A stretch of DNA of 64,000 nucleotides from Proteromonas lacertae (Eukaryota). The notes beneath the pieces were generated by a model that searched no databases, was not told the DNA's origin, and saw nothing but the letters and a program-made list of their open reading frames with translations. The stretch is taken from contig NGBS01001161.1 in NCBI GenBank assembly GCA_002245135.1, positions 248,001-312,000 on the forward strand. The letters are read 5' to 3'. A program made the position numbers and the translations under genes. Positions 1-64,000 of this stretch are shown one piece after another. Position 1 is the stretch's first letter, and the number at the start of each line of letters is the position of its first letter.

Positions 1-142
1 ATTGTAACAAACCAAATCCCATTACAAAACAATATCAATCAAAGGGCAAGAAATAATCATCCCAATAAAGATATTCATTTATATATTCATACAGTAAGAG
101 AAGATATTTAAAATATAGTAATATTATTTAATATTTATTTAA

Positions 143-2820
143 TTATATTGTTTCATAAAGCTTCATATCTCCTAATGTTTTACCAATTTTCACTTTAACT
201 ACCAAAGGGACATTGAATTTAACCTTATAATTATTCTCCAAATAACGGATAACTTCTACTTCCATAATCTGTTTATATGTCTGTACTAAACTGGAAATTT
301 CTGTTGGAGGTAATACTGGTACTTGAATAACTAATTCATCATGTAATTGTAAAATCAGCTTGTATTTCTCACTTCTATTGGGGTTTAAACGATTCAGTGA
401 TTGTAATGAGTTGAATATTCCTATCATTGCATATTTTATAATGTCACTTGCACTTCCTTGAATAATACTATTAACAGCTTGTCTTTCAGCTCGACTATTC
501 AAAAAAAAATAAAAATTCTAAATGTATATACAACTTTTCAGATTCATTTTTACTATGGCAATTTGATATATATCTTCTTCTTCCCATTATACTCTTTATA
601 TAATTATTATATTGAATATCATTCTTCGTATTACATATGAATGACTTGATTCCTGGAAATTCTGATAGAAAATGATTCTTTAAATTTATTGCTTCATGTA
701 CTGTAATATTCAATTTCTCACTTATATCATTGATACCCATTCCATAGCAAATACCCTAAGCAAATAATATATATAAATATATATACTAACGTTATGCATT
801 TAGCATTATTTCTTTCTTTGTCATTTATATCTTTAATATTTTTATGGTATATTTTACTACTCACTAATCTATATATATCACCATCATAATTATTATTATC
901 TTTAAATAATTCCAACAGATGAACGTCATTACTATACTATATAAACAATAATAACAATAAAATATCCAATACATATGCCAATATTCTCATCTCTATCTGA
1001 TTATAATCAAATGATATAAATAATGTATTTTTATCACTATAAAACGCATTTCTTACATTGAAACTTAGTTTTTCATTTATTACTATATCTTCCTATTATT
1101 ATTATTATATAGATAATATATATATACAGAAGGCATATTTTGTATGTTTGGATTACACGAACTTAACCTCCCTGTTGATGTATTAATATGATTCCAATGT
1201 GAATATATATGATAAGAACCATCTGAGAATTCTCTACAACATTCATTATATCCATTTATATAAGTGCTATTATTAATATATTTTAGTGTATTATACTTCA
1301 GTATTTTCTGTAATTTTCTATACTCTATTATTAAATTCGGAAATTCATGTTGATCCTTTAATTTCTATATAATATTATATATATATACATATAACTTATC
1401 ATTATTATACATTTAATATATTCTTATTTGATGATAATTTCTTCATTTTGGATTTACTTTCATTCAATGATAAATGTAAAACATTAAACAATACATTACT
1501 CACCTGTTCACTTGATGATAAAAGAATTGGAGATGGTAATAATGAATTAGCTTTTATTTCAATCTTATTACACAATTCATTTATTATATTTTTATAACCA
1601 TTCATATATTCATAATTATAATTCAACCCTTCTATTTCTAACATTGATAGAATAGGAATAACTTTAGATTCAAGTGAAATGAATGTGAAATAGAGATGAT
1701 TGTTGATTAATTCAGTTTTAATCTTTTCGTAGAGTGATTTTATGATTAACAAATTGTATTTTAATGATTCTATTGACTGAACTTTATTAACTATATAACG
1801 AATAGAAAAAAATGAAAAAATATACTCGTTTCATTATTCAAATATTTCAAACACAAATCTTCAACTGTCATATTTATTGTTTCATTTTCACTATTTAATA
1901 TCCAATTAGCTATTTTAACATCTCTAATTCCTTGATATTCATCTACATAATTCATTACCGTTTTTATTGATTGTTGACAATCATAGCTAATTATTTCTCT
2001 TGAATTTCCTTTAAATATTGACTTATATAATTCTATTTTCATTTCATTTGTGATTTGCTTATTCGATATATTGAATGATAAAGATGGTATATAATAATAT
2101 TTATATTTATCTTTAATATTGTACATTATAAATAACCCTTTCCATTTTAACTACAATCTATTAAAGATTAACTTCTGATTATTTTATATTTAAAAATGAT
2201 ATATCTTCTGGTATTACTGATACTTGATAATTTTTGTGTTTTGATTGCTTTAATTGTAATAGAAAATGTGGTAACATATCATCTCCATATAATGAAAAAT
2301 ACCATATTCTCTTCACTTCGGTTTTTAGTTCAGCAATTACCGATTCATATACGCTTTGACTACTAAATGCATTATATGTTTTGCTCTAATATGTATTAGT
2401 TATAGTAATAATAATTCTACTGTGAATAACTGATGAAATAACAAAAATGAAGCTGAATCAGGATGATTTATTGTCTGAGAGAAACACTATTGTCTAGATG
2501 AAAAAATATGGTACTGATAGTATTGTTGATTGATTTTTAAGTTGTCTGCCCATCGTTTTTATTCTCTTCTTTGGCAAATCTACCACTTTTGGTAATAACT
2601 TAGTAATCACCTCGTCATTGTGAATTCTTTTACGTGTATTCAATGTAGCTGTTAGTGTTGATTTAATATTCGCTTTAACTTGATGATTTATGTCTATTTT
2701 CTTCTCTTTAACTAAATTCTCTGGATTTTTTATTTGTTCCCTCATTCTAAGCACTTCTAAAAAGCTTTGTGGAGGTTTAGGAGGTTCAAGCCTTGCTTTT
2801 AATCGAATAATCTCAAACAT
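143..2820 (-). CDS. Family A DNA polymerase (Pol nu/Pol theta polymerase-domain-like, no helicase), multi-exon
   Basis: Spliced motifs TSTGRLSSCNPNIQN, DYNQIEMRILA, AKCITL-GICYGMG, GRRRYI, AERQAVNSIIQGSASDIIK, LQLHDEL. Start codon uncertain. Confidence 0.85.
2151..2202 (-). other. Candidate U12-like intron (AT-AG, 52 nt)
   Basis: ATATCATTTTT...ATCTTTAAT-AGATTGTAG. Removal joins PED to LKWKG in frame. Longer GT-AG alternatives (67/73 nt) also fit. Confidence 0.55.
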
Positions 2821-2932
2821 AAAAAAAGTGATCAAACATAAAGCTTGATTTATTTTCAACATAAAAACAAGTAACTTATAAACAGAGTAGATTAGTAACA
2901 TATGATCTAGAAATTAATCTTATAAAATGAAT

Positions 2933-2940
2933 AACAAACA
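2933..2940 (-). terminator. TGTTTGTT putative 3'-end/polyadenylation motif
   Basis: Exact TGTTTGTT on the minus strand about 35 nt after the stop at 2975; matches the motif described downstream of Blastocystis poly(A) sites. Confidence 0.5.
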
Positions 2941-2974
2941 AATCATATACTAATTAAAAGTAATATAATATAAA

Positions 2975-5900
2975 TTAAAGTGTATAAACATCTACTAATT
3001 CAATTTCTTGTTCTTCTGTATCTTCAAATACAATAACTGGATATATTCCACCTACTGGCAAATCAGTAATGAACGAATCAAAATTCATATCACCAATAGT
3101 AATACACATCACTTTTCTAGTCATATCATACAATATTTCAACTGTCTTTCCTACTTCTAATTTCGGCATTTTCCTCATTACACCCATACCACATCTATAA
3201 GCGATTCCAGTACTTCCTCTATATACAAATAAATTATCAGATGTAGGAGGATGTGAATCAATAATAGGTAATAAAGCAGCACCAAATGAGATTAAGTTTC
3301 TACCTCTGATTAATTTATACTTAACACCAATAACTTCATCTTTCAATTCTTTATGAAGACATACATATTGATTCACTGCATGTGTTGATTTGCCTTTACC
3401 TCTACTAGTTACATGTCTTCCATGTAAATCAATCAATGGAGTACGATATTTTGGAGAGAAGAATACTATTAATAATAATAATATATATACTTGAATTTTC
3501 TGGTAAATTGTCTTTTATTGCTGGTTGATTATTGACTATTGTTATAACTTCTTTTACATCCATCAGTGTTAATGGTATTGTTTTAGCTAAACCTGTTAAT
3601 GGCTGAGTTTCTATTAAATAATATATATATATATATATAAATACTATCAACAACAGTAATTGATATATTTGTACAACATGAACCATATTCATTCGTAGCT
3701 GTAACAACATATTGTTGAATATCATGCTTTCTGGGAGCTCCAGTAAATACACCAGTTTCTTCATTGAATTCTAAACCATCATCTAATTCAGGTTCAATCT
3801 TATAAACTGTTGGATTGTTAATAACTTCAGGTTTGATTGGCTCTATTTCTTCATCTGAGAATAATGTGTATTTTGATTTTGGATATTGAAGTTTCTGTGG
3901 AACTGGTACTTCCACAACTTCAATAAATAATTCACAAGTTCCTTTACCACTTTCATTAGCTGCTTCAACGATATATTTAGTTTTATTAGATAATTGTTGA
4001 GGAATTCCACTTATTGTACCATTCTTTGGATCTATTTCAATACCATTTGGTAATAATGGAGAAATAACAAATGCATCAGCTCCATTCTCTAACTCAGGTA
4101 CAATATCTTCTTCTATATTCATATTCAAATAAAAAGTATATTCTTTATGAGGATAAACTATATTATGTGGTTTTGGAGTAACTATTTCTATTGATAATGA
4201 ACATTTTATCACACCAACTGAGTTACTGGCTGATATATTGTAAACTGCTTCTTCTTTTTCAGCCATTGGCTTTCCACTAATAATTCCACTAAACGAATCC
4301 ATTTCCAATCCATCAGGTAATGCTATTTATATAATAATAATAAATCTAATACGAGGAGATATTGTATAAACTGAAGCTGTATGATCAATCTGTGGTTTTA
4401 ATGGAGTAATATCTTTATTCACAAAGAATGTGAATTTATCACCACCATATTTCAACATCGTTGCAGCAACAGCAGCTATTTAATATATATATATATATAT
4501 ATATACTATCAACAAAGAAGGTAATTTTAGTTTCACATCTTCCTTTCTTACACAATGCAGTAATAGTATAATGATATTCACCAGAGAGTGAAGTTCTACC
4601 TGAGAATATACCAGTATTAGGATTGAATTTCAAACCATTCGATATTTCAGGTTCAATAACAAACTGATCAACATTACCTAAATAAGAAGGTTTTATCTCT
4701 TTAACTCCATAATATAATGGTAATCTATATTCATCTTGTGGATATTTTAATCTGATTGCATATGGTGGTTCTAATACTTCAAATGATATTTGTGTTGTAT
4801 CTGATCCAAATGGATTACTGGCTCTTATTGTTAATACTGTTTTAGTCATTGTTTCTTCAGCAACTCCACTAATTTCACCAGTTTCACTATTAAATGTCAA
4901 ACCTTTAGGCAAGCCTGGTACTAGTAAATATTCTAAAACTGGATAAGTAACAGTTGGAACAATATTATCTACTTTAGCATCTAAATAAAATGAATAAGAT
5001 GTTTGTGGATATTTCAAATCCTTTGGAGCTAATGCACCACATACATATAGATTTATTTCTGTTGAAGATTCACCAAATGTATTTCTACCTGTTATTGTAT
5101 ATTTCACATTATCTACAGACATCATTGGCCTGCCTAATATCTCACCTGAATCTTGATTTAAATATAAACCTTCACAAAGACGAGGTGTAATTTCAAATTC
5201 GTGACAATTCAATACATAAGGTACAATAGGTTTCATTTCTGCTTCTTGTTCTATCATATATACTTTTCTATCATATTTAATAACAGGTAATAAAGCTATA
5301 ATAATAATAATAATAAATCACAAAAATATACTTTTAGTTTGAATTCCATGTTCAAATTTATCTAACTCATCATTAGTACTTCTAACTACAGAAATAGTTA
5401 AAGAAGTTACAACAAATCCAAATATATTCTTTGCTTGAACAATATATGTTCTAGTAGGAGATAACTGTGGAGTACCTGATAAAACACCTGTTTTTTCATT
5501 GAAATATAAACCAGCAGGTAATTCTTTGGGGGAAATAGAAAATGAATCAGCATGACCTTTATAATTTGGTTTTAATGGAGTAATAACATGATTAAATATA
5601 AATTCTGCTTTACTAGGAACATATCTAAAATCAGATGGTGGTGCACCTTTCACTTTAATTTGAAATTCATATGGATAATACTCTTTATGATATTTCATTA
5701 CAACTTTATATTTAATAGATGGTTGTATTTGTACAGGTGTTCCTGATATAACTCCTGTTTGTATATTTAATAACAATCCATCAGGTAAAGATGGTTCACA
5801 GAGAAATGTTCCTTTTTCACAATTAGTTTCAGGTGTAATTGGATCAATTCTTTCTCCAACATAAAACTTGTATTTATATTCTGAATAACTGAACTTAATA

Positions 5901-7242
5901 CGATCTAATACATCTACTTCTGACAATAATTCTAATGGAATATCTTCTAATTTCATTTTTTTCTTTTCTTCTTTTGGTTTTTCAATTTCTGGGTAGAATT
6001 TTGATGTTTTCATGTATAAAGATATATCTTTTTTATTTATATCTTCTTTTTGTTGTTGTACTCTTTGTTTATTATTAACATATAAGTCCATTAATTCCAT
6101 TTGAACTTCATTTCTTCTTAATAACCAATTTGCTTTACCAATTGTTAATTGTCTGAAGTAATTCTGTAAATAAACCAACGGGAATAACACTGATGGTGAA
6201 TTAGTAACAGATCTTTTAAAATCAACAAATTCTAATCCTTTTGTCAATTGTTGTAAACGTAAATATGGTTTATAATTCAACATAAACAATTTCAATTCTT
6301 TTACTAAACATGCATTATAATATGACTTTCCTAATTCAGGTTCTCTTAATTCCCTAAATCTTGCTGTTAATTTATCAATATTAATAAACTCAGTATTATC
6401 AGATTCTCTAAAATCAGTTCTTAAAAATTCAAATGCTAATCTAATCAAATCAGATTCAGTCATTAAACATAATATTTCTATTGAATATATAAATTCATCA
6501 ACTTTTAATCTCAATGGATGTACTTGTGGTGTTAAGAAGAAGAAGGATTTTATTAACAATGCTTTTGCTATAGATTCATTACTCTCACCAATATAATATT
6601 CCAAATCTGTAAAATTAATTTCTCCTCGTCCTTCTATATCTATTGCACTGAATAATGAATAAAATCGTTCTTCTTGAGCATGTGTAAATGGTTTACCTAT
6701 CAATCTCTTTCTATCTAGTAATACAATATCATTTAGAGAGAAATTCTCTGATAAATATAAATATCTGTAATAATAATGTCCAAAATAAGAGGCACGTAAT
6801 CGCATATTACGTTCTACTGGTTTATCTTCATCCAAGTATTTCTATTATTGTTTAATTTATATAGACATATGAAGTATACATTATATATGCTAATTAGATA
6901 TTTTAACTCACGTACTGGATTCTTTACAACCACTGTGTATTTTCTACACTATTCAGAATAGAGAAGAATGTGTAATACCTGAATAATAGCTTCTACTGGA
7001 TATGGAATCTGAAAATCTAGATGATAATATGGTGCGTAAATATACGTTCTACATTTCTCTTTCACTTTTCTATCTTCATCATAAATATGTGCAAACATAA
7101 GTAAGCATTTTCTCATCTAAAGCGATAATATTGATTTAATAGATACATTTTCATCTGATAGTTCGGCAAATTCTTGTACAGTTTTGGGAATAGGTACTAC
7201 AGCATCATAATAGACATTTTGACTTGATTGTTCATTTCCCAT
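2975..7242 (-). CDS. Putatively N-myristoylated EF-hand protein with 8 putative Ig (He_PIG-like) repeats and a C-terminal SPRY-like domain
   Basis: Starts MGNEQS. EF-hand DIEGRGEINFTDL. Eight LPxGLxxxxxTGxISGxP-type repeats. C-terminal GKTVEILYDMTRKVMCITI...IYPVIVF. Exons are joined by GT-AG micro-introns. Confidence 0.7.
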
Positions 7243-7368
7243 TATGACTATTTATTTTTTGATTGATTTTAGTAATGATAAATTACTCTAAATAACCAAC
7301 GTATCAAAAAATAAAAATCTGATCAAGCTTAACTCAAACTTCGAGCTTCTATTAATAAGTTTGAAGCA

Positions 7369-8105
7369 ATGTCTGAAGCGTATGCAAAGGCAAAAGGAGG
7401 TAGATTAAAGATTAAAGGGGTTGAAATAGCACCGTATTTAATAAAATGATATTTTTATAGTAAAAAACACAAGCATCACCATCATCATCATAAAAAAGAA
7501 GAAAAAGAAGAAAAAGAAGATGTATTTATGTTTAATTTATTTTTAGGAATATAATTTACAACGATTTGTTGGAAAAGGAAGAATCTTATCAAGTGGTACA
7601 GTAATAACTGGAAGTGGAACAGCATTTCAAACAGAATTATCATCTGGAGATGCTTTGATCATTCAACATCCTACAACGTATTGTTTTACTGTGTATTGTT
7701 TTTTCAATTAGTTTAACAGAAGAAGTAAGAATAGTTAAAATGGTTGTGAGTGATTTGTCTTGTGCAATAAATGTTCCATTTTCTTCAGATTTAATATCCA
7801 ATACAGCCTTCGAATATATCAAAAAACCAAAAGAGAAAGTAGATCCAAAGCTTCTCGAGAAAGAAAAACGTGATAAATTAATTAAAGAAGAAGAAGATGC
7901 TTTTGGAACTTATGCTGGAAATTTAGGAACTACGTTTACGTATATGATTAAGAAATCTGGTCCATATGGAGGATGTAAAATTATAACAGAAGTATAATTG
8001 TCTATTTTAATGTAAATAATTATATAGAAAACTAAAAGGAAGATGACAAGAGAAGAATTATTAGATGAAAGATGTAAAAAGAAAGCTGATAGACATTGTA
8101 TGTAA
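7369..8105 (+). CDS. Conserved hypothetical basic protein with FRG1-like termini
   Basis: MSEAYAKAKGGRLKIKG...KKHKHHHHHH...TREELLDERCKKKADRHCM; several micro-introns. Confidence 0.55.
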
Positions 8106-8312
8106 GATTTATTTATAATAACGAATGAATTTATTAAAGATCTTAATTATTTTTTCTAATATTCACTTATAAGATAGATAATAGAGATTTTAATATTTTT
8201 TGGTGTTTGAAAAATGAAATTGGTTATTGAAAACAAATAGTAATTTCTTTCATTTTCTCTATTAGTATCTAAAAATCTAAATAATTTCTATTAACAAATT
8301 GATATCTATAAA

Positions 8313-9668
8313 ATGCTTAATAAAATAACAAAGGTTTCTACAAGATCTGTTACTCAATTGGCAATGAAAACAACAGAAAAGAATATAATAGTAAATCAAA
8401 ACACTCAAAAGTTGTTATCATATTCTTTACAATTTGTTGATATTAATTATTTTACTAAAAAGAATAAAGTGTATTTAGATTGTTATAATCAGAAAATAAC
8501 GCATTATAAAGATCCACATTTATTATCATCTATAAAAATATACTATTCAATATCATTTTTTCAAATGTATATAAGATAATATCCCTAATTGTTTTATTCA
8601 TCTTCTAATTTGAGAAATAATTATTTATGTTCCACAATAAATTTTGATCAAATAGAAATAATTAAAAGTATATATATACTATATAATAATTCTTAACTGA
8701 TAATAAATAGAAAGAGAAAATCTTCATGGATTGGTAGAAATGTATAGTAATTACTTTCCTCATATAAATAAATATATTTTCTGTTGTAAAACTATTGAAT
8801 TACCAGTAAAAGTATTATTATTATTATTTATATATTATTTTGACATTTACTTTATATTGTTATAGAATTATTTACAAACAAATCACAAAACAATTTATCA
8901 TATGTCATTTGTTACAAATACATTGAATAGAAAGAGTGGGAATTGTAATTTAGATATTGTTATTCCTAATGTACGACACAGTTTATCGAATGAATTAATT
9001 GATGTCATTAGTAAATCAATTGCAACTTACACAAGTGAAACAGTTGATATTAATTTAATAAGAAAAAGTATAGATTTGTTATCATCTCAACCAATACCAT
9101 TTACTGATAAAGAAATTAACATGTTCTTCAGAAATCACAGTGTTTCCCAAAATAATTATCGTTTTGGTAAAATATATCATAAAGTATTACCCTCTTTATC
9201 ATTGTTGTTATGCCTGAAAACACAATTATTTCCATATTTTAAAGAAATTTATGAAACTGTAAAAATGATATTATATCACAACAAATATAAGTGTAATAAT
9301 CAATCTATTATTGATTATTTATCTTATACATACAATCGAGATGATGTATTTCTTTCATAATTGTTGATTTGATAGGTTAAATATTGCATGAAAAAGTTGA
9401 TAGATTGGAAATTAATAGAGATGAATGAGAATAAAGAATATGTTCAATTACCAAATTCCATTTTAAATAGTAGAATATTTTTAAAAAAGCTTATACAATA
9501 TGCTTATAAAGTAGCTCCAGAAGTGGCAAATAAATTAAAGGTAAATGACTGGATTGAATATATTTATGGATCTAATGTAATAGTATTATTGAAAAATAGA
9601 ATTTATATATATAATAGATTCGAGACAATGACAGAAAAGAATTATATGATGTATTACTACTTAATTAA
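8313..9668 (+). CDS. Hypothetical protein, possibly mitochondrion-targeted
   Basis: Exon chain linked by micro-introns; basic, Ser/Thr-rich N-terminus (MLNKITKVSTRSVTQL). No family recognised. Confidence 0.5.
8550..8597 (+). other. Candidate U12-like intron (AT-AT, 48 nt)
   Basis: ATATCATTTTTT...ATCCCTAAT-TGTTTTAT; removes an in-frame TAA. A 48-nt GT-GAG alternative (8567-8614) also restores frame. Confidence 0.5.
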
Positions 9669-9717
9669 TTTTGATTGTTTTTTTAAGAGGAAAATTATTT
9701 GGCTTGATACTTAAAAT

Positions 9718-10973
9718 ATGAACAAATTCATTTCTTCTTCGAACTTCTTAAGATACAAGGCTTTATACGAGTCAAAACGATTTGCTTCAAATAGTTTGAC
9801 TTATAAATTGCCAAAATATGATTTACATAGTATAATTGCGTAATACTTATCTAAAATCTTTACCTAGAGATTGAATCTCCTCCAAATACAATTGAAATCA
9901 ACAAAGAAGAGTGTTTAGATATGATAAAAAAGATGTACACAATAAGAAGAATGGAAATGACATGTGATTCAGAATACAAGCAGAAACACATACGTGGTTA
10001 TTGTCATTTATATGATGGCCAAGTATAACTAATAATTAATGAATTATTGAATTAATAGGAAGCTGTAGCTATAGGAATCGAAAAAACTTTACCTTCTCCA
10101 AATGATCTTATGACAAGTTATCGATGTCATGCACAACAATATTTAAGAAGTGGTGCAAATCAAGAAGCAATTGTATCTGTACTAGGAGAACTGTTAGGAA
10201 GATCATGTGGTTTCTGTAAAGGATTTGGTGGTTCTATGCACTTAGTTAACAAAGAAAAACACTTTTGGGGAGGTATTGGAATTGTTGGTTCACAAGTACC
10301 AATTGGAGCAGGATTAGCTTTAGCTAATAAATACTTAGAAAATGGTAATGTAGCTATTACTCTGTGTGGAGATGGTGCTTCTAATCAAGGCCAAGTGTAT
10401 GAAACTATGAATTTGGCTAACTTATATAAACTGCCTTTAATTATTGGGATTGAAAATAACCAATTTTCTATGGGTAGTTCTATTCATTATACTAGCAGCA
10501 ATAATAAATATTATACGATTGGAAACTATATTCCTGGTATTAAAGTTGATGGTATGAATGTATTTCATGTTATTAATGCTGTAAAATATGCTAAAGAATA
10601 TGCTCTTAAAAATGGTCCTATTATATTGGAAGTATAAATTCATACACTTTTAATTCTATAGTTTAATACTTACAGATATCATGGCCATTCTATGAGTGAT
10701 CCTGGCACTACATACAGATCTAAAGCAGAAATACAACATGTAAGAAAGACCAACGATTGTATCAATAACTTGAAACAAATAATGATTGATAATAAACTAG
10801 CAACAGAGAATGAGATACTAGAAATAGAAAATAGAGCAAAGAATGATGTTCAAAATGCTTTAAAAGAAGTGCTAAACAGTAAACCACCTGATGATTCATA
10901 TTATAAGAAGTTTATATACTCTGATTGCGATACCAATAACATTAAAACTTGTTCAATTAGAGATATTGATTAA
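9718..10973 (+). CDS. PDHA1: Pyruvate dehydrogenase E1 alpha subunit, mitochondrial-type
   Basis: GYCHLYDGQEA, YRCH, KGFGGSMH, GDGASNQGQ, ENNQFSMG, YRYHGHSMSDPG; presequence-like N-terminus. Confidence 0.95.
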
Positions 10974-11169
10974 AATAAATATCTTTAATGTCTCTTTTTT
11001 CTCTTTTCTCTCTAAAATTCTATAAACCGTTATATAAACATAATAAAAAATAATACACATTCTCTAAGTAATTTTAATACATTTATTCATCTATAAAATG
11101 AATTTAGAATATAAAGTCGTTTCATTTAAAATCTATTTTGATATTTTGGTTTAATAGCTTATTCTGCCA

Positions 11170-13896
11170 ATGTATTTAGTTACTGCTAAAGTTATTTGCA
11201 TGCTATTTGTTATGGTAAACATAATCCCTGTAACTAGCTCTTCTAATATTACTAATACACAATATCTTGATTGGGTATATTTAAATGAATGTATATACTA
11301 TTTTATAATAACTCAATAGCCTATAAGGATAAAATCTATATAAAACAGTATAATGGTCAAAGCAGAATGTTTGCATTAGTAGATATTGACGAAAATTCTG
11401 AGATATTTTTTATTCCCAGAAATAGATTAATGTATAATATGATACTGATAATATTATAATAGATCAAGAGAATCAGTGTTAGAATCATATCCAAGCAATA
11501 TTTCAAGTGAGATTGATGCTATTGATTCAGATTATTACATTCTTGCTATGTATTTGATGAGTGAATATGCTAAAGGCAATGAGAGCAGTTGGTATCCATA
11601 CATAAAAGTCTTGCCAAAGAGAATGTTCAATTCATTATATTTCAATGACAATAATCTAAATGAGCTTCAAAATAATGATTTAAAAAAGAAAATTCTAAAA
11701 CATATTAAAGAAACTAGAAAAATATACAATGAATTTTATAATAATGGAACAATCAAATATTTCTTCTCTCAATCTTTAGATAAATATTATAAGTATTCTA
11801 CTTACAGTATTTTTAGATGGTCATTATCTATTGTGTATTCTTACGGCATATTGATAGATGGAAGTCAATATTTTATTCCAACAATGGAACAGTTACAGCC
11901 AGTTAATTTTTATTCATTCAATGAATATGACAACAACAAAAACTATCATGTATTAGATAATGAAGGATTTCATCTATATTCAAATAAGAAGGTATTTAAA
12001 AATGAAATAATTGAAGAGCCAATTATAAATACTCCTAATTCTATGTATTTAGAATATTTAGGAGGATTAATATTTCCCAATCCATCAGATTGTATTGATT
12101 TTACTCTTCCTGCTCCAAGAATAAGTATGATATTATATTATAATCTATAACTAGAAAATCAATACAAAATATTGCATAATCTTGGTTATGAAATGCCATT
12201 TCATGTGTGTTTATCAATGAACATGTTGTTATCAAAGAAGGTATTGATGTATATATATGCTTTGTTCATGTCAAGTGATTGGGCATTAAAGTGTTTAAAT
12301 AATAATATAGTAGTTAGAGGGTTAATCAATCCACCGCAATTGGATTATTGTTTTTGGTCAGAAGATTCTCAGATTGATAGAATACAAGCAAATATACAAT
12401 TGAATTATTTACTTACTAAGTATAAAGAAAAATATTCCACATCATTAGAAGATGATTTGAATTTATACAAAAGAATATATGGAAGAATTGATAATATTGA
12501 TGATATTGAGATTAATTACTCCAATAGATCTAATACTCAAGACATTATAATGCAGAATATATTACTATATAGAATAAATCAGAAATTGATAATTACTAGC
12601 ATGATATCTACGACATTACCACAAAATACATATCACAATACCTCTTTATTCATAACTTATTATTATGATAAAGTAAAATTGACAATGTTCAATGAGTGGT
12701 TTTATAACCAAAATATCTCTTCAAACTCAAAAAATATGATTCAAAGTGACTTATTTCCAAATTATAGATATGGATTAAGAAGCAAAAGGAAGATAAGAAA
12801 GAATGAAATATTCTTGTCTATGTCTGATGATATTTTGTTAAATAGAAAATCTGTTCATAGTAATATAACGATATTATTTCCATTATTAAAGAATGAAATA
12901 GGTTACGATGATGAGTATATGAATATTATATTATTGTTTTTGTATGAAAAGCATTTAGGAGAAAATTCATTTTGGTATCCATACATGTCAATGTTACCTA
13001 AGCTAACTGAATTGAATTATCCTATTCTTTATAATGATAAATATTTAGTTGAACTATATGGATCTGATTTACAAGAATATATAACATTATATCAGCTTGA
13101 TCTTAAACAGAAATACGAAAAATATAAAAGAATTTTATCAAATTACATTGACATATATCCAGTTGAAATATTGGATGATTTTAATTCATTTGTATGGTGT
13201 AATGCATTAGTTAATTCAAGGAGTATATATTTGAACAATATATATAATTTCATTCCAATGTATGATTTAATTAATTGGAGTGATAAAAGAAATAGAGAAA
13301 ATGAAAATTTGAACAATATATTATGGAATGAAGAAATACATTTTATGCAGTTCTTTTTTAATGGTGAAGTTGTAAATAATCAATTACTAATGTTTGATAA
13401 TCAACCAAATTACATTCACTTTGTATATCATGGATTTATCTCCGAAATACCTATAGAAGAAGATTGTGTATATGTTTCATTAAGATTAAATCAATATGAT
13501 AAGGATTATATTGTGAAAATAAAACAATTGAAAAACTATAACATATATAACACTCATTTTCAATTTTGTTTGAATAGTGATACTATACAATCTAATAATT
13601 TTAGATTGATATATTCTATTCTAAACATGATAGATTTAAATGATGATGAAAAATATCTAAAATCAATATACAGATATATTGGTGATAAAATAAATACATA
13701 CACAACATCTATTGAAAGTGATGAAATGCTTTTAAAGTATATATAAATATAAAATGTCTGTTTACTCTTTATATATAGATCAATAAGTGATGAGAATATG
13801 AAAATTATAATCAAATATAGAATAATTGAGAAGAAAATTCTATCTGAAATGTATTATTTCTTGTTCAGAAGTGATGCATCTAATAATTTAAACTGA
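11170..13896 (+). CDS. Signal-peptide protein with two tandem SET (Rubisco LSMT/SETD3-like) domains
   Basis: Hydrophobic N-terminus. Twice SxWYPYxxxLP, FxW, and SxExD...YRIxxKxI LSMT substrate-binding-type tails. Confidence 0.75.
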
Positions 13897-13937
13897 TTTT
13901 CAACAACAACATATTTATAATATTAATTAATAATTAA

Positions 13938-14617
13938 TTAATTAGAGAATATGTTCTTTTTGTCTTTTTCATATGCTTTTGGATCAGCTTTTCCAAATGG
14001 ATGTTCTTTAGCAAATTTTTGTATTCTACGAAGAATAGGTGAGTCTACAGATTTTGGTGGTGTTAATCTACCAGATACCCATCCTAATATATCTTGTGTT
14101 TCTGCATTCAATATTGTCTCATATTGCTTTAGTTCTTCTCCATTAAGTTTATCAAGTTATACTGATTAAGTCATCATTGCATTTATTTTAATCAAAAATG
14201 ATATATTTTCATATGTCCATTTTCCAAGTAATAAATCAACTTCTAACATACCTCTCTGTTTACTTCTATACAACAAACGCTTTCTTAATACTTCATTCTA
14301 TTAATTACACTAATTTCATTTAATAATACCCTATCTACTTTACCATTTGGTGGAAGACTTTCTTTGGGAAATTCTTTGGGTAAATCATAATACTTTTCTC
14401 TTAACTTTTGATCTTCTGAGTGTATTTTATCAGAAAACTTCTTCATTGCATCTTCGTATGGTAAGTTATCATATGTTGGACGGCCTTCTTCAAATAAAGC
14501 AATACTTGGGTAAAAAGAACGACTAATCTATAAATACACTAAAATTATCACCTATACTAATTTTGTTGATGACTTAGATAAAAATCTAATTGAATTAATG
14601 CAAGTTCTACCAATCAT
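13938..14617 (-). CDS. SDHAF2: Succinate dehydrogenase assembly factor 2 (Sdh5)
   Basis: RKRLLYRSKQRGMLEVDLLLGKW...ELKQYETILN...DILGWVSG; presequence-like N-terminus. Not in the ORF track. Confidence 0.9.
14157..14204 (-). other. Candidate U12-like intron (AT-AA 48 nt; AT-AC 51 nt alternative at 14156-14206)
   Basis: ATATCATTTTT...TGACTTAAT-CAGTATAA. Contains two in-frame stops inside conserved SDHAF2; no GT-AG solution keeps the RGMLE motif. Confidence 0.75.
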
Positions 14618-14752
14618 TCTATAGAAAAAAGAAGAAGAAAGAATTTTTAAATGTGTGGTTATTTTTGGAATGATTTTTCAGAACCCTAAAAAGTAAATAT
14701 AGTATTATTTCATTGTATATAAACTAATATATGATAAATTTATAATATATAA

Positions 14753-16018
14753 TCAAGATCGAAGAGATTGATTTAAATCATCTATTTTGTTTTGCAGTTC
14801 AAATATAGTTTTTGAATCTTTTGGCATTGATCCGATTTAATTTACTAGCTATTGCTCTCAAAGAGTTGATCATTGTTTGTACAGATTCATTTGTCTTTTT
14901 ACTCCTTCTCGGTGGATTTATTGTTGTTGGTATTGGAGATTCTTCTTCTTCTTCCCTTGTGTTAATGAGGATTGTTGGAATGGATTTATTAGATCTTAAT
15001 TGATCAATCTTGTCTAATCTACTCATTATACTGTTGATGTTGGTGTTACAATATAGAATGTATTGGTTTAATTTCTCGTATATATGATTGCAGTATGTTT
15101 CATAATCATTCAATATCTATTTATATTAAAGAATTGTGATACATTTGTTGTATTGACACTGATCATCTTTTCTAGTTGTTTAATGACTTCATTTTCTTCT
15201 GGATTCTCAAACTTTTGTTTCATATTGTCGATTTCTTGTTTAAATATTATTAAATCATCTTTATATTGTTTCTTTATAAACGGAAAATTTGTTATATCCT
15301 CTTTCACTTCTTCTATTGTATTTGCTAGTTTTTTAATATCATTTTTTATATTCTCAATCTCTGTTTTATCTGCAAAACAATTATTATTATTTTGTCTGTT
15401 TTGATTATTTTCATCTTCATAATTATATTTCTTAATATTCTACAACAATAATGATTTTATTCATATAATTATACTTTTATTAGTATTTCATTTGTTTTTA
15501 AATTATCTATACTCATCTTTAAAGATACTATTCTATTTTTTTCATAATAAATAATAGTTTATATACTCTTTTTCAATTTTTGTAATTTGAGTAACATTTG
15601 TTTCAACAATTACAAATCTCTTCTTTATATCATCAACTTTATTCTTCAAATTTTGGTATTTCTGACTTTCTTTAATAAAATTATCGTTTATTTGTAATGT
15701 GAACTGTTGAATATATTTTTTAATTTCACTGAACTGTGTTGTTGTAGATAATGTTAATTGGTTGATTGAAGCTGAGATGTTTTTTTCATTATTTTCTTTA
15801 TATTTGCTTATAGATTTATCAACATAACAGTAAATGTCCTTTTTAACTATTTTTGTCATATTTTTGTTATTTTCTTCACATTTATTCATTATTAAGTCAA
15901 TTTGTTCTTTGATTGATGAAATATCATTCAATATTGGATCAATTTCGTTATTTATTTTGTTGTTTATATTATTAATATCTACATATATTTGTTCATTTTG
16001 TTTTGTTATTGATGAATG

Positions 16019-16054
<36 letters not shown>

Positions 16055-16569
16055 ACTGTTTCTAATTCTTCAATTAGTGATTGCATTTTAGATGATGATT
16101 CTAGATTTCTGTCATCATAATGACTATTAACTATATATTCAATAATATAATACGAATATATGCTTTTCATATTTTTGTCTACTGTTTTGTTTATTTCTTC
16201 ACTGTATGATCTAATACACATGAGAAAATGGACGTATATTTAAATACTTAAATTTCTGTTGAATATCATCATTTAAAGATGTTATTTTTGTATTTATTGT
16301 TTTTGTTGTATTATTCAATTTCTTATCCAAGGAATTGAAATGACTACATATCTTTGATATTAGAGCATCTTTTTCTGCATTTGATTCTTCTAATTTAGAT
16401 ATTCTATTTTCAAAATCTTCCTTTTGTGCTTTATTAGATAAGACAAGAGATTTTATTGCTTTTCGAAGAACGACCTATATTTTATTATACTTAGTCGTAC
16501 TTGAATGTTCTGCCAATCGTTTCTACAATGATCTAAATCATACAGATCGATAGTATCGATGTAATTCAT
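14753..16569 (-). CDS. Coiled-coil hypothetical protein
   Basis: Exon chain starting MNYIDTIDL...DWQNIQVVLRKAIKSL, heptad-rich. Probable +1 error near 14832 (otherwise ends at 14799). Confidence 0.55.
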
Positions 16570-16645
16570 TTTGAAATTTAAAAATAAAAACCACTATATT
16601 TTCATAATAGATTTGAATTTTATTCATTACTAACTCACAATAGTG

Positions 16646-19317
16646 ATGGAATCTGATATGAATTACTCAAAGAGGAAGAGAGCTACATCATTTATCGCAT
16701 CAGATATTATAGAATTCTCATTTATTTGGATTTTATATTTTGGATACTACAGCAAGTTGGTGTATAGAACTGTGAATGGAAATAGTTCGTATTACATTTT
16801 ATATATCGATAGAACAAAATACATCATTGAAGCTTTAGATGTTGAGAATTCAACAAAATCATCATATTCTCTGATTGTTTCACTACTTATTAAATTTATT
16901 GGATTAATTGACATTACATATTATGTAAATCTGTTGTGCTCGTGTATATATTCAATCTAGTATAATGTTTTAGTTTTTCTCTCCATGAGCATTTCTTATT
17001 TATATTTAATTATATGTAATATCTTAAACATATCAAAAAATATACATAAATGTCTAATATTTCTTATTTCTACATTGTATATTGTAAATTGTATTGTTTG
17101 AAAAATAGTTATGCTTTATCTTCATTTTGCACAGAAATTGCTGTCACTGGAAGTTTAAAATCATTAAATATGCTCTATCTTAGTATGATAATATATTTTG
17201 CCATAAAATTCAATCAAAGAAGTACAATTTCATACTTTGTGTTATTAAACATTTTAATGGATTTGTCATTTACCACATCAGTATATATATATATTAATGG
17301 TATATTGTTGATAGTATTCATTATTACCTCTCATAATATTCATATTCATATGGCTGATTATTGAAGTAGTATTTATAAAGAGAAATATGAAATATGTAAT
17401 AATTACACTTATCTTTATTATGATATGTATATATATTTCAATAATTTATTATTTTAAATAGGTGTAATGATGAATTATTCTTTGGTAAAGAGAGATATAA
17501 ACGCATATCTAAAGTATATAACTCCTACTTATCAAAGTGTTTATAACTATTATTATTCTAATGGAAAAAGTATATATTATTATTATCACTTTTCTACTTT
17601 ATAGATTATGTTGATTTACTGTATATGTTTTTGAGTGATCTTCATACAAATCAGACATGCAAAATGGGTTTATTCTTGTTAGGGTATATATCCAATTTAA
17701 AATACAAATATACAAAAATAGAATTGGATTAATTGTCAATCTATTTCATTGGTTGTTTATGGAAAAGAATTTTTCATGTTTATACTATTTCATATTCTGT
17801 GGTTATATATCGTATTGAATAATTATATTTAATGTGAATAGATTGTTTCTATACCATAACAGAACCACATTTTATCTTAATCAATCTTCTGTAGATTTAC
17901 AACAAACAATTATTAATGAATGGTGTTCAATTAATTTCATCACTTTTATGTATATTGGAATTGGCTTTGTATGGATTGTTACTTATATTTCTGATCAATT
18001 ACAGATTCATTTAATGCTTCTAATGATTAGTGGTGGATTCTTTTTGATTAGAAATCAATTTAAGAAATCAATAAAATACAACAGAAGTGAAACAAATTTC
18101 ACAAGTAGTTATGGAAAAGCTGTTTTATCTTTTCTTCCAAACAACAAATCTGTATTGATAATAATGAAATCTGAGTATCAACAGAATATATTGAAGTATC
18201 TTCAATTAAGTGATAATTTCCAGTATATTTTTTTTATATCTTGATCATTGTTTAGATCTAACATTATTGTCACATCTGAATCATCGCTTATATCTCCTTA
18301 TTATCAAAACAAATTAATAATAAAACCAAAAAATAAAACATCATTATTACCTCTTCATTTACAGGTATTATAAAAACATCATTCTATTAAATAGTATTCA
18401 ACAAGATTGCATTATTTCACTTATACTGAGTTTATAAATGAAAATTATGATAGATTTTCAGATGGAATATTATTATCTAATTCAGTATAACACTTTTTAT
18501 TTTTCTAATCTTGAAACAGGAAAATATTGCATATCTAGATTATAGTTTTAATAAAACGTATGATTTAATTCCATTTGGATTTCTACAACGAGTGTATAGA
18601 AAAGGAACATATAATGAATCTATGTATGATTATTATCACAATAACATGGACAGATTTCACATAATTAATCAAGTATGATTATTTATTTGAAATATTTGTT
18701 CATAGACAAATATAGATTTGTTTGATACATTACCAATAGCAAAGAATTACAAAGAAAATACAATAGAAGAAGAAATCATAAATGATTATTGGAATGCTGT
18801 ATTAATTATATATATACTATGTATAGGTTGGTAATTTTGGTTGTGTATTAATAAGAATAGCAAATTTACATATGAATTACCTATATTTAACTCAAGGTAC
18901 AAGAATAATGGATGAATGGTATGATAATACTTTAACTCCATTATTTCAATATCATTTTTTGAAATGTATTGGACATGGACATTATACACATGTTGGACCT
19001 GGAATATATCCTACACCAGCTAGAAGAGATGATACTGGATATAAACCTGAAGGTTATATTCTTACAAAGAATTCAATTAACACACATTCTATATATTTAG
19101 ATCATCGTAATAATGAGTATATTATTATTATTATTATTGAATATATAATAGATGGAGGGATAAAAGCTTAGAGAGATTATGTGAAGCATTTACTAGATCT
19201 TTGTTATGCACAACATTTACAGAGAAAGACCCAGATGTTACAGGAATAGAAGAGATTTTAGCAACATGGTGTCCCTCTCCAGAGCCTTCTACAAAATATG
19301 TCTATCAATTCACATAA
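16646..19317 (+). CDS. Multi-pass membrane protein, weakly TMEM260/DUF2723 (GT-C glycosyltransferase)-like
   Basis: Many hydrophobic exons followed by a soluble C-terminal part (YDLIPFGFLQRV). The family call rests on weak resemblance only. Confidence 0.4.
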
Positions 19318-19387
19318 TATATATTTATAATAATTAAAAAAAAACATTTCAAATAATAATAATAAGTGTTTCTTCTTAAAAATATTA

Positions 19388-20800
19388 TTAAGCAAACAAT
19401 GTTTTTGCTTGATTTTCAATATCAATGTATAATTCATGAACATTTTGCATCCACATACTAATTCCTGTCGCTAATGATTTAATTTCATCTAAATTCAACA
19501 CTTTGGGTTTTAAATTGGTAATATTGATAGTCTGATTAACTTCATCAATTTCACCAGTGATTAATCCATCACTCATTGCTCTCATTACAATGTATTCAAC
19601 TTGATCTAATGGCATTTTAGTAGCTACACACACTTCTTCGAATGTAATTATTCTATTCTTTGATGGTTTATTAAACACTAACTGTAATAAAGCCATAATT
19701 ACTGCTTTTTGCTTAATAACATCTAATTTATTACACAATGCAGGTTGTTTTTGTATTTCAGTCATATGATTACCAATTAAAGTGTTGAAGTGATCAATAT
19801 TCCCTTCGTTGATGACCTTTATTAAATCATATAACCATCCATATTGAGTATTGATTAAATACTGAAATACAGGTGTTTGAAGTATTTCACCGTAATTATA
19901 AATATCTTTGCCAATTAAAGAAGCAATACTTATATTCATAGATATATTTATTCTATCTTCTGGAGGTATATCATCTACTGGAGTATAAGATATATAGGAT
20001 AGCGTATGAGAGAAATATAACTCTGGTGGTCCAATTGCTAAATAATATTGACTACATACACCTATTTCAATATATATTTAATGTATAAATACGATGATAG
20101 CATGAATATATATAAGGCTCACTACAAGACACCCGATTAAAGTAATCACTACATTTATCTAAGTATTCTTTAGCTTTAATTTGATCATTAAGCAACATGT
20201 ATAATGAACATATTTCTGATAATACGACTATGTAATATTCATACCCAATTCTTCTGATTTTTTGCTCAGACTCTTTGTATAATCTTACTTCCTCTGGTTC
20301 TTTATATTCTTCATCTTCTTCATTCTTTTTGTCTTGTTCTTCAGTCCATCCGTTTGGTTTTTCTACATTTCCTCCCACAATTCTATGAAGAAAGTTAATA
20401 GCAGCATAAATATCTATATATTACTCCTAAAATCAATATTTCATACTTTCAGGTGACTTTTCAGCTTCGTAGTATTGTTTTGAGATAATAACTAAAATTC
20501 TGGTGAAAGCGAGAGTATTTAATTGATCTTGAAAAAAATTAATAAAATTTTCATAGAGCTATGATCGATAAAAACAACTAAATAATACACGAACTAAATT
20601 ATCACCTTTAGAGTTCTTTGGATTGCTTAGAAAATTCATCAATTCAATAGTTAATTCATGCCATAATCTATGAACACTCAAATGCATTTAGAATACCTTC
20701 TGTCGTATAAATCAAAGAATGAAGCATAGGTTTGTGCATTTTCACCATCATTTGCAGCAGCGGCTTTAAGAAAGTCTTGAATTCTTTGCCTTAATGACAT
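19388..20800 (-). CDS. PSMD13: 26S proteasome lid subunit Rpn9
   Basis: LWHELT, IYNYGEILQTP, PCI domain VEYIVMRAMSDGLITGEIDEV. Confidence 0.92.
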
Positions 20801-21141
20801 TTTGAGATAATGAAAGTAAGAAGAAAAAAATGCAAACTTGAATAGAAAAGCAAGTTTTTTTAAGCCTCAATTAAACATTCTCAATTTTATGAATTGGTGT
20901 TATTAATATTGACTTATTTATGTTTATTGAAGATACTTGAGCTAGTTATAAGTAGTTCTATTGACTGGATAGAAAAATATATGAACAATTTGAAGCATTC
21001 AATATTTAAATAAATATATATCATTTCTACTTTTTATCTTCTTTTCAAATAATTATTTTCCATTTAAAACACATAGAATTATTCATTTCATTTTAAAATA
21101 GCAAACCATCTCAAGTTTTTTTATTCGTTACACAGTTAAAA

Positions 21142-24100
21142 ATGGTTTTTAAGATTATATTTATATTGTTATCAATATATTTTGATGTTGTAGCAGCTGA
21201 TACAGAGTCATTAGTTATTGGATATTTGCATCGAGGACCTACAGATACTTTCTATAAAGAATTTTTTGAGAAACTAATAGAAGATAATAAAAACGATATA
21301 TCTCCCAGCACTATTACTTATAAAGAGTTTCCTGTGGCTAATGATTTAAGTGATTTAGATGCAAAGCTCCAAGAAATAAAAGAAACCGAAAACCTATTAC
21401 ATGTATTTACTGATGATACAATATATGGCAAAACTGATGAATTGAGTAATTACCCATGTTATTTTTGGATGGCATATCCACTTGCTCAGGAGAAATGTTC
21501 CAAGAATGTAATATATTACAGTTCATTTGTTCCTATGATGATTTCATGTATTTATATTATATTTATAATATAATAGTTGGTCAAGCATTTGTAAAAAGAT
21601 TCCAAGATCCTAGAATCAATGTATATATCGTTGAAGATGATAAGAATAATGTTAAGAACAATAATGTATATGATATGATGAGTGGTAATATCAGACATTA
21701 TGGATTTAACTCTGTATTTGATATTTTACCTGAGAATTTTGATGCAAATATAACATCAATCTTATCAAAGAATGAAAAATCAATATTCTTGTGGGTAAAT
21801 AGAAATAAAGATAAAATAAAGAAGTTTTATGGTGATGCTAGTTTTGATTCAACTAAACATATTGTATATTCATTCATTCACTTTGAAATTAAATCAATAA
21901 CATCTCCTGGAATAAATACATTAAAAAATCTAAAAGAATCAACTCAAATGTTTACTGTTTATATCAGGAATGCTACAATGTTTGAAGCTAACATTACAGC
22001 ATTAGATTCAACAAGACAGTTTACATATACAGATATTATGTTTTACAATATGTTTAAACTTTTATTAAAAGGTTTTAAAGGTCATGACAATTTTGCTCCA
22101 CTTGCATTAAGTTATGAAATATACTATAAACATTATTATGATTTAGAATCAGGTGCTGTTTATCCATTACCTCATAATTTCATATCAACTTCATATTATC
22201 ATGTATCATTTAAAGATAAAGGTGATAATGATAATGATGATTTAGATGTAATACATGAATATTTACCAAATGTTTATTTTGACCCAAAAGAACAAATGGG
22301 TAATGTTCCTTTACAGCATTGTAGTTGGCAAGCAAATCCGTTTACTGGTAACGTCAGCATTAGTCCTGTTGTTGTTTTGTTCTTAAATCCAAATAGTGGT
22401 GAGGCAAGTCGTAACAGTGTATTGTCTATACTTTATTTATTATATTGTTAATAGCAATCATTAAGTGATTTAGAGACAGCAGTTGTTGATCATATTAATA
22501 GACAAGGAGGAGTACTTGGCACTTATATTCGTGGGTATGTTATTAATACAAATATACCTTGGGAAGTTTTGAAGATAAAAGTATAAATAGTTTATATTTT
22601 TTAAATAATTATAGCTAATTGGATTTTATAATAGATATAAAGTTCCAATAATGTTTCAATCGTCAGTAGGAGAAACAGCATCTAAGATACATGACTGTAT
22701 GAATAATAATTCTATTATTTCATTATAGTATCAATTGAGCTAAAATGGGAAAATATTTTTTTATATTTGAACAATATACCTCGTGCTCAGTGTAATAATT
22801 ATGGAACATTCTATATTGGAATGTCTGCTTCAGTTGTATCGAAAGCATTAGTTAGTCATTATTTAGAGGAAAATATTAATTCAGTTTTTATAGTTGGAAC
22901 TACAGAAGAGTATCATTTATTAATTGTATTTATATCATTGTTTAGATTTTCAGTAGCTTTATTAGATCTATTAAAAATAAGATTGACAGAATATGAAATA
23001 TTTATCGAATCACAAGCAATAATGGCTGCTACTGATCTGGATAATGGTATTGTAATAGCTAAAGCAATCAAGAAGTCTTATCCAGATGGTGGTTATGTTA
23101 TTAATGCTGCATCAAGTTCATATAATCAATATTTATTTGAAGCATTGAATATTGAAGGTGTAAATGAGACAAATGGTTATTACATTTATAATGTATTTTT
23201 ATCTGAACAAGATGTTACTTATTTTAGTAATTCAAATGTATAATGATGTAGTTATTAATATTAAATAGTTGACTGGATTTTATTCTCTTGGATATTATTT
23301 TGATTCAGAAAAAATACCATCAATGGAAGCAATAAAGAGTAGTTTATATGATAAAGACTATAGATTAACATCAGATTTAGTTATTGCAAGAAATGCAATT
23401 GAAATGGTAAAACAGATAATTGTTAATTCTGGAATATATAATAAAGCAACACTTCAACAGTATATATATTTTATTAATCTTATCATATTCTGTTTATAGA
23501 TTTATGTTTTCTCAAACAATAACCGATCCAAGTATTTACAGCATTGAATTTTCTGGTTTTGCCAGAATGAAAATAAAAATATATAAAGTGAATTATTTAA
23601 ATGAATTTGAAGATGTTTATACACCAAAGTTTACATTTTATTCAGATTATGCTTACCCATCAAGTTATGTTTGTTCTTGGAAAACTAGTATACAATTATA
23701 TTAATTTAATATTATTTATAGCTGAAAGTAATGGACTTAGTAAATATAATTTAATGGTTTTTGGTAGTATTTATGATAGAACAAATCCAGATCATATTCC
23801 ATACATAACACAATTAACTAATATTGTAGAAGCAGTTAATTCACTTGAAGTATGTCCTGATACAGTTTTCCATATTTATCAATTCAAACATTTAGATGAT
23901 GATCCATATAAGAACTATGAACTAAACATTTTTGAAATGGTTCATAATACTTATAATAATTCTGATCCAATCTTTCTTGGTATCTTTGGAGGATATGATG
24001 GAGAAGAAATTGAAAGAATTGAACCATTATTAAAGAAATTTAATTTGTTATTCTTTGATTTACATCCTCATTATGGTGAAACATGTAATTCTCAAGTTGT

Positions 24101-27100
24101 TCATGTTGGAGGTACTTTTAATCAGTTTGGAGAATCCCCTTTAGTATTTGCTCTTCAAGATACAGAATTAGTTGCTATTTTTACTGATAATTTAGAAAAT
24201 AACATACAAATATCAAATACAGCTGTGAATATGTTAAATCAGTTTACTACTACAGATTATTTTAATGAAACAATTTTAGATTCAACTAATTGTAGTATTT
24301 ACAATTCTGTTATTGATGAATTTGATGGGAAAACTGCAAGTATATTTATATATATGAATCAAGAAAATGCAGAGAATATTATATTGAATTGTTATTCATA
24401 CAATCCCAATATTGATGTATATGTGTTTGACATATGGGATCAAACTGTTCATAAGAATCCAGACAAATGGAATGGAGTTTATATTATGTCTACTTATCTT
24501 ACATCACTTAATAATACAGAGAATCGACAATACTTTATATTATTATCGAGTAAGATAGGTAATCCGCATGATTTTATAACTCCATTTGTAGTAAATGTTT
24601 ATGATTCATTGTTGTTTTTTAGAAAAAGTGGAGATTTGGTAAGATCGCTAATTGAGAAAAACCAATACTTGAATATATTATATAATACAGAAATGTCATC
24701 AATTTATGGACCAACATCATTAGGTAATAACAATTATTTGGACAGACCGATATATATAACGCAGATTGTGAATTGTACAAACTGTGAATATGGTTTTTAT
24801 CATGATACTATTTATATTAGTTCAACATCACTCAAAGCAAAACCTTATGCAACATATGTATATATTTTTGTTATTTATATCTAAATATAGAATAATGATA
24901 ATAAATATTATGAATGTAATTTTGTTGATAAAAATGTCCAAGAGAAAAAAGATATAGACACTTTCAATACTGCATTTTTGATTGATAAAAATAGAAGATT
25001 AGAATCTTTTGGAATATATGGATTGTTACTAACTATGATTCAAGAAACTAATACTGATGGAGGAGTAAGAGGCAAACAGATTTCACTTATTGCTAAATCA
25101 TGTCCAGTTGCTGATGCTTCTGATTTATTTCTAAAACTTCAGTCAGAAAATGTAAGATATGTATTTAGTATTTGCTCTCAAGAATCATTTGAAATTATGA
25201 GAGAACCCATTAGTTTATTAGATATTATATTCTTTCAAGCTGGTAGAAATTATGGAAAGGAATGTGCATATAATGTTATAATGCTTGGCACAGCTGGTTA
25301 TCAAGAAATTACACCATCAATTGTGTATTTAATCAAGGAATATAGGATGATAAATGTTATTTTTATATTCAAAACTGATAAATATAGAGCTTCAAGAATA
25401 AGTCTCATTAAATCAATATCACCTCTTACTACATTTTCTAATCCAGTTTTTATTGAAATTTCACCTGACAATACAACCGATGAAAGAAATGATATTCTAA
25501 GAGATGCTGTTAATTCATTACAACAGTATCCAAATAAATGCTTAACTATTATGTTAGTAGATCAAGATGATTTAGAACAGTATTCTGAGTATTATTACAA
25601 ATTATTTGGAGGAAAACCAGAAACATTGAAAACTGCATTACAAACATTTCCCGTAGTAGTAATGACTGATTTAAGTGGTATTTTGAATAATCCACAATAT
25701 TTAGAAGGATATAGGATTATATCTTCATTTGCTGCTACTACTAAAACAGAGTTTATTGGTGATTTTATTGATACAGTTGGATCTCATGTAGATAAATTCA
25801 TTATTCCATACAGTATCGTTCAGGTGTACGATGCATTTATGTTATTGACTTATGCAATACAAAAAATAGAACAAACTACTGAAGACATTGAAAAGATTAT
25901 TGACCAAATAAAAGAATATGTGCTAACTGGTGTAACTGGATATTCATATATTGATGATAATAACCATCTACTACAGCAGATACTGTTTAGTACAATTAAA
26001 GATGGTATTGTTGATGATCCAATACAAATATCTGAAGTATATCCATCTCATCCTTTTTACACTGATTATGACTATGAAAGAGAGCTGAGATGTGTAGGAT
26101 CGAAAATTATTGAAATTCCTTCTATTGTAATTGCAGTGTTTGTGTCTATAACCGAAAGTGAGATTGAGAAAAACTTGCAAATGATAGAAGCAGCAATGAC
26201 ACAGTTTGAAACTACAAGTTTAGATTTATATGGATATAATCAAGTAATATTGTTGTGCGATATTAAAGGATATTTGGAAGTAATGGGAAATTACTGTTTT
26301 CAATTTGCAATGAAGAAGAATGCAGTTGCTATTGTAGGAACAACATCGTATTTATAGTATGTATTTATATATCGAATAGATCTGAGCAACTTGAATTCTT
26401 TGCACCTCTATGTGATGAATATGATATACTCTATTTTGTTCCTTTTTTAACAGAAGGTAAACAGTGTTATAAGAATACTATATTTTTAACTCCTCCAATA
26501 TCTGCATATGTATATTTATATGTAATTATTGTTATATAGAATACTCTCTTTTCTATAATAACTAAATCATTTGATATGGATACAGTAATGGTAGTGAGTA
26601 ATTCACAAAATACAAAAGAAATAGCAAAATATATAGAAGTTGAGTTAGCTTATCGTGGTTTAATTATTTTAAAAGTTTATACAATTCCATACATAAATGT
26701 AGATTTAGATCCAATAGCAGATACAATTAAGAATGATTTACCAAATGGAGGATTTGTCATTAATCTATTGGAAAATGGTCCTGCACTTGAGTTCATAAAA
26801 GTTATGTATAAAAAAAAACTTTATTACCCTGACTATAAGATAATGTCATTCTTTGTAGATATTGATTCGATAAGTAATGAAGAATATGGAGAAGTAATGG
26901 TGAATCAATATTTTTGGAATAGTTATAATCCATTTACAATTGAACCACTTTCATCTTATACATTATGGTATGAAAAAATATTTTCATTCAGAGACTACTA
27001 TTCATCAATGGCAACTGCATCTTATACTTCACTATCTATAATAGTATTAGGATTAGTTAATGTAGATGAAATTACGCCCGAAAATATAAGAGTTTTATTT

Positions 27101-30100
27101 CAAACACATTATATTACTTGTACATATGGACAAATTAATTTAGCAAATACAAATATATTTGATGTAAATATATATCTTTCGCAAGTTATTATGGCTGACG
27201 ATGGTAGTTATTCAGTTTCAAATGTGTATCAATCTATTCTATCAGGAGTTCCAGAGGCATTGCAATTCAATCCAAATTTTTATGAAACATGTAATTTTGA
27301 TGAAAGATATGGAGATATTGGAAGACAACAATATTACTATATTAAAATAGGAATTTTACTCTCAATGAGTGGTTATGATAGAATAAATGATGCTCCATTG
27401 TTGGAAGTTATACTAGGATATTTTAAGTATATCAATTCTTTAACAACAGTTCATGGTTATAAATTATTAACACTTTTAAAAGATTTGAAATCTGATGTAA
27501 ATAATGTACAAGATGCAATATATGATTTAATGGATAATTATGTGAATATTATAATCGGTTGTACAGATAGTGATTGTAAGGATAAAGTACTTGAAGAAAT
27601 ACACTATGATGCAACTATAATGTTCTTTTATATTGGTAATTCTAATGGAGAAGAATGTTATACAAATGGTTATTTTACTGGTCATTTACCCAACCAATAT
27701 GTTACTCAGACGATTGAATATATTATAAAATCAGATTTACCTCAATCATTATTAATAGTTGGAACAGAAGGTTCATCTTTTTCTATGCAGCTTGCTGCAA
27801 CAGTAGAAAGTACAGCTGGTGCGTTATTATTTACATTGCCTGTAGAACTGTTAGAATCTGCATCTACGTATAATGCATTTTTGTACAATTTACCTTCTCT
27901 TTGTCCTGATGCAGGTTGTTGTATTATATTAACAAGTGATGTGAACGATGCAATCCAATTTATTAATGATTTTCATTCATCGGAGATGTCTTCCACTTTA
28001 TACCCAATTTTTACATTAACATTAAATTTGAATAATGAAAAATACTTTATAAATAATAATTTCAGAGATTTTTATATTCCAACAATCTATTCTAGTTTAG
28101 CAGAAGAATTTTATGATAATCGTAATGTGAAAAATAAGATTAAACACTATGTTGGATATGAACCAAATGATGCAATAATTCAAGCTTATTATGCTGCGGA
28201 TATATTGACTAATGGTTTTATAAATGCTCCAAGTTTAGCTCCCTATGTGTTTGACGAAGAAATTGTTGATTATCCATTACAAGGTCCATTAGGAAGTTAT
28301 TCTGTTCATAAGACTCATTATGTTGATCATCCTTATATATTAGTACATATCAACTCAAATGGTGAAGAAGAATTAGTTACTTATTTCCTTGAGACAATTG
28401 TACCACAACCTTGGAATTGGATGATAAATACAGAATTAGGTAAATCTTGTTCTTTTAGAAGAGGTTCGACTGCATTTATTACTACAGAGAAAGTCTCTAC
28501 ACTTACTTCATTTATTAATATGGCAGGAGAGGATGGTGAATTGAATAATGGTGTATCAGAAGCAATAAATGCAGTAATTGATAGTTATAATGCTGCAAAT
28601 GGAATAAATGGATATACTATTGTTCATTATTTAACTGCAGTTGAAAATGCAGAAACTGCAAAGAAGTATATAGGTGTAATAGAGAATAGTATTAACAATC
28701 ATGCTGATGATATAGTGCCAATGTCGCCATTAGTATTGATAAGTGTTGATGATGATAGTCGAGATGCAATTTATAGTAAAATATCAGAATTGAAAGGTTT
28801 ATTGGTTGATGTATCAATGTCAGTTCCAAATTATTGTGAAAAGAGTGTTGTATCTGCAAGTTTAACAATTGGTTACTATGATAGATTATTGGATATTATT
28901 ATTCATAGACATTATCCTGGTTTTGCAATTATCAGTGAATTAGATAATGTAGCTTCATCTTATGTAAAGAAATACTTAGAAAGAAAAGGTGGTAGTGTAT
29001 TGATGGTTTATTATGATGAAAATAACTTGAATGTAATTGTAATGTCATCTTTATTACATACATTAAAATCTCAATTCTCTGAAGGTTGTTTAATCTTTTT
29101 AGGTAAATCAAAATATCATTCTTTATTAAATGCAGGAATGATAAATACTGAATTATATGAACCAAAATACCATTTAATATCGTTTACAAGTGGTGGTGAA
29201 ATAGTAGATTCAATCGAGAATATATTACCATTTGAAGCAGCTGGTGCTTATTCTCAATCAATAAGTCGAAATGAAAATACTGAATTTCTAAACCGAATGA
29301 AAGCCTATTACACTGGTTCAACATTTTTGAGTGATAGAATAGCTAGAACTTACTCAGTATTAAGTCTATTGTTTGATTCAATGATAAAAGCAGGAACAGT
29401 AAGTGATTTTTCTTTGATAAGAGAAACAATGTATCATACCAGTTATTCTGCACCTGAAGGTGTATTGACATTATCTGAGAATAATTATCTAACTCGTGTG
29501 AATGACATTATCAACATATGATCCTTCAAGCAAAACATTTACTCTTGTTTATTCAACCGAAACAGCAGTTGAAGGTACAGCTTGGATAAGTGATGGTAAA
29601 GTAGAGATAAATTCATGTAATTTTGTAGATTTAAGTATAGGAAAAAAGAAAAAAGAGAAAACAATAAGTGTAGTAATTCCAGTTGCTTTAACAGGTGTTG
29701 ATCAAAAAGATGAATTAAAATTATTAGATTCAATATTACTAGCAATTGATGAAATAAATGAGAATGGTGGTATTTTAGATAATAAAGTAATAGCTGATAT
29801 AAGAGATACAAATTCTGATGAAGCAGAATTCCTTAGTATAGTTGAAACAGTGAAAGACACAGATTCGAAGTTAATAATTGGTGGAATAAAGAGTGAAGTA
29901 TATTCGAATGTTGGACCAAGAGTTGATAAAGTTTTATACATATTCCCTGGTTATAATCCAGGTGAAGTATGTTATGAAAATGCTATATCAGTTAATTTCA
30001 TGTTAAATCAACTAAGAAATCCATTACAGATTTATTTATACAAAGAAATGAAGACAATCTTTATAGTTTATGAATCAAATGAAATAAGTCAACAATGTCG

Positions 30101-33100
30101 ATTAATGGTAGGAAAACTAATAGGTGAATCTCATTTGACTAGTAATGGTCAGACATTATTAACAAATAGTAATATTCAAACATCAGTGATGTTAATGCAA
30201 AGTAAATTATTAGATGGTGGAACAATAGTAAATTGTCTATCTTCTTCAATAACAGTTGATCTTATGAAAGAAATGTGTAATCAGAATTTATATCCACCAA
30301 CTTATACAATAGTTAGTTTATTCTTCCAAAATCATTATTTAGATGATTTAGGTAATATAGATAGTAAATGTATAGCAAATCATTATGTAATTTCTTCCTT
30401 CTTTCCTTCTTTATCTGATGACTCTTTCATCAAAAATAACAATCTCATCCACTTCTTTGAATGGATTTGTGAATAGTTTAGGTCAAAGAATAGGTTGGAA
30501 TGAGAGAATAGAATCTTATATGGAAGCAGCCTATTCTTCAATGATATTATGGGCTGATGCAGTTCAGAAAGCCTATACATTTGATTCATCTTTAATAAGA
30601 TCTGTAATGTATGGTAGAAAATATAATTCTCCTTCTGACTTTTTGATAATATCGAATAATAATGTAGCAAGTCGAAGAATATATACAGCTTATATAACAG
30701 CGAATAAAGATTTGTATGTAGTTGAAGGTCCAGATGAAGCAATAACACCAAATGTGTATAGTGATATAAACGCAAATGGATTAGCTAATCATTATTGTGA
30801 TTGGTCTAGTGCAAATGGTGGGAAATCTTTTAAGAAATTGAGTAAGAATATTTTAATGGTTCATAATACTGATGCAACAGATCAATTAACTGATTTATAT
30901 AGATCATTAGCTGAGAAGGTGTATATTGATGCAATAAATCAAGATGGTGGAATATTAGGTTATAATCTAATAATCATTGATGCTTATTTAAGTGTAAATT
31001 CAGGTGAAATGAGAAGAAAAATAAAGAATATGATAATAGATAATGATGTAGTTGCTGTATTTGGATGTTCTTCAATATTTTGCATTGATGTAATGGAGTG
31101 AAGTAGCGAATGATTTAAAGATATTATTCTTTACAACTCAATCTGATGATGGTACAATATGTTCTCCATACACAATTCACACTGGTCCATCTATTGAGCA
31201 AATGATGTATCCTTTATCTACATTTATTCCTACCGTTCAAGCAAAAGCCATATTTGTGATTACTTATCCTCTGGATGCAATGATATACAACATAAATGAA
31301 TTATTGAGTGAAAAAATAGATCTTCCATTAGCTGGTGCATGCCTTTATAAAGAAGGAGAAACTGTATCTAGTAACATTTTCGATTCTTGTATGTCTGATT
31401 TGAAAAAAGCTTATACAAAGTATAATAGAGTATTAGTTTTTGCAATTGTCTATTCATATGAGTTATCAGCTTTTATTAGTGCATTAAAAAAGGATAACAT
31501 TTTAATGGAACATATCAAGATTGTGTTTTTTACATTTGAAAGTTTTTATTTCAATGATGATGATTTAGATTATATAGATGGAAATTTCATTATTACACCA
31601 AGTGGAGATGGAACTCAGAATACAGTAGCTTTATCATTCACAAGATTAATTCAATCCAATTTAGGATCTGATTTCCCAATAACAGCAACAATGACATATA
31701 TGTATTCTGCTCTACAATTATGGAAAGCAGGAATAGAAGTAGCAACAAAACAAGTGAATGGAGAATGGCCTGGAACAGAATATGTAAGATTAACAATGAT
31801 AGGTCAAAGAGCAAATACTCCAGGTGGAACAACAACAGTAAAATCATCAATGTATACAACACAATCATTCTATATAACCGAAATTGTCAGTAAAGAAGAA
31901 TCATTAATATATCCTGCAAAAGGAACTGTGATAGAGACAGATCCGTTATTAACATATAATGGAACGTGTGAATTTGGTATTTCAAGAAGATTGTTTTCAT
32001 ATAGCGAAGAAGAAAGAATAGCTGTATATGTAGTGGCAATCGCTATTGCAATATTTTGTGTATTTGTATGTTATTTCTTATGGAATTATCGTGAATTGAA
32101 GATAGTGAAATTTGCCTCTCCATTGTTTTTGTTTTATTTGTTAATTTCACTGTTCCTATTAGCTGTTGAAGGTACTGTATTTGTGTTTGAACCAACAAGT
32201 GATGGTTTAGTTTGTGCTTTTAGAGTTTGGGGTCTGGCATTAACAGTTGATTTGGTATTTAGTATTATTATAGCCAAAGCTTGGAGGATTCATAGATTAT
32301 TCAACAATAAAGAACTTAAGAAAGTATAATACACTATTACAATTGTTATTATTAAATAGATTAATATCTCGAATGGATCATTATTGAAAGTTATATTTGT
32401 AGTTTTAGGTGTGCAAGTGATATATCTTGGTATTTGGTGGTTAGTAGATAGATCAAAATACACAGAAACTTTTAGTCCATCTTATTCATCTTTCTTTGAA
32501 GATGTATATATTCCTGAATGTACAGAAAGTCAATACTTTATTTACATTCAAATTGCTGTTGTAGCAGTGATGTTTGTGTTTGGTATAAGATTAGCTTGGT
32601 CAGTAAGAAAAGCTTCAAAAGAGTTTAATGAATCAATCACCTTAGCTTCAACATTTTTGATTATGTGTATGAAATATATTATTCTAATTTTTATTTAATA
32701 GTGATTATTGGTGTTATTGATATACCATTGAACTTTATATTATCAGATAGTCCAAATGTATTAGTGTCATTAAGAGCATTTGGAGATGAATTAGGTGTAA
32801 TAATCATTTTATTAATACAATATTTCCCCAAAATCTATGCAGCTTATACAACATCATCTGCTATTGATACAATGACACTTGAATCAAGTAAAAGCACAAA
32901 TACCACAACTCAGTATAATTTTATCATATTATTAATAGGCAAACAAATAAATCGAATGGATCTATATCAGAATCAGTGAATGTTGCTCCAAATCAAGATT
33001 TATTAGTAAATAGAAGTGCTTCAAAGAGGATGAGTTTAGATCAAAGAGGCAGTCAAATATTTAGTGAAAAATTCAAGCAAAATCCTGATCATGATGATAT

Positions 33101-33176
33101 TATGAAAGTTGGTAAAGCTACATTAGCTGCAATATTGTTGTTATCTCGTGATTATGCTGAAATGAAAGAAGACTAG
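21142..33176 (+). CDS. Giant class C (GABA-B-like, 7tm_3) GPCR with nine tandem UrtA/AmiC-type periplasmic binding domains
   Basis: Signal peptide; nine repeats of about 380-400 aa (e.g. IDEINENGGIL, MEAAYSSMILWADAVQKA, APEGVLTL); 7TM with IVKFASPLF, AKAWRIHRLF, LAWSVRK..KEFNES, YFPK. Three apparent +1 frameshifts (about 29500, 30420-30470, 31095). Confidence 0.85.
21449..21664 (+). repeat. 216-bp segment identical to 63785-64000
   Basis: Base-by-base comparison; includes the first intron. Confidence 0.95.
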
Positions 33177-33345
33177 ATATGGTGATGATAATTATAGTTA
33201 TTTTTATTTCATTTATATTATTTTTATGTTATTCAATCTTTATAAACGTTTTCTTGATATTATTTATGATAAATTCATTTCAACTATTAATACATTCAAT
33301 ACAGCGTATTCTGTATTTTTCTTTTTATTCTTTTTTTACTTCGTA

Positions 33346-35972
33346 ATGGATGATGCTATAAAATCATTTGCTGAAATGCTTGATGTGGACTATAAAGTAG
33401 CCAAATACTTTTATGAGAAAGCAAATGGAGATCAAGAAATGGGTATATAAATCACTTTTACATTGTATAGCTGCTAATATGTTATTTGAAAAGTAAAACA
33501 CGTTAATATTATTCTATAATAGTGAAGGAAAGATACCTGAGGCTCAACCTTCTTCTCTTTTATTAAATCTAGGTAATCTTAATCCATGTGAGCATTGGAG
33601 CAGTTGTACAAAGTTACCTCAAAATACAGATAAAATATACAAGGAGGAATGCATGAAATGTTTTGATAATTGGGTATTTTAATTGTTTATCATTACTGAT
33701 AGGATATGAGCAATGGTAATAATGTTTGTTTACAATGTTTCTGGGGATTTTGTTCAGATCATTTACAGCATCATGTAGAAACTTCTAATCATTACATTAC
33801 AATGAATATAATGAGAATAGAAGATGTAGAACATAGAGAAAAAATAACAAAATTAGCAATTGGTGTAGAAGGAGGAGCTCAGCAGAAGAAATATAGATAT
33901 GAATACAATATAAAATGTCATAAATGTAATATAGAATTAGATAAATCAAATTTATTTGTTCAAAATATCAGTAAAATGATAATAGAATCTCAATCAGCAG
34001 AGGATAAAGAAGAATTGACGAAATGGGAAGCTGAGAAATTAAAAGCCATGTCCACACGTAGATAAATTTGCAGCAAGAAAATAATAAAGTACAAGATAAA
34101 AGTATATCTAAAATTTTAATTATAAATAGATACAGCACATTGTTCAAATTGTGAAATTAATGAAAATCTTTGGATGTGTCTTACCTGTGGTAGTCTAGGA
34201 TGCGGTAGAAAACAATGGGGTCCAACAGCTCCCCCCGGAAATAATCATGCAATTGAACATTATGAAAAAACTGGTCATCCAATAGTAGTGAAGATGGGAA
34301 CTATTACACCTGATGGTAAAGCAGATATTCATTGTTATGCATGTGATAATAACCCGCAATATAATTATGGAGATATAACAGATCCTAAATTATCCAATCA
34401 TCTTTCTCATTTAGGAATTGATATTAATATACAAGAAAAAACAGTGAAGAGTTTATCTGAAATGGATTTGGATATTAATAAATCATTTTTAAGCTTTGAT
34501 AGTATGAATAATAATAAAACAGCAGATGGTAAAGAATTAATTCCATATTATGGCAGTGGTTTTATTGGATTAATAAATTTAGGTAATTCTTGCTATATGA
34601 ACAGTGTTTTACAGTTTTTATTCACTTTACCAACTTTCAAAGAATATTATTTTGATTTATATAAGAATCATTTATTAACATGTTCAAATAATCCATTCAC
34701 TTGTTATTTATGTCAATTCTGTAAATTAGCAAATGGAATATATACTGATAAATATGCTAATTATATTAATAATGATGGACTAAGAGGAATTAGACCAAGA
34801 GCATTTAAAATGTATGTAGGTGGAAATCATGAAGAGTTTTCCACCAATCGTCAACAAGATGCTTTAGAATATTTGGACTATTTATTAACATTTATGAATA
34901 ATCATGATAATAAACCAAATATCAGTGATTATTTCAAATATGAAACTACTAGAAGATTAGAATGTAATAGTTGTCATGGTATAAGATATACCAGTAATAA
35001 TAATGAAGTATTATTGATTTCTATTCCATATGAACCAACTGATAGAGATAATGAATTGATAGGTAAAGATGTCAAAATAGCATTAGAAGAATGTATTAGA
35101 TATACATTTGAAGAGAATATTGTAGAATTAGATTGTCCAAAATGTCAAAAGAGTATATATATAATATTATGTAATGAATAGAAACATCATTTAAAACTTC
35201 AACTCATTTCAAAACATTTCCTAAAAGAATGGTAATTGCACTTAGAAGATTTGGTTTCTTTGGAGGTTCTTGGGTTCCTAAGAAGTTACAAGTAATAGTA
35301 GAACCACCAGATGAATTAGATTTATCATCTTATTATTTAAAACCATCAGAAATACATAATGAAAATGTATTACCTGAAATTAAAACAAATACTCCAATTA
35401 ATGAAGAATTATTAAATCAAATAATGGATTTTGGAATTGAAAGAAATGTAGCTATAAATGCTATTAAAATACTAAATGTAAGTGATGCTGAAGTGATAAT
35501 GAACTATATTTTTGAACATATGAATGAATTATCACAACCAACAACAACAGCCAATAATTCATCAACAAGTGAAGTTTCAATAGAATTAGTCAATACAGTA
35601 AGAGAGATTTGTCCAGGATTATCAGATGGTGTAATAAAGAAAGCATTAAAAGAATGTAATAATAATTGTGATGAAGCAATTGGCTGGATATATTCTCATC
35701 CAGAAGCTGAAGCTGAAGTATTTAAAGAAGAAAAAGAGAAAGAAAAAAGTAAGTCAATTCCAGTAAATGATAAGATAAAACCATTAGAAAAACCACCACA
35801 TTATACGTTAAGTAGTGTAATTGCTCATAGAGGTACTTCAGTGATGTGTGGACATTATGTTGATATGAATAGAATAGATGGAAAGTGGTATTTGTATAAT
35901 GATGATAATATAGTAATTCACCCTAGCCCACCATTAGGAGAAGGATATATCTATATTTACAGTGATGAATAA
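33346..35972 (+). CDS. USP5: Ubiquitin carboxyl-terminal hydrolase 5/13 (isopeptidase T/Ubp14) with an extra N-terminal UBA-like domain
   Basis: ZnF-UBP LWMCLTCGSLGCGR, Cys box GLINLGNSCYMNSVLQ, QQDA, two UBA inserts, His box HRGTSVMCGHY. Two +1 frameshifts near 34043 and 34065. Confidence 0.92.
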
Positions 35973-36088
35973 TGGATATACTATTATTATTATTGATTGA
36001 TTGATTTTGAATTATATGTTTTTTGTTTTTACTTTAGTAATTTAACAAAAATGGAATTAATTAAAACAAATCATTAAACTCAAATTAC

Positions 36089-36623
36089 TTACCTAGTATT
36101 ACTTTTCAATGAAGACCATACTCCTGACTTCCAACTGTCGAAATCTCCATCAATATCAACACAAGCATTTCCTTCTCCTAATCTGTATATTCTAACAGCT
36201 CCCAACTTCTCTAAATACTTATCAGTAAGCTATATATCCTTTAAAAAAAACAAAAATACTCTTCCCATTTCACAGTACTTTGGATAAGAAGTATCTCCAC
36301 AAGCAAACACTGTATACTTTAGATGAGCTAATTTATTTACATAATTTGGTTCTTTCAATTTTCTTTGCAAAAAATTAAAGAATTTCTCAGCAGTTCCTAA
36401 TTCAATTATAAGAATTACATAAAATACTCGTAGGTTCACCATCGCCATATGTTGCAACAACAAATACAGCAACTTTAACATTGTCAAGTGTATTATCACC
36501 AAAATCAGCTAGATCATGAGCTTCTGCTTTAATGGCATGTGGTCCTGCTTCAAATTCCAGTGTCTCAGCGAATGATTGAGCTGTTCCAGTTTCACTCCCG
36601 TAAAAAATGTGTACTGTTGTCAT
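36089..36623 (-). CDS. Stand-alone flavodoxin (FMN-binding, CPR-type)
   Basis: IFYGSETGTAQSFA, ATYGDGEPT, YTVFACGDTSYPKYC, LEKLGAVRI; two introns. Confidence 0.88.
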
Positions 36624-36704
36624 TAAAAACAGAATTTTATAAAAAGTAATTGCGATTTTCAAACTCAGATCGTGAATCGAAAATTCAAAAAACTGAAATT
36701 TTAA

Positions 36705-39700
36705 ATGAGTGATGATGAATGGAAAGAAGATGAAAAAGAAGAAGAATACGGCGACGTAGAAGAAACTAAATATGAAGATGAAGAAAATGAAGACAGTATA
36801 AATCATTTCTTATATTCTAGGCGAAGATGGTATTATATTCTATTATTATTGATGTAAAATAGAACCTCCTCCAATGACAATACTCAATGCTTTTGGTATT
36901 TTGTATTTTTTTAATGTTATAGCGAACGAGAGAAAAATTAGTGAAGAAAAAGATGACAATGGATTTATTATGACAAGAAATAAAAATAAACATACGAAAA
37001 AGAAGAAAATGAATGAAGAAATTCCAAAGACAGGAACAATATCAAGAGCAGAACGATTTAATTACAGTATATTGATAATTGTTTATATTTATCTTAAAAT
37101 AGAACCAAAAGATGAGAAGAAACCCAAGTATAAAAACTGTATTTGAGTGTTATTACTATTGTTCTTTTTAGATTTGGAAGAATTAAAGTCAACTACAAAA
37201 AAATCAACAACAAAAAAGAGTAAAAACGCTTTTGGTTCAACAGATCTTTCAAATAGTATGTTTATGGACAATTTTCACAAAGATGATGATATAAGTGTAG
37301 TAGATGAAGATGAGTTAGATAAAATTACACAAAAAATAAAACAAAAAGAATCATCATTATTAGATGAAAATATATCACTATTCAATGAAGAAGAAAAAGA
37401 AAATGATACTGAAAATGAAGAAAAGAAAGAGGAAGAGGAAGAGGTAGAAAATAACAGTATTGCAAATCCTCGGTTTAATCCATTTAAACTATTTATTACA
37501 CTTCAAAATATTGTTGATATTCCTTCTAATTTAGGAAGTATATTTTATATTATTATTATTATATTTAGTAAAATCTATTTATTTATCATTTCAATTAAGT
37601 TGTGGTAATCCATCAGACTTTGAAAAGAGTAATACTATAAGAATATATAATAATAATGGAAAATGGGAAGAAAATACTGTAATAGAATTGAAATGTCTTA
37701 GACCATTAGAAGGATTAATGTTGAAAGTTTTAGTATTATATTTATTTATTTACTTAATGTTATTATATCTATAGTTATATAATGCAGAAACAAATCATAA
37801 CTTTGCATATATCAATTTTCCTTTAAATCAACAAATTCCAAATCCTATAGAATTTACATTTTATCGAGATATTTATTCAACAATACCAAAACTATCATGG
37901 GAGATAGAAACTGATGAAAATAAGGATGAAGTAAAAAATGAAGTTGCAGATGATATAGAAAAGAAAAATATTCCTCAATTAACATTCGAATCAATTGATG
38001 AAAAGAGTGATACATTATCTTCATATATAATGTCTTACAAATATAATTTATATGATGAAGATATATTGAAAAGTAGATTTAATTTAAAAGTACATTATGA
38101 GGAAGGAACAGGAAGTTTTTATTTTTTATTTTATTCATTGTCACTTGGTTGTGATGTAGGGAAAAAAGTAACTCAAGAAGATTTAATAATAGAGTTTCAA
38201 CTTGGTGTATGTTATTAATATATTATTTATATATTTTGTATTTAGTTATCTTTATTAAATGATTTTAATGATATTTATGAACAAAAAATGAGAAACTATT
38301 TACTAGCTGATGCTGATATTGATGAAAAAACAACAGTAATATGGATATTAAGAAGATTATTAATAATAATTGATGATAAAAAATGTTATTTAACTCATGA
38401 AACTAAAAAATTATTAAATAATAATGAAAATGAAAATCCATATTATATTCAACCTGATCCTATAGAAGAAACTAAAAATCGACTTGATTTCCTTCGTAAA
38501 GAATTTGAATTCAATAATAATGTCAAGGAAAAGATATATATTGTTGATAATGTGTTGAAAGATGTTGCTCAATCTAAAATACCAGCTGTAACATTTGATA
38601 TGGATTCATTAGAAAAAGCAGCAAAGTTAAGTGGATCTTGTATAATATATTATTATTATTAAAAAATAGTATGTAGGCCAAGAAAAGAAATAGAACCTTC
38701 ATTGCAATATAAATTTGATTTAAAAATTGACAAAGAAAAAGCTGCTAGAATACAGAAGAAAGCGAGAGAAATAGTGAATAAAGCGAGGAAAGATATTGAA
38801 ATGGATGAAATAGAATATCAATTAAGAGTTAAAAGAGAAATGCAAGAAGAAATGAGATTATTGAATGTATATATATATATATATTAAAATCAATAGTTGG
38901 TTGAAAAACATAGAATTGATGATATAAAAAGGAGAGAAGAAAGAGAAATACAAAAACTGCAGAAAGATGCTGAGAATTATGCAAAATATATGAAAACACA
39001 AAGAAGAGTATTAATTCTATTAATATAAAATAGATACAAAGAGAACAATATCATAGTATGATTAGAGATACGAGATTAACTACATTTGGTATTGGAAATA
39101 TAAAAGGATCTTACTTTGGACCAGCTCCAATAATTAAAGACACAAAAATAAAACCAAGTGAAACTGTAAATGATGAATATTATTATGATGAAAATGGAAG
39201 AAAACATAAACGAGATGAAAAAATGACCGTTACATTAAGAAATAATAAATTGCTAGAATCACCATTTACATCAGCAGATGAAAAGAGAGGAAGATTGGTA
39301 GAAAAACAGTTATTTAATACAATTCAAAATATGGGAAATGATTATAATTATTGTGATATTTATTCACCATTTTCACCTTATAAAGATAAAGATAGTGGTG
39401 ATATATCCTATTCTGAGTTTAGATTAGGTTTAGAATCATTATCTATTCATTTAGAAGATTGGCAATTAGATGCAATAAGTGATTTCTATGATAAACATGG
39501 AACAGGTAAAGTGAATTTAGATAAATTCTATTATTCGTATTTCACTAGAAAACAGAGTAAACAGTGGGAAAACATGAGATCGAATATTGGAAAAATATTT
39601 AACAAGGATCAGTTGATAAAAAAGAATGATTTAAGGAATAAATTAAGACTAAATAATATTCATCAGCCTAATTATGAGTTTAACCAATTAATGTCTATTC

Positions 39701-39927
39701 TAGACCATGGAAAAGAAGGATTGATTAAAGTTAATGATTTTATTAAGTTTTTAGATATAAATCCAAATTTAATTGATTATGAAACAAAAGATGATACAAT
39801 TAAGTTGGATTACTCTTATCGTTCAACCAGATTAATAGAAAATGATGGAGTATATGAAGAAACAAAGAAAGAGCTTGAAAGACTGAAACAGAAACAAAAG
39901 GAATTAGAAGATTTATATGATTTTTAA
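36705..39927 (+). CDS. Acidic/coiled-coil protein with possible C2-like region and C-terminal EF-hands
   Basis: DKDSGDISYSEF, DKHGTGKVNLDKF, DHGKEGLIKVNDF; many micro-introns. Could be more than one gene. Confidence 0.55.
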
Positions 39928-40092
39928 TTATTTTTTTATTTTTTTATTTATATAGACAGTTATTTTATTTATAAAAATGTAAAATATGTGTTATGTATGT
40001 CGCAAATCATCTTTATTCAAAATAGATTTTAATGACTGAAATTTTGACTGTATTTTTACCAATCTAATTTAACTGTTATTTTTATCTAGAAA

Positions 40093-40310
40093 ATGAACTT
40101 TTTTTCTAAGATGAGTGCAGAAGACAAATCAGTCGAAAAGCCAAAAACAGTTACTGAGACTGGGAAAGCCTCTTGGTATGAGATCTAGTAGATTTATAAA
40201 ACTTAGGTACACTTGCAGAAGGAGAAAAACCTGAAGATTTTTTTAAAGAAATGGAAGCTAATTTAAAGAAAAAAGCAGAAGAGGAAGCTAAAAAGAAAAA
40301 TAACACATAA
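40093..40310 (+). CDS. Small charged protein (about 55-61 aa)
   Basis: MSAEDKSVEKPKTVTETGKPL-GTLAEGEKPEDFFKEMEANLKKKAEEEAKKKNNT. Needs one GT-AG intron and removal of one base near 40165. Confidence 0.45.
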
Positions 40311-40325
40311 TCTCTTAAGCATATA

Positions 40326-41664
40326 TTATTTATAACTTATTGGTTTTGGAATTCTTCTGCCCATATCTCTAAACAACATTGAGGGATAGTTCTTATTTTT
40401 TCAGGTAGTTTAGAAACATTTATCTTTGGACAAATTGTATTAGGTTCAATTGTATTGCAATAACTTTCTATACAGCTATATATATACATAGATTAGCATA
40501 AATAAAAGTACCATATTGGAATTGAAGATAAATATTCTTCAAACAGTCTTATGGAATCATCACTATTTGACACTGATGATATTGATGAATTAACTGATTC
40601 ATCAATACTATTGCCAGATACAGAATCAGACATTATATTATGTTCAATTTCAATTGAAGAATTAATTTCTTTGTCATTTGAATTTCTCTTTTTACTTTTA
40701 TTTTTAATAACAATCGGAGAATGTGAAAATGGTATATCATTCTCTACAGCGATAATTGGACTGTCATCAGGTGGTAAAACAAATTCTAGAGATGAATCAT
40801 GTCCAAGACTTCCAAATGATATATTTTGGTTCATTTTCACATTAGTATGTCTATTTTCATAACTATCTGGAGATGATAATGTCAAATCTGACCATGAAAA
40901 TGATTCTTTAGGTGATTCTCGTTGTATTTCTATTTGAGGCTCTTCTTCCTTCTCTATTTCCATATTGTACAGTTTATCACTCAATTTGTCTTCTTCTAAA
41001 TCTGTCTTATTCTCTACATTGTCGATTTCATAGTTAGGATTGGTGATATTCTCTTCATAATTCATATTTTCATCATCTCTTTCTACCACTTCTTCTTCCT
41101 CTTCTTGTACAAGTATCTTATCATTATCTTCTGGATTTTGATCTTCTATATTTGTTTTACATTCATCATTAATTGAACGTTTATATTTTATAGGGGAAGC
41201 CTTCTACAAGTAAAATAAAAGTAAATACAAAATATCTAACTGCTACATCATTACTAAATTCTACATGAAGGTTTTTTTTCTTTTTTGCAACGACTATGTT
41301 TTCAATTGGAATTGGATTTTCATCTTCTATTGCATTATTCATTAACTTTTTGTGTAATTTTTTGGCCTCTATTGCTTCAGGTGGAGTCTAATATTCATAA
41401 TACAGTAATGTCGTACAACCATTGAATCAAATACAGAATCTTCTTTGTGTAGAGTACTATATAGCATATTTGTAGTAGATATACGTTTTTGTAAGTCCAG
41501 TATCTATCCTTTCATTCTCATTTTTGTCGAAATGTGAAAGCAACTTTATATCTAAACGAATTCGGTGTTATGATGAAAATGGCCTTACCTATATAGAGTC
41601 TGTTTGTTCTAAATCTTCTAAATTTGCGATGTTTTTCTGTTAAAGCTTTATAGACTTTCTTCAT
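40326..41664 (-). CDS. Hypothetical acidic/Ser-rich protein
   Basis: Exon chain MKKVYKALTEKHRKFRRFRTNRLYI...CLEIWAEEFQKPISYK with GT-AG micro-introns. Confidence 0.55.
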
Positions 41665-41749
41665 TTTCAATAAATAAAAAAAGTGATAATTTTCTGCCAA
41701 ATCAATTATCTCAATGTCATTAAAAAAAACAATTTCAAATATATTGTAA

Positions 41750-44700
41750 TTAGAAAGACATAGATGTGCCTACATGACTCTCATCATCAGACTCTTTATA
41801 CTCATCATCACTAATTGCATTGTATTCAAACTTTATATTCTCCAATACTTTCTTATAATACTCAGCAAACAATTTAGAATAGCTTGGTGGAAGTAGTTCA
41901 ACACATTGTTGGAACAATGAATCTGCATGAGGTGTTTTCAGCTGTAAAGCAACACATAATGTCCTTTCTGCAATAATCTTAGCGGCAGTAGGAGATCTAG
42001 CAACATCAAATAACACAGGGAACGACAACTTTGTAATATGGAATACCTTCATCTTTTGGTGTTATTTTGTATAATCTTTTAATAGTCTTTAATACATTCA
42101 CTACTGTGATATTATCTTTTCTTGACTTTCAATTCTTCTTCCATATTTGGTAACAATTCCCAAATAAAACCAATCCAAGTTGGATCTCGTTCTTCTTGGT
42201 GTTTGATTGCAGTAACTAAACAATAAATACTTTCAGAAACATATTGTTTAATTGAAGTATTTTCATTTTGTAAAGTATTTTTAACAAATGGTATAATTGA
42301 TGATATATACGTTAGTGCTACTAATTGTGAATGATGTGCTATGGATTTAATAGTCATACATCTAAAATATTACATTAAAACATATATATATATATATATA
42401 TATACCTTCCCAATAATGTATTATCATTGCTATTATTAGTTGAACATAGATAATTAATTGTCGATTGTTGAACTTCTGGTTTGCATATACTAATAGCAAT
42501 ACCAATAATTGAACTTGATAATCTTTTAACTCCTTCATTATTGTCTGATAAATTGTCTTTTATTGTTGTAATCAATTCTTCAGCTACAGGAGTTGAGATT
42601 GTTGATTTTGCAGATAATAATGTGATTCTTATACCACGATATAATGCTTCTTTAATCTATTCATTATATAATATATAATATATAATATATACACTAACAT
42701 CTTTTGCTGTTTTTAAGTGAGTATTTAAATCTTTAATTAAACTTTCATTTCTACTAGATATCTTTGTTAAATTCTTTAATGTAGTTAAACCATGTTGTCT
42801 AACAGATCCATGTTCATTCTCTAATGCTTTAATAAGAACTGTATGTAATTGAGGAATGAATAACTTAAACACAGTTTCATCACCTTTATCTAATAACTTT
42901 GATATATCATCAATTAATTCACATTTCAATGTATGTTTAAATCGATCATTTAAACCTCTTATTAATGTGCCAATTATCTTTCTACAGAGATCTTGATTAA
43001 TGTTATTCTTTGTACTTAACGTTAAAATATCACCTAAACATCCAGCTGCTTCTGATCTGATTTCTTCTGAAGTTGATTTTAATCCATGTTGTAAGAAATT
43101 CCAGAATGGATTTGTTTTGAAACTCATTGTAAATGCTGGAATTGTGATTGAATCAGCTGTTAAATTCCTATTAATATTTATTTATAATTCATATATAATT
43201 ATACTTTTGTCTGATTCTTCTACCAACTAAAACAATATCTTGTCTTATAACTGATACATATTTTGACATTTCTATTTCTGTAATTGATTTGACCAAACTG
43301 TCCATTGCATCCCAAGCAGCTCTAATGATTTCTTCTTTTGGATCGTTAAATGCTTCAATTATACCTTTACTAAATATGGCAATCTATTCATTATTATTAT
43401 TATTATTATTATATACATTATCATGGAAATCTATCTTTGTATGTTTGAAATATTCAGATAATATTTTCATAGCGGTTAATCTCCATCCCCAATTATCTTT
43501 AGTAGTAAACTGTATAATCTCTGGAATAGTGACATGTAAACCATTTGATTTAACACTCACTAATACAGTCAATATACAATTTTCTAAAGCTTCTGTTAAT
43601 TCAGGATCAGACTATTAATATCATATATATATATATATATATAATGTAATTATACACAATCTGTTGGTTCTATATCCATTGGACAACCTCTTAATGCAGT
43701 GAAGAAATCAGTAAATATTTTACAAGTTGAAAAATGCAATACTGTTCCACAAACATCCACTATTTCACCTAAAGCTACAACATTCGCCTTTTTCAATGGT
43801 TTAGATAATAATTCATCTAAAATAATTTCAAATGCATTCAATTGTCTTGATAAAATACCTTTTAAACAATTAGTACCTCTTCTAACTAGTTTTTCATCAT
43901 TACTATTAATTTGTTCGATTGTTTTGGGTAATAACATCTTCAAACAATCATTTCCTACTGCATTGTATAATTGACTATATGCTATTGATGCTACTGATCT
44001 AACATCATAATCATCATCACCTAAGGCACTTTCTAATGGTTTGATTAAGTTACTTAAATATTCTTTCAATTGTCTCTTTGGACATGCTTTTATAATTTCA
44101 CTTAATCCCATACATATGCCAGTTTTCTTTCTGCTTTCTTGATCTTCTGTTAGTTCATCTTCTAATAATGGAATAATTGTCTGTAATACTGAATCTCCTA
44201 ATTTGGAGACTACATCTCCTAGACATTTACCTGCTACCACTTGTAATTCTCCTTCTATTAAGAATTGGTCGTTTAATAGTTGCAATAATGTTGGTAATAT
44301 TGATTTTAAGGTTGCTGGTGTGTTGTAGACTATAGATTTCCATATTTGTAAAGACTTTTGTTTTACGACTGTATTAATATCTGAGCGTATCATATATAAG
44401 CAAGATAAGACAAGATTGTATTGCTTTTCACCAAGGGTTGATTCTATTAGATTTATTTATAATTCATTGTTATACTCAATTGTTTACATGTATTAGCATT
44501 AACAACATATTCCTCTTCATCATCTTCATCATCACTATTTTCACTGATTGACTTATTTCCACTTAATTTTGATCTAATTCATAAAATATTAAAAGAATAT
44601 ATTAAATATATACAATAATTGACCTAATAATTGTACAGCACTTTGTCTATACCTCCAATTTTCAGATAATATGTTTGATAAGATAGGACTTAATAAAAGC

Positions 44701-47700
44701 TTGGTATTTGTCAAGCCAAACTTGTTGATCAAAGCTTGACCAGCTTTTAAGCTTACATTACTAACAATATCAGTTTCATCAGATAGATCTTGAATAATTA
44801 CTGGGAATATGATATCAATAGTATCAGCGATTTTTTCACTGATTACATTTGGTAAATATGAAATGAACCACATTACACCTTCTCTGATATAAGGCTTAGG
44901 ATGTGAAGCAGATACAATAATCTTTGATAATAGTGTAATTAATCTATCATATCCTAAAGCAGCTAATACTTCAGCTAAACCTAATGCACTACCAGAACGT
45001 TCGGCACTATCTCCTTCAGAGCACATATGTGTAGTTAACCATTCTATTAAATCAGGGAATTCTTCCTCACCAACACCTTTTACTAATTGACCTAATGCAT
45101 GTCCTGTCTCTTTTCTTACAATTGGGTCATGATCTAATAATGCATGTTTCAATGGTTCATTTAATATTGGAATATATGGAATAACTGCTGCTGGATCTGA
45201 TAATGTGCAAATGCTTCCAATAATTAAGCATGTATTTTGTTTAATAGCAGTTTTTCTATCAATCAAACCTCTTTGTAATAATGGCATAAGTAATGACAAT
45301 GATGCTGCATCTATTTTATGAATAAATGAAGTTGAAGTTAAAGATTCTAATGCATCACCAGTCTTTTCCATTGGATCATATAAAGCTTCTAATATTTTAC
45401 CAGAAACAGCACTAATTTCAGGATTAGTAATGACTTTAGTAATACCAGCTAAAGCTTCTTTTGCAGCTTCTCTAACTTTAGGATGTGAATCAGTAAAACA
45501 AGTGACTAATTTTGGTACAATCTGTGGTAATGATGATGATAATGATTGTGGTGAACAATTACCCATTGTACCTAGTGTATTAATAGCAGCAACTTTAGTT
45601 CTCCAAGCTGGATCACTTGTTAATTCAATCACTTTTGGTAATACTTGTTTAATACAATACACACTCATATTCTTCATGATTTCTTCAGATGCACTTTTGG
45701 CTGCTATTCTTACATCTTCATTTACTTCAGAAAAACCTTTTAATAAGTCTTTTAATATAACAATGACATAAGGATCGAATTTCTTTTTAAACATACGTGA
45801 TAAACATTCTATTAATAATAAACATCCTTCTTTAGCTTCCCAACTTTTACCTTCAAAAGCTCCAGTTATTTTATTCATAATATCATATTTCTTTAAAGAA
45901 GGAATACCAAAACCATTCAACAAACCTGCAATACCATTAGCAGCACCTAATCGATGGCCAAATTCAGGATTTGTCAATAATGTGCTGAATAAATCATCAA
46001 TTATTTCATTACCATTCGAAGTAACATAAGAAGTTCTTGCAATACTTGTCATACATTCAGATACAGCAGATTGTACTGATTCTGAAGGAGTATATAATGC
46101 ATTTAATAAGATCTTAAATATAGATTCAATCTATAAAATAATAACCATAATAATATACTTTTGGATCATCTTTTTCCATATACTGTGTTATTGATCCTAA
46201 TAATACAACTGTTCCTTCCTTTTGATTATCTTTAATAATCTCATCTTCTTCACTCTTTATTGCTTCTAATGAATCTTCAAATATACTTACAAATGTTTGA
46301 CAATAGCTTGATCCATATGTTTTAATAATATCTAAACCTGCATTTAATGAGTTTAATCTTACATTTTCATCTTTATCTCCAAATCCATTGATTATTATTA
46401 TATTCATTATTGTTTGTAGTTGTTCTATTGTTAATATATTTGATTCTACTTTACCAAAACCATTGAATATCTTCATAATGCCTATTCTTGTATTGATATT
46501 ACCTTTTATTCTTAATCTTTCATTTGGTTTTGATTTTATATATAAATCTTTTAAATTGTTTATTATGTCATTAATTCTATTCGGATCATTCAATAAACCA
46601 GCAGCTAAAGCATAACATGACATTGTCTGAATAACACTCTTCTCATAATCAATATAATTCATTAAAATGTCAATATAATCTTCAGGTAATTGACAATTGA
46701 GTTTATTCCATATTTCTATAGCTTCAGTCTTATTATTTTCATTACTATCACATGTTAAGATATAGAAAATAGTTAATAAATTTGTAGGAATTGAACCTTC
46801 AATATTTTTAATCATTACTAAAACTAATGATCTTACATAATCATATACTGATAAACATCCATATTTAAATGCATTTATATCACTTTCTTCTATATTTTCT
46901 TCACTCATTAAATCAGTTAATAATTCAGAAAGAGATGGTTTTATTTGTGGTGCAATTTCATAACAGTGTAATAATAATAATATAATATCACCTCTTATAG
47001 GTAATAATGAGTTATTATATCCTTCATCTTTTATTGAATTTTGAATTATATTTTGATAGAATAATACGATAGAGTTAATATAAGGTAATGGTGGATCATA
47101 TAATGAAATATTATTAAATAATATATTCAAAATAGACACAACAGGTATAGAAATAATACAATCTTCTTTATTCAACATCTTTTCAATTGAAGTGACTATT
47201 ATATTTCCTATATCTTTCAATATTGGAACATTTTCACTTATTCCTGGATTAATTATACTTTGTAATATACAATATGATAAATCATAAGAATAATTATTAA
47301 GTGGTGAAGGTAATGACTTAATTAAATACTGTAAACAGTTCATTCCATATACTCTTGATAGTGGATGTTTTAACCAATTATATAAATAATCCTTATAAGT
47401 AACAAAGAATTCTAATCCTTCATATGAATTTGACTTTAATAAATGTGAAAAACCAATCATTCCAGATATAAATGGTTCTACTATTACTTTCATATCATTT
47501 CTTAATTGACTTTGCTCTTTTAATTTCTCTTCTTTTTCTAATTGAATTTTCTTTAACTTTTCTTCAACCTCTTTTTGCTTCTTTATTTCCATCTCAATCT
47601 GTTTCATTCGTGCTTTTTCAGTCATTGGAATGTTATTATTATTGTTATCTTTTGGAATGTCAATTTGATTTTGTAATGATGAATAATAATCATCTTTATC

Positions 47701-49194
47701 ATACAGTTTACCTTCTGGTGTAAGGTATATATTCGTTTCTTCTTCACTATATTTTTCTATTAATTCTGGTTTACTTATTTCAGATATATAATTCCAAATG
47801 GATGTAAATTCTTTATGATTTATATAATAACCATATGCACCAATAGAATTATAACATGTCTCTCTGCATAGTTGACATTTTGAACTCAAGCCAAACGAGC
47901 TTTTCAATATTTTATTGAATATATCTAATGAATCATGAATATAACTTTGACGATCATCAATATGAATGGATTTCACTAAATACTCAATGACTTTAACACC
48001 ACAGTTAATCTCAGGAATGGATGATATATATACAATAAATGGAATTAATGAAGGACTTGGACAGGAATAACTTAATTCATAAATTGTATTTCTCAATATT
48101 TCAATATCAGTAATATAATTTATTTTAATATTACTCTTTTCATTGAAATTGGTATTTGATATAATTGAGAGATAAGGATATAATAAACTGGGGATTAATA
48201 TAGTTGAACAATCTTGTAACATTGAATATAACAGTTTAGAAGAATATTGATGAATTGGAGTGTAATAATGCAACTATATATATATACAAATAAATAATTA
48301 TATATATATACAGTAAATTTAGCTAAAACAGTAAACAATGGATGTGGTATTTCATTATAATTATTCAATGATAATTTTGAATAATATTTCTTTGTTATTA
48401 TCTCAATGATATCACATATACTCGTCCAAATATATTCAAACTCTTTACATTCATCTTTTGATTTACTATATTGATATAATCTATCATGGTATAAGTATGA
48501 ATTTGAATCATTGATTACATTCCATATATCTTCATTTTTATCACTATCTATTAAGTGAATTAGACTTAACCATCCTATGTAAATATGACTGATTGGAGAT
48601 TCAATCCCTTTTTTAAATATGCTAAGTAAATCCTTCTGTAATTCTAAATTTGATTGGCTATTTTCATACATTGAGGATATTGATATTAATGGTAATAATG
48701 ATTGATTTGAATTGGTTTTAATTGGTTTGGATATAAATGTATCAAAATCATTTTTAATTGAACATTTATCTTCATTGCATTTCATCCATTTTCCTATTGT
48801 ATAATAACCTAATTTCAAGATTGAATCATTTCCTTCTTTCTTAATAAACTCAAATATTGTCTTGGTTATTTCATCACAATATAATTCTCTTTCATTTTCT
48901 GGAATGAATTTCAATAATTCCATATACATTTTCATATATAACAATCTTTGACGTATATCATTTGGTCTTGACAATAACAGCTTTGATAAATAAGCAACAA
49001 CATCTTTAATAATCTCATGTTCAGTTGTCTTTCGAGTGAATAGCAATAATACATATTGATGAATGATTTGTTCAATAAGTGACTCACTACTTATTATAAA
49101 TTCATTCAATAATGGTAAAAACAATGTAATATAATATTTGGATAGATTATTCTTACAATTCGTTAAGAAATATATAATTGGAGTTACTAACATC

Positions 49195-49228
<34 letters not shown>

Positions 49229-50031
49229 TATACAATTGCATTTCTCTTCATAGCTCTTACAAATGAAGGAATCAATGTATTTTCTAATTCACTATCTGTT
49301 ATACTCTCAAATAATGGCTTGAAGTAACTCAAATCATCTTTAGTGATCTTTTTCTTTGAGTTTAGTATTTGAGTATTAAAGATTGTCATTATCTGTGTTC
49401 TTTCTTCTTCACTTTTCATATATTTTGATAGTAAATAGGTTAATGAAATATTTGAAGTGATTTTGGATTTGTAATATTTGTCTTTATAATCTCCATGCTT
49501 TTGCATTAAATAATGGAAATAATGCCTTAATGATTGTACATAAATCGGTTGTACTTGAAGTAAATTGATATATCGACACTATTATTTATAATTATGAATT
49601 TATATATATATATATACTTGAAATTCAATAATGCTCTTAACTGTTTCTTCTTCTATATCTGGTATTTTTGTCAAAATAATAGAACAATAATTACATAAAT
49701 TGAATAAAACATCTGAGTCACTTTCATATGATTTACCACATTTCGTCAACACTTTTACAAATGCTGTTGGTAATTCTTTACATTGTAATAAAACGTCAAT
49801 TCCGCTTCTAACAAACTTTACAACATTCTGTGTTCCAATATGCAAATAATTGAATGATATTGATAGAATCTTGCATAACTGTGCGATATTTCTTTCTTCT
49901 TCAGATATATTTACATACTTTGTAACACAATCCTAAAAGAAGTAACACTTCAGTAATACATTGATAGCAGTCTTTAGATTTCTGTCAGTACATATCACTA
50001 GTTTGTTTAAAGCTTTATCGAGTTCTTCCAT
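41750..50031 (-). CDS. GCN1: eIF2-alpha kinase activator GCN1 (HEAT repeats)
   Basis: HRLGAANGIAG, FDPYVIVIL, AWRTKVAAI, LPQIVPKL, IDAASLSLLMPLLQRGL, ERSGSALGLAEVL, WKSIVYNTPATLK. Two +1 errors near the 3' end. Confidence 0.93.
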
Positions 50032-50133
50032 AACCTTGAATAGACGGAAAACTAAAAATGATAATGAAAGCTTGAGTTTGCTTGACTGAATTTGTTATTT
50101 TTTAAACGAAATAAAGAAAAAATTACATTAAAA

Positions 50134-50813
50134 ATGGATAATCATAGTTCCAGAAGAGATACAAAAGAAGGAACGAGATATAGATTCCCTAGTATGCAAG
50201 ATTTTGTATATTTTTGTTAGAAAAACAAGTATCTAGCAGTCTTATTTTTCAAATTATCATATATTTTAACATATGGTATTCAATAATACATTTTATTTTG
50301 TCTTTGTTGTTGTATATTAAGAAAGTATGATGTATATAAAGATATTTCATGATATAGTATAATGATTGGTTTATTAAAGTCGGAGTAGTTATTCCAGTAG
50401 TAGCAAATTATAGCGTTTGGGTTTTAGTTGAATTTATCCGTTTACCTCTTGGCTATATAGGAAATGCTTCAGAGAGAGTATATATTCACTATTTTTATGA
50501 ATAATATATGAATGTAGATGGCACTTTTATCAGCTTATGTATTATTCACTTTATTTCCTTCAATATGCGAGACTATATTCTTGTGCATACCAATTGATGT
50601 ATTATATTTTAAATATAATGGAGATAGGGAGTAGGTATACCAGCAATTCAAATGTTGAACATAATTCAGATGTTTTTTCAAGTCTCTGGTATGATATTTG
50701 GCTGGTTTGCTATTCAAAACATGAGTAGAGTTCATACTGAGTCATTCCTGCATGAAGTAGAAATGTCTAAACTAAAGAAATTGAGTGAAGAAAAGGAAGA
50801 AAAGAAAGAGTAA
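50134..50813 (+). CDS. Transmemb_17 family (TMEM17/TMEM216/TMEM80-like) ciliary transition-zone membrane protein
   Basis: Five exons spliced by eye: VSSSLIFQIIIYFNIWYS...VEFIRLPLGYIGNASER...; four hydrophobic segments. Confidence 0.75.
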
Positions 50814-51111
50814 TACCAATATGGTTGGTATGGTGAGTATAATTTAATATAATTGATAAGAATAATTACTAAAGAATATTTTTGTTGTAATTGTTTTTAA
50901 ACAACCAATAAGAAAATCATAGCAACATAAATAAATTTATGATATTAAAGCATAACAATTCTAGATTATTAAAGTAAAAAAAAGAAAAGAATATAATTTG
51001 AAACGAATAAATTTTTAATACATCTTGCATTTTTAGTCTTTCTGTAAGATATAATACTCTAATAAAAGTAATTTAATAATTTTTGAATAGAGTCGTAGAT
51101 AATATAAAACA

Positions 51112-54100
51112 ATGACAGCTCAAATTGACCTTAGTGTTGTTGAAACTTTATTAAACAATACATTCTCAAGTAACAATGAAGCAAGAAGTAAAGTTGAAGA
51201 GCAATTGCGAATTGTATATAACTCTATTCATTTTGTAGTTAAGAGAACAACCAGCTTTTTATCCAGTTTTGTTACAAATAGTTGCAAGGCCAGATGCTTC
51301 TATTGATGTAAAGAAAGTATTTATTTATAATCTATAATAATTTTTATATAGGCTGCAGCCATTCATCTCAAAAACAGTTTAATTAACCGTTGGGACAAGC
51401 TCAATGAACAAAATCAAGTATTAATAAGAGAACATATAGTTCAAGTAATTGCAGAATCAGAAGAGTTAGTAATAGTAAAATTCTTAGCTGTAGCATGCAG
51501 AATAATTGGTGAAACAGATTTCCCCTCAAAATGGAGTTCATTTATCCCAACCGTAATAAGCTATATATCAACAGGTGATCTAACAAAAATAGCCAATATT
51601 TTATTCCCATTAAGAATGATGGTTCATGCGTATGTTTATAGAGAATCGAAACACAGAGTACCTGCAGAAATGGATCAATTGGCACAAACAGTATTACCTG
51701 TTATATACACCATATATCAAAATGTAAGAAACAAGTGTATTGGTGAAATAAAAACACCAATAATAATGGTACAAATTGAAAAGATATTTGCTGATTTATT
51801 GAATAGATTTGATGAAGTATTTATACCACATTTGGATGTATTTCAAAACTGGATGAATGAATTTAAAATATCATTAGATATCCCTATTGGCCAATATGGC
51901 GAAAATATTATACCTTCTCAACCAGAAGATCCTGAAGATATTGAGAAATTTGGATGGTGGAAAATGAAGAAATGGATTATGAACATCATTAACAAAATAT
52001 TCTCATCTTATGGTAAAAAAGCAAAGTATATATTATTGTTTATAATTTATATATATATTAGTACAAAATATGAAGAATTCAGTAAAGAATGGGTTAATAA
52101 ATATGCATTAGGATTTTTAGAAAGTTGTTTTGCAATAATGCAATTGAAAAAAGAACATAAATTATACAATGAATATGTAATGAATTTAGCATTAACCTAT
52201 ACAGCTACAGCATCTCAAATGTCAGTAACATATCGTTATATTAAAAAACAATTAGAATTTCTATTAGTAGATATTATATTAGGATGTGTTAGAAAGAGTG
52301 ATTCTTTAATGGAACAATTCCAGGATGATCCAGTTGAATATGTAAGAGAAAGAAATGATTTTATTAATGATTATAAGAGTGAATCATATGCAGCATCCTG
52401 TTTATTGATTGATTTAGCTAAATTTAGAGGTCAAGATGTATTACCACCTTTTATGCAGTATTGTAGTCAAGTGTTACAACAGTATATATTATTATGATTA
52501 TTAATATATATTATATATTCGTAGATGTCAAGTAGTACCACCTGAACAACAAGATTTTAGACTGAAAGATGCTGTTTATCAATGTATTGGTGATTTATCT
52601 CCAAATTTGATGTCTAAAACAGTCTATATTTCAACTATTGAACCATTGTTGATTAATTTCGTTTTACCAGATTTTCGTTCACCTTATCCTCTATTAAGAA
52701 GTACAGCTTGTTGGTTGTTTGATGTATATTCAAGATATCAATTCAGTCAAGAAATATACTATCAACAAATTATTCAAGAGATTATTACTGTATGAATATA
52801 TTCATATTATATTGTAGTGTTTATCAGATGAACAAATACCTGTGAAAATTGTTGCAGCAGTAGCAATAGGAAGAATAGTTGAAGAGAAAACATACTCCAA
52901 AGTATTTGTTTTATACCATTATTAATATATAGTTTTTTACACAAGAATATATAATACATATATTGAAAGTATTTTTACAGTTATCATTAGAATATGGTTT
53001 TGATAATATCACAACTTCGTTTTCAGCATTTTTAGAGTATAATATAATGATATATTTAAATATATAATAGTAAGTTTGATGAGCCAATAAAACCTCATAT
53101 TCCAGAAGTTGTACAAACCTTATTAGTAGGTTTTACCAAATTTGCAAATAGTCAAGATGAAGAAGATTTATCCAACAGTATTGGATATTGTGATTTACTA
53201 ACATCATTATGTTATAAAGTAGAAAAAGATCCTATCTTGATTAACCACTTAGAACAATTGATTATTCCACAATTATTAGTATATAATTTAAATAGAATAT
53301 AATTATGCATTTATAGGGATTTTTACAACCTGAGAAATTCTATTTAGAATTATTTGAATCAATAGTTGATATTATTAGTTTTTTTACATACAGAATTGAA
53401 GCATTTCCTTCAGAATTATGGTCAACTTTTTCACTTCTCATAAATGATTTATTCGATATTGCACCAGATTATATATCATCCAGTGCTCCAGCATTAGAGA
53501 ATTTCATTTCAAGAAGTACAACCCAGTTTATGCAAGGTAAATTGATTTTAGATGGAAAAGAAATGTCTAATTTAGATGGTATTTGCACACTTATATTCCG
53601 TATTTTGCAAAGAAATGATGAAGATTGTGATGGTTGTTATTGTTGTTTATTATTACAATCAATTCTATTTAACTGTGAAGGTATATATATTTATATTGTG
53701 TTTGTTATTTTAATTGAAATAGCATTGAGACAACAAGTGATTCCAATATTCGTTACTAAAATTATTCAAAAAGTCACACAGCCATTGTCAAAAGCTGTGT
53801 ATAAAGTAATGTTACTTGAAGTTATTGAAACATGTATTGGTTTTGAACCAATTCTTACTATTGACTTATTGAATAGTTTGAATGTGTTACAACCAGTATT
53901 ATATATTGTTTTGTTATATATATATATTTAATCTTAGACTATTCAAGAAATTATTGCTTCAAGAGTAATGCATACTGAAGCTGATGAAAAGAGATTATTT
54001 GTGTTTTGTTTATCATCAATTATTGGAATTCCATTCAATTCATGGTTACCAGCATTACAAACTATTTGTCAATCAGTATATATATTATGTTTCTAAATAC

Positions 54101-54557
54101 TTAGATTATTGACGCATTGACAAATCAAATCGTAGACTTAAGAAACCAACAAGAAAATGAAAAGGGTGATAATGGTGAAGATGATGATGAAATTGAAGAA
54201 GAGAATGATGGATATGATGATGATGATGATGATGATGGATATGAAAAGGATGATTGGGGATATATGGAAGATAATGATGCTATAGATAAAGATGAATTAA
54301 AATACTCAAAGCTGTTAGAAGGTATTACATTAAATGATGAAGAAGATCTAAATTATGAATCATTATATGGCTTTAGTAAATCAGAATTAAAAGGATATGT
54401 TGAACCTATAAGGAATATAAAAATATATGGAATGTTTTCACAGAATTTTGAGAAGAATGTTAATCTAGTTCAAGTAATATCTCCAAAATTAAACCCAGAA
54501 GCTAAACTAGTATTACAAGGATGCATTGATTTGGGTAAAAAGGAATTAATGAACTAA
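51112..54557 (+). CDS. IPO7: Importin-7/8-like karyopherin (Nmd5/SAD2 type)
   Basis: IBN_N (AAAIHLKN), DFPSKW, WWKMKKW, FQDDPVEYVR, LRSTACW, acidic C-terminal loop. Confidence 0.85.
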
Positions 54558-54647
54558 ATATAAACTTTGTTATTTTTATTTTTAATTCTTTTTTTATTCA
54601 ATTAAAAAATGAAAGGAAAATGAAATAAATAAGAATAATTATTACAA

Positions 54648-57600
54648 TTATTTACTTACAACTTCAAGTAAATGTTGGAATTCTTTTAATAAGAAATTCA
54701 TATCACATTTCAACTTTGATTCAGTAATTATTCCTTTTATCCTTAAATAGATTTGATAGTGGTTATTAACAGATTGCTTTGATTGGATGAGTTTATTATA
54801 TAAATCTTTACCAATCTTTCTCACTTCATCGATTGATGCTACTTCTTCTTGAGAAATTGAAACACTTTCTGATTGAGATGGCGGTGGTAATATCTCCTCA
54901 GTATGATCATAAGCATGTCTTAACTTTGACACTACATTTTCTTCTCTTCCTTCTTCATCATCATTACTATTACAATTGTTTTCTTCACCTTCTTCTTCTT
55001 CCATCTTCTTATTCTCCTTCTTCTTCTTCTTATTATTATTACTTTCACTATCACTTTTATCTGTTTCTTGTATTTCTTCATCATCTTTCTTTTCATCTCC
55101 AGATTTGTTTTCTTCTTTAGATTCTTCATAGTATTTCAAACATTCTCCAAACAAATCATAGCCCAATTTATTACTAAATCTATGTTGATATGATAAAATT
55201 TCTTCTCTCAATTGTATTGCAGATCGAATTATGCTTCTTCCTTCAGTGGTATTTGGATTATACTCTTTTGCATTGTTTACTAATAAATCTATATCACTCA
55301 TAAATGATTCAACAGTTGGATATTGTGAATTATCTACTTTATCATGCATATCATTTAAACAGATTGGATTCTTGATTATTTCATAATAATCTTCTACTTC
55401 TTTTTCATCTATAGGATCCACAAATGCTTTGAATCTTTTATCTCTTTCAAAACAAGTAAGAACAGCTCTAATATAATTCCTCAATTCTCTAAAACAATGC
55501 TCTTTGTATTCTTGTTCTATTTTTTCTTGTTCTAATTCCAATGGAGATGGACCTTTATGAATTCTCTGTTTTAATACTTGAATTGGTGGTTGTCTATAAC
55601 AATAATAACAATAAGTAATACTCAGATTCATATTCTTCTGGTTTTATAGTAATTTTGTCTATATTTAATAGTAATGGTTTGTAAAACTCTTTCAATTGAT
55701 TTTTGTTTGGTTTTATCATTGTATATAATGAAGATAATAATGTAGTGTTATTCTCAGGTATAAATAGATTCTTTAATATCTGTTCTAATCCATCAAATGG
55801 AACAGATGATGAACATAAAAACAATATAGGCAAAGTTGGAGGTAAAGACTATTAAATAATAACAATGAATATAATTATACATCTAATATTGACAATAATA
55901 AGTTTTGTAAAGATTGTGAAGCATAATCCCACCACTTGTCAATATTTTCTATATATAAAATACATGGACAATGTTTTCTAGCTTCATGTATTCTTCTGCA
56001 AAAGGCTTCTTCAGGTGATGATTGTACTTCCATCGTTAAAGATGGGATATTAATATCAATTAATGGAATATACTCATAATGATGTAAAAGTGATGATATT
56101 ATCATATCTTGTCCATCTCCATTTTCACCACTTATAATTAATCTTGGTCTGTATACAGGATATAATAAACCATAACCATTATTTGAATTGTCTAATAAAG
56201 AACCAACAACATCTAAAGCTTCTTTTGCAATGTTATCTAATTTTTTACCTTCATCTCTACATGTTTGACAATACCATTTATCATCTGAATCAAGCAATGG
56301 TTTGATTGAATTATCAATACATTCTAGATGAAATGCTTTTATACATCTATTTATAAAAAATATAAATAATATATATACCCATCACAGCATATCAAATCAC
56401 CTGCTTTATGACATTTATCACACAAATCATTATTGATTATACCATATGTAGCATTCAACTGTGTATTATATGGAGCAATTAATCTATTCTTCCTATCTTT
56501 ATAATCTTTATTCACTGGGAATAACTGATAGAATAAATTCACAACACTATTCAATTGATCTCTTAATAAAGAATCTAAAATACTTGGCAATGGAGCACCA
56601 TAACTCTAAACAAATATATACATATATATAATCAACACAATATATATACAATTTGACTTCTCTTTTCACAAGGAATCAAAGTTCCCAAAGTCTCTGAAAA
56701 ATCTTGAATTAACACTCTCAATTGTTTTGGGTTTAAAATGAATGTTTTATTTGATTGATATATTTGAGGATATTGTCTTCTTATAGATCTTAAAGCAGCT
56801 TCACTGCACAATGCTTTCAAATCAGCACCACAATATCCACTTGTTACTTGAGATAAATAATTACGAAACTCAACTGATAATGGAGGATTCCACTCTTTAG
56901 TATGAATATCAATTATTTTCTTTCTTGCTGCTTCATTTGGCAATGGAAAATATAATTCTCTATCAAATCTACCTGGTCTTCTTAAAGCAGGATCTATTGC
57001 ATCAATTCTATTAGTTGCTCCAATTACAATAACTTGTCCTCTTTTATCTAAACCATCCATCAATGCCAATAATGTTGAAACAATAGAACTATGGATTTGG
57101 TCTTGTTTTGCTGATCTTACTGGAGCTAATCCATCAATTTCATCAAAGAATATAATTGAAGGTTGATAATGTTTAGCTTGTTCAAATAACAATCTCAGTT
57201 GTCTTTCAGCTTCACCAACCCATTTACTTAAACAATCTGCTCCTTTTCTCATAAAAAAAGAAATATGCTGACCACCATCTGAACAACTATTGGCTAAAGC
57301 TCTTGCAACTAAGGTCTTACCAGTTCCAGGAGGTCCATAAAACAACACACCTCTTGGTGGAGATATTGAAAAATTCTCAAATATATTTGGATAAAATAAT
57401 GGTAATAAAACCATCTCTTTTAAATCCAATATATGATCATTTAATCCTCCAATACTATCCCATGTTATTGAACTATCAATTTCTATTGGCGTTACATCAG
57501 CTCTGCTTAGATCTTTCTTATCAACTCTTTTGTCATTTAGCCTTAAATTTATTGGTAAAATACTATTAATTGCATATCTGTTCTTTTCTATTTGATATTT

Positions 57601-58737
57601 CTCAAATCCATCACTATCACTACTTGAACTATCAGAACTACTATCAAAATGTCTTCTATGGCTTTTTCTTCCGCTTCTTCTTCTTCTTCCATAACTGCTT
57701 CTATTACTACTATAACTATTTCTTTTTCTCCTATCATTTACGTCAGATTCATCTTTTTGATTTTTATCATTCGTGAAATAATGAACTTTATTTACATCTC
57801 TTAATGGATATCTTGATTGTTTCTATATGAATAATAATCACAATAAAAATCTATACAGAATTTGATTTAATCTTCAATGGAGAAAAATTATCCAATCCCA
57901 ACTATAAATTATATTAATTGTAATTCATATACATCTTCATCTCTATGTCTTCTTCTTCTTGATTTTCTTTTCTTCTGATTGTTATTCTCCTGTACTTCTA
58001 CACTATCATCTTTTGCATCATCACTGTCATTATTATTTGAGTTATTTTCTTCTTCCTCCTCCTCGTTATTTTCATCATTTCCTGATTCTTCACCAGAAGC
58101 ATCTCCATTATGTTCAAATTCACTCGATTCTTCTTCTTCTTCTTCTACTACCTCTTCATCATCATCATCTTCATCTTCATTACCATTATCATCTTTTACT
58201 ATACTATTCTCTTTCTCATCATTGCTATTTGATTCATCATTATTCTCTTCTTCATCTTCTTTTTCATCATTGATGCTATTATCTTCATCTTCTGATTTGT
58301 TTTTGATATATCTGGTATTTCTTTTACTATTTTTTATATATCAACAGATATAATACTTATTACTACTTGTGCTATTACTTCTTCTTCTTCTTTTGTTTGG
58401 AGATATTGTTTTTCTTCTTTTCACATGATAACTCGACCTTTTTCTTTTTTTAGGTAAAGCAGATCCTCTTCTTTTCATTGATCTATTTACCTTTTTATAT
58501 CCTATAGAAATTAAACAATTATGAATACTTCTCACGTCATCAGTCACACTACCACTATAATGTAAAAAATGATTTATATACTCTGTACTATCATCATCCG
58601 AGTCATAATTATCGCTGCTTTCCGATAAAGAATCCTCAATTCTCTTCTTTTCTTTTTCTTTCTATTAATCATAATAGAAACGATGAAATTACTTTGTTTA
58701 ATTCATCTAAACGGGCACTATGTCTTCTTTTTGACAT
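54648..58737 (-). CDS. ATAD2: ATAD2/Yta7-like AAA+ ATPase with bromodomain and an inserted PHD finger
   Basis: GPPGTGKTL, FFMRKGADCLSKWVGEAERQLRLLFEQA, FFDEIDGLAPVRS, YRPRLII, bromodomain DYYEIIKNPI...NAKEYN; acidic N-terminus. Confidence 0.93.
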
Positions 58738-58856
58738 GGCGCTAAAATTTGCTTGAATCAGATAGGCTTGAGACAAATGACTAAACGTTTTTTACTATTG
58801 TTATTCAATAACATTTTCTTGCATTTTCATTATATTTATATTCCGAGGAAACCGCT

Positions 58857-59346
58857 ATGGCTGAGGAAGTGTATATGATTTTTATTTATTATGAGTCATA
58901 GTCCTGCTGGTCAAATGGATATTAACACTGCTTTACCTGTTGTAATCAGAAAATCATTAATTCACGATGGTTTATTAAAAGGTTTAAATGAGTATTTCAT
59001 TTTTGTGTTAATTGCAATAGATGTGTAAAAGCTCTTGATAGAAAAGCTGCTAGACTCTGTATCTTAGCTGATGATTGTGATCAAGCTGAATACAAAAAAT
59101 TAGTTCAAGTATTTATAATAATATTAACCATGTTTAACATAAAAATAGGCTTTATGTACTGAACATGGTGTTCCAAGACTCAATGTAAAGAGCCGTGAAC
59201 AATTAGGAGAATGGTGTGGTTTATGCCATATGGATGAATCAGGTAATGCCAGAAAGACAGTAAAGACATCTTGTTGTGTAATTACTGATTTTGGTGAAGA
59301 AAGTTCTGAATTACAATTTGTCTTAAACCTTGTTAAATCAGCATAA
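58857..59346 (+). CDS. RPS12: 40S ribosomal protein S12 (eS12)
   Basis: SLIHDGLLKGLNECVKALD...LCILADDCDQAEYKKLVQALC...LGEWCGLC; three introns. Not in the ORF track. Confidence 0.93.
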
Positions 59347-59538
59347 ATAGATATAATGATTATGCTCTTTTATTTTTGTTAGTAATTGGGATTTTATGTT
59401 TTGAACACAATTGAAAATATTTTCACAGCTATTCATATTATAAAAATTATACAAATAAAATATCACTCTCTACAAAACCTAATACATCAAATCAAAAAAA
59501 ATCTAAACAAATTAGTTTGTTCAAAATAGATTTGAAAA

Positions 59539-60635
59539 ATGAATAATACCTCAGAAACTCCGTGGATCGAAAAATTCAGACCTCAAAAAGTATTTTTTAA
59601 GTTTATCAACTTATATAGTTTGAAGATATCGTGGGAAATGTTGAGGCGGTTCAAAGATTAAAACTCATTGCTGAGAATGGGAATTTACCTAATATAATAC
59701 TAGCAGTATGCATTTTTATATATGAAATATAGGGACCTCCCGGTATAGGAAAGACTACTTGTGTAATGTGTCTTGCAAAAATAATGTTAGGTGAGAATTA
59801 TAAAGAAGGTGTATTAGAAATGAATGCATCGGATGATAGGTATATATATTATGATGTTATTTTTCCATTATAGAGGTATTGAAGCTGTAAGAAACAAAAT
59901 CAAGACTTTTGCTCAAAAGAAAGTGACTTTACCTTCTGGAACCCACAAGATAATCATCTTAGATGAAGTAGATTCAATGACTCCAGCAGCACAACAAGCC
60001 ATGAGAAGAACTATGGAGATTTATTCAAATACAACAAGATTTGCTTTAGCTTGTAATATTTCCACTAAAATAATAGAACCAATACAAGTATAATATTAAT
60101 AATATAGTAATTTATATATGAATAGAGTAGATGTGCTATTCTACGTTTTTCACGTCTTACAGATCAAGAAATATTGGATAGATTAGTGTCAATATGTAAA
60201 ATAATGAATATATCATATACAAGTGATGGTATGGAAGCATTATTGTATACTTGTGATGGAGATCTAAGACAAGCCATTAATAATCTTCAAGCTACCTTCT
60301 CTGGTTTTAATTCAATCACTTCAGAAAATGTTATGAAAGTGTGTGATCAGCCTCATCCTGTTATATTAGAGAAAATTCTTGATCATTGTGTGAAATGTGA
60401 AGTTAAAGAGAGTTGTGATGAAATTTCTGCTTTATATAATGAAGGTTATTCATGTAATGATATTATTGGTACTTTTTTTAAAGTCATTAAGAATTCTAAG
60501 AATATAAGTGAAGAACAGAAGCTAAAGTTTGTAAAAGAAATTGGAATAGTGCATATGAGAGCTATTGAGGGTGTAACTTCTCTACTACAATTATATGGAT
60601 TATGCTGTAGATTATGTAATATAAATATGACCTGA
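59539..60635 (+). CDS. RFC2: Replication factor C small subunit (human RFC2/yeast Rfc4 type)
   Basis: [59 protein letters not shown]. Confidence 0.93.
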
Positions 60636-60832
60636 TGATTAATTTGTATGTTTATTATCTTTTTGTAACTGTAAAATTATATATCCAATAATCTTCTTGC
60701 ATTTATCATTTCTACATATGAAAAAAAGCTTGAAAAAAGATTGCGGAATTATTTACATGTCTTTAATTTGGGATGTTTCCCACACAAATCAATAAAATAC
60801 ATTCACTATGCTTCCCTACGCTAGACAATTAT

Positions 60833-61649
60833 ATGATTGATAGTATATTATATCATTTTCATATTTAGATCGAGAAAATGCATCTAATGAAGCACCACCT
60901 TCCCCTACCTTCCCTATATTATCCAGTATAGAGTAGACTATTATATTTATATAGATGGATATGGTTTAGAATATTCACATAATACAATAAACAATAGTGA
61001 CAATTTTACATACATGGATGATCAAAACCCATTTGGTTATGATCCCTTTGATGATGATGGTTTAGGATCTAATAGTCCTGACCCATACACCAATGAATCT
61101 CCTTATCAGCCTCCAGAAGAGAAAAACGACATGAACAACCTCTCAATCTCAACAATGCCAATTATAAACTCTATACCAAATGAAGCAGATAAAATGGAAG
61201 AAGAGGATGATGAAGATGATGAAATTCCAATTGATTTACTTAGAAATTCAGGGCACTTTCTATACGCAAAGAATATTCATGGAGAGAATCTAGAAAAAGC
61301 CAAGGCTGAATACATTAAAAAGGAAGGATTAACTATCACATGCAAATTCTGCAAAAAGATTATACCTAATCTTGAATACTTCTCTTATGACAAAACTGAG
61401 TATATTTGCATAGATTGTGCAGTAAAAGAATATTCCACTGTTGGAGAGTTGAAAGATAAGTATCCAGAAACAGGAAGGATTAGATGTAAACGTCTAGCAC
61501 ACTATAAACCTGAATGGCAGTTCATTAAACATTCTGAAAGATCTGGATATATAACTGGTAATTTATGCATCCACTGCAGAAATTGTAAAAGATTTGAATA
61601 TCAAGTGAAGAGATTAAAGAAAAAAACCAACTGCCGAACGCACCATTAA
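60833..61649 (+). CDS. Hypothetical protein with Cys-rich putative zinc-binding C-terminus
   Basis: Acidic/Pro-rich N-terminus, then CKFC...CIDC and RCKRLAH...CIHC. Start uncertain. Confidence 0.55.
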
Positions 61650-61802
61650 ATATCGCTATTTTTTACGATATAATGCTACTTACGAACTATATATGATATT
61701 GTTTTGTATTTTAACATTTACTTGTTGGGTTAAAAATGAAAAAATAAAATTGAATATCAAGCTCAATCAAGCCTATTTAATTCTATACCGTTTTTTAAGG
61801 TT

Positions 61803-63415
61803 ATGTATCGATTGAATTCAATATTTCAATCTAAAAGAATAAATAAAATATATAAAAGAACTTATTATGATATTGAAAGTGTAGGACCGTTGAAATCAAA
61901 TCCAAAGAAACATCCTATTACATGTAATTTAACAGATATAGATAAATTACTTCATAGTGATATGAAAGTATATGTAAAATATGTAATGAATAGATATCTG
62001 TAGGAATTGCAGGAGGGACTGCTGTTCCATTAGTTAATTATATTACAAAGGTATTATTAATATATATAATTTATGAATAATAGACAGTTGCTAATAAAAA
62101 CTTTAGGAATATTGAATTTATGCATTTACTAACAGCAGGAAGTGTACCATACACTAAACTTGAGAATACTCACAAGTTTTCTACACGTTGCTTTTATTTA
62201 GGTCAAAATATGAGAAAACCAATAGAAGAAGGAAATGCAGATTATGTATATATAAATATGCAATTAATATTATATTAATACACAGTGTCCAATATTTTTC
62301 AGTGATATTCCAAAACTGTACAGAGAGAAAATCATTCCAATTGATATATGTTTAGTAAATCTAAGTCAACCAAATGATAATAACTATTGTTCACTTGGTG
62401 TGTCTTGTGGTGAAACAAGAGCTGCAATTGAATCTGCAAAAGTATATTATTATAATATATATATATATATATCAGTAGATTGTAATAGGAATGATAAATA
62501 AAAAGATGCCGTATAGTTTTGGTGATAGTGAAATTCATATTTCTAATATTGATTATTTAGTGAATATAGATGATGAAATAGAAGAAATAAAACTTCCTCA
62601 AATAACTCCAGAATCCAGAATAATTGCTAATTATATATCAGAAAAACTTATTGAAGATAAAGCTACACTTCAAATCGGTGTTGGATCTGTTATAATGGCA
62701 TTAATGGAGAATTTGAATTCATTTAAAGATATTGGAATTCATACTGAAGTATTTAGTGATGGTTTAATACCATTGTATAATAAAGGTATTATTACTGGTA
62801 AATACGTATAAATATATATATCATTTATCTCTATTTATTAATAGAAAACTGTGGATAATGGTTTAATAACAACGACATTTGTAAAAGGTAGTAAAATGAT
62901 GTATATATTTTTATAATTATTTTTTTATTATTCTATTGCATATTAGATATGACTTTGTTGATAAGAATAAAGATGTTATTGTTCGAGATGTTGCATTTAC
63001 AAACAATCCATTTGTTATAGCGAACAATTATCATATGATATCAATAAACTCAGCAATTGAAATAGATCTAACTGGTCAAGTTGTTTCAGATTCTATAGGT
63101 AGTTATATATACAGTGGAACAGGAGGACAAGTAGATTTTGTTTATGGAAGCTCTTTATGTCCTGCAGGAAAGTCTATCATAGCTATGTCGTCTTGTACAA
63201 AAAAAGGTAAATCAAAAATAGTCTCATGTATTGAAAAAGGAGCTGGAGTTGTAACAACGAGAGCAAATGTGAGATATGTAGTGACTGAATATGGTATTGT
63301 AGATCTTTTTGGTAAATCGATAAGTGAAAGAGCTAAATTACTAATAAGCATTGCTCATCCTTCTAAGCGATCAATTTTATATGATGAAGCACATAAAAAC
63401 GGTATAATTATTTAA
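61803..63415 (+). CDS. Acetyl-CoA hydrolase/transferase family enzyme (acetate:succinate CoA-transferase 1B / 4-hydroxybutyrate CoA-transferase type)
   Basis: LQIGVG, GIHTEVFSDG, NSAIEIDLTGQV, SGTGGQVDF, VVTEYG, LISIAHP; presequence-like N-terminus. Confidence 0.9.
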
Positions 63416-63528
63416 AAACTAACGTAAATTCTGTGATTCTTTTTGTATATATTAAGGGAATAATAATTACATTTTTTAATACAGTATTCAAGCCAAACTT
63501 TTCATTCGTTATTTGTTTATAAGAATCA

Positions 63529-64000
63529 ATGGGCATTTTAGTAGTTTTAAATATTTTATTATTTATTCCTGCTTTTGTTGGAGCAAATTTTGCTGTGATT
63601 ATAAGAGATTCAGCTCAAATAACTTTTTATGAGACATTCTTTCGTTCTCTAGCTGGTGACCCAACTGTCCAGGTTTTTGCTTGTGATAGTGGTTTAGATG
63701 CAACTCTAAATATATTAAAGACTGGTTTATATCAACATGTTTTCACAGATGATTGCTTATACGATATGGTAGATGATCTAAAAGATTACCCATGTTATTT
63801 TTGGATGGCATATCCACTTGCTCAGGAGAAATGTTCCAAGAATGTAATATATTACAGTTCATTTGTTCCTATGATGATTTCATGTATTTATATTATATTT
63901 ATAATATAATAGTTGGTCAAGCATTTGTAAAAAGATTCCAAGATCCTAGAATCAATGTATATATCGTTGAAGATGATAAGAATAATGTTAAGAACAATAA
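63529..64000 (+). CDS. Partial paralog of the 21142 receptor (truncated by window end)
   Basis: Signal peptide, shared HVFTDD, then DNA identical to 21449-21664. Confidence 0.85.
63785..64000 (+). repeat. Second copy of the 216-bp identical segment (runs off the window)
   Basis: Identical to 21449-21664. Confidence 0.95.

Follow-up and report, generated by a model that had tools for sequence, protein, structure and literature searches.

The SDHAF2 (Sdh5) gene lies on the reverse strand at 13938..14617 of the window, by which we mean the whole 64-kb stretch of DNA that was analysed, a gene-dense eukaryotic sequence of ~26% GC. In our gene parse it runs from ATG to TAA in four exons; it matches Pfam PF03937 (E 8e-19) and its best homologue, a protein with E 4.8e-25, comes from Blastocystis sp. 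Blastoise, which is why the organism is described here as Blastocystis-like. The first two introns, at 14528..14557 (30 nt) and 14298..14329 (32 nt) on the reverse strand, were parsed as ordinary GT-AG introns, and by our reading of a metagenome locus, L065, the second occupies the position of intron 2 in Blastocystis ST7. The third interruption, at 14157..14204 on the same strand, is 48 nt long, falls in phase 0, runs from AT to AA and contains two in-frame TAA stops; it is the strongest case considered here. It opens with ATATCATTTTT (14194..14204, reverse strand), a donor with A at +6 and five T at +7 to +11, and a predicted U12-type branch site, TGACTTAAT (14165..14173, reverse strand), is found 8 nt before the 3' end and resembles the CTTAAC and CTTAAT motifs found towards the 3' end of minor introns in Blastocystis ST1.

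When the 48 nt are removed, a conserved frame is restored at a point whose position is also conserved, and on this sequence evidence we read the segment as an intron. None of 1606 frame-restoring deletions of 20-110 nt gave a GT-AG solution, and GC-AG and GA-AG registers were rejected as they removed or added conserved residues. Outside the segment the gene is intact and aligns at 56% identity with the Blastoise protein. The alignment was built with 25 of the 44 homologues, and every one of the 25 shows a gap of exactly 16 residues at this point; it is this that favours removal of 48 nt over a 51-nt AT-AC register. The latter was also rejected, as it would leave the protein a residue short of each of the 25 homologues and shift the phase from that of ST7. 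At L065:1328-1360 a 33-nt GT-AG intron, again in phase 0, follows the same Asn codon, and its sequence is the one that the published intron table gives for the annotated intron 3 of XP_012896152 in Blastocystis ST7. Because the position is common to ST7 it is taken to be old, and the same shared position sets the 5' boundary at 14204, so that the intron ends AT-AA unless the assembly misses a base, which is possible but unlikely.

When the SDHAF2 alignment was used to query the metagenome, an insertion at the intron-3 site was present in one of the 80 loci kept out of 136, namely L065, in a ranking that favours intron-less copies. No relatives with the altered donor were found by SDHAF2 read-through in the metagenome, genome or viral contigs. 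Both the GTAT with which the L065 intron opens and its final CCCTTAG may be remnants of a minor intron. L065:1-900 looks bacterial and suggests a chimeric contig.

Ordinary introns and frame breaks in the window

The intron census is our own gene parse, which gave 167 GT/GC-AG introns on hand-chosen sense spans and 160 when these spans were slightly tightened. The set of 160 is the reference for all major-intron counts; the priors of the parse favoured GTA donors, lengths of 27-48 nt and ends other than GAG, and these tallies are partly model-dependent. Under its mild length prior the predicted major introns have a median length of 33 nt, with six of the 160 reaching at least 48 nt and one at least 67 nt. 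Donors are mostly GTAT[AT], 149 of the 160 acceptors are TAG, and no intron start with ATATCC was predicted in the window among ~160 introns. On the forward strand, a 36-nt GT-AG intron at 22910-22945 starts with GTATCATTT, which is the GT counterpart of the altered donor, but shows no clear branch motif towards its end; it is possibly a converted or a GT-AG minor intron. An Rfam search returned no matches at E up to 1 within the 64-kb window, which is uninformative on the snRNA content of the whole genome.

About five frameshifts without an intron explanation occur in the ~59 kb gene span, near 29505, 30425, 42125, 42025 and 61625, the last from our own reading of the frames. Some are in homopolymer runs, and together they point to residual indel errors in the assembly at ~1e-4 per base. 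Two single-base frameshifts, ~29505 and ~30425 on the forward strand, affect a very large gene (21142-33176) in which periplasmic-binding-protein domains are repeated alongside a 7tm_3 receptor domain; a continuing Pfam profile crosses the ~30425 break, and the pair are assembly indels or pseudogenisation and not introns. No intron accompanies the other three either: those at ~42125 and ~42025 (reverse strand) fall within the C-terminal portion of a GCN1-like HEAT-repeat gene, and that at ~61625 (forward strand) coincides with an A run within a gene of unknown family. When two of the frameshifts were checked for paralogues, the only hits were to the queries themselves. The last 216 nt of the window, 63785-64000, are an exact duplicate of 21449-21664, with its 29-nt intron included; either the start of the receptor-like gene has a recent paralogue here or the assembly contains a repeat.

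Two further segments with the same donor

All three candidates considered here, at 14204, 2202 and 8550, begin with the same 11-mer. The second is a 52-nt segment at 2151..2202 on the reverse strand, ending AG, in a family-A DNA polymerase gene (143 to ~2750, reverse strand; PF00476 in the downstream exons). The frame is broken here, with stops, and is restored by deletion of the segment, in which a branch-like TCTTTAAT (2167-2160) precedes an end that lies 9 nt from TAAT. Rival GT-AG introns of 67 and 73 nt exist, and the additional 15-21 nt that they take into the intron score 10.1 and 13.7 bits as coding, with the 99th percentile for intron 21-mers at 4.3. As these rivals swallow coding-like sequence and only one of the 160 major introns reaches 67 nt, a 52-nt AT-AG intron is the probable reading. 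The frame downstream is confirmed by a 73% identical relative (P0049, of a type represented by six short-contig proteins) that does not span the junction; the three homology hits obtained for the junction all aligned only to the downstream part of the polymerase. A search with the polymerase-exon alignment for relatives with the altered donor found none in genome or viral contigs. The N-terminal part of the polymerase is divergent, and its only relative found, the 73%-identical cluster of short-contig proteins, shows that a sister lineage is present in public reads.

The third segment, at 8550..8597 on the forward strand, lies in a gene (8313-9714) of unknown family for which no homologue or Pfam family was found. 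It is 48 nt long, ends AT, contains two in-frame stops, and has a branch-like TCCCTAAT at 8582-8589 that places TAAT 8 nt from the end; its deletion also restores the frame. A GT-AG intron of 48 nt at 8567-8614, starting GTATAT and ending GAG, scores 3.5 bits worse than the AT model in a parse that penalises GAG ends, which are visible in major introns of ST1. The flag for stops in all frames holds with a 57-nt window and not with a 54-nt window. An AT-AT intron at 8550 is therefore possible, and a weaker case than that at 2202, because a GT-AG alternative of the same length exists. A preliminary description of this DNA had grouped the three segments. Its account of SDHAF2, with 48 nt, two stops, no usable GT-AG and a branch motif 8 nt before the end, was borne out by the deletion scan and the homologue gap; for 2202 and 8550 the shared 11-mer, the restored frame and TAAT 8-9 nt from the end are all there, but the description had passed over the GT-AG alternatives that exist at both sites.

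The 10-mer ATATCATTTT occurs eight times in the window against 2.9 expected, a count reached in none of 100 shuffles. This enrichment was discarded as evidence, as five of the eight matches are not intron starts (18949 is in an open sense frame, a GT-AG intron contains 60850, and the other three lie on the antisense strand). The donor motif alone is not diagnostic of an intron; the full 11-mer at 18949..18959 on the forward strand, in an open sense reading frame with no branch motif and not an intron, serves as a negative control. ATATCnTT is found at 22 sense sites, three inside GT-AG introns and 19 outside, and only three of the 19 have YYTAAY at intron positions 24-50. These are 2202, 8550 and 14204, which are among the four sites with the full 11-mer (hand-computed P 0.004, or 0.02 without SDHAF2). 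A looser ST1-style pattern with +6 left free matches 19 sense sites (11 A, 5 T, 3 G and 0 C) and 52 antisense sites, and with so many matches it means little on its own; only the three candidates coincide with a frame break that calls for an intron. When the parse was left free to use any ATATC+N start, its choices on the sense strands were 2202, 8550 and 14204, plus a dubious site at 61598 for which a frameshift in an A run is the better explanation. Two matches to ATATCCTT were also rejected, one at 36234 being antisense to a flavodoxin-domain gene and one at 48181 lying inside a 715-codon open frame.

Set against the predicted major introns, the three segments are outliers in length (48-52 nt versus a median of 33 nt), in C at +5 (three of three versus 6/160) and in the presence of CTTAA, CCTAA or CTTTAA near the end (three of three versus 2/160). 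Their GC content of 15-19% is like that of introns (16%). The branch motifs ACTTAAT, CTTTAAT and CCCTAAT stand 8-9 nt from the end and all finish in T, not C. On direct reading the segments share little beyond donor and branch motif.

Relation to the minor introns of Blastocystis

For Blastocystis ST1, 346 U12-type introns have been reported along with the full set of four minor snRNAs, and U11, U12, U4atac and U6atac are present in both ST1 and ST7 (Gentekaki et al. 2017, PMC5608401). Among the ST1 introns listed in the table of that paper, 339 of the 342 that start ATA begin ATATC, and these divide into 336 ATATCC, three ATATCT and no ATATCA; in the table as covered, with the ST7 sheet in part, ATATCA starts are absent from ST1, ST4 and ST7 alike. 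Of the ATATCC rows, both the first 57 and the last 30 belong to the ST1 sheet, and the ST4 and ST7 sheets as covered have none, so the comparison is one with ST1. A hand count of these 87 of the 336 rows gave ends of AC (53), AG (29), AT (3) and AA (2), lengths of mostly 37-49 nt versus 30 nt for major introns, and a branch motif ~3-7 nt from the end. AT-AG is thus the form of 29 of the 87 ST1 minor introns counted, yet it is called disfavoured in a review (PMC3584512), and the intron section of PMC5608401 says only 'typically AT-AC'.

The segments described here resemble the U12-type introns of ST1, as far as these are represented in that table, in their ATATC start, a 3' end of A plus any base and a branch motif within ~10 nt of the end; in ST1, too, minor introns are longer than major introns, make up ~1-2% of introns and are often in phase 0. 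Three among ~160 predicted introns fits the roughly 1% of ST1. The donor ATATCATT of all three agrees with the canonical U12 donor RTATCCTT at seven of eight positions, the exception being A at +6. A branch site of the TCCTTAAC type lies close to the 3' end in each and resembles ST1 variants, and the terminal pairs AT-AA, AT-AG and AT-AT are one-base variants of AT-AC that all occur among the ST1 rows, with no polypyrimidine tract. Several features differ from the listed ST1 introns: +6 is A in three of three, whereas ST1 has C in 336 and T in three of 339; +7 to +11 is an invariant T run, which is variable in ST1; the branch motif ends in T and lies 8-9 nt from the end rather than ~3-7 nt; no AC end is found among the three, although AC is the commonest end in ST1 (53/87); and the length is 48-52 nt.

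Free choice of the 3' base, short spacing from branch to end and greater length are therefore existing traits of Blastocystis, and what is new with respect to the published ST1 data covered here is the +6 A donor. The preliminary description was right that the candidates exceed the major introns in length, a trait already in the ST1 table, and its free 3' dinucleotide (AA/AT/AG) is seen here; as a novelty the latter does not hold, since it is already on record in ST1, animals, plants and Physarum. Its emphasis on A at +6 as a departure is upheld by the absence of ATATCA from the ST1 introns listed and by the 5' rule of PMC2846911, outside which the donor falls. It had also proposed a divergent, minor-spliceosome-like class. 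The segments are most likely U12-type; they are probably a variant of the known minor introns of Blastocystis and not a new class of intron.

Interpretation and known systems

The CC at +5 and +6 is among the most conserved signals of minor introns and pairs with snRNAs; in the minor spliceosome, positions -1 to +4 are read by proteins, and U11 base-pairs with the stretch from +5 to +10 (PMC11874965). From the sequences of three candidates, we consider it reasonably likely that these are U12-type introns of a low-GC, Blastocystis-like lineage in which the donor has shifted from ATATCC to ATATCATTTTT. At the 5' end the U11/U12 di-snRNP would recognise ATATC together with the T run, and at the branch site YYTAAT; the 3' site would be the A-N dinucleotide that follows the branch at a short, fixed interval, as it does in ST1, such that AA, AG and AT could all serve. 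The snRNA base opposite +6, in U11 and/or U6atac, would have changed from G to U, with the five-T run offsetting the weaker pair. To this compensatory change, which is a prediction, we give slightly less than an even chance; it is made because a retained G should let AT-rich drift give T through a wobble pair, as in ST1 and Physarum, and not A in three of three. The 33-nt GT-AG intron of ST7 SDHAF2 would be a minor-to-major conversion, which is likely the simplest reading of the GT-AG form, its direction being a proposal.

An alternative is that these are U12-type introns in which +6 is relaxed, or a mismatch there is tolerated by unchanged snRNAs, with AT drift as the source of the A and compensation for the lost pair by the T run or by U11 proteins (48K, 20K); in a weaker form, only the SDHAF2 and 2202 segments are real and they are rare individual variants. 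A is indeed the commonest +6 base at background ATATCnTT sites (9/16), so that three A's would come up by chance with P about 0.1-0.2 if +6 were free, and the change from C to T at the branch together with the loss of AC ends looks like general C loss in a sequence of 26% GC. A structural preprint also describes the pairing potential of U11 as limited and suggests that branch recognition may drive binding (10.1101/2023.12.22.573053). However, neither T nor C is found at +6 in any candidate, even though T is tolerated in ST1 (3/339 listed), in the Physarum ATATCYTT and in the rule of PMC2846911, and the identical 11-mer recurs in three unrelated genes. We regard relaxation as rather unlikely on balance.

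Errors in the assembly or in the gene models could also produce such segments if SDHAF2 had lost one C at its acceptor, being really a 49-nt AT-AC intron, and the segments at 2202 and 8550 were ordinary GT-AG introns. The frameshifts in the window, the AC directly after the AA in SDHAF2 and the GT-AG options at the other two sites are all in line with this. Yet a real AA end is favoured ~20-75 to 1 over a lost base (a hand estimate from ~1e-4 indels per base against 2 AA and 53 AC in 87 ST1 rows), a missing base leaves the A at +6 unexplained, the AT-AC register of 51 nt conflicts with the 25 homologues and the ST7 phase, and the GT-AG options at 2202 swallow coding-like sequence; we consider error improbable. 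Marginally more improbable still are major-spliceosome (U2-type) introns with mutated ends, by which GTAT would have become ATAT and TAG become TAA. Each is a single base away from the common GTAT[AT] donors and TAG acceptors, the ST7 orthologue is GT-AG, and one 30-nt ATATG..TAG intron is listed in ST1 (PMC5608401); against this, SDHAF2 has no GT-AG solution, the length, the +5 C and the end motif set the segments apart from an ordinary ~33-nt intron with a GTAT[AT] donor, and the introns listed in ST1 that start with AT are almost all U12-type. We hold it very improbable indeed that the segments belong to a mobile intron (introner) family or that a dead gene has taken up an unspliced insertion. 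The 11-mer in common and the similar lengths would suit an introner family, but there is little likeness beyond the donor and branch motifs and the SDHAF2 position is old and common to ST7, while the intact remainder of SDHAF2 speaks against a dead gene.

The shifted donor of U12-type introns, then, is the reading that we prefer. A bolder and more tentative extension, to which we lean less than to the G-to-U change itself, is that a whole Blastocystis lineage has re-coded its minor donor from ATATCC to ATATCATTTTT with a matching G-to-U change in U11 and U6atac. A lineage-wide A at +6 would show that the core signal of minor introns can be rewritten. If true, this class would be missed by standard minor-intron classifiers, consensus-based surveys would undercount minor introns in AT-rich protists, and gene models would break at such introns.

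We found no report of a minor donor with A at +6 in the literature searched, which covered few subscription journals; supplements to PMC12129017, PMC10639083 and the Physarum preprint could hold one. The main text of a study of low-GC tortoise isolates does not mention minor or U12 introns (Lind et al. 2025, PMC12129017), and Olthof et al. (2024, PMC11347168), in the portions covered, mention Blastocystis once and give no motif. Rapid turnover of minor introns within Blastocystis has been described, as has AT-AA as the commonest non-canonical end in animals and plants (Larue and Roy 2023, PMC10639083). The minor class is defined by its donor and branch site, with distance governing the 3' site (Turunen et al., PMC3584512), and the 5' rule RTATCCTT allows one C at +5/+6 to be T, not A (Bartschat and Samuelsson, PMC2846911). 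The non-canonical minor introns of animals and plants, as described in PMC10639083 and PMC3584512, resemble those here in their AT-AA and AT-AT ends and in a 3' site set by distance from the branch; they differ in that such introns are ~4% of minor introns there, the optimal distance is 11-13 nt and RTATCCTT is the donor as a rule. A further parallel is Physarum polycephalum, in which the branch site and U12 snRNA have changed together while the donor has stayed RTATCYTT (bioRxiv 10.1101/2020.10.12.336362). There, too, a core signal has shifted within a lineage, AT-AG, AT-AA and AT-AT ends are frequent and the distance from branch to 3' site is short and fixed, and Physarum is thus a precedent for coevolution of introns and snRNAs. 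The difference is that the change in Physarum is at the branch site and in U12, whereas here it is the donor +6 that would have become A, and minor introns have not expanded; a lineage-wide re-coding, if true, would mean that introns and snRNAs had coevolved at the 5' splice site, as a counterpart to what happened at the branch site in Physarum.

Follow-up and report, generated by a model that had tools for sequence, protein, structure and literature searches.

In textbook class C receptors each subunit carries one flytrap, which closes on one ligand. GABA-B subunits set a type I flytrap on a short stalk leading to the seven-transmembrane domain (7TM), without a nine-cysteine domain, and the gene described here shares this layout; GABA-B, however, has one ANF-type flytrap, whereas this gene has nine units of the UrtA type. 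Fusions of binding proteins to 7tm_3 are already known: in non-metazoan class C receptors (PMC3251606, PMC3971589, PMC5168858), as here, 7tm_3 is joined to a periplasmic-binding-protein domain, and a Peripla_BP plus 7tm_3 architecture appears in the supplement of PMC3971589. The ectodomains in those three reports reach approximately 1,600-1,670 aa, whereas that of the present gene comprises approximately 3,480 aa made of nine type I units; the binding domains of gut-fungal class C receptors are type II. Our literature searches turned up no array of nine units. Among bacterial proteins, the units compare most closely with UrtA of the UrtABCDE ABC importer (8hic, 7s6e, 7s6f) and with the amide sensor AmiC (1pea, 1qnl).

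The window that we analysed is a 64,000-nucleotide stretch of Proteromonas lacertae contig NGBS01001161.1, and the gene occupies 21142..33176 of its forward strand, the strand of every feature given below. An ab initio coding model calls a single gene, from an ATG at 21142 to a stop codon ending at 33176, and removal of 14 short introns leaves 15 exons encoding 3,855 aa when X is placed at three frame breaks. The protein starts with a hydrophobic leader, which is followed by nine UrtA-fold units and then by 7tm_3. A first-pass annotation had proposed one giant class C receptor of about 3,900 aa with nine type I binding-protein units and a 7TM, and profile, Pfam and gene call confirm this; our unit borders agree with its nine repeat coordinates within about 45 nt, and all eight sequence motifs that it quoted are found in the model. 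Its signal peptide becomes a likely but putative one, a hydrophobic stretch at residues 1-19 (21142..21201) called from hydropathy alone. Placed by profile, the units run through 21202..22346 (unit 1, the most diverged, 39 bits), 22347..23732 (unit 2, 138 bits, with seven introns inside), 23733..24941 (unit 3, 131 bits), 24942..26117 (unit 4, 131 bits), 26118..27316 (unit 5, 169 bits), 27317..28474 (unit 6, 225 bits), 28475..29642 (unit 7, 177 bits), 29643..30822 (unit 8, 290 bits) and 30823..31993 (unit 9, 182 bits, adjoining the membrane). The predicted introns lie at 21548..21576 (intron 1, 29 nt); within unit 2 at 22419-22454, 22581-22614 and 22697-22728 (introns 2-4), 22910-22945 (intron 5, in frame without a stop and the least certain) and 23238-23268, 23460-23499 and 23688-23721 (introns 6-8); at 24858..24890 (intron 9, 33 nt); at 26348-26379 and 26510-26539 (introns 10-11); and, in the 7TM and tail, at 32324-32359, 32667-32701 and 32913-32938 (introns 12-14).

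While the proposed architecture holds, the gene is not uninterrupted, a point that the first-pass annotation missed. One base too many is found at 29495..29515 (about 29501, in unit 7), at 30415..30432 (about 30425, in unit 8) and at 31088..31102 (about 31093, in unit 9). There is no plausible intron at any of these breaks: the shortest candidate at the first is 70 nt and coding-like, and atypical introns at the second and third were rejected on score (298 versus 323 bits and 252 versus 276 bits) and on AT content (0.67-0.71 versus 0.86-1.0 in the 14 accepted introns). The broken open frame might suggest that this region contains more than one gene, a tandem of secreted binding proteins plus a small receptor, but this is extremely improbable: the gene span contains no internal leader and no intergenic gap, the units abut and are joined by linkers of approximately 10-15 residues, and the breaks fall within units, never between them. 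Because the frame stays open across all three places in 29 of 37 relatives, we take the architecture to be real, and in our estimate the breaks are quite probably assembly errors in this copy. Were they real, the copy would be recently dead, or would encode a soluble protein with about seven units, ending near 29520 without a membrane domain. That three breaks occur in the 11.6 kb of this gene, compared with 0-2 in the remaining 39.8 kb of predicted coding DNA in the window (p 0.011-0.079), would fit such a decay, as would the loss of members that is common in large receptor families. We nevertheless regard it as unlikely, since each break is one base too many at a short base run, all lie within 1.6 kb, there are zero nonsense codons among 3,855, codon-position GC is the same before and after the breaks and in housekeeping genes (GC3 0.12-0.18), and a USP5-like neighbour carries one similar candidate break.

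Searched with a profile built from 149 units of 39 relatives, with no window sequence included, the model yields nine non-overlapping units and no more. Scored one at a time as excised sequences, they reach 39-290 bits, whereas none of 459 shuffled or reversed controls exceeds 7.7 bits. Pfam run on 11 exon pieces places PF13433 or PF13458 above cut-off on the pieces covering units 3-9 and gives no match for units 1-2. Single-sequence folding gave a pLDDT of 33, whereas a model built from a 30-row alignment over 2.6 units reached pLDDT 82.6 and pTM 0.79. In a Foldseek search with this segment the top four rows are cyanobacterial UrtA-urea complexes, and the unit 6 model aligns with UrtA 8hic over 381 residues (Z 43.9, rmsd 2.7). 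The UrtA fold with the UrtA tail is thus seen by structure for unit 6 and by profile for all nine units, the units beyond the folded segment being assigned by profile. The earlier description of the units as UrtA/AmiC-type can be narrowed to UrtA, including its C-terminal two-cysteine tail; among 131 relative units, one cysteine of the conserved pair is present in 124 and the other in 125. AmiC has the same fold (Z 39-40) and likewise a sensing role, but it is cytoplasmic and single-domain, scores below UrtA and does not match the cysteine tail. The window units differ from UrtA in their low identity to it (17-18%), in the loss of the urea residues, in their ninefold repetition and in their fusion to a eukaryotic receptor; with a 7TM attached and no permease genes nearby, they would not serve a UrtBCDE importer. 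The neighbouring genes scanned are eukaryotic housekeeping genes. As a separate observation on these, the idea that the frame changes in USP5 and GCN1 are sequencing errors was rejected for all but one of them, since the others proved to be ordinary introns; the remaining change, at 34058-34089, was compared with solved USP5 and is a candidate break like those in the receptor gene.

The C-terminus is that of a class C receptor, as had been claimed: 7tm_3 passes its cut-off of 33.5 bits on two exons, with 68.8 and 51.3 bits. A short stalk and the 7TM occupy 31994..32830, by Pfam and hydropathy peaks, and are followed by a cytoplasmic tail of approximately 103 aa with 25 Ser/Thr, and the stop (32831..33176). 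There are seven hydrophobic peaks, and the domain retains the TM3 Lys, the TM6 Glu and the Cys pair of TM3 and ECL2 that are expected of class C receptors. About 18 residues separate the last unit's cysteine from TM1, and NCD3G, the nine-cysteine domain of the mGluR/CaSR/T1R subgroup, has no match between flytrap and 7TM. The best matches among solved structures are GABA-B2 chains (E 7e-7), in keeping with the suggestion of a GABA-B-like 7TM.

A HMMER scan returned 238 matches, and our relatives are taken from the best 150 of these. Word-indexed homologue searches gave one relative in one case and none in another, two metagenome DNA scans found no such locus, and atlas searches returned just generic binding-protein clusters and clusters of diatom class C proteins of 800-900 aa with a single flytrap. 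Of 38 proteins scanned, 18 combine PF13433 with 7tm_3 in a single open frame, and in 17 of these 7tm_3 exceeds its cut-off. P0002 is unbroken, with nine units and 7tm_3; in P0006 a leader precedes nine units, of which the last is truncated. The novelty of the architecture therefore stands only in part, as a UrtA-plus-7tm_3 family exists in several eukaryote groups. Capsaspora CAOG_05347 and the chytrid proteins HDU96_010091 (Phlyctochytrium) and HDU67_007338 (Dinochytrium), whose database names are either "hypothetical" or automatic profile labels, have tandem PF13433 and 7tm_3 as here, but with 2-3 units; their architecture places them in this family, and so does the tree where units are intact. 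In the unit tree, window units 2, 5, 6, 7, 8 and 9 cluster with their positional counterparts in relatives (SH-aLRT 91-99), units 3 and 4 do so weakly, and unit 1 shows no clear grouping. Since the units of AT-rich relatives group by position, the nine-unit array in this lineage is, judged from the tree, old and maintained. The units of P0002 group with each other, and their composition differs from that of the AT-rich array.

Five residues of UrtA are essential for urea, W120, S122, Q144, Y190 and N246, as given in PMC10392092. Mapped through alignments at about 20% identity, all five are present in each of 10 bacterial controls and in five of the nine units of P0002, but each of the nine window units has zero or one, and none of 131 AT-rich units keeps more than three. 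With these residues lost, descent from UrtA does not reveal the ligand. One might argue from that ancestry that the receptor still senses urea, given that UrtA-urea complexes are its closest matches in both sequence and structure and that relatives keep the pocket; in view of the residue counts, and of a best TIGR03407 (UrtA) score on an exon piece of 62.6 bits against a curated cut-off of 492.75, we consider this very improbable. Loss of the urea pocket suggests instead that the receptor likely senses small molecules other than urea, and multi-ligand sensing of gut metabolites would be a reasonable conjecture. Relatives in other eukaryotes with whole pockets are predicted to be urea sensors.

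The pockets also bear on whether the units bind small ligands at all. In relatives, conservation in the pocket columns is 0.12-0.16 for units 6-9, compared with unit averages of 0.21-0.24, no alternative conserved pocket is seen in these units, and conserved cysteines have been gained in the pocket loop at positions 4, 6 and 9. Such rapid divergence, with unit order conserved while pockets are not, and a pTM that suggests fixed packing, could point to a structural stalk or adhesion rod, with units that bind no small ligand but read mucus, bacteria, cell contact or mechanical load, reported by the 7TM. We think this somewhat unlikely, though it deserves serious weight: rapid pocket change is also seen in diversifying chemoreceptor families, unit 5 still shows part of a pocket motif over 18 sequences and has the best-conserved pocket position (0.31 versus an average of 0.21; unit 4 is slightly above its average, and only these two exceed it), and outer units of members outside the AT-rich lineage retain whole urea pockets. 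We favour, at something near an even chance, a nine-unit class C receptor whose breaks are likely assembly errors and whose urea pockets are lost, likely acting at the cell surface as a chemosensor for other small solutes that would signal through a G protein.

Such a chemosensor could have arisen from a single fusion, in an early eukaryote, between a two-cysteine UrtA and a GABA-B-like 7TM, whose product would have been a receptor for urea with at least two units. The unit next to the membrane would then have given up ligand binding and become a coupling element, as the pocket is absent there in every member examined (zero or one of the five urea residues in P0002, P0064, P0063, P0218, P0219, P0217, P0216 and P0209). 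Because the units would be stapled by the conserved disulfide and joined by short linkers, closure of an outer unit could be passed down a semi-rigid chain; we found no precedent in the literature for outer units reaching the 7TM. The receptor is probably dimeric, like other class C receptors. In the AT-rich lineage the nine-unit array may have been fixed early, the gene family expanded and the pockets remodelled, which would give different ligands per unit or paralogue. It is possible, though we would lean against the proposal as a whole, that these proteins form an undescribed eukaryote-wide family derived from a captured bacterial urea-binding protein, with 2-3-unit urea sensors in fungi and animal relatives and nine-unit chains that bring several flytraps to one 7TM, summing or comparing ligands, re-tuned in gut flagellates into a multi-input repertoire. 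The conservation of a nine-unit chain prompts the question by what route the outer flytraps act on the 7TM, and whether multiple inputs can be combined in a single receptor. P0002, P0064, P0219 and the chytrid P0218 are candidate urea-sensing GPCRs that could serve as biosensor parts, and the family offers a handle on habitat sensing by gut flagellates.

Lastly, Table S5 of PMC12129017 lists zero class C receptors and zero G-alpha in eight Blastocystis genomes, where, on those counts, the receptor system of gut flagellates appears to have been lost. For the gut flagellate Proteromonas the same table gives 116 class C receptors, 182 type I binding-protein domains and 7 G-alpha, counts that fit a receptor repertoire in such a lineage.

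The nine-unit class C receptor is real. Two dynamic-programming models reach a single gene on the plus strand, from the ATG at window 21142 to the stop at 33176, in sequence that is eukaryotic, with a GC content of 26.7% and GT-AG introns of about 25-45 nt; that the stretch comprises separate genes is scarcely credible. Read with 14 predicted introns (26-40 nt, among them the in-frame intron 22910-22945, taken on composition) and an X at each of three frame breaks, the model is stop-free over 3,855 aa, close to the one gene of about 3,900 aa put forward in the first-pass annotation. Seven of the 11 ectodomain introns lie in unit 2 (22419-23721) and none in units 4 or 6-9. The nine units, counted from the N terminus, measure 372-393 aa apiece, each ending in a cysteine motif, and comparison of the units with one another is weak because they are only about 20% alike. 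A profile of 149 units from 39 relatives detects all nine (39-290 bits, against 7.7 or less for 459 shuffled or reversed controls), in keeping with the UrtA/AmiC-type repeats originally described. The Pfam check that had been suggested was run on 11 exon pieces; it backs units 3-9 as well as 7tm_3, with no support for units 1-2. The GABA-B-like character ascribed to the 7TM agrees with its best matches among solved structures, which are to GABA-B2.

The receptor frame shifts by one base at about 29501, 30425 and 31093, inside units 7, 8 and 9. With a single X at these breaks the position-specific profiles match over their full length (234 versus 200, 323 versus 197 and 276 versus 66 bits). Introns were rejected as the cause, the one-X reading scoring above intron solutions with these profiles, and 29 of the 37 alignable relatives run through all three sites in one frame. 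We think it probable that the breaks are an assembly error: they share a direction and cluster within 1.6 kb, and the model has no nonsense codons and normal codon-position GC. These features weigh against real breaks in a broken copy, an unlikely reading that nevertheless draws on the other window genes, in which the gene model, itself able to mask breaks as introns (as it did at break 3), has no called frameshifts in 39.8 kb, or two if an odd break in a USP5-like gene is counted; the excess in the receptor has a p of 0.011, or 0.079 with that break included. The USP5-like gene occupies 33346-35972, and its break, at 34040-34090, could be explained by an atypical intron of 32 nt or by two surplus bases.

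The 986-aa exon at 26543-29500, modelled from a 30-row alignment kept in register, has a predicted fold with a pLDDT of 82.6 and a pTM of 0.79. Its top four Foldseek matches are cyanobacterial UrtA-urea chains; Caldicellulosiruptor UrtA follows, and AmiC comes after it. Structure prediction of every repeat had been proposed; unit 6, the one unit compared whole, does have the type I/UrtA fold in the model (Z 43.9, rmsd 2.7 over 381 residues in a second aligner, C-terminal tail covered). Two cysteines common to the window units and the matched UrtAs would form a disulfide; among 131 near-complete units from AT-rich relatives, one is conserved in 124 and the other in 125.

The architecture search across eukaryotes that had been recommended yields a family. 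Scanning 1.84 billion representatives with HMMER produced 238 hits, and from 150 of these matches 38 long or multi-unit relatives were chosen by eye, with P0001 added; all 39 hold 2-9 units by the unit profile, and PF13433 and 7tm_3 occur together in 18 of the 38 scanned with Pfam. The members that bear names come from Capsaspora (CAOG_05347, 3 units) and from two chytrids (2 units each). P0002, a Logan record of 3,745 aa without AT bias, begins mid-unit and carries nine units and a whole 7TM, and in P0006 a leader precedes nine units, of which the ninth is truncated. Many AT-rich relatives begin or end at common places, which likely reflects unspliced introns in the reading.

Judged from sequence comparison, the nine-unit array is old. 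In a 67-row tree, in which long branches were flagged and position labels for relatives without a 7TM were assumed from the cut end, window units 2 and 5-9 cluster by position with relatives' units (SH-aLRT 91-99), the grouping being weak for units 3 and 4 and unresolved for unit 1; a fuller fast tree was built besides. The intact units fused to receptors come together as a single group (91/87) in a 37-row tree that omits AT-rich units, most bacterial rows, Capsaspora and three units of P0002, and they fall among two-cysteine UrtAs, cyanobacterial UrtAs being nearest, in an unrooted 134-row quick tree. Two fragments with tandem intact UrtA units, P0032 and P0033, group with the receptor-fused units and are likely additional members. 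Six proteins of 1,450-1,600 aa (P0035, P0036, P0037, P0040, P0041 and P0056), with a UrtA-type domain at both ends and a central membrane helix, cluster with bacterial rows.

An excerpt of PMC10392092 names five UrtA residues whose loss cripples urea binding. All five are present in 10/10 bacterial controls, as they are in five of the units of P0002; the 131 AT-rich units have none (84), one (39), two (6) or three (2), and the membrane-proximal unit lacks them in 8/8 non-AT-rich members scored. Each of the nine window units has 0-1 of the five, which makes urea sensing by this receptor highly improbable, and we hold with fair confidence that it would not sense urea. Two readings are left, diversified pockets or dead pockets. 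Among AT-rich relatives, and excluding seven fragments with shifted labels from the conservation counts, conservation of the pocket columns falls below the unit average in units 6-9 and exceeds it in unit 5. As the likeliest reading we tentatively propose, at chances somewhat short of even, a surface chemoreceptor whose outer units would bind non-urea solutes; coupling to the 7TM would fall to an inner unit free of ligand, with signalling onward through a G protein. Rather doubtful is a ligand-free stalk reading contact or force. If a unit is taken as about 6-7 nm long, the extended chain would span 50-60 nm.

As a possible multivalent urea receptor the strongest candidate is P0002, with at least nine units and 7tm_3 in one frame and five whole pockets; the conserved nine-unit chain leads to a so far unstudied family, candidate urea receptors among its members. 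We also note two-unit UrtA ectodomains with the outer pocket whole and the inner lost (P0217 from the dinoflagellate Yihiella, P0216, P0209 and P0063), in which a glutaminase domain, documented in P0217 and in P0216, replaces the 7TM via one membrane helix, a candidate urea-gated receptor enzyme.

Fusions of binding proteins to 7tm_3 outside animals, with ectodomains of at most about 1,600-1,670 aa, appear in the excerpts of PMC3251606, PMC3971589, PMC5168858 and PMC12716839. The fusion type is already known, and the copy here is interrupted. Searches of the open-access literature, covering mostly listings and abstract openings, turned up neither tandem UrtA units nor a receptor with nine of them, and the available part of PMC5608401 does not mention GPCRs. 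The portion of PMC12129017 holding Table S5 gives no class C receptors or G-alpha in eight Blastocystis genomes, and 116 and 7, respectively, in Proteromonas, which has a GC content of 27.0%. We take the window to come probably from a Proteromonas-like lineage.

A PSMD13-like proteasome lid subunit gene (19388-20800, minus) is arranged head to head with that of the receptor across a gap of 341 nt, and the two may therefore share a promoter. Also on the minus strand are genes for a GCN1-like HEAT protein (42112-50031), an AAA-bromodomain protein (54648-58737) and a likely surface adhesin with several He_PIG putative Ig repeats (2975-7242); we take the putative-Ig InterPro entry in PMC3129679 to be He_PIG. 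The plus strand carries pyruvate dehydrogenase E1 alpha (9718-10973), an acetyl-CoA hydrolase/transferase (61803-63415) and two predicted genes, roughly 860 and 950 codons long (11170-13896 and 36705-39927), with nothing or only a weak EF-hand in Pfam. The short introns, putative-Ig repeat protein, pyruvate dehydrogenase E1 and acetyl-CoA transferase suit an anaerobic gut stramenopile, as portrayed in the excerpt of PMC3129679.
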